DNA of 58,800 nt, filler included. It is 4 parts of 4 records of this genome, joined end to end, with 100 filler letters (N's around TTAATTAATTAA, not from the genome) between each part and the next. Parts side by side here need not be neighbours in the genome. Positions count along the whole stretch, not along the records: positions 30,685 to 58,800 come from SRR22947725_1189; 3 more parts are not named here. One strand, 5' to 3'. Below are positions 1-58,800 of this stretch, one piece after another. The notes under the pieces were generated by a model, which worked only from the letters and a program-made list of their open reading frames with translations, was not told the DNA's origin and ran no database searches. The position numbers were made by a program, and so were the translations under genes. Positions within the stretch are counted from its first letter, which is position 1; every line of letters begins with the position of its first letter.

Positions 1-105
1 TCCAACAAAGAAAAGGGTTGGCTTTATTTTTATCCCCAAAATGGTGAAGTTGACATCTACAACTTAAACCAAAGGCTTTGGCAAACTCTCAGCAAAAATA
101 AATAG
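1..105 (+). CDS. 3' end of a hypothetical protein (5'-truncated by window edge)
   Basis: Frame 1 is open from base 1 (SNKEKGWLYFYPQNGEVDIYNLNQRLWQTLSKNK) to TAG at 103-105. Confidence 0.5.
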   Translation, partial: SNKEKGWLYFYPQNGEVDIYNLNQRLWQTLSKNK

Positions 106-106
106 G

Positions 107-292
107 TGACTTCCGTATTCGCCGTGCATCGTAAACTCAGTAACATGACCTTGTGTAGGTCCAGGTGGGTACCCTCGTGCCGCCCTTAGTCTTCCGATTT
201 ACGGCTTGACTGCAGACGACTGTCGATAGATTCCCGATTTTGTAGGAGTAAGGAAAAGAACCAAGAAAACTTCTCGCACGAAACAGAAGTCA
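107..292 (-). ncRNA. ssrS: 6S RNA (probable)
   Basis: 186-nt intergenic element. On the minus strand the 5' end TGACTTCTGTTTCGTGC pairs with the 3' end GCACGGCGAATACGGAAGTCA as a closing stem. It contains 6S-like blocks GGGAATC, GGGTACCCACCTGG and 3' ACGGC, and has a promoter-like TTGACC-16-TAGATT just upstream. Confidence 0.75.
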
Positions 293-297
293 ACTTC

Positions 298-325
298 AAT
301 CTATATCATTTACCTTCTAGGTCAA
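298..325 (-). promoter_or_regulatory. sigma70-like promoter for the putative 6S RNA
   Basis: Minus strand TTGACC-N16-TAGATT, with the -10 ending 5 nt before the RNA 5' stem. Confidence 0.45.
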
Positions 326-355
326 GTTGGAGTTAACAGGTAGAGTTATCTCACC

Positions 356-1141
356 TTAATCTTTTAAGGTGTTACGAATGATCGTTGTCGAGCGAGAATA
401 TATAAAATCATACAGTTCACCTGGTTTCTTTTGTTGCCCTTTGATTGATTCCCTTAGCTTTTCATCCTGAATTGAAACTTGGCGAACAAGTAAATAACGG
501 GATGAGTAATCTTCCAGTACACCCGCTTCATTCACAAATCCCTCTGGAGTTTTTCGTTCTATTAAAATTCTACGCCCGCGATATTTCTCTAAGATTGGTT
601 CCCATGCATTGGGAACAAGTTCTGTTAATCCGCTTCCGATTTCGTTCATTCGCTTATCTGAATTCTTTACCTTTCCGACAGTGGAATCTTTACTCATTGC
701 ACCCATAATTGTTTGGGCAGCCTGGCCAAAAGCATCCCGTAACATATTATAAAAATTAAGTATCATTCGATAGAATCTTTGCTTGAAGGAAGGATTTCGG
801 ATACGTTCCAATTCCTCCGCCCATTTCACACCCGCACGGGTATCCACATCGGGTGCAGGACGAATAAAAAAGGGAATTTTATCTACCTCATTGGGGTGAA
901 TCACTAATGATTGTATGTCTCCAAAAGATTTTGCTTTTGGACTTGGAAAAATTAATTCAATCCCTTGGGCAAATATTTTCACCTCTCCATACTGCCATTT
1001 CCCATTCAGGTCTGGTAAAATCACCCGTGTACCATCTAATCTTTTTAAACAATGATCTCGTGCTCGCCTTTTCATAGCAGTACCCAGTAATGCTGAAACA
1101 AATAAAAAAAGTAATGGTAACCAAAATGCAAGAGAGTCCAT
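356..1141 (-). CDS. hypothetical protein with N-terminal membrane anchor
   Basis: 261-aa ORF with N-terminal hydrophobic helix (LAFWLPLLFLFVSALLG) followed by KRR. No recognised domain. Confidence 0.7.
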   Translation of the reverse strand: MDSLAFWLPLLFLFVSALLGTAMKRRARDHCLKRLDGTRVILPDLNGKWQYGEVKIFAQGIELIFPSPKAKSFGDIQSLVIHPNEVDKIPFFIRPAPDVDTRAGVKWAEELERIRNPSFKQRFYRMILNFYNMLRDAFGQAAQTIMGAMSKDSTVGKVKNSDKRMNEIGSGLTELVPNAWEPILEKYRGRRILIERKTPEGFVNEAGVLEDYSSRYLLVRQVSIQDEKLRESIKGQQKKPGELYDFIYSRSTTIIRNTLKD

Positions 1142-1221
1142 ATATCATTTGACTGTGTAAAACTGGAGAGGAAAGACGAGAGAAATTTTACTAATGTCTT
1201 GCATGAATTGCATTCTATTGT

Positions 1222-2256
1222 TTGCATAAACATTCCCTAATTGTTTTAGTCTTGAAAAATTTGCCCTTACTCACCTGTTGCCTTGCTCTTGTTGTCTTTC
1301 TTATTGGTTGTTCTGAAGATACCCCGGAACCGACAAAAGACAGTCCAAAACCTCTTGTTACTAAGCAGGAAAAAGCGGATGTTTCGATACAGAGCGATTT
1401 TGAATTCCCTGATGTTTATGTGGAGGAACTCGACCAAACTCAAGAATTCTACAAGGAACAACACGAAACAAGCTTTAGCTTTGTTACTAAGAAAAATTGG
1501 TTTAGTTATACTGCATCCAAGGATGGTATCCTGACTAAAGTTCTGTTTTTTGGAAAACCCAACTTCCAACCATCCGATCACTATGGCGATTCAATGCATG
1601 GTTTCATTCGCGAAGGAAATCCAGACACAGGTGCAAAATTTGGGGAATGGGACTTATCTCGGGATGATATTGTCAACCAACTTTCAGCACAGGGGATAAA
1701 TGATCGGGAAGCGGGTTGGATTACCATCCGGATGAAAGGTAAGATTCCACAAATTGCGGGAAAAACCTATTTCTTTGTATGTGACAAAATCACAGGTGGT
1801 AAACCTTGGTTTGGTGCCTTTGCATTTGGAGAAGGAAACCCCTACAAGGAAGGAAAGTTTTGGTTACACCCAGATCATGATCTCGTCTTTCGTACTTATG
1901 TAGGCAAAACCCCCGAACAGGTAACGAAAGAACAGAAAAATAATGAGATCACCAAAGCGTTGGGAGTGGAAGAAAATGAGGTACCAATCAATCCAAATGA
2001 CCTCCCCACCCCCTTTCCCATTTCTCAAACAACCAATAATGTTGTCATTCAGCAAGTCGATCCAGTAAAGGAAGCTTTACCTACAATCGAACCAACTAAC
2101 GAACCGAAGAATATTCCAGTTGATGAACAGGTTGCGACACCGGCTATACAAACAGAACAATTAAACCTTATACAAATTCCTTCCGCTGATGATAATGATC
2201 AAAACAAATCGGAAGAGAAAAGGAGTCTGTTTAACCGACTTTTTAAGAAAAAATAG
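1222..2256 (+). CDS. hypothetical lipoprotein (true start may be slightly downstream)
   Basis: Signal peptide with lipobox FLIGC, a central globular domain and a Pro/Glu/Gln-rich tail. Confidence 0.7.
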   Translation: MHKHSLIVLVLKNLPLLTCCLALVVFLIGCSEDTPEPTKDSPKPLVTKQEKADVSIQSDFEFPDVYVEELDQTQEFYKEQHETSFSFVTKKNWFSYTASKDGILTKVLFFGKPNFQPSDHYGDSMHGFIREGNPDTGAKFGEWDLSRDDIVNQLSAQGINDREAGWITIRMKGKIPQIAGKTYFFVCDKITGGKPWFGAFAFGEGNPYKEGKFWLHPDHDLVFRTYVGKTPEQVTKEQKNNEITKALGVEENEVPINPNDLPTPFPISQTTNNVVIQQVDPVKEALPTIEPTNEPKNIPVDEQVATPAIQTEQLNLIQIPSADDNDQNKSEEKRSLFNRLFKKK

Positions 2257-2334
2257 TATCGTTGGAAGTATAATCTACCTTTGATCCAAGGTACTACTTG
2301 CTTAGGGTTAAAATAAAGGGAAATGTAAGCAGAA

Positions 2335-2411
2335 TGGTACCAAAGGGCGGACTTGAACCGCCGACCTCCGCGTTATGAGTGCGGCGCTCTAACCTGCTGA
2401 GCTACTCTGGC
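2335..2411 (-). tRNA. tRNA with CAT anticodon (elongator Met or Ile2; not fMet-like)
   Basis: Reverse complement folds as GCCAGAG-TA-GCTC..GAGC-CCGCA-CTCATAA-CGCGG-..GGCGG-TTCAAGT-CCGCC-CTTTGGT-A-CCA. It lacks the GGG/CCC anticodon stem of initiator tRNA. Confidence 0.95.
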
Positions 2412-2549
2412 AAATGGTGATATTTAATTTATCCAAATTTAAGAAATCGTCAATAATAAGCTTTGGCAAAAAGAAAAACATATCTTTAACCTTTACCATT
2501 TTCAACATTAAGCAATGATCTAGCTCTTTTAACTCTTTTTTTATTACTC

Positions 2550-4113
2550 GTGATTTCAAAACAAGCTTCCATTCTTATTATAGATGATGACGCTGAGATA
2601 AGGTATTCTTTAGACCGTGTTCTTAGCACAATGGGTCACCGGATAATTTCCGCTGATTCCGGAGAACAGGGCATTAAAACAGCCCGAGAAGAAAAGGCAG
2701 ATCTTATCTTTCTCGATAACCGAATGGAAGGAATATCGGGAATCGAGACCTTACAACATCTTCGTAGTGCTGCACCCGATTCCATGGTCATTTTAATGAC
2801 CGCCTATGGCACGACACAGACTGCAATTGAAGCCATGAAGCACGGCGCATTTGATTATGTGCTTAAACCTTTTGATTTAAAAAAGCTTAAAGAATTAGTG
2901 GACCGTGCACTCAAGGCAGGAAGAGACTCGGTAAGCCCTGAAGATGCTTACGAACACCTTTTAAACTCTTCTGATTATGCAGAGGGAATTGTGGGTAGTG
3001 GAGAAAAAATGCAACAAGTACTCAAAAAAGTCGGCCAGGTTGCGGCTTCTGAAGCAACTATTATGGTGACAGGAGAGAGCGGTACAGGAAAAGAATTAAT
3101 TGCTCGATGTATTCATCGACATAGCTATCGCTCAGACTCTACATTTCATGCTGTCAATTGTGCGGCAATTCCAGAAAACTTGATCGAAAGTGAATTATTT
3201 GGGCATGAAAAAGGATCATTTACTGGAGCAACCGATGCCAAAGCTGGTCAATTTGAACTTTGCCATAAAGGCACTCTTTTTTTAGACGAAATTGGGGATA
3301 TGGGCTTGCCCACTCAGACTAAGATCCTACGAGCAATTCAAGAAGGTGAAATTCAAAGAGTGGGTGCGACCAAAACGAAAAAGGTCGATGTTCGATTGAT
3401 TGCAGCTACTCACAAGAACCTGGAAGAAATGGTAAAAACAAAGGAATTTCGAGAAGACCTTTACTATCGACTCAATGTGGTTCGTATCGAGACTCCACCG
3501 TTACGGGAAAGAATGGAAGATTTGCCCGAGTTAATTGATTTCATGCTTCAACGTTTAAATAAAAATCAATCAACTGGAACTACTGAGATATCGAAGGAAG
3601 CAATGCTCTTTTTGACGAAATATAATTGGCCCGGTAATGTACGGGAATTGGAAAATGTTCTTCATTCAGCTTCCGTAATCTCGAAAGGCAAGCGTATCCT
3701 TACCAAAGACTTACCAAATACAGTAATCGAAAAAGTGGAAAGTGAATCCCCCCCCCCCGCTATCCGGGCCAAGCGATGCCAATGAAGTAAAGATATTAGC
3801 TGAATTACCTATTTCGGAAAACAACATCTCTAAAGAAACTGCGTCTAATTCGATGCCTTCTTTTGGAGATAATTCCAAAAATTCGCTTCCTGCCTCCCCG
3901 CCGAGTTCAATTTCTGCAAATGAAGCTTATGACATTGCATATGCTAGTGCACGAGCGACAACGGACACTAATTTATTGGAAGTGGTAGAAAAAGAAATTA
4001 TCCAAAGGTCCCTGAAAGAAAGCGGTGGAAATCAAGTTAAAGCATCCGCAATGCTTGGGATTACTCGTGCGACTTTGCGAAAGCGTATTGATGCACATAG
4101 TATAAGGTATTGA
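2550..4113 (+). CDS. sigma54-dependent NtrC-family response regulator (receiver-AAA+-Fis HTH), frameshifted at C11 tract 3748-3758
   Basis: Receiver (IIDDD, FLDNRM), Walker [15 protein letters not shown] (GAFTGA-like) and WPGNVREL in ORF 2550-3785. The Fis-type HTH ([20 protein letters not shown]) lies in the +1 frame ORF 3742-4113. Confidence 0.85.
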
Positions 4114-4185
4114 TTTAATTTTATTCTTTGCCAATCTAAGAAGTTCTACAATTTATTTTCATCATCGGCTAACAATCATTCCTAC

Positions 4186-5427
4186 ATGCTACAAGAAAGA
4201 ATCGTAATTACAGGTATCGGTCTAACCAGCCCACTCGGAAACGACCTCGCAAGTTTTCGGGAAAAACTCCTGGCGGGAGAAAGTGGCGTAAGTACTTTTC
4301 CAGTCCGGAATATGGGAGATCAACCCGCTGGAGTTTGTGATTTTGAACAGACTAAGTACCAAAAAAGAAAAGAAGTCCGCATTGGTACCCGGGCGGGCGG
4401 AATTGGTATTTACTGTGCTCATGAGGCATTGGCAAACGCAGGACTATCTTTATCAGAAATTGATCCTTCCAAAGTGGGAGTTTATCTTGGAATAACTGAG
4501 CATGGAAATGTGGAAACTGAAACTGAGGTTTGCCAACTTTTTGATCACTACAGCGAGGAAGTTAAATATTGGAGCCACCATCATAATCCCCGTACTGTTG
4601 CCAACAACCCTGCCGGTGAGATTACCATCAATCTCGGATTAACGGGACCACACTACACTGTTGGTGCCGCCTGTGCCGCCGGTAATGCAGGGATAATCCA
4701 GGGGGTTCAAATGTTAAGTTTGGGAGAGTGTGACTGGGCACTGGCAGGCGGAGTAAGCGAGAGTATACGAGCCTATGGAATTTTTGCCGGTTTTAAGAGT
4801 CAGGGTGCATTGGCAGCCCACGAGGATCCTACAAAAGCAAGTCGACCATTCGATCGGGGTCGGAATGGAATTGTTGTCAGTGAGGGTGGATGTATCTATG
4901 TGCTTGAACGCTTAAAAGATGCCCTCAAAAGAGGAGCAAATATCATTGCGGAAATTATGGGGTACCGCATTAATTCGGATGGTACAGACTATGTTTTACC
5001 AAATCCTGAAAGGCAGGAACAATGTATCAGACAAGCCTTAGATCGAGCTGAAATTGAAGCGTCGATGGTAGATTTAGTCAGTTCTCATGCGACTTCTACG
5101 CCACAGGGTGACGAGCAGGAATGCAAGGCCCTAAGGAATGTATTTAGTGAAGAAACAGGTACTTTAATTAATAATACCAAGAGTTTTATTGGTCATTCCA
5201 TGGGTGCAGCAGGTGCTCTGGAATTAGCGGGAAACATTCCTTCCTTTATAGACGGAACTGCTCATGGAACTATTAATTTGGATGACTTGGATCCTTCCTG
5301 TGCTCTCCCAGGGCTAGTTATGAACGAAGCCAAAGAAAAAAAAGGAGGAATTAATGTCATTCTTAATAATTCTTTTGGAATGCTTGGAATCAATTCAGTT
5401 CTTATCTTGAAAAAATTTGTAGGGTAG
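4186..5427 (+). CDS. beta-ketoacyl-ACP synthase (FabF-like paralog)
   Basis: Catalytic Cys (ACAAG), His (SHATST) and His (KSFIGHSMGAAG), plus SRPFD and NSFG. Distinct WSHHHNPRTVANNPAGE segment. Confidence 0.92.
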   Translation: MLQERIVITGIGLTSPLGNDLASFREKLLAGESGVSTFPVRNMGDQPAGVCDFEQTKYQKRKEVRIGTRAGGIGIYCAHEALANAGLSLSEIDPSKVGVYLGITEHGNVETETEVCQLFDHYSEEVKYWSHHHNPRTVANNPAGEITINLGLTGPHYTVGAACAAGNAGIIQGVQMLSLGECDWALAGGVSESIRAYGIFAGFKSQGALAAHEDPTKASRPFDRGRNGIVVSEGGCIYVLERLKDALKRGANIIAEIMGYRINSDGTDYVLPNPERQEQCIRQALDRAEIEASMVDLVSSHATSTPQGDEQECKALRNVFSEETGTLINNTKSFIGHSMGAAGALELAGNIPSFIDGTAHGTINLDDLDPSCALPGLVMNEAKEKKGGINVILNNSFGMLGINSVLILKKFVG

Positions 5428-5452
5428 TATAAGAAGGATAATTAATTTACTC

Positions 5453-5710
5453 ATGAATAAGGATAAAGTTAAACAAATCGTACTCGACATAATTGCAGAA
5501 ATCGCTCCCGATGAGGACTTGAGCGATGTGAAGCCAGAAATTCGGTTGCGTGATCAACTCGACTTAGACTCGATGGACTTTCTTGATATTGTTATGGAAC
5601 TTCGCAAGCAACATAGCATTGATGTTCCGGAAGCGGAGTACAGACAGCTTGAATCCTTAGAAAGTTGTGGAAACTATCTTTTGCCCAAGTTCGAAGCTAC
5701 GGCCGCATAA
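5453..5710 (+). CDS. acyl carrier protein (second, atypical DSMD motif)
   Basis: 85 aa, acidic, with LDLDSMDFLDIVMEL phosphopantetheine site. Confidence 0.92.
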   Translation: MNKDKVKQIVLDIIAEIAPDEDLSDVKPEIRLRDQLDLDSMDFLDIVMELRKQHSIDVPEAEYRQLESLESCGNYLLPKFEATAA

Positions 5711-5748
5711 TTACTAGTCCATGATTGGACTAAAAGTAAGATCCTAAT

Positions 5749-7179
5749 ATTCAGACGAAAGAAAATCACTTCGAAGTTGCCATAATTGGTGCTGGTCTAT
5801 CTGGACTTTCTGCGGCCGTAAGGTTGGCAATGTTCGGTAAAAAAGTGATTATTGTAGAGAAACATTTTGTTGTGGGTGGTCTAAATAGTTTCTTCGCAAG
5901 AAAGGGAAGAAAATTTGATGTCGGCCTTCATGCCGTCACCAATTTTCCATCACCATCTTCCGGGAAAGCCTCTCCCCTTCTGCGTGCCTGTAGGCAACTT
6001 CGTATTCCCTTCGATAGTTTAAACTTATATCCACAAAGCACATCGAGAATAAGCTTTGGCAATCGAGACATTCGATTTAACAACGATTTCGATTTTTTTC
6101 TGTCCGAGATTGAAACAATTTTCCCAAAAGAAATAAACAACTTTCAAGCTTTGCTCGAAAAAATGGATGCCTTTGACGCTTATTCTGTTGATGTTCCCGA
6201 CCTGTCTACCCGGGCAATCCTGAATGACATTTTTGCCGATCCACTCCTCGGGGAAATGCTACTTTGTCCAACCTGCTATTATGGCTCTGCTCAAGAAAAT
6301 GATATTGATTTCGCAACTTTTGTGATGCTCTTCGATGCTATTTTTAAACAAGGCCTTGCCCGCCCCAATTTGGGAATACGGGCATTGTTAGATCCCTTAG
6401 TAAAGAAAATTGATGAACTTGGAGTCACGAGATTGATGAATTCAGGAGTTCAAAAAATTAATTCCAACCATGAATTAGCAACTGAAATTGTCATGGAAAG
6501 TGGAGAGATTTTTACTGCTGATCAAATAATTTCAACTTGCGGGGTGGTCGAAACCGAAGAACTATTCAATTCTAAGGAATTAAATTCGACTCAAACTGAG
6601 GAAGGGAAATTCTCAGTGATTGAAACTATTTCTGTATTTAATGGAAAGCCCAGCGATTTCGGATGGGATGAAACCATTGTTTTTTTCAATGATAGTGAAA
6701 AGTTTCGATATGAACAGCCCGAAGGAAGTATTGATCTTTCCTCCGGAGTTATATGCCTACCTGAAAATTACCAAGACCCTCAAAATGTGGATATTGAAGA
6801 AGCAAGATTGAGAATAACCAATCCAGCTAATTTTTCAAAATGGACCTCGTTTAAGGACGAGGAATATGAGCAAGAAAAAGAAAAATGCGAATCTCAAATG
6901 AGAGACAAAGCATTAAGCTATCTCCCCAATGGTAATATTCAAAAAAACGATTTCCTTAGTGCAACGCTGATGACTGACACATTCACACCTAGGACAATAA
7001 AAAAGTACACTCACCATGCCAACGGTGCATTGTATGGATCTCCCAAAAAGAGTCGAACTGGTTCAACTTCTCTCAAAAATCTGTATTTAGCTGGGACAGA
7101 TCAGGGCTATATCGGGATAGTTGGGGCTATGCTCGGAGGTATTGCAGTGGCAAACAACCGAATACTTCGCCCAACTTAA
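5749..7179 (+). CDS. phytoene dehydrogenase-like FAD-dependent oxidoreductase (start uncertain)
   Basis: The in-frame region upstream of the TTG at 5824 encodes FEVAIIGAGLSGLSAAVRL (GxGxxG). Also GGLNS, FDVGLHA, FTPRT..YT, GALYG and LYLAGTDQG..GIVGAM. Confidence 0.85.
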   Translation: MQTKENHFEVAIIGAGLSGLSAAVRLAMFGKKVIIVEKHFVVGGLNSFFARKGRKFDVGLHAVTNFPSPSSGKASPLLRACRQLRIPFDSLNLYPQSTSRISFGNRDIRFNNDFDFFLSEIETIFPKEINNFQALLEKMDAFDAYSVDVPDLSTRAILNDIFADPLLGEMLLCPTCYYGSAQENDIDFATFVMLFDAIFKQGLARPNLGIRALLDPLVKKIDELGVTRLMNSGVQKINSNHELATEIVMESGEIFTADQIISTCGVVETEELFNSKELNSTQTEEGKFSVIETISVFNGKPSDFGWDETIVFFNDSEKFRYEQPEGSIDLSSGVICLPENYQDPQNVDIEEARLRITNPANFSKWTSFKDEEYEQEKEKCESQMRDKALSYLPNGNIQKNDFLSATLMTDTFTPRTIKKYTHHANGALYGSPKKSRTGSTSLKNLYLAGTDQGYIGIVGAMLGGIAVANNRILRPT

Positions 7180-7622
7180 ACAATTTCCTCGATTAGTCTT
7201 TCCTGAATTTCCGCCATGAGCAGGTAGGAGAAATAACCGATTCTTACTTCAGGCTTACTCGATGTGAGGGAAGGCATTCCAGACTCCAGTTCTTCATCGG
7301 CAACACTCTTTAAGGAAGTTTTTCGAATCGTAAAGCGAATCTCCGTCAGTCCACGCAATAAATCGTCCACATCGTCCTCTTCCACCTCTACCCTACCGTA
7401 AGGAAGTCGTGGACTCTTCAGCAAGCGTGCCAAAGCATTTCGATCTCCCTTTGCTTCCTCTTTAAGACCGTCGGTCCAAGATTCTTTAAGTTCCGGATCA
7501 TCAAGGTCAGGAAAGAGGTCGGGAAATTCTTCGACTTTCGCGGATAATGCAAAAAGTTTTCCCATCTCCGGTAGGATCGCCTGAATAATATGACACTCAA
7601 CCTGTAGGCTAAACTCAATCAT
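7176..7622 (-). CDS. DUF2017-like protein downstream of clpS
   Basis: ATG at 7622 overlaps the clpS 3' end, giving an acidic helical 148-aa protein. The family assignment comes from synteny with clpS. Confidence 0.6.
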   Translation of the reverse strand: MIEFSLQVECHIIQAILPEMGKLFALSAKVEEFPDLFPDLDDPELKESWTDGLKEEAKGDRNALARLLKSPRLPYGRVEVEEDDVDDLLRGLTEIRFTIRKTSLKSVADEELESGMPSLTSSKPEVRIGYFSYLLMAEIQERLIEEIV

Positions 7623-7923
7623 CTTTTTCCAAAATTGTTTGCAAACGCCAGCGTTGTAATTGGTACGCATAGTTCTCTGCCTGCTCTCTTTCTCCGACCC
7701 ACAGAACTGATTTTCCCAATTCATGTACCTCCATCATATGTTTTGTCGCCTTGGTATCGTTATACCCAAATACTTTCCGAAATACCATGACCACATAATT
7801 CATTAAGTTGACTGGATCATTGAGTACAATGACCTTCCAAGGGGTGGCAAGTCGTTCATCTAAATCAGTTGATTCCTCCAGTATTGGAGTCGCTAATGTA
7901 GAGTAAAGTATATCAGGAGTCAT
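7615..7923 (-). CDS. clpS: ATP-dependent Clp protease adaptor ClpS
   Basis: WKVIVLNDPVNLMNYVV and MMEVHELGKS motifs. Confidence 0.93.
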   Translation of the reverse strand: MTPDILYSTLATPILEESTDLDERLATPWKVIVLNDPVNLMNYVVMVFRKVFGYNDTKATKHMMEVHELGKSVLWVGEREQAENYAYQLQRWRLQTILEKDD

Positions 7924-8000
7924 GAAGAAGATATAAATAAAGAAAGTTTTAATAAATTCCGAATGTAAAAATACACATTATTCTCCCGGAATGAGTTTCC

Positions 8001-9416
8001 GTGCTTGCATCAATGCATTTAAAACAATTTTTTAATACTATGATAAAAATTCCCGCATTCATTATTGGTGGATTGTTAATCTTAACAGGAATCGCAGGAT
8101 ACCTGTTCCAAGAACCTGGACTTTCCATAAAGATAACAGGGCCGTTGGCGGAGGATGCACAACTGACTCTGTCAGATGGCAATCAGAGCCATGAGCTCGA
8201 TCTTGGCTTTGCATCCAGTGATGCAGCCGGGGAACATGCCTATTGGATGATATATAATTTAAATCGAAACCACGCCAAAGATGCATCACAGGGGAATTAT
8301 GCCATTGAAAATGGTGCAACCGATCGAGGTTATATCAAAAAATCTTTTTGGTATGCCTCTTCAAAGGGAGAAACCATGAAGGCACTGACACAGGAATCAG
8401 ATAATTTCCAAGGAGCTGGAGATGGGGATTCCGTTGAAATTGACTGGGCTAATGTGGACCAGAATTCTTCCAAGGTACGCTTTATATATAAAGAATTTGC
8501 TAATTCGCCCGGTCCAATCACTCTCCAATCTAACAATTGGAAAAATATTGATATCACTCCCAAACCAAAACCAAACGAGAAAATCGAATTTGGGACAAGT
8601 GGGACAGCATTCATACCAGGAATCTTAGGAATTATATTAATATTACTCACTTTAGGTGCAGACAAATTCCCCAAAGCACATAAGCATTTCATGCATGCTG
8701 CTGTTTTGGTGGCCTTAATTTGCTTTTTTGTAGTCACAAAAATGCTTCTAGGTGCATACTCGGAAATGACTTGGCTAAAAGAAGAGCCTTTCATGATCAT
8801 TCAAATATCGAGTCTCAAACCAACGGTCATGCTTCTTTCTTCTGGTTTACTCTTGATCTTCGTGATTCTTTGCGTTGTCTCTTTCATCGAAGCTCGGAAA
8901 AACCGCGTGGCAGAGGAGGCAAAAAAGGCAAAATTAAAACCGGCAAAGAAAGAACATAAGGAAAAGGTAATCCACAAGACCGACTCCGATGACACGAAGA
9001 GCAAAGAGTCAATTGATAGTAAAAAGGAAGATAGAAAAGATTCCAAAAAGCCATCGGGTGAATCGAAAACAAGTTCCTCTTCCTCGAGTGAAGGAAAAAG
9101 CCCTAATTCTGCTGCGCCTAAAGATTCAACTGATAAATCTATCCGTGCGAACGAAAAGAAAGATACTCAGATCAAATCGGATATTTCAAAAGACGGTAAA
9201 AGTGAGCCAAGTTCTGAAAAAGAAAAATCGGAATCCAAGAGCGCTGCTTCAAATGTAAAGCGAAGTACTAAGGAAAGTACCCAAGTGGGTACCCCTCCTT
9301 CTCAGTACGAAGACGAACTGAATAAAAAACCATCCAATGAAAGACCTTCAGGGTCCGATTCAAATGAAAAACCGGAAAAAAAGAACCCGTCCGAAAATGA
9401 GAAGAAAAGCAAGTAA
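8001..9416 (+). CDS. hypothetical membrane protein with soluble insert and long K/S/E-rich disordered tail (start probably ATG 8040)
   Basis: One N-terminal TM, about 160 aa soluble, three more TMs, then about 170 aa of low-complexity charged tail. Confidence 0.75.
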   Translation: MLASMHLKQFFNTMIKIPAFIIGGLLILTGIAGYLFQEPGLSIKITGPLAEDAQLTLSDGNQSHELDLGFASSDAAGEHAYWMIYNLNRNHAKDASQGNYAIENGATDRGYIKKSFWYASSKGETMKALTQESDNFQGAGDGDSVEIDWANVDQNSSKVRFIYKEFANSPGPITLQSNNWKNIDITPKPKPNEKIEFGTSGTAFIPGILGIILILLTLGADKFPKAHKHFMHAAVLVALICFFVVTKMLLGAYSEMTWLKEEPFMIIQISSLKPTVMLLSSGLLLIFVILCVVSFIEARKNRVAEEAKKAKLKPAKKEHKEKVIHKTDSDDTKSKESIDSKKEDRKDSKKPSGESKTSSSSSSEGKSPNSAAPKDSTDKSIRANEKKDTQIKSDISKDGKSEPSSEKEKSESKSAASNVKRSTKESTQVGTPPSQYEDELNKKPSNERPSGSDSNEKPEKKNPSENEKKSK

Positions 9417-9813
9417 TCACTTGTTGGAAATTTAAACTTCTTTTATTGTTGCTCATGTCTTCTAAAAGTTGACATGGGAGTTTATTTTTTCTTGGTAAGA
9501 TTGGCTCTGCCCCTAAGGAGAGAAAATTGCTGTAAATTGATTGTGGGGTAAAAGATCACTTTTCATGATCTTTCCTTTCCATTATTTCCATTCGATGCAA
9601 CGACCCACTACTAAGAGTTTGCTTAGTATTAAGGTGAGTAGAAATCTACCATTTGTGTTACACGGAACTTATCAAGTAAAGTGTGTTGGCACTTTTTGTG
9701 GTTGTAGTGACCCTATTTTCAGAGGAATTGACTCGGTACGAAATAGAGCGGAAACAAAATAAAATCTTAATGAAGAAAGACTTATATTAAATTAAAATAC
9801 TACTAAACAGAAA

Positions 9814-9890
9814 TGGCACACCCGGAGGGAGTCGAACCCCCAACCTCCTGGTCCGTAGCCAGGCACTCTATCCAATTGAGCTACGGGTGC
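9814..9890 (-). tRNA. tRNA-Arg(ACG)
   Basis: Reverse complement GCACCCGTAGCTCAATTGGATAGAGTGCCTGGCTACGGACCAGGAGGTTGGGGGTTCGACTCCCTCCGGGTGTGCCA. Confidence 0.97.
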
Positions 9891-9903
9891 ACTAAAAATG
9901 TAA

Positions 9904-9932
9904 ATCCTAATTTATAAATCAAACTCAGGCAA
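9904..9932 (-). promoter_or_regulatory. sigma70-like promoter of tRNA-Arg
   Basis: Minus strand TTGCCT-N17-TAGGAT, 13 nt upstream of the tRNA. Confidence 0.45.
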
Positions 9933-9952
9933 GCTTAAAGCCTAGGATCAGG

Positions 9953-11191
9953 CTATACTCTTTTGAATACTAGAGAGGCATTATGCCCACCAAAGCCAGA
10001 ATTATTACTCATGGCAACATTCACTTGATGATCACGAGCTTCATTCGGGATATAATCTAAATCACAATCAGGGTCGGGAGTGTCTAAATTGATTGTTGGA
10101 GCGAGCACATTTTCTTCAATCGTCTTACATACTGCTGCTGCCTCAATTGCACCTGCAGCACCCAATAAATGGCCGGTCATAGATTTGGTAGAACTTACGC
10201 ATAATCCATTTTTCGCGTAGTCTCCAAATACATTCTTTAAAGCCACTGTTTCAGAACGGTCATTGTATGGTGTTGATGTACCGTGTGCGTTTACATACGC
10301 GACATCTTCCTTGGACACTTTTGCCTCCTCCAATGCTTGATTCATACATTTCGTGAGTGCTTTACTCTCTGTGTCAGGAGTAGTAACATGAAATGCATCG
10401 CAGGTGGCAGAATAACCAACAATTTCTGCGTAAATTCGAGCCCCCCTTTTTTCGGCATGGTCTTTAGTTTCTAAAACCAACACACCAGCACCCTCCCCCA
10501 TCACAAATCCATCGCGGTCTGCGTCAAAAGGCCTGGATGCACGAGAGGGTTCACTATTGAATTTGGTACTCATCGCCTTCATTGATGAGAATCCAGCAAA
10601 GCCTATTCGAGTAACAGCTGCTTCACTTCCTCCGGCAAAAATCACATCTGCTAATCCACGCTGCATCATGTGAAAAGCTTCACCTATGGCATGGGATCCA
10701 GATGCACATGCACTCACCACCGAAAAATTCGGCCCTTGTGCTCCAAGGTCGATCGCAATTACTCCTCCGGCAATATTGGCGATCAAGGAAGGAATCATAA
10801 ATGGAGAAACTCGACGGGGCCCTCTTTCAATAAGGGTTGTCATTTGTTTCTCGATGGTCTCCATTCCACCAATCCCCGAACCGACAAGTACACCAGTTCT
10901 ATCTGGCACTAAGGTATCCTTGGATAGATTAGAGTCTGCTAATGCAAAACGGGACGCGGCCAATGCCAAATGTGTATACCGATCATTTCTCCGAACTTCC
11001 TTCGGGTCCATGAAGTCTTCCGCATTAAAATCCGTAACCTCCGAAGCGACTTGGCTTGCAATATCCCCCGCTTCAAAACGGGTTACTCTAGTAATTCCTG
11101 ACTTACCTGCTTTGAGAGAATTCCAAAAATCATCAATTCCATTTCCAAGGGATGATACTACACCAACACCTGTTACTACTACTCGGTTCAT
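9953..11191 (-). CDS. fabF: 3-oxoacyl-ACP synthase II
   Basis: SACASG, NAHGTST, KSMTGHLLGAAG and GFGGHN motifs. Follows acpP. Confidence 0.96.
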   Translation of the reverse strand: MNRVVVTGVGVVSSLGNGIDDFWNSLKAGKSGITRVTRFEAGDIASQVASEVTDFNAEDFMDPKEVRRNDRYTHLALAASRFALADSNLSKDTLVPDRTGVLVGSGIGGMETIEKQMTTLIERGPRRVSPFMIPSLIANIAGGVIAIDLGAQGPNFSVVSACASGSHAIGEAFHMMQRGLADVIFAGGSEAAVTRIGFAGFSSMKAMSTKFNSEPSRASRPFDADRDGFVMGEGAGVLVLETKDHAEKRGARIYAEIVGYSATCDAFHVTTPDTESKALTKCMNQALEEAKVSKEDVAYVNAHGTSTPYNDRSETVALKNVFGDYAKNGLCVSSTKSMTGHLLGAAGAIEAAAVCKTIEENVLAPTINLDTPDPDCDLDYIPNEARDHQVNVAMSNNSGFGGHNASLVFKRV

Positions 11192-11245
11192 GACTAGTTA
11201 AGAATTAAGCGAGCGAATAAAAAAAGACCCGCCATGTAAAGAGAA

Positions 11246-11488
11246 TTAAGAGGATAGATTCTTCTCAACATATTCGATAACAGCTCCAACCGATTGGAGC
11301 TTTTCTGCCGCTTCCTCAGGAATTTCTGTACCAAACTCTTCCTCAAGAGCCATAACTAATTCAACTTGATCAAGCGAGTCTGCACCTAAGTCGTCTATAA
11401 AACTGGCCTCCGGAGTAACTTGCTCTTCACTTACATTGAGCTGGCTAATAATAATTTTCTTTACGCGATCGGCGTTATTTTCTGACAT
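11246..11488 (-). CDS. acpP: acyl carrier protein
   Basis: [20 protein letters not shown]. Confidence 0.97.
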
Positions 11489-11527
11489 AATTTTTTACTG
11501 GGTTTAAAATTTAACATTATCTCTTGT

Positions 11528-12277
11528 TCACATCACCATGCCTCCGTCAACCGTAAAAACTTGGCCGGTAACATAGGATGCCTTTTCTGAGGATAAAAAG
11601 GAAGCCATTTCTGCAATATCCTCCACTTTTCCAAATCTTTTTAATGGGACGGTGCTTAAAGCAACTTCTTTGACTCGTTCATCCAACCCGGATGTCATGT
11701 CAGTGTCAATAAAACCAGGTGCAATTGCATTAACTGTAACCGAACGCGCCGCAAATTCACGCGCCAAACTTTTTGTTAAACCGATCATGCCGGCTTTGGC
11801 AGCTGCGTAATTGGCCTGGCCCGCATTCCCGGTCAACCCAACGACTGAAGAAATATTAATAATGCGCCCCCACCTTTTCCTGGTCATTGGCCGGCCCAAT
11901 GCTTTTATCCAATGGAAACAACTGTTTAAATTAGTATTAATCACATCCATCCAGTCGCCTTCGTCCATTCGAAAGAGAAGATTATCTCTAGTGATTCCGG
12001 CATTATTTACCAGTACATCAACGCATTCATGTTTTTCTAAAATCTGCTCACATGCCTTTCGGATCTCTTCTCCAGAAGAAACATCCACTGCTAGTGCTTC
12101 AGCTAAACCGCCATTCTCTTTGATACTTTCAGCAGCACCACCACAAGAAGATGCTGATTTGCTCACGCAAATGACATGCATTCCATCTCTGGCAAGAGAT
12201 TCCGCGATCGTTCGACCGATTCCACGGCCCGCACCCGTTACGAGAGCAATTTTAGATTTTGTATTTTCTTCACTCAT
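11528..12277 (-). CDS. fabG: 3-oxoacyl-ACP reductase
   Basis: TGAGRGIG, NNAGITRD, YAAAK, and fabG-acpP-fabF order. Confidence 0.96.
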   Translation of the reverse strand: MSEENTKSKIALVTGAGRGIGRTIAESLARDGMHVICVSKSASSCGGAAESIKENGGLAEALAVDVSSGEEIRKACEQILEKHECVDVLVNNAGITRDNLLFRMDEGDWMDVINTNLNSCFHWIKALGRPMTRKRWGRIINISSVVGLTGNAGQANYAAAKAGMIGLTKSLAREFAARSVTVNAIAPGFIDTDMTSGLDERVKEVALSTVPLKRFGKVEDIAEMASFLSSEKASYVTGQVFTVDGGMVM

Positions 12278-12383
12278 ATGTTTTTAATAGTACTTTACCC
12301 ATTTAATTGGGATACCACTATCAACAATTGCTAAAATCCTTTGCGTAAAGCAACACACAAGTTCAAAACTTGAAAAAAGACGG

Positions 12384-12708
12384 ATGAATTCTACAAACTC
12401 ACAACGACCCAAATTACAAAAATTTCTTGCTGACGCAGGGCTTTGCTCACGAAGGAAAGGAGAGGAATGGATTATGGATGGTCTCGTTACAATCAATGGT
12501 GTCGATGCAAAGTTGGGAGAACGAGTCACCCCGAATGCAGATATTGTAAAGGTAAATGGTAAAAGAGTTCAGGTAAAAAACCTTCCTAAAATTACCTTGC
12601 TTGTAAATAAACCAAAAGGATTTGTCTGCTCCAACGAAGACGGACATGCAGATCGCCTTATTTTCGAACTTCTAGAATCAAAATATCGGTCGGTTCGTTT
12701 ATTTTGTG
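12384..12708 (+). CDS. rluB: RsuA/RluB-family rRNA pseudouridine synthase (3'-truncated)
   Basis: S4 domain LQKFLADAGLCSRR and NKPKG. Cut by the linker. Confidence 0.8.
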
Positions 12709-12808
12709 NNNNNNNNNNNNNNNNNNNNNNNNNNNNNNNNNNNNNNNNNNNNTTAATTAATTAANNNNNNNNNNNNNNNNNNNNNNNNNNNNNNNNNNNN
12801 NNNNNNNN
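12709..12808. other. artificial contig linker
   Basis: 44 N + TTAATTAATTAA (stops in all six frames) + 44 N. Confidence 0.99.
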
Positions 12809-13785
12809 TTTTCATTTAATATTTTTAAAGTTCTCTTAAGGTCATTTTTTTGAACAGTAAATGTGAAGTCAGTCAGCCCATCTTGACCCAAATTTTGAAT
12901 GATTACATCAACATCAATATTCGCTTCAGCAATAGGACCTAAAATTTGATATGCAATACCCGGCATATCTGGGACCCCAAGAATATTGACCTCAGCTTCG
13001 TCCCTATTGAAAGCAATTCCTGAAATAATTGGATCTTCCATATTCTTTTTTTCCTCAAAATTAATTTCTGTACCATCATTATTCGGTGAAAAGCTTGATA
13101 AAACTCTGAGCTTCACTTTATATTTGCCTGCAAATTCAACTGATCTTGTTTGTAAGACTTTTGAGCCAAGGCTGGCCATTTCTAACATTTCCTCAAAGTT
13201 GACTGATTTAAGTTTTTTTGCCTCAGGGACTACTCTGGGGTCTGTTGTATAAATTCCATCAACATCTGTATAGATTTGACACTCCTCAGCTTTAAGAGCA
13301 GCTGCAAGAGCTACTGCGGTTGTATCTGAACCACCACGACCAAGAGTTGTGATATTTCCTTTTTTATCTACCCCTTGAAACCCGGCAACAACGGCAATAA
13401 AACCATTTTTCAAATCTTTTTTTAGATTTGTGTCTTCGATATTTAAAATTCTTGCCTTACTGTGTGCTCCATCAGTTTCAATTTTTACTTGGTGGCCTGA
13501 GTAACTTTTAGATTTAAATCCTAGATTAATTAGGGCCATTGCCATTAATCCACTTGTAACTTGTTCACCGGTTGAAACAATAGAATCATATTCTCTTAAC
13601 TCAGGGCTTGGCATCATTTCTTCACATAGCTTGATTAGTTTGTTAGTCTCGCCTGACATAGCTGACACCACTAAAACCACTTGATGGCCTTGGTTATAAG
13701 TTTTTATTGCTATATTAGCTGCTGCCTTAATCCTTTCAGGATTAGCTACCGATGTACCACCAAATTTTTGTACGATAATGCTCAT
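12809..13785 (-). CDS. lysC: aspartate kinase (3'-truncated)
   Basis: QKFGGTS, TLGRGGSD, TDVDG and start of an ACT domain. Confidence 0.95.
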
Positions 13786-13798
13786 TTTTTAAGATATT

Positions 13799-16432
13799 TT
13801 ATTTGCTTAGACTTGTTTGAACGAGTTTGAACGCTTCATGAACTAGTTTTGTATTTGTACCACCTGCCATTGCCATATTTTTTCTACCTCCACCTTTGCC
13901 ACCAACTTTCTCTCCAAGAGTTTTAGCAATGGTTCCTGCATCAATTTTATCTGTAAGGTTATCTGTGACCCCAACAGCAAAACTTACATTCGAGTCGTTT
14001 ACTGAGGCTAGTATTATAACTGCTGTTTGGAGTTTTTGTTTTAATTTATCAATCATCCCTCTCAATTCATTAGGCCCTTGCTCATTAATAACCTCATTCA
14101 AATAATTAAAATCATTTATTTTGATAGCTTTTGAAATTAATTCGTCGGTCTGATTAAGTGCCAGTTGAGATTTGAGTTGGTTTTGTATTTTTTCATTATC
14201 TTTTATCTGAGTCAGAATGCTGGTAATTTTTGATGGTATTTCCATGGTATTTGTATTTAAATCTTTAGAAATCTTATTTAATAACTCTGTTTGTTCATTC
14301 AAAAGATTCATTAGGTTGTAGCCAGAAACACCTTCAATCCTTCTGACTCCAGATGCCACTCCAGATTCAGAATAGATTTTAAAGAGACCTATATCACCAG
14401 TACTTTCGACGTGTGTACCACCACATAATTCAATGCTATTTCCAATAGTTAGTACACGTACATCTGAATCATATTTTTCACCAAAAAGCATTAATGCTCC
14501 TGATTCTTTTGCTTGATCTATAGCCATCATTTCGGTATTTGTTCTTTTATTCAATAAAATTTCATTATTGACTATAGTCTCAACTTCATTTAGCTCTTCA
14601 TTTGAAATAGGTTTCGTATGTGAAAAATCGAACCTCGTTTTAAGATTATCAACAAGCGAACCCTTTTGCTCAACGTGATCACCAAGTACAATTTTTAAAG
14701 CCTTATGGAGTAGGTGGGTAACTGAATGATTTCGCTTAATATGATTTCTTCTCTCGATGTCAATTTGAGCTTTAATTTTTTGATTTATTCTAAAAGATCC
14801 AGATTTAACCTTACCAATGTGCCCATATACATTTTTTTTAATTTTAATCGTATCTTGGACAGTAAACTGATCATTCTCAGACTCAATTACCCCTTGATCA
14901 CCCACTTGACCACCAGATTCTGCATAAAAAGGTGTTTTATCTAGAATAAGTATAGCTTCATCTTTACTGTTGATTTCATCTACTTCGACATCATTTTTGT
15001 AGATTGCTAAAATTTTAGATGAAGAGTTATTTTCCTTATAGCCCAGGAATTCTGTTTCTTTGCCTTCGTAAGTTAGGGTTTTAATTTGTTTGAATTTACC
15101 TGATTCTCGTGCCATAGTTTTTTGAGATTTCATTGAAATTTCAAATGTTTTTATGTCAACGTCAATCTTATTTTCTCGGCAAATGTCGGCAGTTAAATCC
15201 AGAGGGAAGCCATAAGTGTCATGCAATTTAAAAGCAATCTCACCGTCAAGCATTTTTAAATTTTTATTTTGAGTCTCTTTTATAGCATTATCAAGAATAG
15301 ACATGCCATTCTCGATGGTAACAAAGAAACGCTCCTCTTCTAAAAATATTTCCTTTTCGATAGATTTTATTTTGGAATTTGTTACATTTTTATCGTCATC
15401 CATAAGCTTTAAAACAAAAGGTACTAGCTTATTAAAGAAAGGTTTCTTACAACCCAGTTTATAGCCGTGCCTAATAGCTCTTCGAATAATTCTTCTTAAA
15501 ACATAACCCCTTCCTTCATTTGCAGGTAACACCCCATCTCTTATGAGATAGGTGGATGTTCTAATGTGATCTGCAATTACCTTGAGTGAATTATGATTTA
15601 AATCTTTAGTGTTAGTAATATTGCCTATCTCAGCAATTAATTTTTTAAATAAATCAATCTCATAGTTTGAATGGACATCCTGAAGAACTGCTGAAATTCT
15701 CTCCAAACCCATTCCTGTATCTACTGATGGCTTTGGTAGAAGATTCATTTTTCCAAATTCATCACGGTTGTATTGCATAAAAACTAAATTCCAGATCTCT
15801 ATGAAACGGTCACCATCCTCATCTTTTGATCCAGGGGGGCCTCCAAAATAATCTTCACCGTGGTCATAGAAGATCTCACTGCAAGGACCACATGGTCCGG
15901 TATCTCCCATCATCCAAAAATTATCTGAAGCATATTTACTTCCTTTATTATCTCCAATAAGAATAATTTTATCTTTCGGTAAATTTATTTCATTTGACCA
16001 AATTTCGAAAGCCTCTTTATCCTCTTTATATACCGTGACCGATAATTTTGAAGATGGTATTTTATAGACCTCTGTTAATAACTCCCAGGCAAATGTGATA
16101 GCTTCTTTTTTAAAGTAATCACCAAAACTAAAATTACCGAGCATTTCAAAAAAAGTTAGATGTCTTGCTGTATAGCCAACATTCTCTAAATCATTATGCT
16201 TTCCTCCTGCTCTTACGCAGCGTTGACTGGATGTTGCACGCAAATAACTTTTTTTCTCATTTCCTAAGAAAATTTCTTTAAATTGGTTCATACCCGCATT
16301 TGTGAAAAGTAATGTCGGGTCGTCATGAGGTAATAAGCTTGAAGAGGGAACAATTTCATGGCCTTTTGAGGCAAAAAAATCTAGAAATTTATTTCTAATT
16401 TCTTTTTCAGTTAAGATGATTTTATTTTTCAT
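13799..16432 (-). CDS. alaS: alanine--tRNA ligase
   Basis: LLFTNAGM, DTGMGLER, HxxxH and ELCGGTH editing motifs, GGKGGG. Confidence 0.98.
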   Translation of the reverse strand: MKNKIILTEKEIRNKFLDFFASKGHEIVPSSSLLPHDDPTLLFTNAGMNQFKEIFLGNEKKSYLRATSSQRCVRAGGKHNDLENVGYTARHLTFFEMLGNFSFGDYFKKEAITFAWELLTEVYKIPSSKLSVTVYKEDKEAFEIWSNEINLPKDKIILIGDNKGSKYASDNFWMMGDTGPCGPCSEIFYDHGEDYFGGPPGSKDEDGDRFIEIWNLVFMQYNRDEFGKMNLLPKPSVDTGMGLERISAVLQDVHSNYEIDLFKKLIAEIGNITNTKDLNHNSLKVIADHIRTSTYLIRDGVLPANEGRGYVLRRIIRRAIRHGYKLGCKKPFFNKLVPFVLKLMDDDKNVTNSKIKSIEKEIFLEEERFFVTIENGMSILDNAIKETQNKNLKMLDGEIAFKLHDTYGFPLDLTADICRENKIDVDIKTFEISMKSQKTMARESGKFKQIKTLTYEGKETEFLGYKENNSSSKILAIYKNDVEVDEINSKDEAILILDKTPFYAESGGQVGDQGVIESENDQFTVQDTIKIKKNVYGHIGKVKSGSFRINQKIKAQIDIERRNHIKRNHSVTHLLHKALKIVLGDHVEQKGSLVDNLKTRFDFSHTKPISNEELNEVETIVNNEILLNKRTNTEMMAIDQAKESGALMLFGEKYDSDVRVLTIGNSIELCGGTHVESTGDIGLFKIYSESGVASGVRRIEGVSGYNLMNLLNEQTELLNKISKDLNTNTMEIPSKITSILTQIKDNEKIQNQLKSQLALNQTDELISKAIKINDFNYLNEVINEQGPNELRGMIDKLKQKLQTAVIILASVNDSNVSFAVGVTDNLTDKIDAGTIAKTLGEKVGGKGGGRKNMAMAGGTNTKLVHEAFKLVQTSLSK

Positions 16433-16435
16433 AGC

Positions 16436-16921
16436 TTAATCAAAACTTTTTCCAGATAAGATTTTTTTAATTAATTCTATGTCAAAACCTCTTCCCTGGA
16501 GAAATCTTATTTGTTTAGCTCTCTCCTCTAATGACTTTGGAGTTTCAGAAAATTTCTTTGACCAAACTTTTTTTGCGAGCGAATAACTCTCTATTTTTAT
16601 TTTGAAGAGCTCATTATTTATAATATCTTCATTAACTCCTCTATTTTTCAATTCGTATCTAATTTTCTCGGCTCCAAATTTACCTTTTTTTGCAAATATA
16701 AATTGCTCTGTGAATCTTTGATCTGATAACCAATTATCACTTTCAAGATCGTTAAGTGTGTCTTTTATATTTTGATTATCAAGTTCAAGTTCTATAGCAT
16801 AAGCATTTATTTTCTTAAATAATTCTAGACGAGAGTATTCTCTTTTGCCTAGATAATAAAGTGCTCTTTTCTTTAATAAGGTAATATTTTTATCAATATT
16901 ACTTTTCAGATTCTGCATCAT
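16436..16921 (-). CDS. recX: regulatory protein RecX
   Basis: [23 protein letters not shown]. Lies downstream of recA. Confidence 0.92.
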
Positions 16922-17945
16922 CCTCAGGTGTTGTATCTTCTATTTCAATTTCTGCTGAAATACTTGATTTATCCCTAACTTGATTTTCAATATCTTTAGA
17001 TATTTCTGGATTATCTTTAAGGAAATCTCTGACATTATCTTTACCTTGACCAATTTTATCGCCATTATAGCTGTACCATGAACCTGACTTTTCTATGATG
17101 TTTAATTTAACTGCCTGATCTATAATTTCGCCTTCTAACGAGATGCCTTCCCCATAAAGCATATCAAATTCAGCCTTTCTAAATGGCGGCGCAACTTTGT
17201 TTTTAACAACCTTAACTCTTGTTTCAGCACCAATGACTTCATCATCTTTTTTAATTGCGCCTATTCTTCTTATATCAAGCCTGACAGAAGCGTAAAATTT
17301 GAGTGCATTTCCACCTGTAGTTGTTTCTGGATTGCCAAACATAACACCAATTTTCATTCTAAGCTGGTTGATAAAGATGACCATAGTATTTGTTTTTTTA
17401 ATATTGCTTGTTAATTTTCTTAATGCCTGTGACATAAGCCTAGCTTGTAAGCCCATATGAGAGTCACCCATATCCCCTTCTATTTCTGCTCGAGGCGTTA
17501 ATGCAGCAACAGAATCTACGACAACAATGTCAACGGAACCACTTCTAACAAGCATGTCCGCAATTTCAAGTGCTTGCTCGCCCGTATCTGGTTGTGAAAC
17601 AAGTAATTCCTCAATATTTACCCCAAGTTTTGCTGCATATTGGATATCAAGTGCGTGTTCAGCATCTATAAAAGCAGCTGTACCCCCTACTTTCTGCATT
17701 TGAGCAATCACTGAGAGTGTAAGCGAAGTTTTTCCTGAAGACTCTGGACCATATATTTCAATGACACGTCCTCTCGGCAAACCACCAATTCCAAGTGCGA
17801 TATCAAGTCCCAATGAGCCAGTTGAGACTGATTGGATGTCTTCGACGACTGAGGTGTCATCCATTCTCATTACTGAACCTTTTCCATACTGTTTATCTAT
17901 TTGCGCAAGAGCTGCATCTAGGGCTTTTCTTTTATTTTCATCCAT
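16899..17945 (-). CDS. recA: recombinase RecA
   Basis: [27 protein letters not shown]. Confidence 0.99.
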
Positions 17946-18002
17946 TAAATGGTTACCTTTGATAAGAGTTTTTAATTGTTTTTTATTATTTCATACTTGT
18001 TG

Positions 18003-18491
18003 TTATAACGTAAGGTTCAAGAGTTCATTTAATACAAAAAGTATAGATTCTTCTCTAATTTTCTCTCTTGACCCATTAAACTTTGCTTTATGTTCCAGAA
18101 TTATTTTTTTTTCATTAGCAAAAGCAAAAAAAACAGTTCCTATAGGTTTTTCTATTGATCCACCATCAGGACCAGCAATACCTGTAATGCTTACACTTAA
18201 ATTAGCTTCACTATTTCTTAAAGCCCCTAGTGACATTTCATTGGCAATTTCTTGGCTAACAGCCCCAAAATTATTTAAATTTTTTTCGCTCACGCCTAAT
18301 AAATCTATTTTCGCATTATTGCTGTAGGTTACATAACCTCTATCAAACCAATTAGAGCTCCCAGGTATTTCAGTAAATATTGCTGATAAAAGACCACCTG
18401 TGCATGACTCTGCTGTGACAAGATGAATATTCCTTTTAATACATTGATTTGCTAATTTATGAGAAATTATTTTAAGTTTTTTAGAAAACAT
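18003..18491 (-). CDS. cinA: CinA/PncC-family nicotinamide mononucleotide deamidase
   Basis: TAESCTGG, SITGIAGP, KPIGTV. Confidence 0.9.
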   Translation of the reverse strand: MFSKKLKIISHKLANQCIKRNIHLVTAESCTGGLLSAIFTEIPGSSNWFDRGYVTYSNNAKIDLLGVSEKNLNNFGAVSQEIANEMSLGALRNSEANLSVSITGIAGPDGGSIEKPIGTVFFAFANEKKIILEHKAKFNGSREKIREESILFVLNELLNLTL

Positions 18492-18963
18492 ATTTAGTAA
18501 AAATAATCATTATTAACGCCGCATAAAGAGCAGCTGCGATATCATCAATCATGATGCCAAAGCCACCATCAAATTTCTTTTCAAGAATATCAATGGGGAA
18601 CGGTTTAAAAATATCAAATATTCTAAATAATAAAAAGATAAAAAACATCTCAAATAAACTTGGTTTAAAGTAAATTAAAAGAACGAGAAATGCCACTATT
18701 TCATCGATCACAATGCAGGATGGATCTTTAACTTTCATCATGATGCAGGTTTTGTTTGATACATAAATGCCTATAAAAAAAAGAGTTGTTACGAAAAAAT
18801 AATCATAATGTTGAGGGAGTAATTGAGTAAAGTAATATAAGGGTATTGCGACTAATGTTCCAATCGTGCCTGGTGCAAAATTTGCTAAACCTGAACCGAA
18901 TCCCAACGCAATAAATGTGGACTCATTTTTTAAAAGTAATTTATTTATTTTCAAAATGCTCAT
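18481..18963 (-). CDS. pgpA: phosphatidylglycerophosphatase A
   Basis: APGTIGT, IVIDEI, FRIFDIFKP, DDIAA. Confidence 0.95.
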   Translation of the reverse strand: MSILKINKLLLKNESTFIALGFGSGLANFAPGTIGTLVAIPLYYFTQLLPQHYDYFFVTTLFFIGIYVSNKTCIMMKVKDPSCIVIDEIVAFLVLLIYFKPSLFEMFFIFLLFRIFDIFKPFPIDILEKKFDGGFGIMIDDIAAALYAALIMIIFTKYVF

Positions 18964-19885
18964 AACCTTTTTTTAATTTTATCTCTTTATCATCATCATC
19001 CATAACAAGTTTTTTATCTCGAGTCACAAAACCTACCCTTGAAATATCTAATTTATTTTTTTTGATTAATTTTTCTATAGTAGACCGCATTTTTTTTGAT
19101 GCTGTCAGGATTGTTTGATAATCGTCGCCCCCATAAAGAGCTAAATCTACTTTTTTATTTTTTCTTAACCAGTTATTTATTGGAAGATCATCCAGGAAAA
19201 CCTTGGCCCCCACTTTGGAAGCATTTAAAATATGATTTAAGTCAGCTATAAAGCCATCTGAAACATCTATCCCTGCATTACAAAAGGAATGAACCTTTTT
19301 AATAGCAATCATATCTGGCACGGGTTTTTCAAGAGCATCCATAGATTTTTTTGACAATGTACTAGGGGCAGTTATATTTTTTTTTGCTATTTTTAGCCCT
19401 AAAGCTGCAAGCCCAAGCTCTCCTGTGACCCAAATATCATCCCCAATTTTTGCCCCTGATCTAAGCAAAACATTTTTTTTATTAACACTTCCTAAAACAG
19501 TAACATTGATAGATAGGGGACCTTTTGTAGTGTCTCCTCCTATGAGTTCAGCATTGTATAGTTTGCAGCAAGCAAAGAATCCTTGAGAGAATTTTTTAAG
19601 CCATTCACTATTTGATTTTGGGAGGGCAATTGAGAGTAAGGCAAACATAGGAGAAGCACCCATTGATAATATATCAGACACATTGACTGCCATTGCTTTC
19701 CACCCGAGTTTATAAGGATTTGTATTTGGTAAGAAATGAATCTTTTCATTCAGCATGTCTGTTGAAATTGCCCAATAATTATCCTTATCTCTTTCAAATA
19801 ATGCAGCATCGTCACCAATACCCTTGTGAGCTTTCATAGATTTTTTATTAAAGTATTTTTCGATAAGCTCAAATTCAGTTTTCAT
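18941..19885 (-). CDS. thiL: thiamine-monophosphate kinase
   Basis: GIGDDAA, NVSDI, GGDT, DVSDG, GGDDY. Confidence 0.96.
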   Translation of the reverse strand: MKTEFELIEKYFNKKSMKAHKGIGDDAALFERDKDNYWAISTDMLNEKIHFLPNTNPYKLGWKAMAVNVSDILSMGASPMFALLSIALPKSNSEWLKKFSQGFFACCKLYNAELIGGDTTKGPLSINVTVLGSVNKKNVLLRSGAKIGDDIWVTGELGLAALGLKIAKKNITAPSTLSKKSMDALEKPVPDMIAIKKVHSFCNAGIDVSDGFIADLNHILNASKVGAKVFLDDLPINNWLRKNKKVDLALYGGDDYQTILTASKKMRSTIEKLIKKNKLDISRVGFVTRDKKLVMDDDDKEIKLKKGYEHFENK

Positions 19886-20457
19886 TTCTTCTTTGGCCTG
19901 AAAGATCTTACGAATTCTTCCTTTGTTTCAATGTATGGGGCACCAATTAGGTCAAGGCAATAAGCTACTGAAGCAAAAATGCCATGCGTTATTATATTAT
20001 TCTGTTTATCTTTTACACCTTCTAATGTTTCGACAATGGCCTTAGGCTGACCTGGAAGATTAATGATAAGAGTACTTTTTCTAATAACGGCGACTTGCCT
20101 TGATAAGATGGCTGTTGGGACAAAATTTAAGCTAATTTGACGCATTTGCTCACCAAATCCAGGCATCTCTTTGTCGCCAATAGCTAAGGTAGCTTCAGGT
20201 GTTACATCTCTTAAAGCAGGTCCTGTACCACCAGTTGTTAGAATTAATGAACATTTTTTTAAATCACTAAAATCGATTAAAGTACTTTTGATTTTGGCAA
20301 GCTCATCTGGAATGACAATAGATTCCGTATGAAAATTAGTCTTTAAAGTTTTTTTTAGCCAAGCTTCTAATTCAGGTATACCTTTATCTTCGTAGACTCC
20401 AGCGGATGCTCGATCACTAATTGATACTAATCCAATTTTAATGAATTTTTCTTCCAT
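19882..20457 (-). CDS. mog: molybdopterin adenylyltransferase
   Basis: SDRAS, TTGGTG, RDVTPEA, NLPGQPKAI. Confidence 0.95.
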   Translation of the reverse strand: MEEKFIKIGLVSISDRASAGVYEDKGIPELEAWLKKTLKTNFHTESIVIPDELAKIKSTLIDFSDLKKCSLILTTGGTGPALRDVTPEATLAIGDKEMPGFGEQMRQISLNFVPTAILSRQVAVIRKSTLIINLPGQPKAIVETLEGVKDKQNNIITHGIFASVAYCLDLIGAPYIETKEEFVRSFRPKKK

Positions 20458-20512
20458 AGGTATGTCATTATTGTATTAACAAAATCAATTTTATCATTAC
20501 CAAGGGAGTCGT

Positions 20513-21262
20513 ATGAATAAATCCATTTTTAATTTAATTTTTATAGTAGTTTTTTCTATTTCAACAAATTTAGTTGCAGAAGAAAATTTATTTGAAAAAA
20601 ATTACGTTATACAGAGTCCTGAAGGCTTTAAGTCATTTCAACAAACCCCTGATACTAAAATCATGAGGGGTTGGGATAAGGATACTGATAATGTGATGAT
20701 GTTAGAAAATGGATATGACTTTATGGGCTTTTCAGGGTTTGTGAGCACTAACATACCGCCAGCTGTTGCTCTCGAGCATGGTCAAAAAATTAAGGCTGAT
20801 TTAATCCTAATTTATGACAGACAAATCAATCAAGGGGATAGAGCTTCAAAATTTAAACAGGCAAGAAGAAAAGCGATTGAAGAAAAGCGAGTCAAAGATT
20901 TCGGGAAGGTAACTGAAATTGAAATAACTGAAGAAGACTTAGTTGATGCCAATGTAATGTATGACTTTTACGCATCCTACTGGGTTAAACTTCCAAAGCC
21001 AACGTTCGGGACCCATTTTATTGAGCTTGGCCAAGGTGAAAACAGAGAGAACGCCGAGGGCGTTCAGGTGATTGCCGTTATCAAAGGATCTGCAGCTGCA
21101 AAGGCTGGAATAATGAGAAATGACAGCATTATTTCAATTAATGGTCAAAAAGTATCAACCCCTGATGAATTAATATCTCTGATTAGACAAAATAAAGGCA
21201 CCGATATTGATGTTGGCTATATGAGGAATGGTAAAGCCTCTCAAACAGTTGCAAGCATTTAA
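20513..21262 (+). CDS. exported PDZ-domain protein
   Basis: Signal peptide and C-terminal PDZ (VIAVIKGSAAAKAGIMRNDSIISING). Confidence 0.8.
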   Translation: MNKSIFNLIFIVVFSISTNLVAEENLFEKNYVIQSPEGFKSFQQTPDTKIMRGWDKDTDNVMMLENGYDFMGFSGFVSTNIPPAVALEHGQKIKADLILIYDRQINQGDRASKFKQARRKAIEEKRVKDFGKVTEIEITEEDLVDANVMYDFYASYWVKLPKPTFGTHFIELGQGENRENAEGVQVIAVIKGSAAAKAGIMRNDSIISINGQKVSTPDELISLIRQNKGTDIDVGYMRNGKASQTVASI

Positions 21263-21263
21263 C

Positions 21264-21752
21264 TCACTGAAAAATTTCTTTTAAGTAACGAAAGAGCTCT
21301 CTTTGATGCTTTTTTAATCGCTCTTGCTTAATTTCTTTTTGGGCATTGGTGACCAGACTTCTCAATCTTTGAATCTCAATACCTTCCATTTCGTTTACTA
21401 GGTTTGTTAAATTGGAAACATCCGTAATAAGTTTATCTCGCCAAACCTCTGCTTGATGATGCTTTCTTATTTCACTTTTAGATTCAAACTTTAATTGATC
21501 AACGAACTCGTAGGCCTTTGAAAGATCAATCCCTCTTAGTAATTTTGCTAAATATAAACTTTGTCTCTTTTGAGCTGAGCTTCTTTTAATATCCTTTAGA
21601 TCTTTAATTGCCACAATAATATTTTCAGGGAGTTCCATTTGGGCTATTTGTTTATCTGTCAAAGAGGCCAAAATTTTGCCAAAGGCGTGTACATCTTTAG
21701 CCTTTTTTTTAAGTGCCGTTTTACTGATTAAATTATCTATCATATCTATCAT
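21264..21752 (-). CDS. yjgA: ribosome biogenesis factor YjgA (DarP)
   Basis: SKTALKK, KRQ..YLAKLLR, EVWRDKL, RELF. Divergent from pmbA as is typical. Confidence 0.88.
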   Translation of the reverse strand: MIDMIDNLISKTALKKKAKDVHAFGKILASLTDKQIAQMELPENIIVAIKDLKDIKRSSAQKRQSLYLAKLLRGIDLSKAYEFVDQLKFESKSEIRKHHQAEVWRDKLITDVSNLTNLVNEMEGIEIQRLRSLVTNAQKEIKQERLKKHQRELFRYLKEIFQ

Positions 21753-21820
21753 TTAAAATTTAATACCAAATCTTCATTTTCATTATGTATCATATCATTT
21801 TAATAATTTTCAAATGTTGA

Positions 21821-23161
21821 ATGATTAAATTACTCAATTATTCCCAAGATGATTTATGTGAGTTAGCCGAAGACATAAATAAAATCGCTAAAGTCAGAGG
21901 TGCATCCGAATCAGATGTTGAAATTGATATTGATTCTGGCACTTCAGTATCAGTCAGATTAAAAAAACTAGAATCAGTTTCATTGAATAATGATAAAAGT
22001 TTGTCTATTACAGTATATTTTGGGAAGAAAAGAGGGGTAGCAACGACATCTGATTTTAGTAAAGAAGCAATATCATCTTGCATTGATGCTGCCTGCGATA
22101 TTGCGAAATTTACTGGTGAGGATAAGGCTTTCGGTCTCGCTAGTGCATCATTATTTCCAAAAAAAAAGATAGAGCTCGATTTATATTATCCATTTGAAGA
22201 ATCGCAAGATGAAATGATTAATTGTGCATTAGAGGCAGAGGAAGCGGCATTGGCATTTGATAAAAAAATAGATAATTCTGAAGGAGCTAATTTTAGCTCT
22301 TCAAAAAATCTATTTGTTCAGGCAAATTCAAATGGATTTTTAGGCGGGTTTCCATCTTCTCGACACACAATCAGTTGCTCTGTCATAGCGAAGGATAGTT
22401 CTGGGATGCAAAGGGATTACTGCTACAGTAATGCCCGTAAAATTTCTGACTTGAATCCCTTAAAAGAAGTTGGTGAAAGCTCTGCTAAAAGAGCCCTAAT
22501 GCGTTTGATGCCTAAGCGAATAAAAACAGGCAAATATCCTGTAATTTTTGAATCACGGGTAGCTACCTCTTTGCTTTCTTCTTTGGTTTCGGCAACGTCT
22601 GGAACAAACCAGTATCGTAAAACATCTTTTTTATTAGATTCACTTGATAATAAAATTGCCTCTGAAAGCCTCACGGTTCATGAAGACCCGTACTTAAAAA
22701 ATGGAAATGCTACAACCTATTTTGATGGGGATGGAGTTTTTGTGAAACCAAGAGTTGTTGTTGAAAAAGGTTTTTTGAAAGGTTATTTCTTGTCTTCGTA
22801 TAGTGCAAGAAGATTAAATATGGAAACAACGGGTAATGCCGGAGGCGCGCATAACTTAATAGCCAATCCGTCAAATCTTAATTTTGATGGGCTATTAAAA
22901 AAGATGAAAAGGGGATTGGTTGTTACAGAATTGCTTGGTCATGGTTTGAATATGGTGACAGGTGATTATTCTAGGGGTGTTGCAGGGTTTTGGGTGGAAG
23001 AAGGGACCATAATACATCCTGTTGAGGAGATAACCATAGCTGGGAATATGAAAGATATGCTGTTAAATATTTCTGATGTTGGTAATGATACGTATACGAA
23101 TGGTTCTGAATATATGGGTTCAGTATTAATCACTGATATGACTATTGCTGCTGGAGTTTAG
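21821..23161 (+). CDS. pmbA: metalloprotease PmbA (TldE)
   Basis: MQRDY, FDGDG, TGNAGG, TGDYSRG, EITIAGN. Confidence 0.95.
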   Translation: MIKLLNYSQDDLCELAEDINKIAKVRGASESDVEIDIDSGTSVSVRLKKLESVSLNNDKSLSITVYFGKKRGVATTSDFSKEAISSCIDAACDIAKFTGEDKAFGLASASLFPKKKIELDLYYPFEESQDEMINCALEAEEAALAFDKKIDNSEGANFSSSKNLFVQANSNGFLGGFPSSRHTISCSVIAKDSSGMQRDYCYSNARKISDLNPLKEVGESSAKRALMRLMPKRIKTGKYPVIFESRVATSLLSSLVSATSGTNQYRKTSFLLDSLDNKIASESLTVHEDPYLKNGNATTYFDGDGVFVKPRVVVEKGFLKGYFLSSYSARRLNMETTGNAGGAHNLIANPSNLNFDGLLKKMKRGLVVTELLGHGLNMVTGDYSRGVAGFWVEEGTIIHPVEEITIAGNMKDMLLNISDVGNDTYTNGSEYMGSVLITDMTIAAGV

Positions 23162-23172
23162 GCTTTTACTTT

Positions 23173-24066
23173 CTAAAGTGAGGAAATTAAATGTGATGCT
23201 AAAGGACGTTGGCTAGTTTTATTCTTCTCTTCAACAGAATTAAAGTCCTCAAAAAGTGATATGGAATCATCTTCTATTTGATTTTGATTATTTGATGTGT
23301 CGACAGCATCGTCCGTTGCATAATCAAAGGTATCGTCATCAGATAAATAATCTAAATATTTATCATAGTCAATTTCTTGTTTTCCAGCTATTTGAGCTTC
23401 ACGCATCTGTAGCCAAGAATCTCTCTGGAAAGCATAAGGATCTATTGACGCATCATCCATTAGGTTTGTTGCATCAAGAAGTTGAGCTCTTGTGTTGACA
23501 ATCTTACCAACATAAAGTGCATTTCTTAGTCTTACATTATCAATATAACCAATAGGATCAATGAACATTCCATCCACGACTAAACCCGTCCCATCTCTAA
23601 ATGTTGATGGACCAAACAAAGGTAATACTAAGTAGGCACTATCTCGCCATCCATAGCGTGCAAGTGTCGTTCCAAAATCTTCTTTGTTACGTTCCTTATA
23701 GTTATTTACATTGGTTGAAGAGACATCGATAAAACCTAATAAACCCACGGTTGTATTCACAATTACACGTCCTGCATCAGTCATGCCCTGTTCAAAATTA
23801 AGTTGCAGAAAACTATTAACTGCAGTTATGAAGTCTGTGATGTTGTTGTAAAAATTATTAACACCTTTTTTAGCTACATCGGGCGTGACATAGTTGTATC
23901 CCATCGCTATTGGCTTGAGAATGGCGCCATCAATGGTGTCGTTAAATTTATACACCCCCCGGTTAAAACCTTCATAAGGATCTTTGGGATTTTCTTCAGC
24001 TATAGCGATCGTTGCTGAAAAAAGAAGCGTTATTAGTATTAATTTAATGTATTTATTTATAATCAT
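23173..24066 (-). CDS. mlaA: MlaA/VacJ phospholipid-asymmetry protein
   Basis: DPYEGFNR, NTTVGLLG, EDFGTTL, YLVLPLFGPST, DPYAF, plus an acidic tail. Confidence 0.9.
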   Translation of the reverse strand: MIINKYIKLILITLLFSATIAIAEENPKDPYEGFNRGVYKFNDTIDGAILKPIAMGYNYVTPDVAKKGVNNFYNNITDFITAVNSFLQLNFEQGMTDAGRVIVNTTVGLLGFIDVSSTNVNNYKERNKEDFGTTLARYGWRDSAYLVLPLFGPSTFRDGTGLVVDGMFIDPIGYIDNVRLRNALYVGKIVNTRAQLLDATNLMDDASIDPYAFQRDSWLQMREAQIAGKQEIDYDKYLDYLSDDDTFDYATDDAVDTSNNQNQIEDDSISLFEDFNSVEEKNKTSQRPLASHLISSL

Positions 24067-24148
24067 ATTTCTCTATTATGTCATATTTGTTGCTTATTCA
24101 GGACGATTAATGATGATTTTTTTTATTAATGTTGCTAAAAAACAACAA

Positions 24149-25433
24149 TCATTTACACGCTTTATACATTGCTAGCGCTTTATCTCTTTGTTCGCTGTGG
24201 TCAATTATTGGAAAAGGGTAGTCCTCACCTAGCTTGATAGGGAAGGTATCGGTATTTTTTTCAAAATGCATCCAAGGCTGATGAATCTGTTTGGAAGATA
24301 ATGGTTCAAGTTGGGGAAGGTATTTTTTGATAAATAATCCATCCTTATCAAATTTTTCAGATTGAAGAATCGGATTAAAAATTCTAAAGTAAGGCTGAGA
24401 ATCACATCCAGTCGAAGCAGCCCACTGCCACCCTCCGTTATTGGCAGAAAAATCAAAGTCAATTAAATTATCCTGAAAATATTGTTCACCCCACCTCCAG
24501 TCGATTAATAAATCTTTTACTAAAAATGAAGAGACGATCATCCTTAGACGATTATGCATATAACCTGTTTGATTTATTTGTTTCATTGCTGCGTCAATAA
24601 TTGGGAACCCAGTTAAGCCATTTTTCCATGCCTCAAATTTCTTTTCATCATTTTCAAATTGCAAATTTTCAAACTGAGGTTTAAAGGATTTATTTTTTGA
24701 TACGTGGGGAAAGTTAGCAATAATCTGAAAATAAAAGTCCCGCCAAATTAATTCACTTAGCCAGGTTGAAGCGCCATCATTATCTGCTTCTATGGCCATT
24801 TTTGCTAGATGCCTAATTGAAAGTGTACCAAAACGATTATGAACAGATAAATAAGAAACTCCCCTAACAGCAGGATAGTTCCTACTTTTAGAATAAATTT
24901 TTATATTTTTATAAAATTTCTCTAGGAGTTTTTTACCACCGCTTGTTCCTGTAGGTAAGTCAAGTTCCTCTAAATTAGTTTTTTCAAATGAGAGCTCCTC
25001 TATTGATGGCAGTGGTTTATGAGTAAATTTTGCAAAATTACTTTTATGGTCTTCACATTTATATAAATCAATACCTTCTTCATTTAATTTTCTTAAATGG
25101 TTATTTTTGTAGGGTGTAAATACTGTGTATGGTTTGTTTGATTGCGTTAAAATTTCATCACACTCAAATAAAACTTGATCTTTAAAGGCGAAAGTTTTTA
25201 CTTGTTTTTTTGATAAAATTTCTGTGATCGAATTATCTCTCTCTTGAGCATACGCTTCGTAGTCTCTATTAATATATAGGGAGTCACATTTATACTCTTT
25301 TATTAAATTTGGTATTAGTGTTTCTGGCTCTCCTTTTTCAATTATTAAATCAGAACCTTGTTTGTTTAAATTTTCTTTAATTTCTTTGAGTGATTTAAGA
25401 ATAAATTCAATTCTTCGATCTTTTTTATTTTTA
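24149..25433 (-). CDS. phrB: deoxyribodipyrimidine (CPD) photolyase, 5'-truncated
   Basis: The frame is open from the linker to the stop at 24149 (PYTVFTPY, SYLSVHNRFG, ELIWRDF, TGFPIIDAAM, MHNRLRM, NNGGWQW, PYFRIFNP). The ORF track shows only the part after an internal ATG. Confidence 0.95.
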
Positions 25434-25533
25434 NNNNNNNNNNNNNNNNNNNNNNNNNNNNNNNNNNNNNNNNNNNNTTAATTAATTAANNNNNNNNNNN
25501 NNNNNNNNNNNNNNNNNNNNNNNNNNNNNNNNN
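25434..25533. other. artificial contig linker
   Basis: 44 N + TTAATTAATTAA + 44 N. Confidence 0.99.
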
Positions 25534-25552
25534 TTAATTCCCTTCGTTTCAT
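25534..25552 (-). CDS. 5' stub of a gene with a twin-arginine-like start (MKRREL...), cut by the linker
   Basis: ATG at 25552 preceded by a strong RBS GGGAGGA. Confidence 0.5.
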
Positions 25553-25570
25553 ATTATATCCTCCCATTTT

Positions 25571-25597
25571 AATTATTGAATATCATATTCAATAATT
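25571..25597. promoter_or_regulatory. perfect 13-1-13 inverted repeat, putative operator
   Basis: AATTATTGAATAT-C-ATATTCAATAATT immediately upstream of the RBS of the MKRREL gene. Confidence 0.5.
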
Positions 25598-25670
25598 TAG
25601 ATATAATATTTATTACTTATTAATAAAAATCAATACCTTTAGAAAAGATGAAAAATATTGTTTATTAATG

Positions 25671-27038
25671 CTAGTCTGAAGCTCTAAGTAATCCACCTAT
25701 CTCTTTTTTAGCAACTTTATTTGCTATCACAAATGAAAGTATCCAACCGCTTGATACTGCAGTCGCAATACCTAGCCATACACCCTGTACGTCAAAATTA
25801 AATATACTGATAAAAACCCAAACAAAGAATGCCACACCAAAACCTTGTCTGTAAATGCTTATATAAAGTGTCCAAATTGCTTTTTTGAATGCTTGAAGAA
25901 TTGAATTAATTGAAAAGAGCATCATGTATATTGGAAATAAGAATGCATCCACTCGTAAGTAGCTGCTTCCAGCGCGGATAACATCTGGATCATTTGTAAA
26001 AAGTGACATTGCAAAACTAGCTCCAAAGAGTAAAGCAGGAACGGCAACAATCGACATAACGAAACCCGCTTTCCAGCAATATTTAAGAGCAGACCTAACC
26101 CGTTCAAATTCTTTTGCACCAAAGTTCTGCCCGGCAATTGGCAACAAAGCACCGGTCATACCTAGTACGGGAAGTAAAAGAATTTGTTCAATTCTTAGTG
26201 CAACTCCATAAGCTGCGACTGCATGTCCACCGAATTGTTTTAAAGCAAATTGAACAACAAACCCAGATATGAACATTACCATCAATGCTGTACTAGCTGG
26301 TAATAGTTGTGAGAATATTTGTTTGAAAATATCTGTAGAGGGTAGAAACTCTGGTAGTTTTAGTGATTGCATTGCCTCTAATTGAAATATCCGAAACAAT
26401 ATAAATAACATTACGCAAGTCTGACTAATAATTGTTGCAGCGGCAATTCCATTGAATCCCATTCCTGGAAAATAACCAGGCACACCAAACATAAACAATG
26501 GGTTCAAAATAATGTTAGCTACAAATGCAAACATAAGTGCTCTTTGCATACTTAACGTATCACCATGAGCTTGAAGTATTCCATTGCCACCATAAGCAAT
26601 TAAAAAACCTGGCAATGCAAAAATTAGCCATCCAAAATATCCTAGCCCAGCATTTCTATAGGCTCCAGGTTCTGAGACTATTCCAATAAGTGTTGGGCCA
26701 ATAAAGCAACCAACTATCATAGATAACAATGTTAGAATTACGGCAAATGTAAGGCCTTGTGAAATGTATTGTCGAACTTGTGAAGTTTCACCACTACCCT
26801 TTGCATTGCTAACTAAGGCACTCAAAGCTGAACTCAGACCAAATCCAAGAGCCATAAGAATAAAAAATGCTTGATAGCCGATTGCCAGACCAGCTTGTGC
26901 ATCAGTAGACAATTTACCAGCAAAATAAACATCAACGACATTATACAAAGTTGCAAAAAGCATGCCTAAGGCTGCTGGAATTGCAAGCCTACGAAAGTGA
27001 AGTGCCATTGGCCCTTTTGTTAAATCATCTTTTTTCAT
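25671..27038 (-). CDS. MATE-family efflux transporter
   Basis: DLTKGP, YNVVD, NIILNP, GQNFGA, about 12 TMs. Confidence 0.93.
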   Translation of the reverse strand: MKKDDLTKGPMALHFRRLAIPAALGMLFATLYNVVDVYFAGKLSTDAQAGLAIGYQAFFILMALGFGLSSALSALVSNAKGSGETSQVRQYISQGLTFAVILTLLSMIVGCFIGPTLIGIVSEPGAYRNAGLGYFGWLIFALPGFLIAYGGNGILQAHGDTLSMQRALMFAFVANIILNPLFMFGVPGYFPGMGFNGIAAATIISQTCVMLFILFRIFQLEAMQSLKLPEFLPSTDIFKQIFSQLLPASTALMVMFISGFVVQFALKQFGGHAVAAYGVALRIEQILLLPVLGMTGALLPIAGQNFGAKEFERVRSALKYCWKAGFVMSIVAVPALLFGASFAMSLFTNDPDVIRAGSSYLRVDAFLFPIYMMLFSINSILQAFKKAIWTLYISIYRQGFGVAFFVWVFISIFNFDVQGVWLGIATAVSSGWILSFVIANKVAKKEIGGLLRASD

Positions 27039-27227
27039 AAGCAGGAGTATCTTTCTTAATTAGCAAATATGCTTAGCAGAAAAACCTACTGTAAAAAACT
27101 TACATATTCAGAATCTACTGGGATAATTGATATATATATTATATCAAATGTATACTTTTATATTTGAACCGGTTCTTTTATGAAAGTGGATTAATAGATA
27201 TATGAATATAATAGAATTTCACCATAC

Positions 27228-27779
27228 TTACTGTAGTGAAGCCTTCACTGCAGCTATAATTTTTGCTGACATTGGATTTGTTGTAGAGCCCCATGTCGCA
27301 GCTAGATTGCCATTTGAGTCAATAAGTACCTTATTAAAATTCCAGGATGGAACAAACCCAGTTTCATTTTTTAAGGCCTTATAGAATGGATGTGCTTGGT
27401 TGCCTTTGACACTTGTAGTAATGCTCATTGGCATATCAATACCATAAGTTAATTCACAAAATGCTTTTACAGCTTCATCAGTATCTAATTCTTGGTTGAA
27501 ATCATCAGACGGTACAGCAATCATTTGAAGGCCCTGTTCATGGAAGCGATCATAAAGTTTCTGTAATGGAGCATATTGTCGTGTAAAACCACATTTCGAG
27601 GCTGTATTTACTATTAAATAAGGTTTCCCAATCCAATCATTGGTATCAATGATACCCCCATCAATTGAATCGAATGTGGTATAAGGAATATCTGCCTCAG
27701 CCTTGCCAGAGGATAATACTGGTGCAAATGACAATCCAAACATAATTATATATCTCAAGTTATTTTTTAATAATTTCAT
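27228..27779 (-). CDS. glutathione peroxidase (Cys type, signal peptide)
   Basis: VNTASKCGFT, PSDDF.QE, PSWNFNK. Confidence 0.93.
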   Translation of the reverse strand: MKLLKNNLRYIIMFGLSFAPVLSSGKAEADIPYTTFDSIDGGIIDTNDWIGKPYLIVNTASKCGFTRQYAPLQKLYDRFHEQGLQMIAVPSDDFNQELDTDEAVKAFCELTYGIDMPMSITTSVKGNQAHPFYKALKNETGFVPSWNFNKVLIDSNGNLAATWGSTTNPMSAKIIAAVKASLQ

Positions 27780-27942
27780 ATAATCTTTACGTACTAAATA
27801 TACATTTAGATCATAAATTATAAAAAATAAAAATTTACCATTAGATAAATTTTTTTTATTAAAGTATAATCATATTTCAGATAATTTATTTTATAACTTA
27901 AAATAGCAAAAAAATAGAAATAAAATTTTTAAAAGGTGGTTA

Positions 27943-28818
27943 ATGATACTTAATTTTGGATCTATTAACATTGATAATGTTTACCAGGTTGATCGTTTTC
28001 CTCTTGATGGTGAAACTATCTCTTCGAAATCTTATGAAAAGATTTTAGGTGGAAAGGGTATAAACCAATCAGTTGCGATTCACCGCGCTGGTGGCGATGT
28101 AAAGCATGTTGGCTACATTGGTGATGATACCTGGATACTTGATCAAGTTTCAAAAATGGGCATAAAAACAGATTTTATTTCCAAATGTTATGGTCCAACT
28201 GGCCACGCAATTATTTTTGTAGATGCCGCTGGAGAAAATGAAATTGTTATACACGCTGGGGCTAATGATCAATTTAGCAAATCACAATGCTTTAAGATTC
28301 TAGAAAGCTTTGGTTCAAAAGATTCTTGGGTGGTTTTACAAAACGAAATTAATTTATCTATTGAGATAGCTAAAAAGGCTAAAGAGTTAGGATTTAGAAT
28401 TTGCTACAGCGCCGCACCTTTTGATGCATCGCATGCCAAAGAAATGTTATCGTACGTTGATTTATTAGTAATGAATGAAACAGAATTGAAAGAGTTGCAA
28501 AATTCAATTGATAAGAATGTTTTCGACTTAGATGTTGATATGATTTTGGTCACCTTGGGATCACGTGGTGCCGAATTACATATGAAAAATAATACTTACA
28601 AGCAATCTAGCTTTATTGCAGAGCCAGTAGATACTACTGGTGCTGGGGATACTTTTTTGGGGTCGTTTATGGCATGTTATGACAATGGATACGAAATTAA
28701 GAAAGCGTTAGAATATGCTGCAGCTTCGTCATCAATTCAAATAACTCGGAATGGGGCGGCTAAAGCAATTCCAACATTTGATGAAGTTGAAGAATTTTTA
28801 AGTGAGCAAAAAAAATGA
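27943..28818 (+). CDS. rbsK: ribokinase (PfkB family)
   Basis: GSINID, GGKGINQ, LQNE, NETE, DTTGAGDTF. Confidence 0.88.
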   Translation: MILNFGSINIDNVYQVDRFPLDGETISSKSYEKILGGKGINQSVAIHRAGGDVKHVGYIGDDTWILDQVSKMGIKTDFISKCYGPTGHAIIFVDAAGENEIVIHAGANDQFSKSQCFKILESFGSKDSWVVLQNEINLSIEIAKKAKELGFRICYSAAPFDASHAKEMLSYVDLLVMNETELKELQNSIDKNVFDLDVDMILVTLGSRGAELHMKNNTYKQSSFIAEPVDTTGAGDTFLGSFMACYDNGYEIKKALEYAAASSSIQITRNGAAKAIPTFDEVEEFLSEQKK

Positions 28819-29741
28819 AGTGCCAAAAAATAATAATAGATACTGATCCTGGCATTGATGACGCAATGGCAATATTTTTTGCAGGATTGTCTGACAAGTT
28901 AGATCTAGTTGCTATGACAAGTGTTTTTGGAAATGTTACTTTGGATATTGCCACACGTAATGCTATGGTTTTGGCTGAAATTTTGAAACAGAAAATACCG
29001 GTATCAAGAGGATTTTCAAAACCATTAGTGCAGATACCAAACCCAGTTTCAGATTATGTTCATGGAGAAGAAGGCTTTGGAGATATCCCAGCACGTAAGC
29101 CTAAATCAAAAGAGTTAAGTTTACCCGCACATGAATATATCTGTGATTTGATAAATGCCAATGTTGGAGAAATAATATTATGTCCTGTGGGACCTCTCAC
29201 AAATATCGCCATGGCTTTGCGCCATGATCCCACAATTGCGGCAAAAGTAAAATCTATTGTTATAATGGGGGGTGGTGTATTTTCAGGTGGAAATGTAACT
29301 GAGTATGCTGAAGCTAATATTTGGAATGATCCTCATGCTGCTGACGAGGTGTTTGCAGCTGATTGGGAAGTTACTGTTATAGGTCTTGACGTAACGCAAA
29401 AGGTAGTCTGTGCTCATTCAGAGTTTTCAGAATTAGCAAGAAAAGCACCTATTATTGGCGGTTTTTTAGAGCAAGCAACAGATTTTTATATTAAATTCTA
29501 TAAAGAAGCTGCTGGGATTGATGGCTGCCAAATGCATGATCCAATAACTGTTGTGGCAACAATATATCCTGACTTATTTAAATATGAATACCATCCAATT
29601 GAAGTTTGTTTGGAGTTGCCTCGGATAGGTGAGACAATAATTTGCAAAGATAAAAAACGTCGACTAGCAAAAATTGCTGTTGATGTAGATATTGACGCGG
29701 TGAAGAAAATATTTTTTGATACTATTGAAACTGGATTTTAG
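28815..29741 (+). CDS. inosine/uridine-preferring nucleoside hydrolase
   Basis: DTDPGIDD, VHG, GPLTN, AEANIWNDP, MHD. Confidence 0.93.
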   Translation: MKCQKIIIDTDPGIDDAMAIFFAGLSDKLDLVAMTSVFGNVTLDIATRNAMVLAEILKQKIPVSRGFSKPLVQIPNPVSDYVHGEEGFGDIPARKPKSKELSLPAHEYICDLINANVGEIILCPVGPLTNIAMALRHDPTIAAKVKSIVIMGGGVFSGGNVTEYAEANIWNDPHAADEVFAADWEVTVIGLDVTQKVVCAHSEFSELARKAPIIGGFLEQATDFYIKFYKEAAGIDGCQMHDPITVVATIYPDLFKYEYHPIEVCLELPRIGETIICKDKKRRLAKIAVDVDIDAVKKIFFDTIETGF

Positions 29742-29752
29742 GAGCTTACTAA

Positions 29753-30584
29753 ATGGCTGAATTTGAAATATTGGCAATTGGATTAGATGAGGCTGATGCA
29801 CCAGCTAAATTTGCGAAATCTTTTCGAGAAACAGGATTTGCAATAATTAAAGACCATAATATCAGTTCGGATGAAATAGACCGAATGTATGGAGTTTGGA
29901 CAGATTTCTTTGCAAGTGATGAAGGCCCAAGTTTTGCAGTAAAACCTGGTGAATCAGCTGGGTATTTTGGATATAAATCAGAAAATGCAAAAGGTAGTGC
30001 AAATAAAGATTTAAAGGAATTTTTTCACGCTTACCAAAATAAAGAACTACCAAAGGTCACAGAAAAAGAAACGCGTGAATTCCAGGATAAGCTTATCAAT
30101 ATGGGCTCAACCTTGTTAGGTTGGTTGGATCAAGAATCTGTAGATGTTTTGAGTTTCTCAGAGCCTTTAGAAAATATGATTAATGGAAGTGATATGAATT
30201 TACTTCGCATTATCCACTATCCACCATTGCCAGATGATGTTGAGCCGGGAGAAGTTCGTGCAGCCGCCCATGAAGATATAAATCTCATTACATTATTAGT
30301 AACTGGGACTGAACCGGGATTACAAGCAAAAGACGTAAATGGAAACTGGCATGATGTGCCTTGCAAACCTGGATATATTACAGTGAATTCTGGAGATATG
30401 TTATCAATGGCGAGCAAAGGGCATTATCCATCGACACCTCACCGTGTTGTGAATCCACCTAAGCAAGAAAATAGATCGCGATACTCGATGCCACTTTTTG
30501 TTCATCCGCGACCTGATGTTTTATTGGATAAAATGACGGCAGGTGAATTTTTAGATGAACGATTAAAAGAAATTGGGTTGAAAT
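29753..30584 (+). CDS. isopenicillin-N-synthase-family 2OG-Fe(II) oxygenase (stop cut by linker)
   Basis: DLKEFF, LRIIHYPP, HED...H facial triad (AHEDIN, STPHRV), RYS. Confidence 0.9.
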
Positions 30585-30684
30585 NNNNNNNNNNNNNNNN
30601 NNNNNNNNNNNNNNNNNNNNNNNNNNNNTTAATTAATTAANNNNNNNNNNNNNNNNNNNNNNNNNNNNNNNNNNNNNNNNNNNN
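30585..30684. other. artificial contig linker
   Basis: 44 N + TTAATTAATTAA + 44 N. Confidence 0.99.
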
Positions 30685-30685
30685 G

Positions 30686-30772
30686 AAGGATTATAATTTT
30701 CAAAATAATGTATCCTTAGATCAGGGGATAAAGGAATTTATTAGCTGGTATAAATTATATCATAAAGTTTGA
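30686..30772 (+). CDS. 3' end of NAD-dependent nucleotide-sugar epimerase (UDP-glucuronate 4-epimerase-like)
   Basis: KDYNFQNNVSLDQGIKEFISWYKLYHKV* is a typical extended-SDR C-terminus. Confidence 0.65.
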   Translation, partial: KDYNFQNNVSLDQGIKEFISWYKLYHKV

Positions 30773-30891
30773 TTTAATGGATAATTATTAAAATGCTAGA
30801 TATTATGATGTCTTGTATATATAAATAGAAATTAAATTAAATTTGAGCTTTTAAAACTTAAGATTATAATTCAATTAATAATGTGATTGAC

Positions 30892-30949
30892 AACAGCGAA
30901 GCTGTTAAAAAAACTAAAGTTTAAAAATTAGGGACTACCGGTGGTAGTC
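30892..30949 (+). promoter_or_regulatory. ops-like leader hairpins ahead of the polysaccharide operon
   Basis: AACAGC-GAA-GCTGTT (30892-30906, core GCGAAGC) and GACTACC-GGT-GGTAGTC (30933-30949) are GC-rich hairpins in an AT-rich leader. Confidence 0.4.
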
Positions 30950-30981
30950 GAGAAAAAATGAAAGTTTAAAGATAAAAATAA

Positions 30982-31173
30982 ATGAATATTACCGTTATAG
31001 GATCTGGATATGTTGGGTTAGTTTCAGGGACTTGTTTTGCAGAGATGGGAAACAGGGTTACTTGTGTAGATATAGATCCGGTAAAGATTGAAAAACTAAA
31101 CCAAGGAATCATTCCCATTTTTGAACCAGGTTTAGAAACCATGGTGTTAAAAAACGTAAATATTTCACTGTAA
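30982..31173 (+). pseudogene. ugd: UDP-glucose 6-dehydrogenase, N-terminal 63 aa only
   Basis: [23 protein letters not shown], then a stop. No remaining ugd sequence before the next gene. Confidence 0.85.
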
Positions 31174-31261
31174 AGAAAAATTTTCTTTAATTTAAATTTA
31201 ATTGTTAAAGTTTTAAATTTACTTTTAGTCTATAATTATTAATAAGAAAAATATAAAGTTT

Positions 31262-32398
31262 ATGTTTAATGATATTATCGAACTAATTAGAACAAAATAT
31301 AATTCAGATAATTATATTTCTTTACATGAGCCAGTATTTCGAGGTAATGAAAAGAAATATTTAGAAAAGTGTATTGATTCAACTTATGTATCCAGTGTAG
31401 GAACTTTTGTGGATAAGTTTGAAAATTTAATGAACAATATTACCCAAACAAAAAGAACAACAGCAGTAGTTAACGGTACTTCAGCACTTCAAGTAGGACT
31501 AAGATTGATTGGAGTTAACAAAAACGATGAAGTAATAACTCAAGCTTTAACCTTTGTTGCTACAGCAAATGCAATAGTTTATAATTATGCTCATCCAATA
31601 TTCTTAGATGTAGATTTCGATACAATGGGTTTGTCACCAAATGCAGTAAGTGATTTTCTAGAAGAATTTGGAGAATTACGAGAAGACGGTTGCTATAATA
31701 AAAGTACAGGAAGAAAAATTTCAGCTTGTATGCCAATGCATACTTTTGGGTTTCCAGTTCATTTAGATGAATTAATTAAAGTCTGTAATTCTTGGAAAAT
31801 ACCCATTATTGAGGATGCTGCTGAATCTCTTGGAAGTCAGTACAAAGATAAACCTCTCGGTGGTTTTGGAGAATTAGCGGCATTTTCTTTCAATGGAAAT
31901 AAAATAGTTACTGCTGGTGCAGGTGGAGCTATCACTACAAAAAATATTGAATTAGGGGATCGAGCAAAATTTCTTACTACAACAGCAAAAGAACCTCATA
32001 AATACAAATTCATTCATAATGAAATAGGATATAATTTTAGAATGCCTAATATCAATGCAGCTCTTGGTTGTGCGCAATTAGAACAACTACCATTTTTTTT
32101 AGAAAACAAGAGAAATTTAGCTAAAGATTATGAAGTATTTTTTAAGGAAAAAGGTATGAAATTTAGAACCGAGACCCAAGGTACTAAAGCAAATTATTGG
32201 CTAATGTGTTTAGAATTAGAAAATAAAAAAGATTATGACAACTTTCTAAAAGATACTAATGAATCAAATATTATGACAAGACCAGTTTGGGAGTTAATGA
32301 CAAATTTACCTATGTATTCTCATTGTCAAAGAGATAGTCAAAAAAATGCAGTAAAACTTAAAGATGTAATAATTAATATACCAAGTGGTGTAAGATAA
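31262..32398 (+). CDS. legC: LegC-family PLP aminotransferase
   Basis: ISLHEPVF, STYVSSVG, EDAAESLG, SFNGNKI, GYNFRMPNINAA. Confidence 0.9.
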   Translation: MFNDIIELIRTKYNSDNYISLHEPVFRGNEKKYLEKCIDSTYVSSVGTFVDKFENLMNNITQTKRTTAVVNGTSALQVGLRLIGVNKNDEVITQALTFVATANAIVYNYAHPIFLDVDFDTMGLSPNAVSDFLEEFGELREDGCYNKSTGRKISACMPMHTFGFPVHLDELIKVCNSWKIPIIEDAAESLGSQYKDKPLGGFGELAAFSFNGNKIVTAGAGGAITTKNIELGDRAKFLTTTAKEPHKYKFIHNEIGYNFRMPNINAALGCAQLEQLPFFLENKRNLAKDYEVFFKEKGMKFRTETQGTKANYWLMCLELENKKDYDNFLKDTNESNIMTRPVWELMTNLPMYSHCQRDSQKNAVKLKDVIINIPSGVR

Positions 32399-32985
32399 TG
32401 GAAGAGCTTAAGAAGAATATAGTTTTAATTGGTGGTGGAGGTCATTGTGTTTCTGTAATAGATATTATCGAAAATGGAAATGAATTTAATATTATAGGTA
32501 TAATAGATACTAGTAATTTTGAAAATAATATTTTAGGCTATAAAATATTAGGAGATGATAATTTAATTCCTGAATTAGTTAATGAAAATACCTATTTTTT
32601 AATTACAGTAGGACAAATAAAGAGTTACTCCATAAGAAAAAATATATCAAAAATTTTGAAACAAAACAATGCAAAACTAGCCACTGTTATATCTCCTCTA
32701 GCTTATGTCTCTAAATATGCATCTGTTGAAGAAGGTTCAATTATAATGAATCACGCAGTTGTAAATGCTAAATCTAGAATTGGAAAGAATTGTATAATAA
32801 ATACTAAGTCGAATATTGAACATGGCGTTTTAATTGAGGACTATTGTCATATCTCTACATGTGCCGTTGTAAATGGTGACGTTATAATTAAAAAAGGATC
32901 TTTTATTGGAAGTAATGCAACTATTTCTAATGGAGTTTTAATTGAAGAGAATAGTATCATCAGTGCAGGTAAATTTATTAAATAA
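32398..32985 (+). CDS. NeuD/PglD-family hexapeptide N-acetyltransferase
   Basis: IGGGGH, left-handed beta-helix repeats, IEH. Confidence 0.88.
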   Translation: MEELKKNIVLIGGGGHCVSVIDIIENGNEFNIIGIIDTSNFENNILGYKILGDDNLIPELVNENTYFLITVGQIKSYSIRKNISKILKQNNAKLATVISPLAYVSKYASVEEGSIIMNHAVVNAKSRIGKNCIINTKSNIEHGVLIEDYCHISTCAVVNGDVIIKKGSFIGSNATISNGVLIEENSIISAGKFIK

Positions 32986-34007
32986 TGAATAAAACTATAA
33001 TAATTGCTGAAGCTGGAGTTAACCATAACGGAGATATTCAAAAAGCTAAAAGACTTATTGATGTAGCTGTCGATTCTGGAGTTGATTATGTGAAGTTTCA
33101 AACATTTAAAGCAGAAACAATAGTTAGTCCAAGTGCAAAAAAAGCAAACTATCAATCTAAAAATATAAATGATAGTGACGATTCTCAATTTAGAATGCTC
33201 AAAAATTTAGAGTTAACAGATGAGGATCACCAAGAACTAATCATTTATTGTAATGAAAAAGGAATTAAGTTTTTTTCTACAGCTTTTGATGTAGAAGGTG
33301 TAAACTATTTAGATTCACTAAATTTTGATTTTTTTAAAATACCAAGTGGAGAAATAACAAATTACCCTTATTTAAGAGCTGTCTCTGAAAAACGTAAACC
33401 TATAATTTTATCTACCGGAATGGCTACTCTTGATGAGATAGAAAAAGCGTTAGATGTTATTTATGAATTTGGAGTAAATCGGAAAGACGTTACTATTTTA
33501 CATTGTAATACAGAATACCCTACACCAATGGGTGATGTTAATTTAAAGGCAATGAATTCTATAGGAGAAAAATTTGATGTTAAAATTGGATATTCAGATC
33601 ATACGCTAGGTATTGAAATTCCAATAGCTGCAGTTGCTTTAGGGGCTGTTGTTATTGAAAAACATTTTACGTTAGATAGAAATCTTCCAGGACCAGATCA
33701 TAAGGCTTCATTAGAACCATTAGAATTAAAGAAAATGGTAACTTCTATTAGGAATGTTGAAGAATCAATTTCTGGAAACGGAGAGAAAAAACCAAGTATA
33801 AGTGAGTCAAAAAATATTTTCATTACTCGTAAAAGTATTCACCTGAATAAAGATATGAGTAAAGGAAGAGTCATATCAGAAAAAGATATTATTCCATTAA
33901 GACCAGGGGATGGAATTTCTGCATTTCATTGGAATGATGTGATTGGTAAGAAACTAAATATAGATAAAGCTGGGTTTGATAAATTAAATTGGAGTGATTT
34001 AACATGA
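32985..34007 (+). CDS. neuB: nonulosonic (legionaminic) acid synthase, LegI/NeuB
   Basis: IAEAGVNHNG, KIPSGE, LHCNTEYP, GYSDHT, EKHFTLD, C-terminal AFP-like domain. Confidence 0.93.
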   Translation: MNKTIIIAEAGVNHNGDIQKAKRLIDVAVDSGVDYVKFQTFKAETIVSPSAKKANYQSKNINDSDDSQFRMLKNLELTDEDHQELIIYCNEKGIKFFSTAFDVEGVNYLDSLNFDFFKIPSGEITNYPYLRAVSEKRKPIILSTGMATLDEIEKALDVIYEFGVNRKDVTILHCNTEYPTPMGDVNLKAMNSIGEKFDVKIGYSDHTLGIEIPIAAVALGAVVIEKHFTLDRNLPGPDHKASLEPLELKKMVTSIRNVEESISGNGEKKPSISESKNIFITRKSIHLNKDMSKGRVISEKDIIPLRPGDGISAFHWNDVIGKKLNIDKAGFDKLNWSDLT

Positions 34008-35110
34008 AAATAGGAGTATTAACCAGCTCAAGAGCGGATTATGGGATTTATAAGCCTTTGCTTTCTAAACTATCTTTTGATACTAGATTTGATTTATCTA
34101 TTATTGTTTTTGGAATGCATTTGCAGACTCAACATGGTAATACAGTTGGCGCAATTGAGAATGATAATTTTGGAATTATTCATAGAGTAGAAGGAATGCC
34201 AACAAAGGATTCTACTTTAGATATATCAAAAGGATACGGACAAATAATTACCAAGTTTTCTTATTATTGGAATACAAATAAGTTTGACTGTGTATTAGCA
34301 TTAGGAGATCGATTTGAAATGAGCGCTGCTGTTCAAGCTGGAATTCCATTTAATATTAAATTTGCTCATTTACACGGTGGAGAAACAACAAAAGGTGCTA
34401 TTGATAATATCTATAGACATCAAATAACGCTAGCTTCAAAAATTCATTTTGTCTCTTCTGAAAAATTCATTAAAAGAGTTGAAAACTTAATTAATGATTC
34501 AAAAAACATCTATAATGTAGGTGCATTAAGTTTAGATGGAATTAATGAAATAAAATTACCAAATTGGAAAGATGTTAGAGAAAAATTCAATATACCAGAT
34601 AAGCCATTTACATTAGTCACGTTTCATCCAGAGACAATTAATATTGAGAGAAATGATTTTTTCTCTTCTATAATTTATAGTACACTTGAAGTTATATGTA
34701 AAGATAAACATGTAGTAATTACGTTGCCAAATGCTGATACTATGGGAAGTGTGTTTAGAAATTCATTTTTAAAAATAAAAGAAAACTACCCTGAAAATAT
34801 TTCTCTGGTAAAAAGTTTTGGTAAAGAAAATTATTTTTCAGCAATGAAAGCCTCAGAGTTGTTAATAGGGAATTCTTCTAGTGGAATTTTGGAAGCAGCC
34901 TCTTTCGGTAAATTTGTAATAAATGTTGGAGAAAGACAATCTGGTCGATTAAAAAGTGAAAATGTAATTGATGTCCCGTTTAATAAAGAAGAAATAATTA
35001 ATAGCGTAAAAAAAATAGCTACTAATAAAGAATATATTGGAGGTAATGTATATTACAAGTCAGATACTGCAAAAAAAATAATTGAAATTTTAGCTAAGAA
35101 TGAACTATAA
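34004..35110 (+). CDS. neuC: hydrolysing NDP-sugar 2-epimerase, LegG/NeuC
   Basis: SRADYG, LGDRFE, HLHGGE, GNSSSG, GERQ.GR. Confidence 0.93.
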   Translation: MKIGVLTSSRADYGIYKPLLSKLSFDTRFDLSIIVFGMHLQTQHGNTVGAIENDNFGIIHRVEGMPTKDSTLDISKGYGQIITKFSYYWNTNKFDCVLALGDRFEMSAAVQAGIPFNIKFAHLHGGETTKGAIDNIYRHQITLASKIHFVSSEKFIKRVENLINDSKNIYNVGALSLDGINEIKLPNWKDVREKFNIPDKPFTLVTFHPETINIERNDFFSSIIYSTLEVICKDKHVVITLPNADTMGSVFRNSFLKIKENYPENISLVKSFGKENYFSAMKASELLIGNSSSGILEAASFGKFVINVGERQSGRLKSENVIDVPFNKEEIINSVKKIATNKEYIGGNVYYKSDTAKKIIEILAKNEL

Positions 35111-36143
35111 AAAACACTTAATTGAAGAAAAGAGTACAATTAAAAAGGCTTTAGAATTGTTAGGTAAAGCTGGTGAAGAAACAATTTTATTTGTCGTTAA
35201 TGGCATGCATGAATTAAAAGGAAGTATAACAGATGGTGATGTTCGAAGAGGTTTGTTAAAAGGCTTGTCAATTAATGATGATATTTATAAGGTTTTAAAT
35301 GAAAAACCAAAGTTTATAAAAAAAGAAAATTATTCTATTGATGAGATCAAAAACTTAAGAGATAACAACTATCATATTATACCAGTTTTAGATAAGAATA
35401 ATGTGATATTAAATATTTTAAATTTTAAGTTATTAAAATCATATTTACCAATAGACTCTGTAGTTATGGCAGGAGGGTTAGGAAGCCGATTAAAGCCTTT
35501 AACAGATAGTGTACCAAAACCATTATTAAAAGTTGGAGATAAAACAATAATAGATCACAATATTGACAGATTAAGGAAGTTTGGAATTGATGATTTTTGG
35601 ATTTCAGTTCGTTATTTAGGAGAACAAATTGAAGATCATTTTAAAGATGGAAAGAGTAGGGATATTAAAGTTGAATATGTTTATGAAGATAGCCCTTTAG
35701 GTACTATTGGAGCTGTAAGTCAAATACGCAACTTTAATCATGACTATATTTTGATAACTAATTCTGATATTTTAACGAATTTAAATTACGAAGACTTTTT
35801 TATTGATTTTATAAATAAAGATGCTGATATGTCTGTGTTAACAATACCTTACAATGTAGATATTCCTTATGCTGTTATGGAAACAAAAGATAATAGAGTG
35901 TTGTCATTTAAGGAAAAACCAACCTACACATATTATTCTAATGGGGGGGTATATCTTATTAAAAAATCGATTTTAGGTAAAATACCTAAAGATCAATTTT
36001 TTAACAGTACGGATTTAATGGAGCAATTGATAAAAGAAAACCTTAAATTAATTTCCTATCCAATGCGTAAATATTGGTTGGATATAGGCAGCCTAAAAGA
36101 TTATGCAAAGGCCCAAGAAGATATTAAGCACATAAATTTTTAG
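35100..36143 (+). CDS. CBS-domain sugar-phosphate nucleotidyltransferase (PtmE/LegX-like)
   Basis: N-terminal CBS (ITDGDVRRG), MAGGLGSRL, PKPLL, WLDIG. Confidence 0.88.
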   Translation: MNYKKHLIEEKSTIKKALELLGKAGEETILFVVNGMHELKGSITDGDVRRGLLKGLSINDDIYKVLNEKPKFIKKENYSIDEIKNLRDNNYHIIPVLDKNNVILNILNFKLLKSYLPIDSVVMAGGLGSRLKPLTDSVPKPLLKVGDKTIIDHNIDRLRKFGIDDFWISVRYLGEQIEDHFKDGKSRDIKVEYVYEDSPLGTIGAVSQIRNFNHDYILITNSDILTNLNYEDFFIDFINKDADMSVLTIPYNVDIPYAVMETKDNRVLSFKEKPTYTYYSNGGVYLIKKSILGKIPKDQFFNSTDLMEQLIKENLKLISYPMRKYWLDIGSLKDYAKAQEDIKHINF

Positions 36144-36144
36144 G

Positions 36145-36867
36145 ATGAAAATATTGATTACAATTTGTGGGCGTGGTGGATCAAAGGGAATTCCAGGGAA
36201 AAATATTAAAGTAATTTCAGGAAAACCTCTTATTAATTATACGATTGAGCTAACAGAAAGAATCAAAGAAAAATGGAATGCTAAAGTCGCACTGTCAACT
36301 GATGATGAATTAATAAAAAAAGCTGCAGAAAAATGTAATTTATTTACAGAATATATAAGACCTTCTGTTTTGGCTTCTGATAGTGCAGGTAAAATAGATA
36401 CTATATTAGATTTACTTACCTATGAGGAATCTTTATTAAATCATAAATTTGATTACATTCTAGATTTAGACATAACTTCACCCCTCAGGACTCTAGATGA
36501 TATTGAGAACTCTTTTGATTTAATACACAATAATCCTAATGCACTCACTTTGTTTTCAGTAAATGCTGCACAGAGGAATCCTTATTTTAATATGGTCGAA
36601 GAGAATTCTTCGGGGTTTTATACTTTAGTTAAGAAAGATGAGCAAGGAGCAGTTATGACTAGACAGAGCGCACCCAAAGTGTATGATTTAAACGCCTCTT
36701 TTTATTGGTACAAAAGAATTTTTTTTGATATGGAATTGAAGTCTCCAATCACTAATAAATCGTTAATTTATGAAATGGATCATGTTTGTTTTGATTTAGA
36801 TCATCCAGTAGATTTTTTGTTTTTAGAGTATTTATTAGATAATAAAAAATTGGATTTTATACGATGA
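36145..36867 (+). CDS. neuA: CMP-nonulosonic acid synthetase (LegF/NeuA family)
   Basis: RGGSKGIPGKN, STDD, TSPLR, RQ.AP. Confidence 0.9.
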   Translation: MKILITICGRGGSKGIPGKNIKVISGKPLINYTIELTERIKEKWNAKVALSTDDELIKKAAEKCNLFTEYIRPSVLASDSAGKIDTILDLLTYEESLLNHKFDYILDLDITSPLRTLDDIENSFDLIHNNPNALTLFSVNAAQRNPYFNMVEENSSGFYTLVKKDEQGAVMTRQSAPKVYDLNASFYWYKRIFFDMELKSPITNKSLIYEMDHVCFDLDHPVDFLFLEYLLDNKKLDFIR

Positions 36868-37799
36868 ATGTATTAATAATTGGATTAGGGTCTATTGCTA
36901 AGAAGCATATTGAAGCTTTACATTCCTTGAAACTTGATTTTGAAATTTATGCTCTAAGATCAAAAAAGAATTCTAAAAAATATCAAGGGGTTACTAATTT
37001 ATATAATTTAAAAAAAGCTAATTTAGTTTTTGATTTTGCTATTATATCTAATCCAACACATCTTCACTTAAAGTATATTGAAATATTAATGCAAAGAGAT
37101 GTGAATCTTTTTATAGAAAAGCCACCATTACATAGTTTACAAGGAGTTGAAAGTTTGATACTTAAATTAAAAGAAAAGAACATATCTACATATGTAGCTT
37201 GTAACCTAAGGTTTCATCCATGTATTCTTTTTCTTAAAAAGTATATTAATGAAAACAATCTAAAAATAATAAACGAAGTAAATGTTTATTGTGGCTCTTA
37301 CTTACCTGATTGGAGGCCAAACACGGATTTTAGAAAAATTTATAGCGCGAACCCAGAATTAGGAGGAGGAGTTCATTTAGACTTGTTTCATGAGTTAGAT
37401 TATACACATTGGCTATTTGGAAAGCCTGTTAATACTCATCGATTTACCAGAAGCGTTTCATCTCTTGATATTTGTTCTATTGACTATGCTAATTATATTT
37501 TAGAATACGAAAAATTTACAGTTAATATTATTCTTAATTATTTTCGAAAAGATTCTAAACGCACAATTGAAATTTTATTTGATGATGAGACATTTATCAT
37601 AGATTTAATTAATAATACAATTATTAACAGTAAAGGAGAAGTTATTTATAAGAATGAAGAATTTAAAATATTAGATACTTATAGAAATCAAATGAATTTA
37701 TTTGTTAATAATTTGAAGAAAAATAAAAAACAAATTAATACTTTCGCGAACTCAATTGATGTCCTTAAAACATGTTTAAGTGGAGAAATTACTAGATAA
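36864..37799 (+). CDS. Gfo/Idh/MocA oxidoreductase (PtmF/ElaA-like)
   Basis: GLGSIA, EKP, YLPDWRP..DFR..YSA...GGGV.LD..HELD. Confidence 0.88.
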   Translation: MNVLIIGLGSIAKKHIEALHSLKLDFEIYALRSKKNSKKYQGVTNLYNLKKANLVFDFAIISNPTHLHLKYIEILMQRDVNLFIEKPPLHSLQGVESLILKLKEKNISTYVACNLRFHPCILFLKKYINENNLKIINEVNVYCGSYLPDWRPNTDFRKIYSANPELGGGVHLDLFHELDYTHWLFGKPVNTHRFTRSVSSLDICSIDYANYILEYEKFTVNIILNYFRKDSKRTIEILFDDETFIIDLINNTIINSKGEVIYKNEEFKILDTYRNQMNLFVNNLKKNKKQINTFANSIDVLKTCLSGEITR

Positions 37800-38523
37800 T
37801 AAAGTTATAATTGTAACAGGAGGAAATGGCTTACTTGGCCGTGAAATTGTTAAAGAAGTATTAGAGAATGGCGGGATTTGTATTAACATTGATATAAATC
37901 ATGAAACAACGAATGATTTGTCCTTACTGAAAGGAGATGTTACAAATCCTGATTCAATAAATAAATGTTTAAAATTAATTATTAGTAAATATAAAAGAAT
38001 AGATGGCTTAGTTAATAATGCGTATCCTAGAACTGCTGATTGGGGAACTAAATTTGAAAATGTTAAATATGATTCTTGGAAGAAAAATATAGATTTTCAA
38101 ATGAACAGTTATTTTTATCTTTCTCAGCAAGTTTCTAAATATATGATAATCCAGAAATCAGGTTCAATAATAAATATGGCCTCTGTATATGGTAGTGTAG
38201 GACCAGACTTTACAGTTTATGATGATACAGAGATGACTATGCCAGTTGCTTACTCAGCAATTAAAGGAGGTATAATTAACTTAAGTCGTTATTTAGCTTC
38301 TTATATAGGAAAGTATAAAATAACAGTGAATACAATATCTCCTGGTGGGATTTTTGATGATCAGAATCCAATTTTTGTCGAAAATTATAATAAAAAAGTA
38401 CCCATGAGAAGAATGGGCTTGCCAAAAGATATATCTCCCACAGTAGTTTTTTTATTGTCCGAAGGTGCAAGGTATATTACAGGTCAAAATATAATTATTG
38501 ATGGTGGTTGGACTGCGATTTAA
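37780..38523 (+). CDS. short-chain dehydrogenase (PtmA/ElaC-like)
   Basis: TGGNGLLG, NNAYPR, YSAIK, SPGGI. Confidence 0.88.
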   Translation: MEKLLDNKVIIVTGGNGLLGREIVKEVLENGGICINIDINHETTNDLSLLKGDVTNPDSINKCLKLIISKYKRIDGLVNNAYPRTADWGTKFENVKYDSWKKNIDFQMNSYFYLSQQVSKYMIIQKSGSIINMASVYGSVGPDFTVYDDTEMTMPVAYSAIKGGIINLSRYLASYIGKYKITVNTISPGGIFDDQNPIFVENYNKKVPMRRMGLPKDISPTVVFLLSEGARYITGQNIIIDGGWTAI

Positions 38524-38542
38524 ATTAATAAAAAATAAAATT

Positions 38543-39688
38543 ATGAGTAAAAAGAAAGTTTTTTGGTGTAAAACATGTTTAAATATGTCTACTAGACCTA
38601 GAATTGAATTTGATTCTAATGGAAGTTGTAATGCTTGTCTTAGAACTGAAGAAAAGAAAACTATAGATTGGGGGAATAGAAATGATGAATTGAAATTATT
38701 ATTAGATAAATATAGATCTAAAGATGGGGGGTTTGATTGTGTAGTCCCATGTAGTGGTGGGAAAGATGGTTCACATGTTGCTTACAATTTAAAACATAAA
38801 TATGGAATGAATCCTTTAGCTGTAACCATAAGACCAGCACTTTCCATGGAGTTAGGAGATAAAAATTTGTATAATTTTATACATTCAGGATATAATCATA
38901 TACATGTTACACCAAACCCAAAAGTTATGCAGGTATTAAACAAATACGGTTTTATCGAAAAAGGTTTTCCATATTATGGATGGTTAATAGCGATTCATAC
39001 AGCAGTCATTAGAACTGCTTATAACTTTAATGTACCATTAATTTTTTATGGAGAAGATGGTGAAGTTGAATACGGCGGTTCAGTAGAAAATAAAGACAGA
39101 GCTTTATATGACATAGATTACATGAAAAGAGTTTACCTTGAAGGGGGGTATGAGAAAGTGTTGAAAAAGGCTGTAGATGATGGGACATTAGAGCCTAATG
39201 ATCTTTATTTTTTTAATTTTCCAGATGATAAAGAAGTGAAGAGAAAAAATCTTTCTTTTACTCATTGGTCATATTTTGAAAATTGGGATCCTTATACAAA
39301 TTATTTGACTGCAAAAAATCATTGTGGTCTTTTAGAAAAGGATGATGCTAATTCTGGGACTTTCACTAATTTTGCTCAAAATGATCAAGCATTATATTCT
39401 TTACATGCATATTTAATGTATTTAAAGTTTGGGTTTGGTCGTGCTACACAAGACGCAGGAATTGAAATAAGAAGAAAAGCTATGACCAGAGAACAGGCTT
39501 TGAATTTGGTTAAAATTTACGATAATATGTATCCAAGTGAACATATAGAAGATTATTTAGAATATTATCAGATGACAAAGGAAGAATTTGATGTTGTAAT
39601 AGATAAATGGGTAAACAAAGATTTATTTGATAAAATTGACGGATTTTGGAGTCCAAAATTTGAAGTTGGACAAGATTTTGAAATTTAA
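38543..39688 (+). CDS. N-acetyl sugar amidotransferase (WbuX/PseA/PtmG-like, PP-loop)
   Basis: CxxC...TRP...CNAC, SGGKDGS, YGE, KFGFGRA. The likely ATG is at 38543. Confidence 0.9.
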   Translation: MSKKKVFWCKTCLNMSTRPRIEFDSNGSCNACLRTEEKKTIDWGNRNDELKLLLDKYRSKDGGFDCVVPCSGGKDGSHVAYNLKHKYGMNPLAVTIRPALSMELGDKNLYNFIHSGYNHIHVTPNPKVMQVLNKYGFIEKGFPYYGWLIAIHTAVIRTAYNFNVPLIFYGEDGEVEYGGSVENKDRALYDIDYMKRVYLEGGYEKVLKKAVDDGTLEPNDLYFFNFPDDKEVKRKNLSFTHWSYFENWDPYTNYLTAKNHCGLLEKDDANSGTFTNFAQNDQALYSLHAYLMYLKFGFGRATQDAGIEIRRKAMTREQALNLVKIYDNMYPSEHIEDYLEYYQMTKEEFDVVIDKWVNKDLFDKIDGFWSPKFEVGQDFEI

Positions 39689-39694
39689 AAAGTA

Positions 39695-40300
39695 ATGAAA
39701 ATAGTCATCGTTGATTATGGAATGGGTAATATTTATTCACTTCAAAGTGCATTAAAATATTTAGGATATAATAGTATTTGTTCAAAAGATCATAATGAAA
39801 TAGTAAATTCAGATAAAATAATTTTACCAGGAGTTGGGTCATTTAAAAACGCGATGGAAAATGTAAAAAAGTTGGAATTAGATTTATCTATTGCAGAAGC
39901 TGTTAGAGTAAAACAGACACCTATATTAGGTATATGTCTTGGTATGCAATTACTAGGAATTAGTAGTACTGAAGATGGTCTTTCTAAAGGATTAAATTTG
40001 TTTTCTGGGACAGTTGACAAGTTTAAAGATAAATCTTTTAAAGTACCACACGTTGGTTTTAATAATGTCCAATATCCTTCTGGAAGTGTTCTATATAATG
40101 GGATTAATGAAAACTCTGATTTTTATTTTGTTCATAGTTACAAAATGCAAACAGATCAAAATGGTGGTGTAGCCTTCTGCTCACATGGCGAAAAATTTGT
40201 TGCATCATTTGAGCAAGACAATATCTTTGGAACTCAGTTTCATCCAGAGAAAAGTCAAACTAACGGTTTGTTATTACTTAAAAATTTTATAAAATTTTAG
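39695..40300 (+). CDS. HisH-like glutamine amidotransferase (WbuY-like)
   Basis: DYGMGN, LPGVG, GICLGMQ, QFHPEKS. Sits inside the polysaccharide locus. Confidence 0.9.
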   Translation: MKIVIVDYGMGNIYSLQSALKYLGYNSICSKDHNEIVNSDKIILPGVGSFKNAMENVKKLELDLSIAEAVRVKQTPILGICLGMQLLGISSTEDGLSKGLNLFSGTVDKFKDKSFKVPHVGFNNVQYPSGSVLYNGINENSDFYFVHSYKMQTDQNGGVAFCSHGEKFVASFEQDNIFGTQFHPEKSQTNGLLLLKNFIKF

Positions 40301-40303
40301 ATT

Positions 40304-41077
40304 ATGAGGAAAAAGCGTTTAATTTTTACTTTACTTTATAATAATGGGCACTTTATGTTAAGTAGAAATTTTAGGCTTCAGAAAGTTGGAGATTTTAATT
40401 GGCTAAAGAAACATTATAATTTTGAAAAAATAGCTTTTTCTATAGATGAACTTATTATATTGGATGTTACAAGAGAAAATAGAAATATTAATGATTTTGC
40501 TTGTTCTGTAAAAGAAGTTATAAAAAACGTTTTTATACCAGTTGCTTGCGGTGGTGGAATTCATACAATGGAAGACGCTAAATTATTACTTAATTCTGGA
40601 GCAGATAAGATAGTTTTAAATAGTTCATTAAATAATAATAAAATACTAGTTAAAAATTTGATAAAGAATTATGGGTCGCAATTTATAGTTGGTTCTGTTG
40701 ATTTTGCCATAGAAAATAATATTAGAAATGTATATATAGAAAATGGTACAGTTAAGATTGAAAAAAAATTAGAAGATTATTTGTTAGATGTGGAACAATT
40801 ATCAATTGGTGAAATATATTTAAATTCAATTCAAAAAGACGGTACAGGACAAGGATATGATATTTCATCAATTAATGATCTTTTAAATAAGATTACAATA
40901 CCAGTTATCTTAGCAGGAGGTGCTGGTAATCATTTGCATTTAATTGATGGTTTAAAAAGAGAGAATATTGATGCTGTCGCCACTGCTAATTTATTTAATT
41001 TTCTTGGTGATGGTTTGCCTCAATCAAGAAAACAAATTCTTGAGAAAAATATAAATATAGCAAAATGGAATATTTAA
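40304..41077 (+). CDS. HisF-like cyclase-fold subunit (WbuZ-like)
   Basis: DEL..LD, GGGI, GADK, DGTGQGYD, GGAG. Divergent N-terminus. Confidence 0.85.
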   Translation: MRKKRLIFTLLYNNGHFMLSRNFRLQKVGDFNWLKKHYNFEKIAFSIDELIILDVTRENRNINDFACSVKEVIKNVFIPVACGGGIHTMEDAKLLLNSGADKIVLNSSLNNNKILVKNLIKNYGSQFIVGSVDFAIENNIRNVYIENGTVKIEKKLEDYLLDVEQLSIGEIYLNSIQKDGTGQGYDISSINDLLNKITIPVILAGGAGNHLHLIDGLKRENIDAVATANLFNFLGDGLPQSRKQILEKNINIAKWNI

Positions 41078-42030
41078 AAAGTGAGATTTGTGAAGTAGAT
41101 TTAATAAATCAAAATATAGTATTCATTGATGGATTAACAAGAGTTGGGAAATCGATGTTAAATGTTTTAGTTGCCTCATTGGATAAACTATCGCATCCAC
41201 AATTTTTTGAACCTTTAGAGCAACTATTACCTATGTACAAAAACGGTAACATGGATAAAAGCTCTATATCTTCATTTTTGCGTTTACAACTAAATGAAAA
41301 ATATTACAATTATTCTTTATCTAGAAATTTGAATTTTAGGTATGATGACTTGACAAGTATTCATAATTCAAACAATCCTAGTTTTTTTTTAAAAAATTTA
41401 TCAAAACTAGATGGAAAAATAGTTAACGATAATACAATTCATCAATTTCAAACCCACGATGTTTTAACACAATATAAGTTTTTTTTAGATTTAAATATAA
41501 ATGTAAAAGTAATTGAGCTTTTTAGAAATCCAATTGATACTATCCATTCTTGGTATAAAAGAGGTTGGGGAAACAGATTTGATAAAGAAGATCCTTTAAG
41601 TTTTACTAGTTTATTCAGATTCAGAAATAAAACTTTACCTCATTATGCAATTGGTTGTGAGGAGAAATATTTTTCACTGAATGAAATGGAAAAATGTGTT
41701 TTTTTACATAACCTACTTCTTAAAATGTCATTACAAGAATACCAGAATCTAACTCGTAAGCAAAAAGAAAATATATTATTAATTAAGTTTGAGGATGTAA
41801 TCTCTAATCCAGAGATAGAAATTGATAGAATTTGTTATTTTTTAAATTCAAGTAAAACAGAGTTTACCGCTAAGGCATTTATAAAAGCTAAAGTACCAAG
41901 AGTTATAAGTTTAGATAAAAGAGTTGAAAAGCTAAATGAAATAAAAAAAGCCGTTAGCCAGGAACTTTACGATGATTTAATAGATTTAGAAAATCAGTTT
42001 AATAATAATTTATATAAATTAATAAAATAA
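41065..42030 (+). CDS. sulfotransferase-fold protein
   Basis: 5'-PSB-like IDGLTRVGKS, 3'-PB-like RNPIDTIHSW and FEDVISNP motifs. Confidence 0.7.
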   Translation: MEYLKSEICEVDLINQNIVFIDGLTRVGKSMLNVLVASLDKLSHPQFFEPLEQLLPMYKNGNMDKSSISSFLRLQLNEKYYNYSLSRNLNFRYDDLTSIHNSNNPSFFLKNLSKLDGKIVNDNTIHQFQTHDVLTQYKFFLDLNINVKVIELFRNPIDTIHSWYKRGWGNRFDKEDPLSFTSLFRFRNKTLPHYAIGCEEKYFSLNEMEKCVFLHNLLLKMSLQEYQNLTRKQKENILLIKFEDVISNPEIEIDRICYFLNSSKTEFTAKAFIKAKVPRVISLDKRVEKLNEIKKAVSQELYDDLIDLENQFNNNLYKLIK

Positions 42031-42035
42031 ATATA

Positions 42036-43133
42036 ATGGTAATTTGGCTTATCGGCTTATCAGCATCTGGGAAAACTACAATAGGTAAGAAATTGATTGA
42101 AAAATTAACCATTTCAAAAGACAAATGGATTTTTCTTGATGGTGATACGGTTAGAAACATGCTTGGTGAAGACTTAGGACATACAATAGAAGATAGGAGA
42201 AAAAATGCTTTTCGAATTAGTAGAATATGTGAATTTTTAAGTTCTCAGAATATCAATGTTGTAGCTTGTGTTCTATCTATATTTCATGACAATCAACGAT
42301 ATAATAAGGAGAATATACCAAACTATAAAGAAGTTTATATAGATGTTGAATTTAATGAGCTTTTAAAAAGAGATAATAAGGAATTGTACAGTAAAGCCAT
42401 AAAAGGTGAAATTACTAATGTTGTTGGAGTAGATATTGAATTTTTGCCACCGTACTCACCAGATTTAATTATAGATAACAATAAATTAAGGTCAGATTTT
42501 GAAGATATAACTTCTAATATAATTTCAGAATTTAAAATTGTAATTGAAAATGATTATTCTTATACGAGTAATAACTTATTAATAAACCCTCATAAATATC
42601 AATATTCAAAATATGAAGGAAAAGCTTTCTTTTACAAATTTGTTGATGATAGAGAGAGTGCAAATATTTTTCTAGGAAAACGACTAGAAAAACTAAAACG
42701 ATATAACTTTTCAGGCCTAACAACATATACTAAAACTCACAAAATTAAAGATAGTTTATTTTTACGAGACTACTTGTTGAATTTATTGGAAAGCAATAAA
42801 GAAAATCTAGATAAAAACTTTAGTATAATTAAAGTTTTAATTCAAAGATTTGAGGTATCCAAGAAACTTTATATAAGCTATGATAGTCTAAGGGTCAGAA
42901 AAAACACTGAAGATTATTCGGAATTATTAAATTATCCACTTTTTTCTTTAGTATTGCAGAAATATTATGAACTTGAAGATAGTGAAGATAGAAAGTTAGT
43001 TTACTTAAACGCAATTTTAAAAACGAATGATATAATATCCTCAATAAAGGAAGATATGATAATTCTTAATGAAATAGAATATTCTATAAGAGCAATCAGT
43101 GGAGAGTTAAACATAATAAGTAGATATTTATGA
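42036..43133 (+). CDS. APS-kinase-fold kinase (Cj1415 cytidine diphosphoramidate kinase-like) fused to an unknown ~190-aa C-terminal domain
   Basis: GLSASGKTT, LDGD, RD.K.LY. Has LSIF and NVVGVDIEF rather than the ISPY and NFTGI..PYE motifs of true CysC. Confidence 0.8.
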   Translation: MVIWLIGLSASGKTTIGKKLIEKLTISKDKWIFLDGDTVRNMLGEDLGHTIEDRRKNAFRISRICEFLSSQNINVVACVLSIFHDNQRYNKENIPNYKEVYIDVEFNELLKRDNKELYSKAIKGEITNVVGVDIEFLPPYSPDLIIDNNKLRSDFEDITSNIISEFKIVIENDYSYTSNNLLINPHKYQYSKYEGKAFFYKFVDDRESANIFLGKRLEKLKRYNFSGLTTYTKTHKIKDSLFLRDYLLNLLESNKENLDKNFSIIKVLIQRFEVSKKLYISYDSLRVRKNTEDYSELLNYPLFSLVLQKYYELEDSEDRKLVYLNAILKTNDIISSIKEDMIILNEIEYSIRAISGELNIISRYL

Positions 43134-43873
43134 TGAATTATTCAATGTTGTTAATTAACAATAACCGCTCAAAGGCCTACTTGCAAAATTTAATACTTAA
43201 TGGGTTTATTCCAAAGAAAATTATACTTCTTAATGATAAGAATATTAATTTACCTGAGCATACAGAAAATGATAAACTAATTAGCAAGAAAACTAATCAG
43301 AAATTTATTCGAGAATTAAAAGATTTGAATATAAAGTTTGATGAGAAAGAACATGTTTTAGCAACAATTGAAAATAATAACATTGATTATGTTATTGTTG
43401 ATACTTTAAATATCAATAGTGAAGAAGTTGTAGCAGAAGTAAAAAACACCCCAACTGATTATTTAGTATATTCAGGCCCTGGAGGAACTATTTTGAGAAA
43501 AAAAATTCTTTCACAAGGTAAAAAATTTATACATGTTCATCCTGGTTGGTTACCTAGTTATAGAGGAAGTACAACAATATATTATTCTTTGCTAATTGAT
43601 TCAGAAGTTGGTGCTAGTGTAATAATATTTGAGGAAGGGATAGATGAAGGCCCTATTTTATATAAGAAAAAATATAAAATTGAAGAAAAAGGTATTGATT
43701 TAGATTATGTTCTTGATCCATTAGTAAGAGCAAAAACACTTGTCTCTTTTTTTAAACAAGAAAAAATCACCATAACTATGCAAAAAGAGGAAGAAAAGGT
43801 AAATACATTTTATATTGTGCATCCATTTATTAAACATGCTTCAATAATAAAATACAATGCCAAAAAAGCATAA
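43130..43873 (+). CDS. formyltransferase-family protein
   Basis: HVHPGWLPSYRG and GIDEGPI formyl-THF-binding motifs. Confidence 0.8.
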   Translation: MMNYSMLLINNNRSKAYLQNLILNGFIPKKIILLNDKNINLPEHTENDKLISKKTNQKFIRELKDLNIKFDEKEHVLATIENNNIDYVIVDTLNINSEEVVAEVKNTPTDYLVYSGPGGTILRKKILSQGKKFIHVHPGWLPSYRGSTTIYYSLLIDSEVGASVIIFEEGIDEGPILYKKKYKIEEKGIDLDYVLDPLVRAKTLVSFFKQEKITITMQKEEEKVNTFYIVHPFIKHASIIKYNAKKA

Positions 43874-44002
43874 TTCTTAATATTTTATGAGATCAGTTTA
43901 TTAAGTAAATCACAAAAATGTGTAAGTATAGATTGTTCTAATAAAAATAATCAGTTCAAATAATAAAAGGCATAAAATACCTAATAAACTGGCACGCTAA
44001 TT

Positions 44003-46390
44003 ATGAGGAAATTTTCAGATAAGTACAAACTTAGTGGGACAAAAGCAGAAACACTAGATTTTCTATCCCAAGCGGGGTATTCGGTTCCAAAAGTTCATTA
44101 TTTCACAGTCAAAGATTGGAACTCTAATAAAGATGCAATTATAGAGAATCTCATGACTCTCTTTTCGAATGATCTATTAGCTATACGAAGTAGTACAAAA
44201 GCAGAGGATACTGCAGATTCTTCAATGGCTGGTGCTTTTGAAAGTATTTTAAATGTTAAACTTGAGAGAGAATCAGTTATATCTGCAATTAATTCAGTTA
44301 TTGATTCTTTTGATGATGATGATAGTAATCAGGTATTAGTTCAACCCATGGTGAAAGATGTTGCTATGAGCGGTGTAGTTATGACTCAAGTTCTTGATGA
44401 CGGTTCTCCATACCACGTTGTTAATTATGATGACAGTTCTGGTTTAACTGATACGGTTACTAGTGGGGCAACTATAAACAAAACAGTTTACTTATATAAT
44501 GGAGTAGATACAAAAGATTTTGACTCCCAATATTTATTAGCTGTTCTGAAACTAATTCGGAATTTACAAAAGACCTTTCCTGATATACCAATGGATATTG
44601 AATTTGCCATTGATAAATCAATGAATATGCACTTATTACAAGTGCGTAAAATAACTACAATTACAAAATGGAAAAAAAATATAAATGATTATGTATCTGC
44701 TAGAATGTTATTCCTAAGGGATTATGTTCAGCAACTAATGCAAAAAAGAACAAATCTATATGGGGACAGGACATTGTTAGGTATTATGCCTGATTGGAAT
44801 CCTGCAGAAATGATAGGAGTTGTGCCTCATCCATTAGCTTTCTCTTTATATAGAGAGCTTATAACCAAAAGAACATGGAGTATTTCTAGGGAAATTATGG
44901 GGTATAGAAAAATGCCAAATACTGAATTGATGGTCTCTTTATTTGGTAGATCATATATTGATGTTAGAAATAGTATAAATTCATTTCTACCTGAGGGTCT
45001 TTCAAAAAATATTTCTGAAAAATTGGTTAATGCATACATAAACAGATTAGACAATAACCCTCATTTACACGACAAAATTGAATTCGATGTAGTTCATACT
45101 TCATACGACTTCGATTTTGATAAGAATTTTGAAAGCAGATATAGTGGGTTATTAAATAAAGAAGAATTACTATCATATAAGGGCTTGTTACGAAATATTA
45201 CGAAGAAAGCTATTGACAATTCATATGACAACAGTTTAAATAGCTCAATTCGTGATATAGAAAAACTAAAAGTAATACAGAGTAAGGAAATTATTTATGA
45301 GAAAAACTCATTTTCAATAGCTGATAGAATTAATACACTTATAGATGAATGCATAAAATATGGTACAATTCCATTCGCAATTATTGCGAGACATGGCTTT
45401 ATTGCAGAGAATCTATTACGCTCCGCAGTAAGTAATAACGTTATATCTGAAAGTAGAATTAAAGAATTTAAAAGTAGTTTTAATACTGTAGCTGGAGATT
45501 TAAGTGATGATTTTCAAAAAGTTTTAAATCGAGAGATTTCTAAAGAAGTTTACCTAAATAAATATGGGCATTTAAGACCTGGGAGTTATGATATATTATC
45601 ACCAAATTATTCAAACAGGAAAGACTTATTTGATGGAATGCCTAGAGACTCTTCTGATTCCTATGATAATTTTGAATTAACAGAAAAAGAAATATCTGCT
45701 TTTAATATTATACTTGGAGAGCATGGTTTTGATAATACCAAGGCAGATGATATTATTAATTATTCAATAAAAGCAATTAAAGGGCGTGAATACGCAAAAT
45801 TTATTTTCACAAAACATTTATCCGATATTCTTGAGAGTATTTCAGAATGGGGAGTTAATGAAGGGTTTAGCAGGGGTGATATGTCAATGCTAACGATTAG
45901 TGATGTATTAAAAGTGCTTTTCACACCACTAACAGATGATGTGAAATCTTTTTATGAAAAGAAAATAAAAAAAGCAGAAACTAATTTTAAGATTGCATCT
46001 TCTTTTAAATTGAGTTACTTGATTAGATCTGTACGTGATGTCTATATTGTTCCAATGCAAAGAAGTACTGCAAATTTTATAGGGGATAAAAGGATAGAGG
46101 CAGAAATAATTGAATTGAATCCATATTTAACAGAAATACCACCTTTAGAAAACAAGATAATTTGTATTGAGGGAGCTGACCCTGGATATGATTGGATATT
46201 TACACGAAACATAGCTGGATTGATTACAAAATATGGTGGAGCAAATTCTCATATGGCAATTCGTAGTGCTGAATACAACTTACCGGCCGCAATAGGCTGC
46301 GGTGAGCAAACTTATAACAGAGTAGTTTCAACTAAAAAGTGTCTTTTAGATTGTCAAAGGAAAAATCTTGAACCAATTGAATTATCATAG
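44003..46390 (+). CDS. PPDK/PEP-synthase-family kinase, L-glutamine kinase (Cj1418-like)
   Basis: ATP-grasp AIRSS..ED...S.AG.F.S, DIEFA, LLQVR. Central MPDWNPAE and YGHLRPG.YDI. Phospho-His domain ADPGYDW and GGANSHMAIR. Confidence 0.88.
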   Translation: MRKFSDKYKLSGTKAETLDFLSQAGYSVPKVHYFTVKDWNSNKDAIIENLMTLFSNDLLAIRSSTKAEDTADSSMAGAFESILNVKLERESVISAINSVIDSFDDDDSNQVLVQPMVKDVAMSGVVMTQVLDDGSPYHVVNYDDSSGLTDTVTSGATINKTVYLYNGVDTKDFDSQYLLAVLKLIRNLQKTFPDIPMDIEFAIDKSMNMHLLQVRKITTITKWKKNINDYVSARMLFLRDYVQQLMQKRTNLYGDRTLLGIMPDWNPAEMIGVVPHPLAFSLYRELITKRTWSISREIMGYRKMPNTELMVSLFGRSYIDVRNSINSFLPEGLSKNISEKLVNAYINRLDNNPHLHDKIEFDVVHTSYDFDFDKNFESRYSGLLNKEELLSYKGLLRNITKKAIDNSYDNSLNSSIRDIEKLKVIQSKEIIYEKNSFSIADRINTLIDECIKYGTIPFAIIARHGFIAENLLRSAVSNNVISESRIKEFKSSFNTVAGDLSDDFQKVLNREISKEVYLNKYGHLRPGSYDILSPNYSNRKDLFDGMPRDSSDSYDNFELTEKEISAFNIILGEHGFDNTKADDIINYSIKAIKGREYAKFIFTKHLSDILESISEWGVNEGFSRGDMSMLTISDVLKVLFTPLTDDVKSFYEKKIKKAETNFKIASSFKLSYLIRSVRDVYIVPMQRSTANFIGDKRIEAEIIELNPYLTEIPPLENKIICIEGADPGYDWIFTRNIAGLITKYGGANSHMAIRSAEYNLPAAIGCGEQTYNRVVSTKKCLLDCQRKNLEPIELS

Positions 46391-47008
46391 ATGTATAGAT
46401 TTGGGATAACGATGCGGATTACAAACGACACTAGCTATGATGAACCAAGAGATTCAATAGCAAGTGATTGGTCGAAATATATGTTGTCAACTTTTCCAGA
46501 TTCCCAATTTATATTTATTCCTAATATTGAAGAAGATGTTGTGCATTATATTAATAAATGGAATATTGATGTGCTAATATTAAGCGGAGGAGATGATCTA
46601 GGAATTTTTCCCGCTCGTGATAAAACGGAAACATTGGCTTTTTTATATGCTTTAAAAATGAGAATCCCTATCGTTGCGGTTTGCCGAGGCTTACAACTGG
46701 TTCATTCCTATTATGGAGGGAAATTAAAATCTGGTGATAATAAGTTTATAGAAAAACATCGAGCAACAAAACATTTAATTAATATGGATAATCATTCTAT
46801 TGAAGTTAACTCTTATCATACTTATAAAATTATAGAAGAAACAGTCAATAAGGATTTTGAAATATTTGCTAGATGTAAAGATGATAATTCGATTGAAGGC
46901 TTGAGGAATAAACAAATACTAGGAATGATGTGGCATCCTGAGAGAGATGAGTCAATTGCAAATTGGAACAAATTATTAATTGAGAAATTTATTAAAAATG
47001 AAAGATAG
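46391..47008 (+). CDS. class I amidotransferase-fold gamma-glutamyl-CDP-amidate hydrolase (Cj1417-like)
   Basis: GIT.R, LSGGDD, VCRGLQ, NSYH, MWHPER. Directly follows the kinase. Confidence 0.85.
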   Translation: MYRFGITMRITNDTSYDEPRDSIASDWSKYMLSTFPDSQFIFIPNIEEDVVHYINKWNIDVLILSGGDDLGIFPARDKTETLAFLYALKMRIPIVAVCRGLQLVHSYYGGKLKSGDNKFIEKHRATKHLINMDNHSIEVNSYHTYKIIEETVNKDFEIFARCKDDNSIEGLRNKQILGMMWHPERDESIANWNKLLIEKFIKNER

Positions 47009-47744
47009 AGCATTAATATTAGCAGCAGGGAGAGGTTCTCGAATGGGTGCGGAAACTGCATTAAAACCAAAATGTCTAACCGTGTTGGCCGGGAAACAAC
47101 TTCTCCAATGGCAACTTGATTCCCTAAAAGGTGCTGGAATTGAAAATGTAACAGTCGTTCGTGGGTATAGATCAGAAATGTTGCAAGGTGAATTTTCTGT
47201 AATAAATAATATAAGATGGAGTGATACTAATATGGTATATTCTTTGTTTTGTGCGCCTTCATTTAATGGTAATACAATAATATCATATTCTGATATTGTT
47301 TATAAAGAAGAGCATATAGTAAAGCTAAATAAATCAAATAAAGATATAACTATTACTGCGGATAAGTGTTGGGAAGAATTATGGAGACTGCGATTTGAAG
47401 ACCCTTTTGATGATGCAGAAACATTTAAAAGTGATGGAGGGAAACTTCTTGAAATTGGTGGGAAGACTCGAAACGCAGATGATATTGAAGCGCAGTATAT
47501 GGGGCTTTTGAAATTAACTAAGAATGGATGGAATATTATTTATGAAGTATTTCAATCATTGACAGACAAGGAGAAAGATAAAATGGACATGACAAGTATG
47601 TTAAACCTTCTGTTAAATAAGGGAATTAATATTAATGTAGTATTTGTTGAAGGAGGATGGTGCGAATCTGATGAGTATTCTGATGTTTTAGCCTATGAAA
47701 AAGAACTAAAGCTAAACAAAAACTGGAAACATAATTGGCGATAA
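46998..47744 (+). CDS. LicC-family cytidylyltransferase (Cj1416 phosphoglutamine cytidylyltransferase-like)
   Basis: ILAAGRGSRM, KPKCL, TNM.YSL, SYSDI, W..RF.DP..DAE, QYMGL. ATG at 46998. Confidence 0.85.
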   Translation: MKDRALILAAGRGSRMGAETALKPKCLTVLAGKQLLQWQLDSLKGAGIENVTVVRGYRSEMLQGEFSVINNIRWSDTNMVYSLFCAPSFNGNTIISYSDIVYKEEHIVKLNKSNKDITITADKCWEELWRLRFEDPFDDAETFKSDGGKLLEIGGKTRNADDIEAQYMGLLKLTKNGWNIIYEVFQSLTDKEKDKMDMTSMLNLLLNKGININVVFVEGGWCESDEYSDVLAYEKELKLNKNWKHNWR

Positions 47745-47840
47745 CTTGCTTATCTCTGTAAAATATACCACTGCTGGTTGATGTCTTTTAATTAAATTAG
47801 GTAGCTTTTTAATGAATAGAATTAATTTTGAGAAAATAGT

Positions 47841-48596
47841 ATGATAGCCAAAGTAATTGAAATTGCACACCAAGCTTCATTTGAGGTTTTAAAAATTTAT
47901 AATAAAGGTATAATTCAAATACAATCAAAACAAGATAATTCTCCTGTAACTGAAGCTGATTTAATATCAAATAAAATTATTATCAATGGTTTAAGAAATA
48001 TATCTAATTACCCTATACTTACTGAAGAAAGTCCTGTGGAATATAAAGTAAGAAAAAATTGGACTAAATATTGGGTAGTAGACCCTCTTGATGGGACGAA
48101 AGATTTTATTGCGAAAAACGGAGGTTTTACTATTAACATTGCATTAATTGAAAATACCAAGCCTATTATGGGAGTGGTTCTTGTACCGGTTACTGGAGAG
48201 GTATATTATGCGGAACTAGGCAGAGGTTCATACAAGAATAATAAAAAAATTTTTAATAATTCAAAAAGAATTGATTTAATTGGAGCAGATAGTATTCATC
48301 ATTCTACAAAAGAGGTAGAATTGTTTTTTAAGAAACATAATATATCCAAAGTTCTAAAGTTAGGGTCTTCTATAAAAATTTGCAAGTTGGCTGAGGGAGA
48401 AGTTGATGTTTATCCCAGATTAAATGGAACAAAGGAGTGGGATACAGCTGCTAGCCATATCATAGCAAATGAGGCGGGTTGTCGGCTTATTGATACTGAA
48501 TCAAAAAAAGAATTAACTTACAATAAAAAGAGCCTGAAAAACAATCATTTTATTGCTATAAGGAACAATTTAGATTTGAAAAACGATTTTTACTAA
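47841..48596 (+). CDS. cysQ: 3'(2'),5'-bisphosphate nucleotidase
   Basis: SPVTEAD, TEE, VDPLDGTKDF, GSSIK, YPR..T.EWDTAA. Confidence 0.92.
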   Translation: MIAKVIEIAHQASFEVLKIYNKGIIQIQSKQDNSPVTEADLISNKIIINGLRNISNYPILTEESPVEYKVRKNWTKYWVVDPLDGTKDFIAKNGGFTINIALIENTKPIMGVVLVPVTGEVYYAELGRGSYKNNKKIFNNSKRIDLIGADSIHHSTKEVELFFKKHNISKVLKLGSSIKICKLAEGEVDVYPRLNGTKEWDTAASHIIANEAGCRLIDTESKKELTYNKKSLKNNHFIAIRNNLDLKNDFY

Positions 48597-48961
48597 AATT
48601 TATATATGCCCCTAATTAGTTTGATATTTAAAGAAATATATTTATCACATTTGTCTAAAAGTTAGGAAGTCACTAACTTAATCAGGACTTTATCTAAAAA
48701 AGCATACATTTAAACATAGTGATTTGTCTAAAAACATCAATAAATTAAGTAATTTTTTTTGATATAAACAGATAAAAATTCGTAAGGTTACAGAAAGTAT
48801 TCTCTCTAAGTAATATGAGCCTAGATTATGCGAGATTATTTGGATGAGTTTTGTAACAGAGAAACATCATATCTTAGGATGATAATCTACTTAGTCTAAT
48901 AGTAACCCATCTGTTATTGTAATTACCAATCACATTTTAATCAATAGGCATAAAATATTAA

Positions 48962-50443
48962 ATGATAAAAATTAATCAATCAGTTTTAAACTCAAATATT
49001 AAAACGGGCAATTCATTATTTTACAATACTTTAAGAATTTTTGTAACTTTGGGTTTTCCATTTATATTAGTGCCCTATATTTCACGTGTATTTAGTGTAG
49101 AACAAATAGGCGTTTATAATTGGAGTTTATCACTGGTAAACTATTTGATAATTATAACTGGGGTTAGTTTTCCTATAATTGGAATACGAGAGCTAAGTAA
49201 AGCAAAAAAACAAGCTAATGAAATAAATTCAATTATTACTGATATACTTTATGTTAGAATTATACTTTTTTTAATAGCTTTTTCCTTTACATTGGGTATT
49301 GTTTTAATGACAAACAAATTCTCTGATAATTCATTAATAATTTTAATTCTTAGCACATTAATTATCTTCGAGATTTTAGCTCATGAATGGATTTTTATTT
49401 CATATGGAAATTATAGATCAATATTAATTAGAAGTTTTATTAGTAAACTTGTTTTAATAATATTAACCTATGTTTTTGTAAAAGGAGTTGAAGATTTGAT
49501 TTTGTTTGTATGCTTCTATTCCTTTTCAATGTTTTTATCTTCATTTTTAGGTTTTAATTATTTATTTACATCTTTTAAACCTAATTTACATAAGGCCAAT
49601 TTTTTTAGATATTTTTCAATGGATACATTGAAAAGTTTTTTCTTAAATATACTAATGAGTTTTTATGGAAAGCTGGATATATTGCTAATTGCGATAATTA
49701 TATCTCCTCGAGATTTAGGGTTATTTAGTAATGCCTATAAAATAATTGTATTAGCTTTGGTTTTTATTACTTCCTGGACTATGGTTTTGTTGCCTAAATC
49801 TGTTAAAAATAAAGACAATAATGAAGATTTTAATAAAATCATTAATTGGTCCATTGATTTAGTTCTTGTTTTTGGTATTTACTTTTCAATTAATATTATA
49901 ATATTTTCGAAAAGTATTATATCAATCATATTTGGTGATAATTTCATAGAGGCAACTATATTCTTACAATTATTAGCCCCGATTATTGTTTTAATCAGTG
50001 TATATAATGTAATAGTATATCAGGTCTTGTTTGCCAAAGATATTTATAAGGAAGTATTGAGGTTTTTTACTGCTGTATACATAATTGGTGTTTTAGGTAT
50101 ATTCTTTTTGTATAGTTGGATTGGACTTAATGGTGCAATATTAGTTTTAATATTCATGAATCTAATACAGTTAGTCATAGCTATATATTATTTAGTTAAA
50201 AGAACATCAATTAATATATTTAATCTTAATAAACTGAAAATATTAATTGGAGCAGTCATGCTAGTACTCTTTGGTATAGGAACAAAATATTTTAATATTG
50301 AAAAAAATTCTGAGATTGCTATGTTTATATGTATTTCTATTTTTGTGTTTTTTGGTGTTCTATTGTTATTGAAAGAAAATATTTTACTTCAAATTGTTAA
50401 ATTGATAAAACTGAATCATGTCAAAATTAAAGGTAGTAACTAA
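48962..50443 (+). CDS. wzx: polysaccharide flippase
   Basis: Multi-TM PST-family protein with PYISRV, GIRE and GLFSNAYK. Confidence 0.88.
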   Translation: MIKINQSVLNSNIKTGNSLFYNTLRIFVTLGFPFILVPYISRVFSVEQIGVYNWSLSLVNYLIIITGVSFPIIGIRELSKAKKQANEINSIITDILYVRIILFLIAFSFTLGIVLMTNKFSDNSLIILILSTLIIFEILAHEWIFISYGNYRSILIRSFISKLVLIILTYVFVKGVEDLILFVCFYSFSMFLSSFLGFNYLFTSFKPNLHKANFFRYFSMDTLKSFFLNILMSFYGKLDILLIAIIISPRDLGLFSNAYKIIVLALVFITSWTMVLLPKSVKNKDNNEDFNKIINWSIDLVLVFGIYFSINIIIFSKSIISIIFGDNFIEATIFLQLLAPIIVLISVYNVIVYQVLFAKDIYKEVLRFFTAVYIIGVLGIFFLYSWIGLNGAILVLIFMNLIQLVIAIYYLVKRTSINIFNLNKLKILIGAVMLVLFGIGTKYFNIEKNSEIAMFICISIFVFFGVLLLLKENILLQIVKLIKLNHVKIKGSN

Positions 50444-51581
50444 TGGTAATATAAATGGTAAAAACGGTGTAAATAGTTTTATTAAAAGCTTATACGCTAA
50501 TAAATTTTTTTTCGCAAAACAAGATATAGAATTGCGAGAATTAATAACCAACGGAGGTGTTGATCCAAAATTTGAAGATACTGTTTATAAATCACCAAAA
50601 TTATCAAATATAAAAAGAATAACACATAAGTTTAGGCACAATACCTTTGTTGGAAATGTATTGAACCTTATAACTTCAAGTACTATACCAACCTTATTAA
50701 ATGCAAAATTATTAAATAGAAGTAATGATAATGATGTAGTTTTTTTTCAGGATATTTTTTCTTGTACATTTTATAGAAAGAGAAATAGTAGAATAATAAT
50801 GACATTACATTGTAGTGAAGATCCTTTAGCTCAATATTTTTTAACATTCCCAAAACTTAAAAAGACTTTTGTAGAAAAAGTATTAAAGAAAGTATTGCAT
50901 AAATCCATATTAAAATCTGATGCAGTTGTAGTTCTTAGTGAATCATTTAAGGATCAGCTAATTGATCAAGGTTACACTAATGTCCATTGTGTTTACAATG
51001 GAATTAAACCACTAATCACAAAAGAAGTAAAAAATAAATACACTAATGCTCAAAAAATAAACTTTATATCAGTGGCTTCTCTTAATTATAGAAAAGGTTT
51101 TGATATTCTTATTGAAGCTTTTAATAATTTAGATGATGTTCATAAAACTAAATTTCATTTTTCTTTTGTTGGAGATGGCGATTATAAATTAAAACTGAAA
51201 GAACTTGTTAAGAAGTATAATCTTAACATTTATTTTAGTTTTTTGGGTGTTAGAAGCGATATTGAAAAGTTGTTATTGCAAAATGATGCATTCATTTTAC
51301 CAAGTAGAGATGAGGGGCTCCCAATCTCAATGTTGGAAGCGATGAGTGTTGGCCTACCTTGCCTTTTAACAAACGTAGGTTCTATTCCTGAAGCTCTTGA
51401 AGATGGTAGTTATGTGCCAATGGAACCAAATGAGCAAAGTATCACTAATGTATTGACACAGATTGCTAATAATAAATTCAATCTTAATGAAATCAGGGAT
51501 TGTGCCACTATCCAATTCAATAATAAATTTACTATTGAATCTATGATTAATAAATACTCAAATATCATAAATGAAAAATGA
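50418..51581 (+). CDS. glycosyltransferase family 4
   Basis: YNGI, RKG.D, PSRDEGLPISMLEAM. Confidence 0.92.
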   Translation: MSKLKVVTNGNINGKNGVNSFIKSLYANKFFFAKQDIELRELITNGGVDPKFEDTVYKSPKLSNIKRITHKFRHNTFVGNVLNLITSSTIPTLLNAKLLNRSNDNDVVFFQDIFSCTFYRKRNSRIIMTLHCSEDPLAQYFLTFPKLKKTFVEKVLKKVLHKSILKSDAVVVLSESFKDQLIDQGYTNVHCVYNGIKPLITKEVKNKYTNAQKINFISVASLNYRKGFDILIEAFNNLDDVHKTKFHFSFVGDGDYKLKLKELVKKYNLNIYFSFLGVRSDIEKLLLQNDAFILPSRDEGLPISMLEAMSVGLPCLLTNVGSIPEALEDGSYVPMEPNEQSITNVLTQIANNKFNLNEIRDCATIQFNNKFTIESMINKYSNIINEK

Positions 51582-52999
51582 TTAGCATTACAAGAATAAA
51601 AGCTGTTTTTTCAGTTATAAATATTATCATCTTTACTTTCATATATCTTTTTTATGATAATTTTTCGATGGGAGATTTAAGAGCCCTTGAATGGTATTCA
51701 TTGATTGTCTTTTTTGTTTTATTAAGTCTCAACTTAATTATCTATAAAAAGTTTCATATTGTAATTATATTCCATGTCTTATATTTTGTGTTCTTATATG
51801 GAAAAGTATTCGGTCATCTTTTCAATTTAATGGATATCTTTGATTTCCAGTCATTGGTAATTACTACTTTTAGTATATCAACTATTAGTGAATCTATTTT
51901 AATTATTACGTTATCACTTCTGTATTTTAACTTATTTTCTATTTTCTTTATTCCAAAGAAAATAAAGCTTCCGGAAATGAACAAAAACTTTATCAAGGTT
52001 GGTAAATTCTTATTGCTCGTTACACTTCCATTTGTACTGTATAAACTGATAGTGGATTTATTATATATTTTACAAAATGGATATCTAAGTTATTATTTAG
52101 GAGCAAATCAATCAATCAATTATTACATTCCTTTTATGGATTTGTTTTATAATTTGTTTTTATTAGGTTATTTTATATTTATTGCAGGGATTCCTAATAA
52201 GAAAACATTCCAAGTTTATTCTTCAATATTTATTATAATATCAGTACTATTTTCCTTAAAAGGGATGCGAAGTGCTGCAATTCTTCCAATTTTAGCTTAC
52301 TTCTGGTTTTTAGGAAACTTTTATAAGATAAATGAAACAAAACTCTTGAGACGTTTTTTTATTGTTGGTTTTTTGCTCATTGGATTTTCTTATATATTAG
52401 TGAGGCAGAGGTCAGATGTAGATACTTCTTTCAAACTCAAAAATGTATTAACGATTTTACCAGAATCTGGCACAGGTATTAATTTATTGAATCTTTATAT
52501 TGATAATCGACAAAACCTACCTGAAAATAAAATTGGTTATATTTTTGAACCTTTAACTTTTCCATTTATATATATTCAAAATTACAAGGAATTCCGAGGG
52601 GGACAAAGTGTTGAATTAGTGAATCTTAGAGAAAGCTTGAATTACAGGTTAACATACTACCTTAACCCACAATATTTCCTAAATGGTCAGGGACTTGGGA
52701 CGGGATATATTCCTGAGATGTATGAATTTGGATATCTAGGAATTGTTTTTTTTAGTGCTTTATTGACTATGTTGTTTGGTGTTTTATATAAATACTTTAA
52801 ATATTATTTGGTAGCACTTTTTAGTTATAAAATAATAACCCATATTCTTTTTCTACCTCGTGGACCTTTTTTTATTAGCTTTTGGTATATACTAAAATTT
52901 CTTATTCTTTTTTATATTGTAATGTTAATATACAGAATATCAAAATCAAAATTGAAAAACGGAAAATTTTTAATAAAACACATCGATGCGAAAAATTGA
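51578..52999 (+). CDS. wzy: O-antigen polymerase
   Basis: About 11 TMs, G.RS motif, periplasmic loop with G.GLG...I.E. Confidence 0.8.
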   Translation: MISITRIKAVFSVINIIIFTFIYLFYDNFSMGDLRALEWYSLIVFFVLLSLNLIIYKKFHIVIIFHVLYFVFLYGKVFGHLFNLMDIFDFQSLVITTFSISTISESILIITLSLLYFNLFSIFFIPKKIKLPEMNKNFIKVGKFLLLVTLPFVLYKLIVDLLYILQNGYLSYYLGANQSINYYIPFMDLFYNLFLLGYFIFIAGIPNKKTFQVYSSIFIIISVLFSLKGMRSAAILPILAYFWFLGNFYKINETKLLRRFFIVGFLLIGFSYILVRQRSDVDTSFKLKNVLTILPESGTGINLLNLYIDNRQNLPENKIGYIFEPLTFPFIYIQNYKEFRGGQSVELVNLRESLNYRLTYYLNPQYFLNGQGLGTGYIPEMYEFGYLGIVFFSALLTMLFGVLYKYFKYYLVALFSYKIITHILFLPRGPFFISFWYILKFLILFYIVMLIYRISKSKLKNGKFLIKHIDAKN

Positions 53000-54173
53000 T
53001 ATATTTTCTGTAATGAATAAGGCTCTTTATAATGAATTGACCGTAGATAAGTATGATGTAAAAAATCTTTTTCCAAGAAGATTGTTTGGAATTATTCCTC
53101 CAAGACCAATAATTCTAATGCAAAAAATAAAGAATGATTATATTCTATTATTTGGGTTAGCGATAATCTCGTTATTATGGATTATTATTTTTCCTTTAAT
53201 AACCGTATATAAATTTTTCAAATACTTGTTTCTAATAAATGGCAATATACATGACGAAAGCATAGGGTCTAATCTATGGATTGGTACTGGAGATAAAATC
53301 CCCCAATTGCATAAAGGGTTTAGTAAAGATGTTAGTCCAAATCATATTTTAGTTGTTCCTTGGATTAAAATATCAAATAAATTAGATTCAGATGATCTAA
53401 AAAAAATTGATATGTTAAATTATTTGTCTGCATTAGATTTAATAAAAGCATTTTGGTTTTCAATAGTAGGAGCTGTAAAATGGGCTATTTTTATAAAAAG
53501 ACCTGTAAATATATTACAAGAATATATTTTGTTTGATTTTTTTTTGCTGTCAATTGTATTAGAAAAACTAAAGAATCAAGGAGTAGATTGTTTTTGGTAT
53601 ATAAACCACTATGATAGGTGGGCTGTACTTATAGATAGTGTATCAGAGTCAAAAAATGTTATGGTCCAGCATGGATATTTGAATTCAAGTTATAACTTCC
53701 CATATAAGAATAAAAATTTAAAGAAAGTGTATGTTCTAGATGAAGTAAGTATTGATATTTTTAATAAAAACATTAATTGTTCAAATACCAAAATAATATA
53801 TGAAATACTTGGTAGCACTATTAGTCTTAGGGAAATAGAAAACGCTGAAAAATCTATTTTAATTATTTCAAGACCTGCTCAAATTCAATTTGATGTTAGC
53901 TTAATTTTAGCTATTTTAAATACTGAACTAGATTTGAAAGTATATATTAAACCACACCCTAAGTTTGATAAAAATCCATACAGGGATTACTTCTCTAAAT
54001 ATGAGAAATGTTATCTTATAGAGGATAGTGATTTTTATCCTAAGGTTAGTTTAGTAATAAGTGGATATTCAACTTTAGCTATTGAATACGAGCTAAAAGG
54101 GGTTAAGGTAATTTGGATTGCAGAGGAAACTATCGAATCAATATTGGCTAAAGTTGAAAAACATATTTGTTAG
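52986..54173 (+). CDS. putative GT-B glycosyltransferase (possible nonulosonic-acid transferase)
   Basis: QHG, IKPHP and YSTLAIE motifs resemble CMP-sugar-dependent GT-B transferases. Confidence 0.5.
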   Translation: MRKIDIFSVMNKALYNELTVDKYDVKNLFPRRLFGIIPPRPIILMQKIKNDYILLFGLAIISLLWIIIFPLITVYKFFKYLFLINGNIHDESIGSNLWIGTGDKIPQLHKGFSKDVSPNHILVVPWIKISNKLDSDDLKKIDMLNYLSALDLIKAFWFSIVGAVKWAIFIKRPVNILQEYILFDFFLLSIVLEKLKNQGVDCFWYINHYDRWAVLIDSVSESKNVMVQHGYLNSSYNFPYKNKNLKKVYVLDEVSIDIFNKNINCSNTKIIYEILGSTISLREIENAEKSILIISRPAQIQFDVSLILAILNTELDLKVYIKPHPKFDKNPYRDYFSKYEKCYLIEDSDFYPKVSLVISGYSTLAIEYELKGVKVIWIAEETIESILAKVEKHIC

Positions 54174-54198
54174 TATACTTATTTATAATTTTAACTAG

Positions 54199-54795
54199 AT
54201 GATAAAGAGATATAGCTTAGTAAGTTTAATTGGTTTAGGAATTAATTTAATCAGAACCAAAATACTATTCTCCAAAGCGAGGATAATAAGATTTCCAATT
54301 GACATAAGGGGAAAATCTTTTATTAAAGTCGATAATGGTTTTACAACTGGTGTTGGTTGCCGCATAGAAGCTTATCCAAAAGATGCAAAAACCGTTACAT
54401 TGAAAATCGGAAAAAATGTTCAAATAAATGATTATGTTCATATTACTGCTATGAACAAAGTTGTAATTGGGGATAATGTATTAATGGCTAGTAAGATATA
54501 TATATCAGATTGCAGTCATGGATTTTATAATGGAGGAGATATTGATAGTTCACCAGAACAATACCCAATTGATAGGAGCTATAATATATCAGAAGTCATA
54601 ATAGAGGATAATGTTTGGTTAGGAGAGTTTGTGTCAGTATTGCCAGGTGTTAAAATAGGGAAAGGGGCAATTATAGGATCAAATTCAGTTGTAACAAAAG
54701 ATATTCCAGCGAATACTATTGCTGTTGGTTCCCCTGCAAAAGTAATTAAGAAGTACAATTTTGAAACAAAAAAATGGGAAAGAATAAAAAAATAA
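54199..54795 (+). CDS. hexapeptide O-acetyltransferase (WbbJ-like)
   Basis: ARIIRFP.DIRG, QINDYVHI, VWLGE...LPGV.IG, AVGSPAK. Confidence 0.88.
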   Translation: MIKRYSLVSLIGLGINLIRTKILFSKARIIRFPIDIRGKSFIKVDNGFTTGVGCRIEAYPKDAKTVTLKIGKNVQINDYVHITAMNKVVIGDNVLMASKIYISDCSHGFYNGGDIDSSPEQYPIDRSYNISEVIIEDNVWLGEFVSVLPGVKIGKGAIIGSNSVVTKDIPANTIAVGSPAKVIKKYNFETKKWERIKK

Positions 54796-54801
54796 ATAAA
54801 T

Positions 54802-55932
54802 ATGAATATATTAATCACAGGAGGTGCAGGTTTTATTGGCAGCAATTTAGCCTTAGCTTTACTTGAAAAAGGACACAAAATCACGGTATTAGATAATTTA
54901 TCAACACAGATACATGGCGAAACACCAGATGAAAATTCAGATTTATACAAAAGTATAAAGAATAAAGTTATATTTATTAAAGGTACCGTAACTTCTAGAA
55001 AAGATTGGTCTAAAGCATTAAAAGGGCAAGAGGTTATCGTTCATTTTGCCGCAGAAACGGGTACTGGGCAATCGATGTATTGTATAGAGAAATATACAGA
55101 AGTTAATATCCAAGGTACTGCTATTATGCTAGATATTTTAGCGAATGAAGAGCATAAAATAAAGAAAATAGTAATTGCTTCCTCTAGATCAATTTATGGA
55201 GAAGGCAAGTATATACATCCAGAATTTGGAGTAGTTTATCCAAATCATAGAAAAGAAGAAGACATGTTAGCAGGTGATTTTGATGTAACCTACAAAGGTT
55301 TTTCTAACTTAAAGTTGGTTGGTACAGATGAAGAATCAAAAATTCACCCATCATCTGTTTACGGTATTACAAAACAAAACCAAGAGCAAATGATTATGAC
55401 CGTTTGTCCAACACTAGGAATAGCACCTGTAGCTTTTAGATATCAAAACGTATATGGCCCTGGGCAATCTTTGTCAAATCCATATACTGGTATTCTGTCA
55501 ATTTTCTCTACTCAAATTAGAAATGGAAATGGTATTCAAATATTTGAAGATGGAAAAGAAACAAGAGACTTTGTTTTTATTGAAGATGTTGTTAATGCTA
55601 CTATTTTAGGAATTGAAAAAGAAAAAGCTAATAATGAAATTTTTAATGTTGGCACTGGTGAAGCAATAGATGTGTTAACTGTAGCCAAGACATTAATAAA
55701 TGCATACAAAATAGAAGTTCCAGTAAAAGTAAGTGGTAAATTTAGGTTAGGTGATATAAGACATAATTATGCAGATATGTCTAAGATTAAAGATCTTTTA
55801 GGTTTTGAACCACAAATTTTTTTTAAAGAAGGTATTCAGTATTTTACTAAATGGGTGTTAAATCAGGAAATAGAAGAAGATAATTTGGAGGCATCATTGA
55901 TTGAAATGAAGAAAAAAGGATTAATGAAATAA
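54802..55932 (+). CDS. NAD-dependent epimerase (dTDP-L-rhamnose 4-epimerase WbiB-like)
   Basis: TGGAGFIG, QIHG, AAETGTGQSMY, YGITK, GQSLSNPYTG, FRLGDIRH. Confidence 0.8.
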   Translation: MNILITGGAGFIGSNLALALLEKGHKITVLDNLSTQIHGETPDENSDLYKSIKNKVIFIKGTVTSRKDWSKALKGQEVIVHFAAETGTGQSMYCIEKYTEVNIQGTAIMLDILANEEHKIKKIVIASSRSIYGEGKYIHPEFGVVYPNHRKEEDMLAGDFDVTYKGFSNLKLVGTDEESKIHPSSVYGITKQNQEQMIMTVCPTLGIAPVAFRYQNVYGPGQSLSNPYTGILSIFSTQIRNGNGIQIFEDGKETRDFVFIEDVVNATILGIEKEKANNEIFNVGTGEAIDVLTVAKTLINAYKIEVPVKVSGKFRLGDIRHNYADMSKIKDLLGFEPQIFFKEGIQYFTKWVLNQEIEEDNLEASLIEMKKKGLMK

Positions 55933-55933
55933 G

Positions 55934-56959
55934 ATGAATTTAGATAATTTTAAAAATAAAAAAATACTATACATTTCTGTAAAAACTTTTAATTACGAGT
56001 TAGAAATAGCAAATAAATTAAGTGAACTTGGGGCTAAAGTTGATTATTTTGATGAACGCCCGTCTAATTCTATATTAGCAAAAAGTATTATAAGAATGAA
56101 ACGTTCTTTTTATAAAAAGAAGATAAATAAATATTATGGGAGTATTTTAAAAAAAATTGAATCTATACAGTATGACTTCTTTTTCCTTATCAAAGGAGAA
56201 GCGATTCCTTCTTTTTTTTTAGCAAAATTGAAACTACTTCAAAAGGATTGTACTTTTATTTATTATACATGGGATTCATTTGAAAACAACCCTAATGGAT
56301 TAAAAATATTACATTTTTTTGATAAAAGACTAACGTTTGATCCTTTTGATGCAGAAAAATTTAAGTTAGAATTTAGACCTTTGTTTTATATTGATAAATA
56401 TAAAAAAGTGGAAAACATCAAAAAACCTAAATATAAAATGTTATTCTTAGGAACGGCGCATTCTGATAGATATAGGATCAGTAATGCTATTGTTAATTGG
56501 TGTACTGAGTATAATTTCTCTGCATTTACATACTATTTCATGCAGAGCAAATTAATTTATTTTTTAAAATCAAAATTTGATCCTTCATTTAAAGATTTTG
56601 ATTATAAGAAACTAAATTTTAAATCTTTAAGTATTGACGAAATTATAAAATATTATGAAGATTCATTGATAATATTAGACATAAATCACCCTAATCAAAA
56701 AGGGTTGACAATGAGAACTTTTGAGGCATTAGGTTCAGGAAAAAAAATTATAACAACAAATAATGAAATTGAAAAATATTGTTTTTATAATTCAAACAAT
56801 GTATTTGTGATTGATAGAAACAATATAAAATTAAAGAAAATATTTTTTGAGTCAAATTTCATACCATTAAGTGAAGAAATGTTATTTGAAATGTCACTCT
56901 CGGGGTGGTTAAAATCAATATTTATACAAAATAATTCAATTTTTTGGTTAAATAGTTAA
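55934..56959 (+). CDS. putative glycosyltransferase / LPS biosynthesis protein
   Basis: WDS, TFD..D, FLGT.HSDR, LDI.HP.Q.GLTMRTFE, K.ITTN. Confidence 0.75.
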   Translation: MNLDNFKNKKILYISVKTFNYELEIANKLSELGAKVDYFDERPSNSILAKSIIRMKRSFYKKKINKYYGSILKKIESIQYDFFFLIKGEAIPSFFLAKLKLLQKDCTFIYYTWDSFENNPNGLKILHFFDKRLTFDPFDAEKFKLEFRPLFYIDKYKKVENIKKPKYKMLFLGTAHSDRYRISNAIVNWCTEYNFSAFTYYFMQSKLIYFLKSKFDPSFKDFDYKKLNFKSLSIDEIIKYYEDSLIILDINHPNQKGLTMRTFEALGSGKKIITTNNEIEKYCFYNSNNVFVIDRNNIKLKKIFFESNFIPLSEEMLFEMSLSGWLKSIFIQNNSIFWLNS

Positions 56960-56965
56960 TAGTTT

Positions 56966-57079
56966 ATGATCGGAATAATACTAGCAGTAGAATCTACACG
57001 AAAATTTTATCAAATAACGAAACGAGAATCAATAATAACTACTTTTTACGACAAACCAATGATTCATGTTATACAATAG
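56966..57079 (+). pseudogene. rfbA: decayed 5' remnant of rfbA
   Basis: MIGIILAVESTRKFYQITKRES..FYDKPMIH aligns with the intact [30 protein letters not shown] at 57784. Confidence 0.8.
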
Positions 57080-57222
57080 ATTCTAAAAAACTAAAAGAAT
57101 AGTTTGGTGGAATACCTCCGCAACAATTTGGTAAGGGGATAGATAAAACATTATAATGGTATTTACACTATACAGATTAATCAGAAAATATTAATTTTGT
57201 AGCCTTTGCAAAATATACATAA
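57070..57222 (+). pseudogene. rfbB: decayed 3' remnant of dTDP-glucose 4,6-dehydratase
   Basis: YTIDSKKLKE*FGGIPPQQFGKGIDKTL*WYL resembles the RfbB C-terminus (YAID..K...LGW.P...F..GI.KT..WYL), with internal stops. Confidence 0.7.
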
Positions 57223-57358
57223 TAACATATCAATATAGCAAACTAATAAAAAACCATCTCTCAAAGGCAAAGCATATGACCAAATGGGCATCTTTATAAA
57301 AATTGGCTTTAGAGAAAATAACTTGGTCAAATATTCAGCTAAAAATTAATTAAATATA

Positions 57359-57586
57359 ATGAACAAAATTTATCGAACAGATATAGATGGATTAAGAGCT
57401 TTTGCAGTTATATCAGTAATATTATATCACCTTGGATATATCAATAATGGGTATTTAGGAGTAGATATTTTTTTTGTAATAAGTGGATACCTTATTACAG
57501 GTATTATTTATCGAGAAGTTATAAATGATAATTTTTCTATCTTAAATTTCTATGAGAGAAGAATTATTAAGAATTATGAATACTAA
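57359..57586 (+). pseudogene. truncated acyltransferase-3 (OafA-like O-acyltransferase), first ~70 aa
   Basis: [36 protein letters not shown], then a premature end. Confidence 0.85.
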
Positions 57587-57783
57587 CAAAGTGTCAGGTA
57601 ATTATCCTGATTTAAATAAATCAAAATAATTATGATTTACAAAATAAATTACATTTTTGAATTTTTTTAATCTAATTTTATAAAATTAAGTGAACGAAAA
57701 AGTTTAAATGATCAATCTCAGATTGGTTAAAATCAATATTCTCAGAAAACAATTAAAGGTTTTGATTAAATAGTTAATAGCTT

Positions 57784-58656
57784 ATGAAAGGAATAATATT
57801 AGCAGGCGGATCAGGTACAAGATTATACCCAATTACAAAAGGAGTATCTAAACAGCTGTTGCCTGTGTATGATAAGCCGATGATTTACTACCCATTATCA
57901 GTTTTGATGCTGGCAGGTATCAAAGAAATATTAATCATTTCGACACCAGAAGATCTACCAAGTTTTAAAAAATTATTAGGTTCCGGACAAGAGTTAGGAA
58001 TAAAATTTAGTTATAAAGAACAGCCAAGCCCTGATGGTCTTGCCCAAGCATTTATTATTGGGGAAAACTTTATTGGAAGTGATGATGTATGTCTAGTTTT
58101 AGGAGATAATATTTTCTATGGGTATGGTTTTTCTGAAACTTTACAAAATGCAAGAAAAAATGTAGGAGAAGGTAAATCAACTGTTTTTGGTTATTATGTG
58201 AATGATCCAGAAAGATATGGCGTTGCATCGTTTGATAATAACGGGGTAGTCACCTCAATAGAAGAAAAACCAGAAAAACCAAAATCTAATTATGCAGTAG
58301 TTGGCCTATACTTCTACACAAACGATGTAGTACAAATTGCCAAAATTATAAAACCTTCTCACAGAGGTGAATTGGAAATAACAACAATAAATCAAGAGTA
58401 TTTAAAGAGAAATGACTTAAAAGTACAATTATTGGGTAGAGGTTTCGCTTGGTTAGATACTGGCACACACGATTCTTTAATGGAGGCAGGTCAGTTTATC
58501 GAAACCATTGAAAAGAGACAAGGATTAAAGGTGGCATGTTTAGAGGAAATAGCCTACAGTATGAAATACATAAATAAAGAGCAGTTAAAGCAGTTAGCAG
58601 AACCGTTAAAGAAAAACGGTTACGGGCAATATTTATTTAAATTAGCTAAAGAATAA
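57784..58656 (+). CDS. rfbA: glucose-1-phosphate thymidylyltransferase
   Basis: [33 protein letters not shown]. Confidence 0.97.
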
Positions 58657-58657
58657 A

Positions 58658-58800
58658 ATGGAATTTATTAAAACAGCAATACCAGATCTCTATATAATAG
58701 AACCTTCCGTTTTTGGAGACCATAGAGGGTATTTTTTAGAATCTTTTAATTTAGAGGAATTTGAAGAAAAGGTGTATCCTATAAAATTTGTGCAAGACAA
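58658..58800 (+). CDS. rfbC: dTDP-4-dehydrorhamnose 3,5-epimerase (3'-truncated by window)
   Basis: MEFIKTAIPDLYIIEPSVFGDHRGYFLESFN...FVQD. Confidence 0.93.
   Translation, partial: MEFIKTAIPDLYIIEPSVFGDHRGYFLESFNLEEFEEKVYPIKFVQD

Follow-up and report, generated by a model that had tools for sequence, protein, structure and literature searches.

A sulfotransferase-fold enzyme beside a CDP-amidate gene cassette: a candidate phosphoramidyl transferase

The window, i.e. the whole stretch of 58,800 nucleotides of joined genome parts that was analysed, contains a gene (positions 41065 to 42030) for an enzyme with the fold of sulfotransferases, in a setting where the genes that normally supply its relatives with PAPS have been exchanged for homologues of the Campylobacter genes that make a phosphoramidate donor. 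Because the PAPS-donor genes are replaced in this way, the enzyme may attach phosphoramidate instead of sulfate, the acceptor being a surface sugar related to sialic acid. The probability that it has this candidate activity, transfer of the phosphoramidyl group from 3'-phospho-CDP-amidate, is put at roughly 0.5. A literature search found no paper linking the sulfotransferase fold to phosphoramidate transfer.

The gene and the fold of its product

The reading frame, on the plus strand like the neighbouring genes described below, opens with an ATG, its first 13 nt being shared with the 3' end of HisF/WbuZ, and closes with a stop codon at 42028 to 42030, the ATG of the kinase gene following at 42036 after the 5-nt gap that the original prediction had described. 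That it is a genuine gene and no chance frame follows from the Pfam Sulfotransfer_1 score of the 321-residue product, P0001 (PF00685, 39.5 bits for a cut-off of 22), from 50 relatives at 45-83% identity, from the 895 cluster representatives that match it at E<=1e-3, a set that includes 109 at E<=1e-30, and from an AF2 model with a pLDDT of 96.5. The score on PF13469 is 26.4 bits, just below the cut-off of 27. The family to which it belongs, of some 325 residues and tied to acetamidino-nonulosonate genes (WbuX/HisH/HisF), has no NCBIfam model and no characterised member.

The structure prediction for which the original prediction called yielded a confident sulfotransferase fold by AF2, Foldseek and VIA alike. 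Strand 18-23, loop 24-28 and helix 29-37 form the strand-loop-helix P-loop, an arrangement in which, according to PMC11625862, a conserved Lys/Arg and Gly define the 5'-phosphosulfate-binding loop. Foldseek gave 92 PDB matches at E<=1e-3, the top ones listed being all sulfotransferases or the related retinol dehydratase; VIA aligned 227 residues with TPST1 (5wri; Z 15.9, rmsd 3.4 Å), and its top 50 entries (Z 15.9 to 9.8) are sulfotransferases throughout. Searched against the PDB, a family profile matched sulfotransferases and a single related PAPS-dependent enzyme, and nothing else. The modelling thus indicates a genuine sulfotransferase-fold enzyme, with TPST1/2, the CurM and OLS sulfotransferase domains, Stf9 and HS 3-OST as the nearest solved structures. 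With PAPS-dependent sulfotransferases (PF00685/PF13469) the enzyme has in common its P-loop, its general fold and the RxxxDxxxS motif for the 3'-phosphate; identity to the solved ones, however, is just 12-17%, their loop reads K/R-x-G-T-T where the window family has R-x-G-K-[SAT], and the window gene is paired with a CDP-amidate cassette, not with a PAPS one.

Both motifs singled out earlier are in place. The 5'-phosphosulfate-binding-type loop, GLTRVGKS (G23 to S30; 41131 to 41154), has R26, G28 and K29, which are invariant or nearly so family-wide, and the 3'-phosphate-binding motif R154-NPIDTIH-S162 (41524 to 41550), with R154, D158 and S162 as its RxxxDxxxS, fits the predicted RNPxDxxxS and aligns to RNPKDxxxS of SULT1C2 when the family profile is compared with the PDB. 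His131, in the sequence T-H-D (codon 41455 to 41457), is kept, like E52, in at least 90% of 121 aligned members and is a candidate catalytic base. All residues invariant among the 121 relatives are retained and the frame is intact. What did not survive is the notion that Lys in place of the usual Thr is a hint peculiar to this locus: since Lys29 is invariant in 121 of 121 members, those beside ATP sulfurylase included, it is not locus-specific and is ruled out as a donor signal.

Neighbouring genes

Upstream lies a nonulosonate pathway of the legionaminic-acid type (31262 to 38523), comprising LegC, NeuD-like, NeuB, NeuC, PtmE-like, CMP-NulO synthase, GFO oxidoreductase and PtmA-like SDR genes, and then the WbuX, HisH and HisF/WbuZ trio (38498 to 41077), an N-acetyl-sugar amidotransferase set that makes acetamidino groups. 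Downstream, the gene at 42036 to 43133 encodes a fusion protein: residues 1-168 are a Cj1415-type kinase and residues 169-365 a helical domain, here termed kinC. The kinase scores 174 bits on NF004041 (cut-off 127) against 119 on TIGR00455, is 45% identical to the Cj1415-type kinase of a Campylobacter MeOPN locus, itself at 272 bits on NF004041, and falls in clade II of the kinase tree; by these sequence comparisons it is assigned to the Cj1415 (CDP-amidate kinase) subfamily and not to CysC, in agreement with the original prediction.

Next comes FmtL (43130 to 43873), a formyltransferase-N-domain-like protein of 247 residues (PF00551, E 4e-11) that is a frequent partner of the amidate cassette, being present in 31 of the 80 best Cj1418-like loci. 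It is followed by an L-glutamine kinase homologue of the Cj1418 type with 795 residues (44003 to 46390; NF004508, 905 bits for a cut-off of 501), which shares 37% identity over 747 residues with a Campylobacter-locus protein that scores 1097 bits on the same model and whose gene adjoins a true Cj1417 orthologue. The window's own Cj1417-type gene, for a homologue of gamma-glutamyl-CDP-amidate hydrolase of the class I glutamine amidotransferases (46391 to 47008), is in the expected cassette position and reaches 230 bits with an HMM derived from cassette homologues; NF045546 is its best NCBIfam match at 106.6 bits, below the cut-off of 250, i.e. short of the equivalog level. The Cj1416-type cytidylyltransferase homologue (46980 to 47744) matches generic NTP_transf_3 only in Pfam, has no curated model and obtains 317 bits on the cassette-gene HMM, its closest PDB relative by sequence being CTP:phosphocholine cytidylyltransferase. 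When the kinase and the Cj1418-like and Cj1416-like proteins were compared by sequence with the PDB, the matches were generic relatives only, with no C. jejuni structure among them. The series ends with CysQ, a 3'(2'),5'-bisphosphate nucleotidase (47841 to 48596; TIGR01331, 256.7 bits for a cut-off of 228.8).

ATP sulfurylase, whether of the Sat or of the CysD/N type, is absent by Pfam from the 58 window ORFs, as the original prediction had said of the visible locus; the scan covered all ORFs but for a handful of short ones lying within annotated genes. The ORFs scanned also contain no PF11186 (DUF2972), CDP-alcohol transferase or methyltransferase domain, and tblastn gave no match in the window to locus methyltransferases or TagF-like proteins. 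By sequence, no other recognisable phosphoramidate transferase is present in the window. For kinC there was nothing meaningful in Pfam at E<=1 and no usable ESM Atlas match, and its model (pLDDT 87) gave nothing in Foldseek against the PDB at E<=1e-3 (best E 0.31); it is, as modelled, a helical domain outside known families in which no nucleotide-binding fold is detected. An unannotated ORF of 395 residues is present at 52986. The real transferase could be hidden in kinC, in FmtL or in this ORF.

Donor cassettes across the family

Eighty family loci were classified by the donor cassette that adjoins, a PAPS cassette being ATP sulfurylase, APS kinase, a pyruvate-kinase-like gene, TauE and CysQ, and an amidate cassette the Cj1418/1417/1416/1415-type CDP-amidate genes. 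PAPS-type loci number 41, amidate-type 13 and those with neither 26, with no locus having both; none of the 13 retains PAPS-cassette genes, and in all of them the sulfotransferase gene directly adjoins the cassette. On the sulfotransferase tree, at least 7-8 changes are required to account for the amidate label, corresponding to about seven independent lineages. In nearly all cases the family adjoins the WbuX/HisH/HisF trio. PAPS-type members (such as L004, L030, L012, and L001 from an Arcobacteraceae MAG) share with the window enzyme 50-68% identity, the same length, the same invariant residues and the place after that trio; unlike it, they have Sat, APS kinase, the pyruvate-kinase-like gene, TauE and CysQ as neighbours and a polar residue 34.

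Some of this tells against phosphoramidyl transfer. PAPS is the default donor of the family, and the closest relative of the window enzyme, L004 at 68% identity, is PAPS-type. Species genomes contain at least 586 Cj1418-like relatives, so that the glutamine-kinase cassette is common, and the sulfotransferase family is present at just two of the best 80 of their loci; the cassette therefore works with other transferases. The expectation that homologues would track Cj1418-like genes is borne out at 13 of the 80 family loci, in at least seven places of the tree, while for the most part they stand beside ATP sulfurylase, APS kinase and CysQ without glutamine kinase. In three PAPS-type genomes checked, the APS kinase of the locus is the sole one of the genome. 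Of two genomes with an amidate-type sulfotransferase, G001 carries CysD and a further APS kinase of the canonical type, and G002 two Sat and five APS-kinase-like genes; judged by these genes, both can probably make PAPS, which also counts against a switch of donor. With PAPS genes elsewhere in both, genome-wide PAPS supply does not discriminate between donors and was rejected as a test.

Residue 34

One position, that of Val34 (codon 41164 to 41166), six residues past G28 on helix 29-37, tracks the neighbouring cassette. It is non-polar (V/I/L/G/P) in 12 of 12 unique amidate-type proteins and polar (N/K/S/T/Q/R) in 32 of 33 PAPS-type ones, the exception being Pro in L039. It is likewise polar in all 8 distinct proteins whose loci extend for 5 kb or more on each side and lack a complete cassette; three of these loci hold the pyruvate-kinase-like gene and were counted as PAPS-type in the 80-locus classification. 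Independent contrasts go in the same direction in 4.5 of 5 cases and in none in the opposite one, placing column 34 first of 294 variable columns; the next, column 268, reaches 3.5 of 5, and no other column matches column 34 as a cassette marker. Column 34 was picked on seven proteins; these statistics are post hoc, and a sign test on the five contrasts gives p = 0.06 at best; five proteins classified after that choice (L097, L150, L036, L056 and L074) also fit.

According to PMC9072872, adenine is contacted by the helix past the P-loop, through Leu84 in TPST1 and Ser1088 in HS2ST. Against a switch of donor, every cofactor motif is identical between amidate-type and PAPS-type classes, and no cytosine-specific change was demonstrated between their members. 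In an alignment of the P-loop motifs, Leu84 and Ser1088 would lie three residues past the loop Gly (Ala in HS2ST), and on that alignment and the modelled helix Val34 sits one helical turn beyond them. Residue 34 may thus be in contact with the nucleobase.

A mosaic locus

WbuX of the window is 93% identical to that of PAPS-type loci, and CysQ is 83%, 80% and 79% identical to those of L030, L012 and L019, whereas the sulfotransferase shares only 51-53% with these flank-matching loci. The sulfotransferase, Kin-kinC and FmtL instead match the amidate-type loci L005 and L027 at 61-75%. By these identities the window is a mosaic with PAPS-type flanks into which sulfotransferase and cassette were swapped together, the amidate cassette having replaced the PAPS cassette between conserved flanks and CysQ having been retained from a PAPS-type ancestor locus.

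A possible reaction

The soluble enzyme would decorate the acetamidino-nonulosonic acid that the upstream genes make, which is of the legionaminic-acid type. Most relatives would receive their donor from a PAPS cassette of their own, and sulfate addition is to be expected of them; in the window a pathway of the Cj1418 -> Cj1416 -> Cj1417 -> Cj1415 type has taken the place of that cassette. The product of this pathway in Campylobacter is 3'-phospho-cytidine-5'-diphosphoramidate. Such a cytidine cofactor would occupy the PAPS site, its 5'-diphosphoramidate bound by R26, G28 and K29 and its 3'-phosphate by R154/S162, and in-line phosphoramidyl transfer would be to the same sugar hydroxyl (or amine) that relatives sulfate. 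The cytidine 3',5'-bisphosphate released would be hydrolysed to CMP by the retained CysQ. The modification left on the sugar would be a phosphoramidate, tetrahedral and monoanionic, standing in for the sulfate ester. A literature search on legionaminic and pseudaminic acid listed no evident case of sulfation or of a linked sulfotransferase.

Alternative explanations

A quite different possibility, and one to be taken seriously even if somewhat doubtful, is that the enzyme is an ordinary PAPS-dependent sulfotransferase that sulfates the acetamidino-nonulosonate with PAPS from housekeeping CysDN/Sat and CysC, the amidate cassette being an independent module in the same modification hot spot, served by another protein, be it kinC, FmtL, the 395-residue ORF product or one encoded outside the window. 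In its fold and in each motif the enzyme is of the PAPS type, the PAPS cassette is that of about half of the family loci and of the nearest relative, and CysQ is equally compatible with PAP recycling. The 26 loci with neither cassette, and the five distinct long-flank loci free of any cassette gene, imply that a local donor cassette is dispensable for the family, and G001 and G002 can probably make PAPS with genes elsewhere in their genomes. Moreover, 78 of the 80 best amidate cassettes lack the sulfotransferase family, and one that has it, L007, also carries a TagF-like gene. Unexplained on these terms, however, are the lack of PAPS-cassette genes from every amidate-type locus, the non-polar residue 34 there and its polarity where no complete cassette is present (with L039 the PAPS-type exception), and the replacement of the resident sulfotransferase along with the cassette. 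Within the window no other family of transferases can be recognised, and kinC is helical, with no nucleotide-binding fold detected.

An enzyme indifferent to its donor, accepting both PAPS and 3'-phospho-CDP-amidate, with the product set by the donor that the cell has and residue 34 merely tuning preference, would fit the seven or more changes of cassette type on the tree between proteins up to 68% identical, and kinases too cross over (three PAPS-type loci have clade-II, Cj1415-like kinases and L097 has a clade-I kinase on the kinase tree). It is nevertheless improbable, as the strict polar/non-polar split at residue 34 favours specialisation over indifference. Least plausible by far is a functionless remnant of a replaced PAPS module: CysQ does resemble a leftover of an older locus, but the sulfotransferase has an intact frame with every family-invariant residue, its allele was imported and not left behind, and the same pairing recurs in about seven lineages. 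For the family as a whole, 41 PAPS-type to 13 amidate-type loci of 80, the idea of a phosphoramidyl transferase does not hold; for the window and the seven or so lineages it is favoured by exclusive cassettes, the mosaic swap, residue 34, the want of another recognisable transferase in the window and the sulfotransferase-family proteins in Campylobacterales MeOPN cassettes described below.

Relation to known phosphoramidate systems

All four donor genes of the C. jejuni MeOPN pathway, Cj1415-Cj1418, have homologues in the window, and the chemistry proposed here is that assumed for Cj1421/Cj1422, for which PMC3907429 gives genetic evidence as transferases. Differences are that C. jejuni has a DUF2972 protein and Cj1419/1420-type methyltransferases, of which none was found in the window, that kinC and FmtL occur in none of six Campylobacterales loci examined, and that the putative acceptor of the window is a nonulosonate in a Wzx/Wzy locus where MeOPN of C. 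jejuni is on capsule heptose or GalfNAc. DUF2972 proteins of the Cj1421/22 type are candidate transferases at other amidate loci. Profile-profile comparison of these with the sulfotransferase family by hhalign gave a weak match (E 6.8e-4, probability 27%) over 122 columns covering the 3'-phosphate motif region; single-sequence hhalign was uninformative, their alignment members had no match to sulfotransferase Pfam models at E<=1, and their profile found nothing in the PDB. Counting for phosphoramidyl transfer, two of the six Campylobacterales MeOPN-type loci have a PF13469 sulfotransferase-family protein inside the cassette (30.5 and 38.3 bits, cut-off 27).

TagF-like genes (PF04464, the CDP-glycerol glycerophosphotransferase family) stand next to amidate cassettes in 13 loci, among them L007, where the sulfotransferase is present too. 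In 12 loci (of Pseudomonas, Aeromonas, Alteromonas and others) the gene is directly upstream of kin-kinC-FmtL-Cj1418; in L007 it is after the Cj1416-like gene and in L181 inside the cassette. By this position the TagF-like protein is a candidate phosphoramidate transferase, of a fold unrelated to that of the window sulfotransferase and absent from the window.

Implications

Papers by Taylor and Raushel reportedly treat nucleoside diphosphoramidates with an analogy to PAPS, and the substrate range of Cj1415. Enzymatic attachment of phosphoramidate to bacterial surface sugars is not yet reconstituted, a Raushel laboratory paper of August 2025 (PMC12409886) describes the mechanism of transfer as still to be elucidated, and the genetically defined transferases are, according to PMC5808241, proteins of 600 residues with a reported transmembrane segment. 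If the present proposal is true, a soluble enzyme of 37 kDa and well-understood fold would make phosphoramidate transfer directly testable, helped by natural pairs of PAPS-type and amidate-type enzymes (68% identical) and one candidate specificity residue.

A broader view, held tentatively and at a little under even odds, is that one sulfotransferase family switches repeatedly between PAPS and 3'-phospho-CDP-amidate, placing sulfate or isosteric phosphoramidate on the same nonulosonic-acid position, with residue 34 (polar for adenosine, non-polar for cytidine) as specificity switch and with whole donor cassettes trading places while WbuX/HisHF and CysQ stay fixed on either side; taken further, all phosphoramidate transfer, that by the Campylobacter MeOPN transferases included, would be sulfotransferase-fold chemistry. 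Sulfate and phosphoramidate would then be interchangeable surface decorations, exchanged as cassettes, which would matter for variation of antigens and phage receptors and for growth when sulfur or phosphorus is limiting.

The sulfotransferase gene and its locus

The ORF at 41065-42030 (+) is real, being ATG-started, 321 aa long and above the Pfam cut-off for Sulfotransfer_1 (39.5 bits; cut-off 22), and both motifs earlier claimed for it are found, G23-LTRV-G-K-S30 and R154-NPIDTIH-S162. At its 5′ end it shares 13 nt with the end of HisF/WbuZ, and 5 nt separate its stop from the kinase-gene ATG at 42036. An NCBIfam scan of the protein gave no model; 50 relatives (45-83% identity) are nearly all metagenomic, and an exhaustive search yielded 895 cluster representatives of the family (E ≤ 1e-3). 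The predicted sulfotransferase fold is secure since the comparisons all point to sulfotransferases: the AF2 model (pLDDT 96.5, alignment of 121 sequences) has 92 Foldseek matches in the PDB at E ≤ 1e-3, with sulfotransferases, or retinol dehydratase, a related enzyme, as the top matches listed; VIA-align places TPST1/2 best (Z 15.9, rmsd 3.4 Å, 227 residues), followed by CurM, OLS, Stf9 and HS 3-OST; and the family profile, set against PDB sequences, matches nothing but sulfotransferases and a single related enzyme that depends on PAPS.

Every gene of the locus is on the + strand, and its GC content is 26-31% as against 32-42% in the remainder of the window. On the 5′ side is a nonulosonate pathway of legionaminic-acid type (LegC, NeuD-like, NeuB, NeuC, PtmE-like, CMP-NulO synthase, GFO oxidoreductase and PtmA-like SDR), with the acetamidino trio WbuX/HisH/HisF between it and the sulfotransferase. 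On the 3′ side are a 365-aa kinase, the formyltransferase-N-domain-like protein FmtL, a 795-aa PEP-utiliser, a class I amidotransferase, an NTP_transf_3 protein and CysQ; Wzx, a GT4 glycosyltransferase and Wzy close the locus. The claimed lack of ATP sulfurylase holds, none being found by a scan of the window's ORFs. After Wzy, a 395-aa ORF (52986-54173, +) without a Pfam family may be a nonulosonate glycosyltransferase; its sole relatives among the loci compared are in L030 and L012, both PAPS-type, at 24-25% identity. Elsewhere, a 216-aa ORF (24149-24799, -) covers the FAD-binding C-terminal domain of DNA photolyase only and, as no ORF of at least 100 aa covers the N-terminal domain between 24800 and 25670, that gene may be broken.

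What the family pairs with

Relatives' loci number 83, of which 80 are metagenomic and 3 belong to species genomes; L097 and L150, reached from the opposite direction, were added later. Six loci with truncated copies (<280 aa), L027, L041, L042, L043, L076 and L077, are left out of the residue and tree analyses. When 80 rows were sorted by HMMs made from the cassette genes, 41 had a PAPS-type (sulfate-donor) cassette beside the sulfotransferase, with Sat, a pyruvate-kinase-like gene and TauE, and mostly APS kinase and CysQ (Pfam). The amidate cassette, of Cj1415-Cj1418-type genes, was beside it in 13; 26, mostly short contigs, had neither, and none had both. The original prediction expected homologs to follow glutamine kinase rather than ATP sulfurylase; they mostly do the reverse and, judged by its own criterion, the family as a whole is of PAPS type. 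Its reading of the P-loop Lys as a donor signal also falls, that Lys being invariant in both classes. In all three PAPS-type genomes checked the locus APS kinase is the genome's only one, which explains why a donor cassette goes with the family. Since WbuX/HisH/HisF nearly always adjoin the family, its acceptor is most likely an acetamidino-nonulosonate. A constant component of the PAPS cassette is the pyruvate-kinase-barrel protein (L001:13285-14265, L002:6927-8360, L003:10899-13088 and about 30 other loci), which is fused to ATP sulfurylase in L003; nine loci have its gene with APS kinase and/or TauE where Sat is not detectable even by HMM.

A mosaic locus

The window's amidate cassette was tied to the Campylobacter MeOPN pathway via comparison with Campylobacterales loci. 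In L178 the amidotransferase reaches 324.7 bits on the model for gamma-glutamyl-CDP-amidate hydrolase, NF045546 (cut-off 250), the adjoining 776-aa protein 1097 on NF004508 and the kinase 272 on NF004041; the window counterparts score 106.6 (under the cut-off), 905 and 174, respectively. Identity between the two is 37% over 747 aa for the glutamine-kinase homologues and 45% over 148 aa for the kinases. The window's Cj1418-1416 genes (44003-47744) have their best matches in Bacteroidota (Draconibacterium L084 and Salinivirgaceae L085, 56-75%) while the housekeeping genes of 1-27000 (RecA-RecX-AlaS, DarP, PmbA, MlaA and a sigma-54 activator) have what we take to be a proteobacterial look, which suggests that the cassette was acquired horizontally.

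Sequence comparison shows a mosaic window. From LegC to PtmA the closest counterparts are in the PAPS-type locus L012 (57-80%), WbuX is 93% identical to that of L019 and L030, and CysQ is 83, 80 and 79% identical to those of L030, L012 and L019. The sulfotransferase has merely 51-53% identity to its counterparts in these three loci; together with the kinase, its C-terminal domain kinC and FmtL, it matches the amidate-type L005 and L027 at 61-75%. That the flanks match PAPS-type loci, and the sulfotransferase and cassette others, argues that a PAPS cassette and the resident sulfotransferase were both replaced, between HisF and CysQ. A carefully built ML tree of the sulfotransferase scatters the amidate label among PAPS-type rows, with no fewer than 7-8 changes needed to account for it; the window protein's neighbors are those of L005 (amidate) and L004 (PAPS, 68% identical). 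L005, the amidate-type locus closest to the window, also has a 580-aa Sulfatase/phosphodiesterase-family protein between sulfotransferase and kinase (11093-12835) and a second, short APS-kinase-like gene after Cj1416L (18534-19061). A second, truncated sulfotransferase-family copy is present in Magnetovibrio (L150:5520-5969; 149 aa open), with the similarity continuing downstream in another frame.

Residue 34

Position 34, six residues past G28 and on helix 29-37, emerged from a scan of alignment columns that used the first seven amidate-type proteins. It is non-polar in all 12 unique amidate-type proteins (V1, I1, L2, G3, P5) and polar in 32 of 33 PAPS-type proteins (N14, K9, S3, T2, Q2, R2), the sole exception, L039, having Pro. 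Among proteins classified after the scan, those of L097 and L150 have Pro, and those of L036, L056 and L074, called amidate-type from Cj1418L or Cj1416L fragments on short contigs, have Gly, Pro and Pro; on short contigs bearing fragments of TauE or pyruvate kinase the residue is polar. Where a locus extends 5 kb or more on each side and lacks a complete cassette, the residue is again polar, in 8 of 8 distinct proteins; 3 of these loci carry the pyruvate-kinase-like gene and are PAPS-type in the 80-row count. Fisher's test, uncorrected for phylogeny, gives 4.5e-10. Phylogenetically independent contrasts go in the same direction in 4.5 of 5 and in the opposite direction in none (sign test p 0.06, the best attainable with five pairs), and the column ranks first of 294 variable columns under 8 residue properties, the next reaching 3.5.

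Going by an alignment of P-loop motifs, TPST1 Leu84 and HS2ST Ser1088 presumably lie three residues past the loop glycine (alanine in HS2ST), and Met31 of the window protein is taken to be their counterpart. Val34 is one helical turn beyond Met31, on the same face. According to PMC9072872, Leu84 makes a hydrophobic contact to adenine and Ser1088 hydrogen-bonds N7. By analogy, we infer that contact of Val34 with the nucleobase is plausible.

Which group is transferred

For the window allele, as distinct from the family at large and the Lys argument, phosphoramidyl transfer stands as a serious and better-founded hypothesis. The independent origins, residue 34, co-import of the allele and lack of another candidate all argue beyond coincidence for pairing with the amidate cassette; ORF domain scans and locus-protein searches of the window turned up neither a methyltransferase nor another protein recognisable as a phosphoramidate transferase. 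Transfer from 3′-phospho-CDP-amidate is given a probability of about 0.5. Ordinary PAPS sulfation, with the neighboring amidate cassette unrelated, is a less probable but serious alternative: the donor-binding motifs are identical between the classes, and the two genomes with an amidate-type sulfotransferase probably have genes to make PAPS elsewhere. An enzyme using both donors is improbable, and a dead remnant, with ORF and motifs intact, is very improbable.

The view from the glutamine kinase is less favorable. The species-genome collection contains 586 or more relatives of its family, and just 2 of the 80 loci closest to the window have the sulfotransferase family; the kinase is present in 61, Cj1417-like and Cj1416-like genes in 71 each, FmtL in 31 and kinC in 18. 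Rival candidate transferases are frequent. A CDP-alcohol phosphatidyltransferase is found in 4 loci. A TagF-like PF04464 gene is directly 5′ of kin-kinC-FmtL-Cj1418 in 12 loci, from Pseudomonas, Aeromonas, Alteromonas and others, and in L007 one follows Cj1416L, with the sulfotransferase there too; the encoded proteins, which have another fold, are candidates for a phosphoramidate transferase. Such genes lie within or abut the cassette at L100:7113-8171, L007:9710-10945 and L181:12333-13436, L181 being one Campylobacterales genome whose cassette also includes CysQ.

The amidate cassette comes with kinC and FmtL (43130-43873) much more frequently than with the sulfotransferase. They may modify the donor or the group that is transferred, or one of the two may be the transferase. 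kinC is the C-terminal 197 residues of the window kinase (42036-43133) and a separate gene in several loci; it has no Pfam or Atlas match, and its model, a helical domain (pLDDT 87), has no PDB match at E ≤ 1e-3. Present in 35 of 164 sequences (163 loci and the window), it is about 190-250 aa (window 42540-43133; L007:6084-6839; L100:8695-9258), with conserved Y-x-Y, FEVxKR and YLNxLLKxxD, and is fused to or 3′ of a Cj1415-type kinase, a formyltransferase-like gene usually being next. FmtL retains a formyltransferase-like stretch, H-x-H-P-G-W-L-P-x-x-R-G, which we liken to the formyltransferase catalytic motif.

A Campylobacterales parallel

Taylor and Raushel reportedly drew a PAPS analogy. 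A literature search gave no paper connecting the sulfotransferase fold with phosphoramidate transfer, a step still called open in 2025 (PMC12409886). The 325-aa sulfotransferase family is in none of six Campylobacterales loci. Two of the six have a Sulfotransfer_3 (PF13469) protein inside the MeOPN-type cassette, past the Pfam cut-off and between the kinase and methyltransferases or glutamine kinase (L176:12776-14050, -, 425 aa, 30.5 bits; L177:13317-14729, -, 471 aa, 38.3 bits), each with an RSG/RTG-type P-loop and an RD...S motif. Campylobacterales MeOPN loci carry DUF2972 proteins, in C. jejuni publicly named ‘DUF2972 domain-containing’ or ‘putative sugar transferase’; Cj1421/22 are described as an N-terminal region followed by a transmembrane segment and DUF2972 (PMC5808241). 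In L176 a short DUF2972 protein is next to the Sulfotransfer_3 gene, as if a Cj1421/22-type protein had been split into these two parts or put together from them. Relaxed Pfam and PDB searches with Cj1421/22-type proteins found nothing; their profile aligns weakly with that of the sulfotransferase family (E 6.8e-4, probability 27%, 122 columns), over the 3′-phosphate motif and the region after it. The parallel is a lead rather than a result. Should it prove true, phosphoramidate transfer would have its general solution in the sulfotransferase fold, and the original idea would be right in kind and not unique to the 325-aa family.

Follow-up and report, generated by a model that had tools for sequence, protein, structure and literature searches.

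A candidate phosphoramidate decoration module with a sulfotransferase-fold protein in a nonulosonic acid Wzx/Wzy locus

The closest described relative of the gene block reported here is the MeOPN pathway of Campylobacter jejuni (Cj1415-Cj1422), whose donor branch leads to 3′-phospho-CDP-amidate as described in PMC6429109; the enzymology of MeOPN decoration itself was still named as future work by the Raushel group in 2025 (PMC12409886). Both systems encode the same four donor-synthesis families within a surface-polysaccharide locus, but MeOPN belongs to an ABC-type capsule whereas the present genes lie in a locus of Wzx/Wzy type that specifies an acetamidino nonulosonic acid, lack a SAM methyltransferase, include within the module a sulfotransferase-fold gene and cysQ, and combine a formyltransferase-like gene with a kinase fused to an additional domain (X). 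A second comparison is provided by bacterial cassettes for glycan sulfation, in which ATP sulfurylase and APS kinase accompany a PAPS sulfotransferase and CysQ. These share with our locus the sulfotransferase-fold family (identity of up to 69%), the position after wbuX-hisH-wbuZ, the kinase superfamily, CysQ, and the general scheme, namely a transferase served by a 3′-phosphonucleotide donor and backed by a bisphosphate nucleotidase. However, the window is devoid of ATP sulfurylase and has a glutamine kinase, a hydrolase and a cytidylyltransferase in that place. A third point of reference is FtaD of Clostridioides difficile, a TagF-like CDP-alcohol phosphotransferase whose substrate is CDP-N-methylthreonine (bioRxiv). 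Of 80 loci containing a glutamine kinase gene (glnK), 10 have a TagF-like gene directly adjoining the phosphoramidate cassette, as does locus L087, which suggests that this family also uses CDP-linked donors; unlike those loci, the window contains no TagF-like gene, and a TagF-like enzyme would release CMP, needing neither a 3′-phosphate nor CysQ.

The window, i.e. the whole 58,800-nucleotide stretch of DNA that was analyzed, contains seven tightly packed, co-directional open reading frames between positions 41065 and 48596 (Table 1), as the earlier note had claimed. The first overlaps wbuZ by 13 nt, and the following junctions measure 5, −4, 129, 0, −29 and 96 nt. Pfam matches upstream comprise a DegT aminotransferase, an acetyltransferase, NeuB, a 2-epimerase, a CBS-nucleotidyltransferase, a CMP-sugar synthetase and two reductases; those downstream comprise Wzx, a GT4 glycosyltransferase and Wzy. 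Open reading frames of at least 100 aa between 31262 and 58656 yielded no methyltransferase domain, in agreement with the absence of a SAM methyltransferase previously noted, and the locus may run beyond the end of the window. The G+C content of the locus (26-32%) contrasts with that of the window start (~40%). The locus had been called Flavobacteriia-like. A likeness to Bacteroidota is confined to the locus, with a glutamine kinase 70-75% identical; the host is more plausibly a gammaproteobacterium because the flanking housekeeping genes (recA, alaS, pmbA, darP and mlaA) and the identity of RecA (75% to a gammaproteobacterial genome versus 68% to a Bacteroidales genome) point there.

Table 1. 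Features of the nonulosonic acid locus and of the candidate phosphoramidate module
Feature	Position	Strand	Support
Nonulosonic-acid biosynthesis block	31262-38523		Pfam matches; ended by the acetamidino genes
WbuX / HisH / WbuZ-like acetamidino (glycosyl amidation) genes	38498..41077	+	TIGR03573 353.7, TIGR01855 233.1, TIGR03572 217.1 bits
Sulfotransferase-fold protein, 321 aa, candidate phosphoramidyl transferase	41065..42030	+	PF00685 (Sulfotransfer_1) 39.5 bits, cut-off 22
Cj1415-type 3′-kinase domain (cytidine diphosphoramidate kinase-like), N-terminal half of fusion	42036..42545	+	NF004041/PRK05541 174.4 bits, cut-off 127; APS_kinase on residues 1-147 of the 365-residue protein (42036-43133)
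Domain X, conserved helical, C-terminal half of kinase fusion	42546..43133	+	AF2 pLDDT 90.7
Formyltransferase-like protein, 247 aa, N-terminal domain type only	43130..43873	+	PF00551 (Formyl_trans_N) 43.4 bits, cut-off 26.1
Cj1418-type L-glutamine kinase (glnK), PPDK-like, 795 aa	44003..46390	+	NF004508/PRK05849 905.5 bits, cut-off 501, match spanning residues 9-792; PF01326 (PPDK_N) + PF00391 (PEP-utilizers)
Cj1417-type gamma-glutamyl-CDP-amidate hydrolase (gat), class I amidotransferase fold	46391..47008	+	GATase/Peptidase_C26; best NCBIfam match NF045546 106.6 bits, under cut-off of 250; runner-up family 40.9 bits
Cj1416-type cytidylyltransferase (cyt), LicC-like	46980..47744	+	PF12804 (NTP_transf_3) 50.8 bits; closest solved relative LicC 1jyk, E 8.8e-10
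CysQ 3′(2′),5′-bisphosphate nucleotidase	47841..48596	+	TIGR01331 256.7 bits, cut-off 228.8

All four donor families (Cj1418, Cj1417, Cj1416 and Cj1415) had been claimed for this block, and both the profile matches and the neighborhoods agree, with the score of gat falling below the curated cut-off. NF045546 is the best match for all 23 tested glnK-adjacent gat homologues (23 of 65), at 63-188 bits. At least 361 glutamine kinase relatives occur in the genome collection, and homologues of gat (68/80), cyt (73/80) or both (67/80) adjoin glnK in most loci. The arrangement glnK-gat-cyt(-kinase) is a widespread cassette, of which the four donor genes of the window are typical. A phylogenetic tree of the kinases separates a clade associated with glnK cassettes (P-clade, 52 entries) from one associated with ATP sulfurylase or CysDN (S-clade, 21 entries), the two clades being supported at an SH-aLRT of 99. 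The window kinase is placed in the P-clade, apart from true APS kinases, which is a further difference from sulfation cassettes. Its gene, previously designated APS-kinase-fold, proves to be a fusion, the kinase part being followed by a domain of ~195 aa belonging to no known family. Recycling of the spent nucleotide by CysQ had also been suggested, and fits the presence of cysQ between gat and cyt in two loci (L062 and L067) that contain a P-clade kinase and are devoid of both the sulfotransferase-fold gene and ATP sulfurylase.

Based on these gene assignments, we lean slightly towards the view that the seven genes form a self-contained module, which would add a phosphoramidate-type group to a Wzx/Wzy polysaccharide containing nonulosonic acid, and it is probably a different form of phosphoramidate system. 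By homology, the glutamine kinase, the cytidylyltransferase and the gamma-glutamyl-CDP-amidate hydrolase would yield CDP-amidate, to which the Cj1415-type kinase would add a 3′-phosphate, giving 3′-phospho-CDP-amidate, a rare P-N donor that resembles PAPS. Gene context suggests that the sulfotransferase-fold protein could bind this donor via its 3′- and 5′-phosphate loops and transfer the phosphoramidyl group, most likely to the acetamidino nonulosonic acid encoded just upstream. The leftover cytidine 3′,5′-bisphosphate would then be hydrolysed by CysQ. More speculatively, the formyltransferase-like protein and X may stand in for the MeOPN methyltransferases, tailoring the donor or the transferred group, perhaps by N-formylation of the amidate nitrogen. 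If true, phosphoramidate transfer would be a new job for the sulfotransferase fold. Of the earlier reading, the donor genes, the absence of a methyltransferase and the link to CysQ survive, the Flavobacteriia-like label does not extend to the host, and the transferase role is a proposal that comparison supports.

We compared 50 metagenome loci found starting from the sulfotransferase-fold gene. The order wbuX-hisH-wbuZ-sulfotransferase recurs in many of them, and these upstream neighbors are conserved; the family follows nonulosonic-acid/acetamidino genes and is itself followed by either a PAPS cassette (ATP sulfurylase and APS kinase) or a phosphoramidate cassette. In 17 loci the neighborhood includes a phosphoramidate cassette or a P-clade kinase, and in 13 it includes a PAPS cassette; two loci have only a pyruvate-kinase-barrel gene, and the other 18 have none of these, although only two of the 18 extend for 6 kb or more to both sides. 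One cassette or the other lies right beside the gene in nearly all informative loci. A kinase is found in 22 of 23 informative phosphoramidate-context loci, compared with 38 in the whole set of 80 glnK loci (binomial test, p of 1e-6, uncorrected for relatedness and with near-duplicates counted). On the 11-kb contig of one phosphoramidate-context locus, L108, a kinase is missing. P-clade kinases directly adjoin the sulfotransferase-fold gene in an archaeon (L071), in Pelagibacterales (L064, L160 and L165) and in Gammaproteobacteria (L027 and G150).

These observations must be weighed against a serious rival, a true sulfotransferase, since the two contexts are interleaved on the sulfotransferase-fold tree, with at least 6-10 switches needed, and some homologues have no cassette (none within 10 kb for L088 and L124). 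According to this alternative, which we regard as possible though clearly less probable, the locus would encode two independent decorations: a PAPS-dependent sulfotransferase would sulfate the nonulosonic acid or a nearby sugar with PAPS from housekeeping CysDN/CysC encoded elsewhere in the genome, CysQ would remove PAP, and phosphoramidate would be moved by another, unrecognised enzyme. The fold and motifs of the protein are of the PAPS-enzyme type: its AF2 model (pLDDT of 94.6) retrieves TPST2 (3ap1, E of 2.3e-6) and the CurM sulfotransferase domain (4gbm) as top Foldseek matches. Across the family, G23, G28, K29, R154 and P156 are invariant and S162 almost so. The nearest homologue (L084, 69% identity) has ATP sulfurylase, cysQ and an S-clade kinase as neighbors, which counts against phosphoramidate transfer because such close enzymes normally share a donor; in 12 more metagenome loci the gene is accompanied by ATP sulfurylase, an S-clade APS kinase or both, and cysQ is present in three of these PAPS-context loci (L084, L090 and L092). 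A homologue also occurs in G285, a genome with Sat and APS kinase but without glnK. Other candidate transferases also adjoin phosphoramidate cassettes, namely the TagF-like proteins mentioned above and sulfatase/LTA-synthase-like proteins (13/80 loci). Against the rival, no other conserved transferase candidate was found in phosphoramidate loci carrying the sulfotransferase-fold gene, and the unplaced proteins of the window, a WaaS/CpsH glycosyltransferase (270 bits) and a capsule-synthesis-like protein, resemble glycosyltransferases. The residue following the invariant Gly-Lys is Ser or Thr in 17/17 phosphoramidate-context members versus 2/12 PAPS-context members, and S30 of the window protein conforms to the former pattern. 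This rule is one-sided and loses significance once kinship is allowed for: three independent pairs are left, two differing in the same direction and one showing no difference (p of 0.5). Ser also occurs in L102 and L103 (PAPS context) and in the G285 homologue.

Neither type of ATP sulfurylase (PF01747 or CysD) was found in eight genomes with the sulfotransferase-fold gene beside a phosphoramidate cassette, which favors phosphoramidate transfer by this fold. In G150, a single contig of 1.995 Mb lacking both, only the kinase of the cassette matches APS_kinase with a score exceeding the P-loop noise of 20 bits; G003 likewise has neither, and the remaining six genomes are Pelagibacterales with glnK. 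Extra sulfotransferase-fold paralogues group with the phosphoramidate cassette where ATP sulfurylase is absent. Conversely, G002, the genome of L027, encodes CysD and CysNC, so that PAPS is available there. The proposal that the sulfotransferase-fold protein is the phosphoramidate transferase is backed by kinase adjacency, the either-cassette pattern and the eight genomes, and weakened by L084, the mixed tree and the cassette-free homologues. The gene occurs in 13 Pelagibacterales genomes, none of which contains PF01747 or CysD (0/13 each); seven of them also lack glnK, and one of the seven (G942) has only a kinase beside the homologue. For these seven, the phosphoramidate reading must invoke an unknown donor or incomplete genomes.

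The same seven genomes, devoid of a known donor route, are compatible with another explanation, which we consider improbable: the X/formyltransferase-like pair, or another protein, would be the real transferase or would turn the donor into a different end product, and the sulfotransferase-fold protein would have as its substrate not the polymer but a small-molecule intermediate such as CMP-activated nonulosonic acid, and might draw on a further 3′-phosphonucleotide donor. In line with this, the pair occurs in 15 glnK loci without a P-clade kinase and in many loci without the sulfotransferase-fold gene, which itself travels with nonulosonic-acid biosynthesis genes and not with the glycosyltransferases, these varying between loci. 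Yet X carries neither a catalytic signature nor a fold resemblance that would be informative: nothing was found in Pfam at E≤5 or by Foldseek at E≤0.001, and its top VIA Z of 10.6, to (alpha/alpha)-barrel hydrolases, is under the level informative for helical proteins. The formyltransferase-like protein, for its part, has retained the HPGxLPxxRG motif of folate-dependent formyltransferases together with their His/Asp pair (invariant H137, G139, P142, G146, D172, G174 and H231 in a 23-sequence alignment).

Returning to the phosphoramidate module, these kept catalytic residues are compatible with N-formylation, which we put forward as speculation; the substrate would be a nucleotide-linked amine, as for folate-dependent sugar N-formyltransferases. 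The protein differs from these by the lack of a C-terminal domain, by its own C-terminal YYIIHPxLKH motif, by His135 in place of the Asn of the N-x-H motif present in the two ordinary formyltransferases of the alignment, and by its helical partner. X is present in 24 and the formyltransferase-like gene in 25 of the 80 glnK loci, and the two occur together in 24 of those 25. Judging from these neighborhoods, X is an obligate partner of the formyltransferase-like protein. Fusions of X are of two kinds: with the kinase, as in the window and in L004, L085, L098, L101 and L104, or with the formyltransferase-like protein, as in L056, L069, L075 and L138. In contrast with the MeOPN pathway, the pair and the MeOPN-type methyltransferase MT_a are mutually exclusive, co-occurring in 0 of the 80 loci.

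The earlier note had described seven consecutive co-directional genes within a polysaccharide locus, and our Pfam and NCBIfam searches agree with it on position, strand and fold for all seven, which follow one another with short or overlapping junctions. No terminator-like site was found between them on the + strand, in a scan that is uninformative in this AT-rich DNA, where promoter and terminator matches were no more numerous than in shuffled sequences. Upstream of the block lie a nonulosonic-acid gene set (DegT, acetyltransferase, NeuB, 2-epimerase, CBS-nucleotidyltransferase, CMP-sugar synthetase and two reductases) and the acetamidino genes WbuX/HisH/WbuZ, while Wzx, GT4, Wzy, a capsule-synthesis-like protein, an acetyltransferase, an epimerase, a WaaS/CpsH glycosyltransferase and RmlA are encoded downstream.

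Genes of the seven-gene block and the family matches of their products
Product	Coordinates	Strand	Match
Sulfotransferase-fold protein	41065-42030	+	Sulfotransfer_1/PF00685, 39.5 bits
Kinase fused to domain X, 365 aa	42036-43133	+	APS_kinase on residues 1-147
Formyltransferase-like protein	43130-43873	+	Formyl_trans_N, 43.4 bits (cut-off 26.1)
Glutamine kinase, 795 aa	44003-46390	+	PPDK_N and PEP-utilizers
Amidotransferase	46391-47008	+	Class I amidotransferase/Peptidase_C26
Cytidylyltransferase	46980-47744	+	NTP_transf_3; closest solved relative LicC, E 8.8e-10
CysQ	47841-48596	+	TIGR01331, 256.7 bits (cut-off 228.8), equivalog-level

The description of the locus as Flavobacteriia-like stands for the locus itself, whose glutamine kinase is 70-75% identical to Bacteroidota proteins, and fails for its host. 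The flanking genes recA, recX, alaS, cinA, pgpA, thiL, pmbA, darP and mlaA, together with RecA identity, indicate a gammaproteobacterium: the window RecA shares 75% identity with that of comparison genome G150 (taken from the class to which a Gammaproteobacteria MAG belongs), versus 71% with Alteromonas, 68% with a Bacteroidales and 65% with a Pelagibacterales genome. GC content is 26-32% in the locus versus about 40% at the window start. Each of the filler joints (12709-12808, 25434-25533 and 30585-30684) consists of two exact runs of 44 N with 12 bases between; one such pair marks the passage from housekeeping genes to polysaccharide locus, cutting an ORF at 29753-30640. Two downstream genes were considered as phosphoramidate transferases and set aside. 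The product of 55934-56959 is the WaaS/CpsH glycosyltransferase, and that of 52986-54173 (395 aa, no Pfam or NCBIfam match) has PFTS-motif and capsule-synthesis proteins as its nearest named ESM Atlas clusters, a resemblance that serves as a lead only; it may be a nonulosonic-acid transferase.

Synthesis of 3′-phospho-CDP-amidate by the window enzymes is well supported by homology and genomic context. The 795-aa kinase matches NF004508/PRK05849 over residues 9-792 (905.5 bits, cut-off 501), a model that we take to stand for the Cj1418 family of L-glutamine kinases, in which the protein is accordingly placed. For the amidotransferase, the best family is the gamma-glutamyl-CDP-amidate hydrolase NF045546 (106.6 bits, below the equivalog cut-off of 250; runner-up family 40.9 bits). 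This score is typical, since NF045546 was also the best match, at 63-188 bits, for all 23 of the amidotransferase homologues beside the glutamine kinase gene (glnK) that were tested among the 65 at hand. The product of 46980-47744 shows the general NTP_transf_3/LicC-like fold, and the search turned up no more specific model. For the kinase domain, NF004041/PRK05541 scores above its cut-off (174.4 versus 127 bits) and the apsK model TIGR00455 below its own (118.9 versus 138.7 bits), and this family match, along with its position in the tree described below, assigns it by sequence to the predicted Cj1415-type 3′-kinases, distinct from APS kinases. Sequence searches of the PDB recovered no solved relatives of Cj1415-1418; all matches were of a generic kind (PEP synthase, GATase, LicC and APS kinase). 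The four donor families that had been claimed for the locus are thus recognized by profile match and synteny, the hydrolase below its cut-off and the cytidylyltransferase by generic fold. A Borg preprint assigns the same trio of glutamine kinase, hydrolase and cytidylyltransferase by structure.

When a single genome per species was scanned, at least 361 glutamine kinase relatives emerged, of which the best 80 loci were kept; these span Bacteria, CPR and Archaea. Beside glnK, the amidotransferase gene (gat) is found in 68 of these 80 loci, the cytidylyltransferase gene (cyt) in 73, both in 67 and a window-type kinase in 38. Absence counts are upper bounds on true absence, because the loci were gene-called by a crude longest-ORF rule and many end at contig ends. 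A tree of 73 kinase domains resolves two clades, each with an SH-aLRT support of 99: an S clade of 21 kinases adjoining ATP sulfurylase or CysDN, and a P clade of 52 adjoining glnK, gat or cyt. The window kinase lies deep in the P clade, and its nearest relative, in comparison locus L085, is 75% identical. The kinases of loci L131 and L132 are of unsure placement, as they fell on a long branch in the APS-kinase clade in the first tree and in the glnK-associated group after five kinases were added. Several fusions between members of the pathway were observed among these loci: glutamine kinase with a cytidylyltransferase-like domain (L030-L032, L036, L038, L040, L042 and L063), glutamine kinase with the 3′-kinase (L062), and cytidylyltransferase with the amidohydrolase (L057).

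CysQ had been proposed as a partner of this pathway, a role supported by its equivalog-level match and by its location elsewhere. In L062 and L067, gat and cyt flank a cysQ gene. These cassettes also contain MT_a (the methyltransferase family that recurs most often in loci resembling those for O-methyl phosphoramidate, MeOPN), an unnamed family and a P-clade kinase, which in L062 is fused to glnK, but neither ATP sulfurylase nor a sulfotransferase-fold gene; this ties CysQ independently to phosphoramidate synthesis. This organization fits a predicted function in removing cytidine 3′,5′-bisphosphate after group transfer from a 3′-phosphorylated donor.

We lean towards a reading of the block as one module in which glnK, cyt, gat and the 3′-kinase would make 3′-phospho-CDP-amidate, the sulfotransferase-fold enzyme would move the phosphoramidyl group onto the nonulosonic-acid glycan, CysQ would clear the left-over bisphosphonucleotide, and X with the formyltransferase-like protein would carry out an alternative tailoring step. 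The model of the sulfotransferase-fold product (pLDDT 94.6) matches TPST2, CurM-ST and SULT structures with E values of 2e-6 to 6e-4. Within the family G28, K29 and R154 are invariant and R26 and S162 nearly so, and sequence and model together predict a sulfotransferase fold with both of the loops that bind 5′-phosphosulfate and 3′-phosphate in such enzymes. Homologues occur in three of the best 80 glnK loci (L027, L064 and L071). A search of metagenome contigs from the sulfotransferase side yielded 50 loci, in which the gene usually comes directly after wbuX-hisH-wbuZ. Next comes a phosphoramidate cassette or P-clade kinase in 17 loci, a PAPS cassette (ATP sulfurylase plus an S-clade kinase, often accompanied by cysQ and a pyruvate-kinase barrel) in 13, a pyruvate-kinase barrel only in 2 and nothing recognizable in 18. 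Only two of these last 18 (L088 and L124) extend at least 6 kb on both sides, so one donor cassette or the other adjoins the gene in almost every informative locus. Of the 23 informative phosphoramidate-context loci, all but L108 have a kinase (22), versus 38 of 80 glnK loci generally; this comparison makes no correction for relatedness and counts near-duplicates.

The main rival explanation is that an ordinary PAPS sulfotransferase merely shares the locus with the cassette. The phylogeny of the family is compatible with it: the two contexts are intermixed in the tree, which calls for at least 6-10 switches, and the nearest relative of the window protein (L084, 69% identity) adjoins ATP sulfurylase, an S-clade kinase and cysQ. 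In L088 and L124, no cassette lies within 10 kb of the sulfotransferase gene. In favour of phosphoramidate transfer, the residue after the invariant Gly-Lys of the loop that corresponds to the 5′-phosphosulfate-binding loop is Ser or Thr in 17 of 17 phosphoramidate-context proteins, while the 12 PAPS-context proteins have Ala (7), Leu (3) or Ser (2) (Fisher p 3e-6; 29 of 53 rows, leaving out one truncated row and 23 whose context was unclear). Once relatedness is allowed for, this pattern reduces to three independent pairs, two concordant and one unchanged (p 0.5), and it is one-sided, Ser being found also in L102, L103 and G285, the last a genome that carries Sat and an APS kinase without glnK. 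Other cassettes adjoin different possible transferases, namely TagF-like (10) or sulfatase/LTA-synthase-like proteins (13 of the best 80 glnK loci) and unnamed families.

The capacity of whole genomes to make PAPS bears on the same question. The window contains no ATP sulfurylase. G150, a single contig of 1.995 Mb with the order hisH-wbuZ...glnK-gat-cyt-kinase-X/formyltransferase-sulfotransferase, has neither PF01747 ATP sulfurylase nor CysD and, apart from its cassette kinase, no APS_kinase match that rises above the P-loop noise level of 20 bits. Homologues of the sulfotransferase-fold gene were found in 13 of 401 Pelagibacterales genomes, 6 of which encode glnK, always near it, and none of the 13 has PF01747 or CysD; a scan of the class Alphaproteobacteria recovered the query genome alone (1 of 401). 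PF01747 and CysD are likewise missing from G003 (L071), a partial archaeal genome. On the other side, G002 (L027) possesses the PAPS genes CysD and CysNC. Seven of the 13 Pelagibacterales genomes (G1017, G1043, G942, G995, G899, G1016 and G1072; loci L157, L159, L163, L164 and L166-L168) have no glnK, ATP sulfurylase or CysD, which suggests that some members of the family use another donor or that these genomes are incomplete; in G942, a P-type kinase alone adjoins the gene. Against a coincidental PAPS sulfotransferase stand the eight genomes in which the gene lies beside a phosphoramidate cassette and ATP sulfurylase was not found, and no other transferase candidate is conserved among the phosphoramidate-context loci; we consider this rival less likely, but a serious one. 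The proposal that the sulfotransferase-fold protein transfers phosphoramidate thus gains from cassette adjacency and from these eight genomes, and loses from the intermixed contexts and the cassette-less homologues. More tentatively, a PAPS-type fold could have been co-opted, whether several times or through promiscuity, for phosphoramidyl transfer from 3′-phospho-CDP-amidate, with sulfate and phosphoramidate donor cassettes acting as interchangeable plug-ins next to one and the same transferase in marine bacteria, including SAR11, and in archaea; the product would be a nonulosonic acid bearing a sulfate or P-N group, and the variant with X and the formyltransferase-like protein a non-MeOPN decoration, possibly N-formylated.

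Compared with the MeOPN system (Cj1415-Cj1422), the window lacks counterparts of the SAM methyltransferases Cj1419 and Cj1420. As had been claimed, no methyltransferase domain is present in ORFs of at least 100 aa between 31262 and 58656, in a locus that may run past the window end. The candidate transferase families unk21 and unk35 of other loci have no window homologue either. Nothing in Pfam matches residues 171-365 of the kinase protein (X) at E values up to 5. Elsewhere, X is a separate gene of about 190-240 aa that always adjoins the formyltransferase-like gene, and the two are found in 24 and 25 of the best 80 glnK loci, respectively. The fusion partner of X is the kinase in the window and in L004, L085, L098, L101 and L104, and the formyltransferase-like protein in L056, L069, L075 and G150. 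Its AF2 model (pLDDT 90.7) is helical and resembles half an (alpha/alpha) barrel (best VIA Z 10.6), with no Foldseek match at E≤0.001 and no usable ESM Atlas match; no function is inferred for X from this generic likeness (Z≤10.6). Predicted as a complex without alignments, X and the formyltransferase-like protein scored 0.00, which says nothing either way about binding.

The formyltransferase-like family has an HPGxLPxxRG motif and, like folate-dependent formyltransferases, keeps the catalytic His137 and Asp172, both invariant; the Asn of N-x-H, seen in the two ordinary formyltransferases of the alignment, is instead His135 in nearly all members. The usual C-terminal domain is absent, and the family has its own C-terminal YYIIHPxLKH motif. 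The formyltransferase-like gene occurs in 25 of the best 80 glnK loci and MT_a in 20, without a single overlap; because they never co-occur, X and the formyltransferase-like protein look like an alternative tailoring step to methylation by MT_a. A P-clade kinase accompanies MT_a in 16 of its 20 loci, and the X/formyltransferase flavour in 10 of its 25. Among the glutamine kinase relatives, cultured organisms with the latter flavour are Alteromonas ponticola MYP5, Christiangramia gaetbulicola DSM 23082 and Roseivirga thermotolerans. The nitrogen of the nucleotide-linked amidate might be N-formylated, a speculative but chemically reasonable step, and X with its partner would constitute a newly defined obligate protein pair, alternative to O-methylation.

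The module is probably a new form of the known phosphoramidate system. Its arrangement with a sulfotransferase fold is not described in the main texts of the literature searched. A kinase paper from the Raushel group reportedly notes the analogy to PAPS. An enzyme that attaches phosphoramidate to a glycan is not known to have been characterized biochemically, Campylobacter included. A 2025 paper (PMC12409886) still lists this attachment as future work, and the locus offers a small soluble transferase candidate of well-understood fold. If the proposed function is correct, the sulfotransferase fold would gain a phosphoryl-type transfer, the reason for the 3′-phosphorylation step of Cj1415 would be explained, and P-N glycan decorations would be widespread, given a glutamine kinase in at least 361 species genomes of Bacteria and Archaea, including abundant ocean bacteria incapable of making PAPS.

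Other genes were observed around these cassettes. TagF-like CDP-glycerol-type phosphotransferase genes adjoin them in L003, L005, L007, L020, L022, L023, L029-L031, L080 and L087, some of these cassettes being devoid of a 3′-kinase; by analogy, such enzymes may use unphosphorylated CDP-amidate. C. difficile FtaD uses CDP-N-methylthreonine, according to a bioRxiv preprint. Paralogues of the sulfotransferase-fold protein (a 427-aa PF13469 protein and a PF00685 protein) cluster with the cassette where ATP sulfurylase is absent. The 427-aa family (27-41 bits) adjoins a P-clade kinase and the first sulfotransferase gene in L064 (14649-15932), L123 (7236-8519), L065, L129-L133 and L165, and the first family is tandemly duplicated in L130-L132 and L160-L162. 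A protein consisting of a pyruvate-kinase barrel only (L064, 13678-14652; L129, L084, L090, L092, L102 and L116-L120) accompanies PAPS and some phosphoramidate cassettes. Pfam ruled out a "PK-ATPS" identity for the L064 and L129 proteins, which have the barrel without ATP sulfurylase; the barrel is sometimes fused to ATP sulfurylase, for example in L077. In L085, the closest phosphoramidate-type relative, a Capsule_synth-like protein is encoded between wbuZ and the sulfotransferase gene, and a 580-aa sulfatase/phosphodiesterase-family protein (11093-12835) between the latter and the kinase-X fusion.
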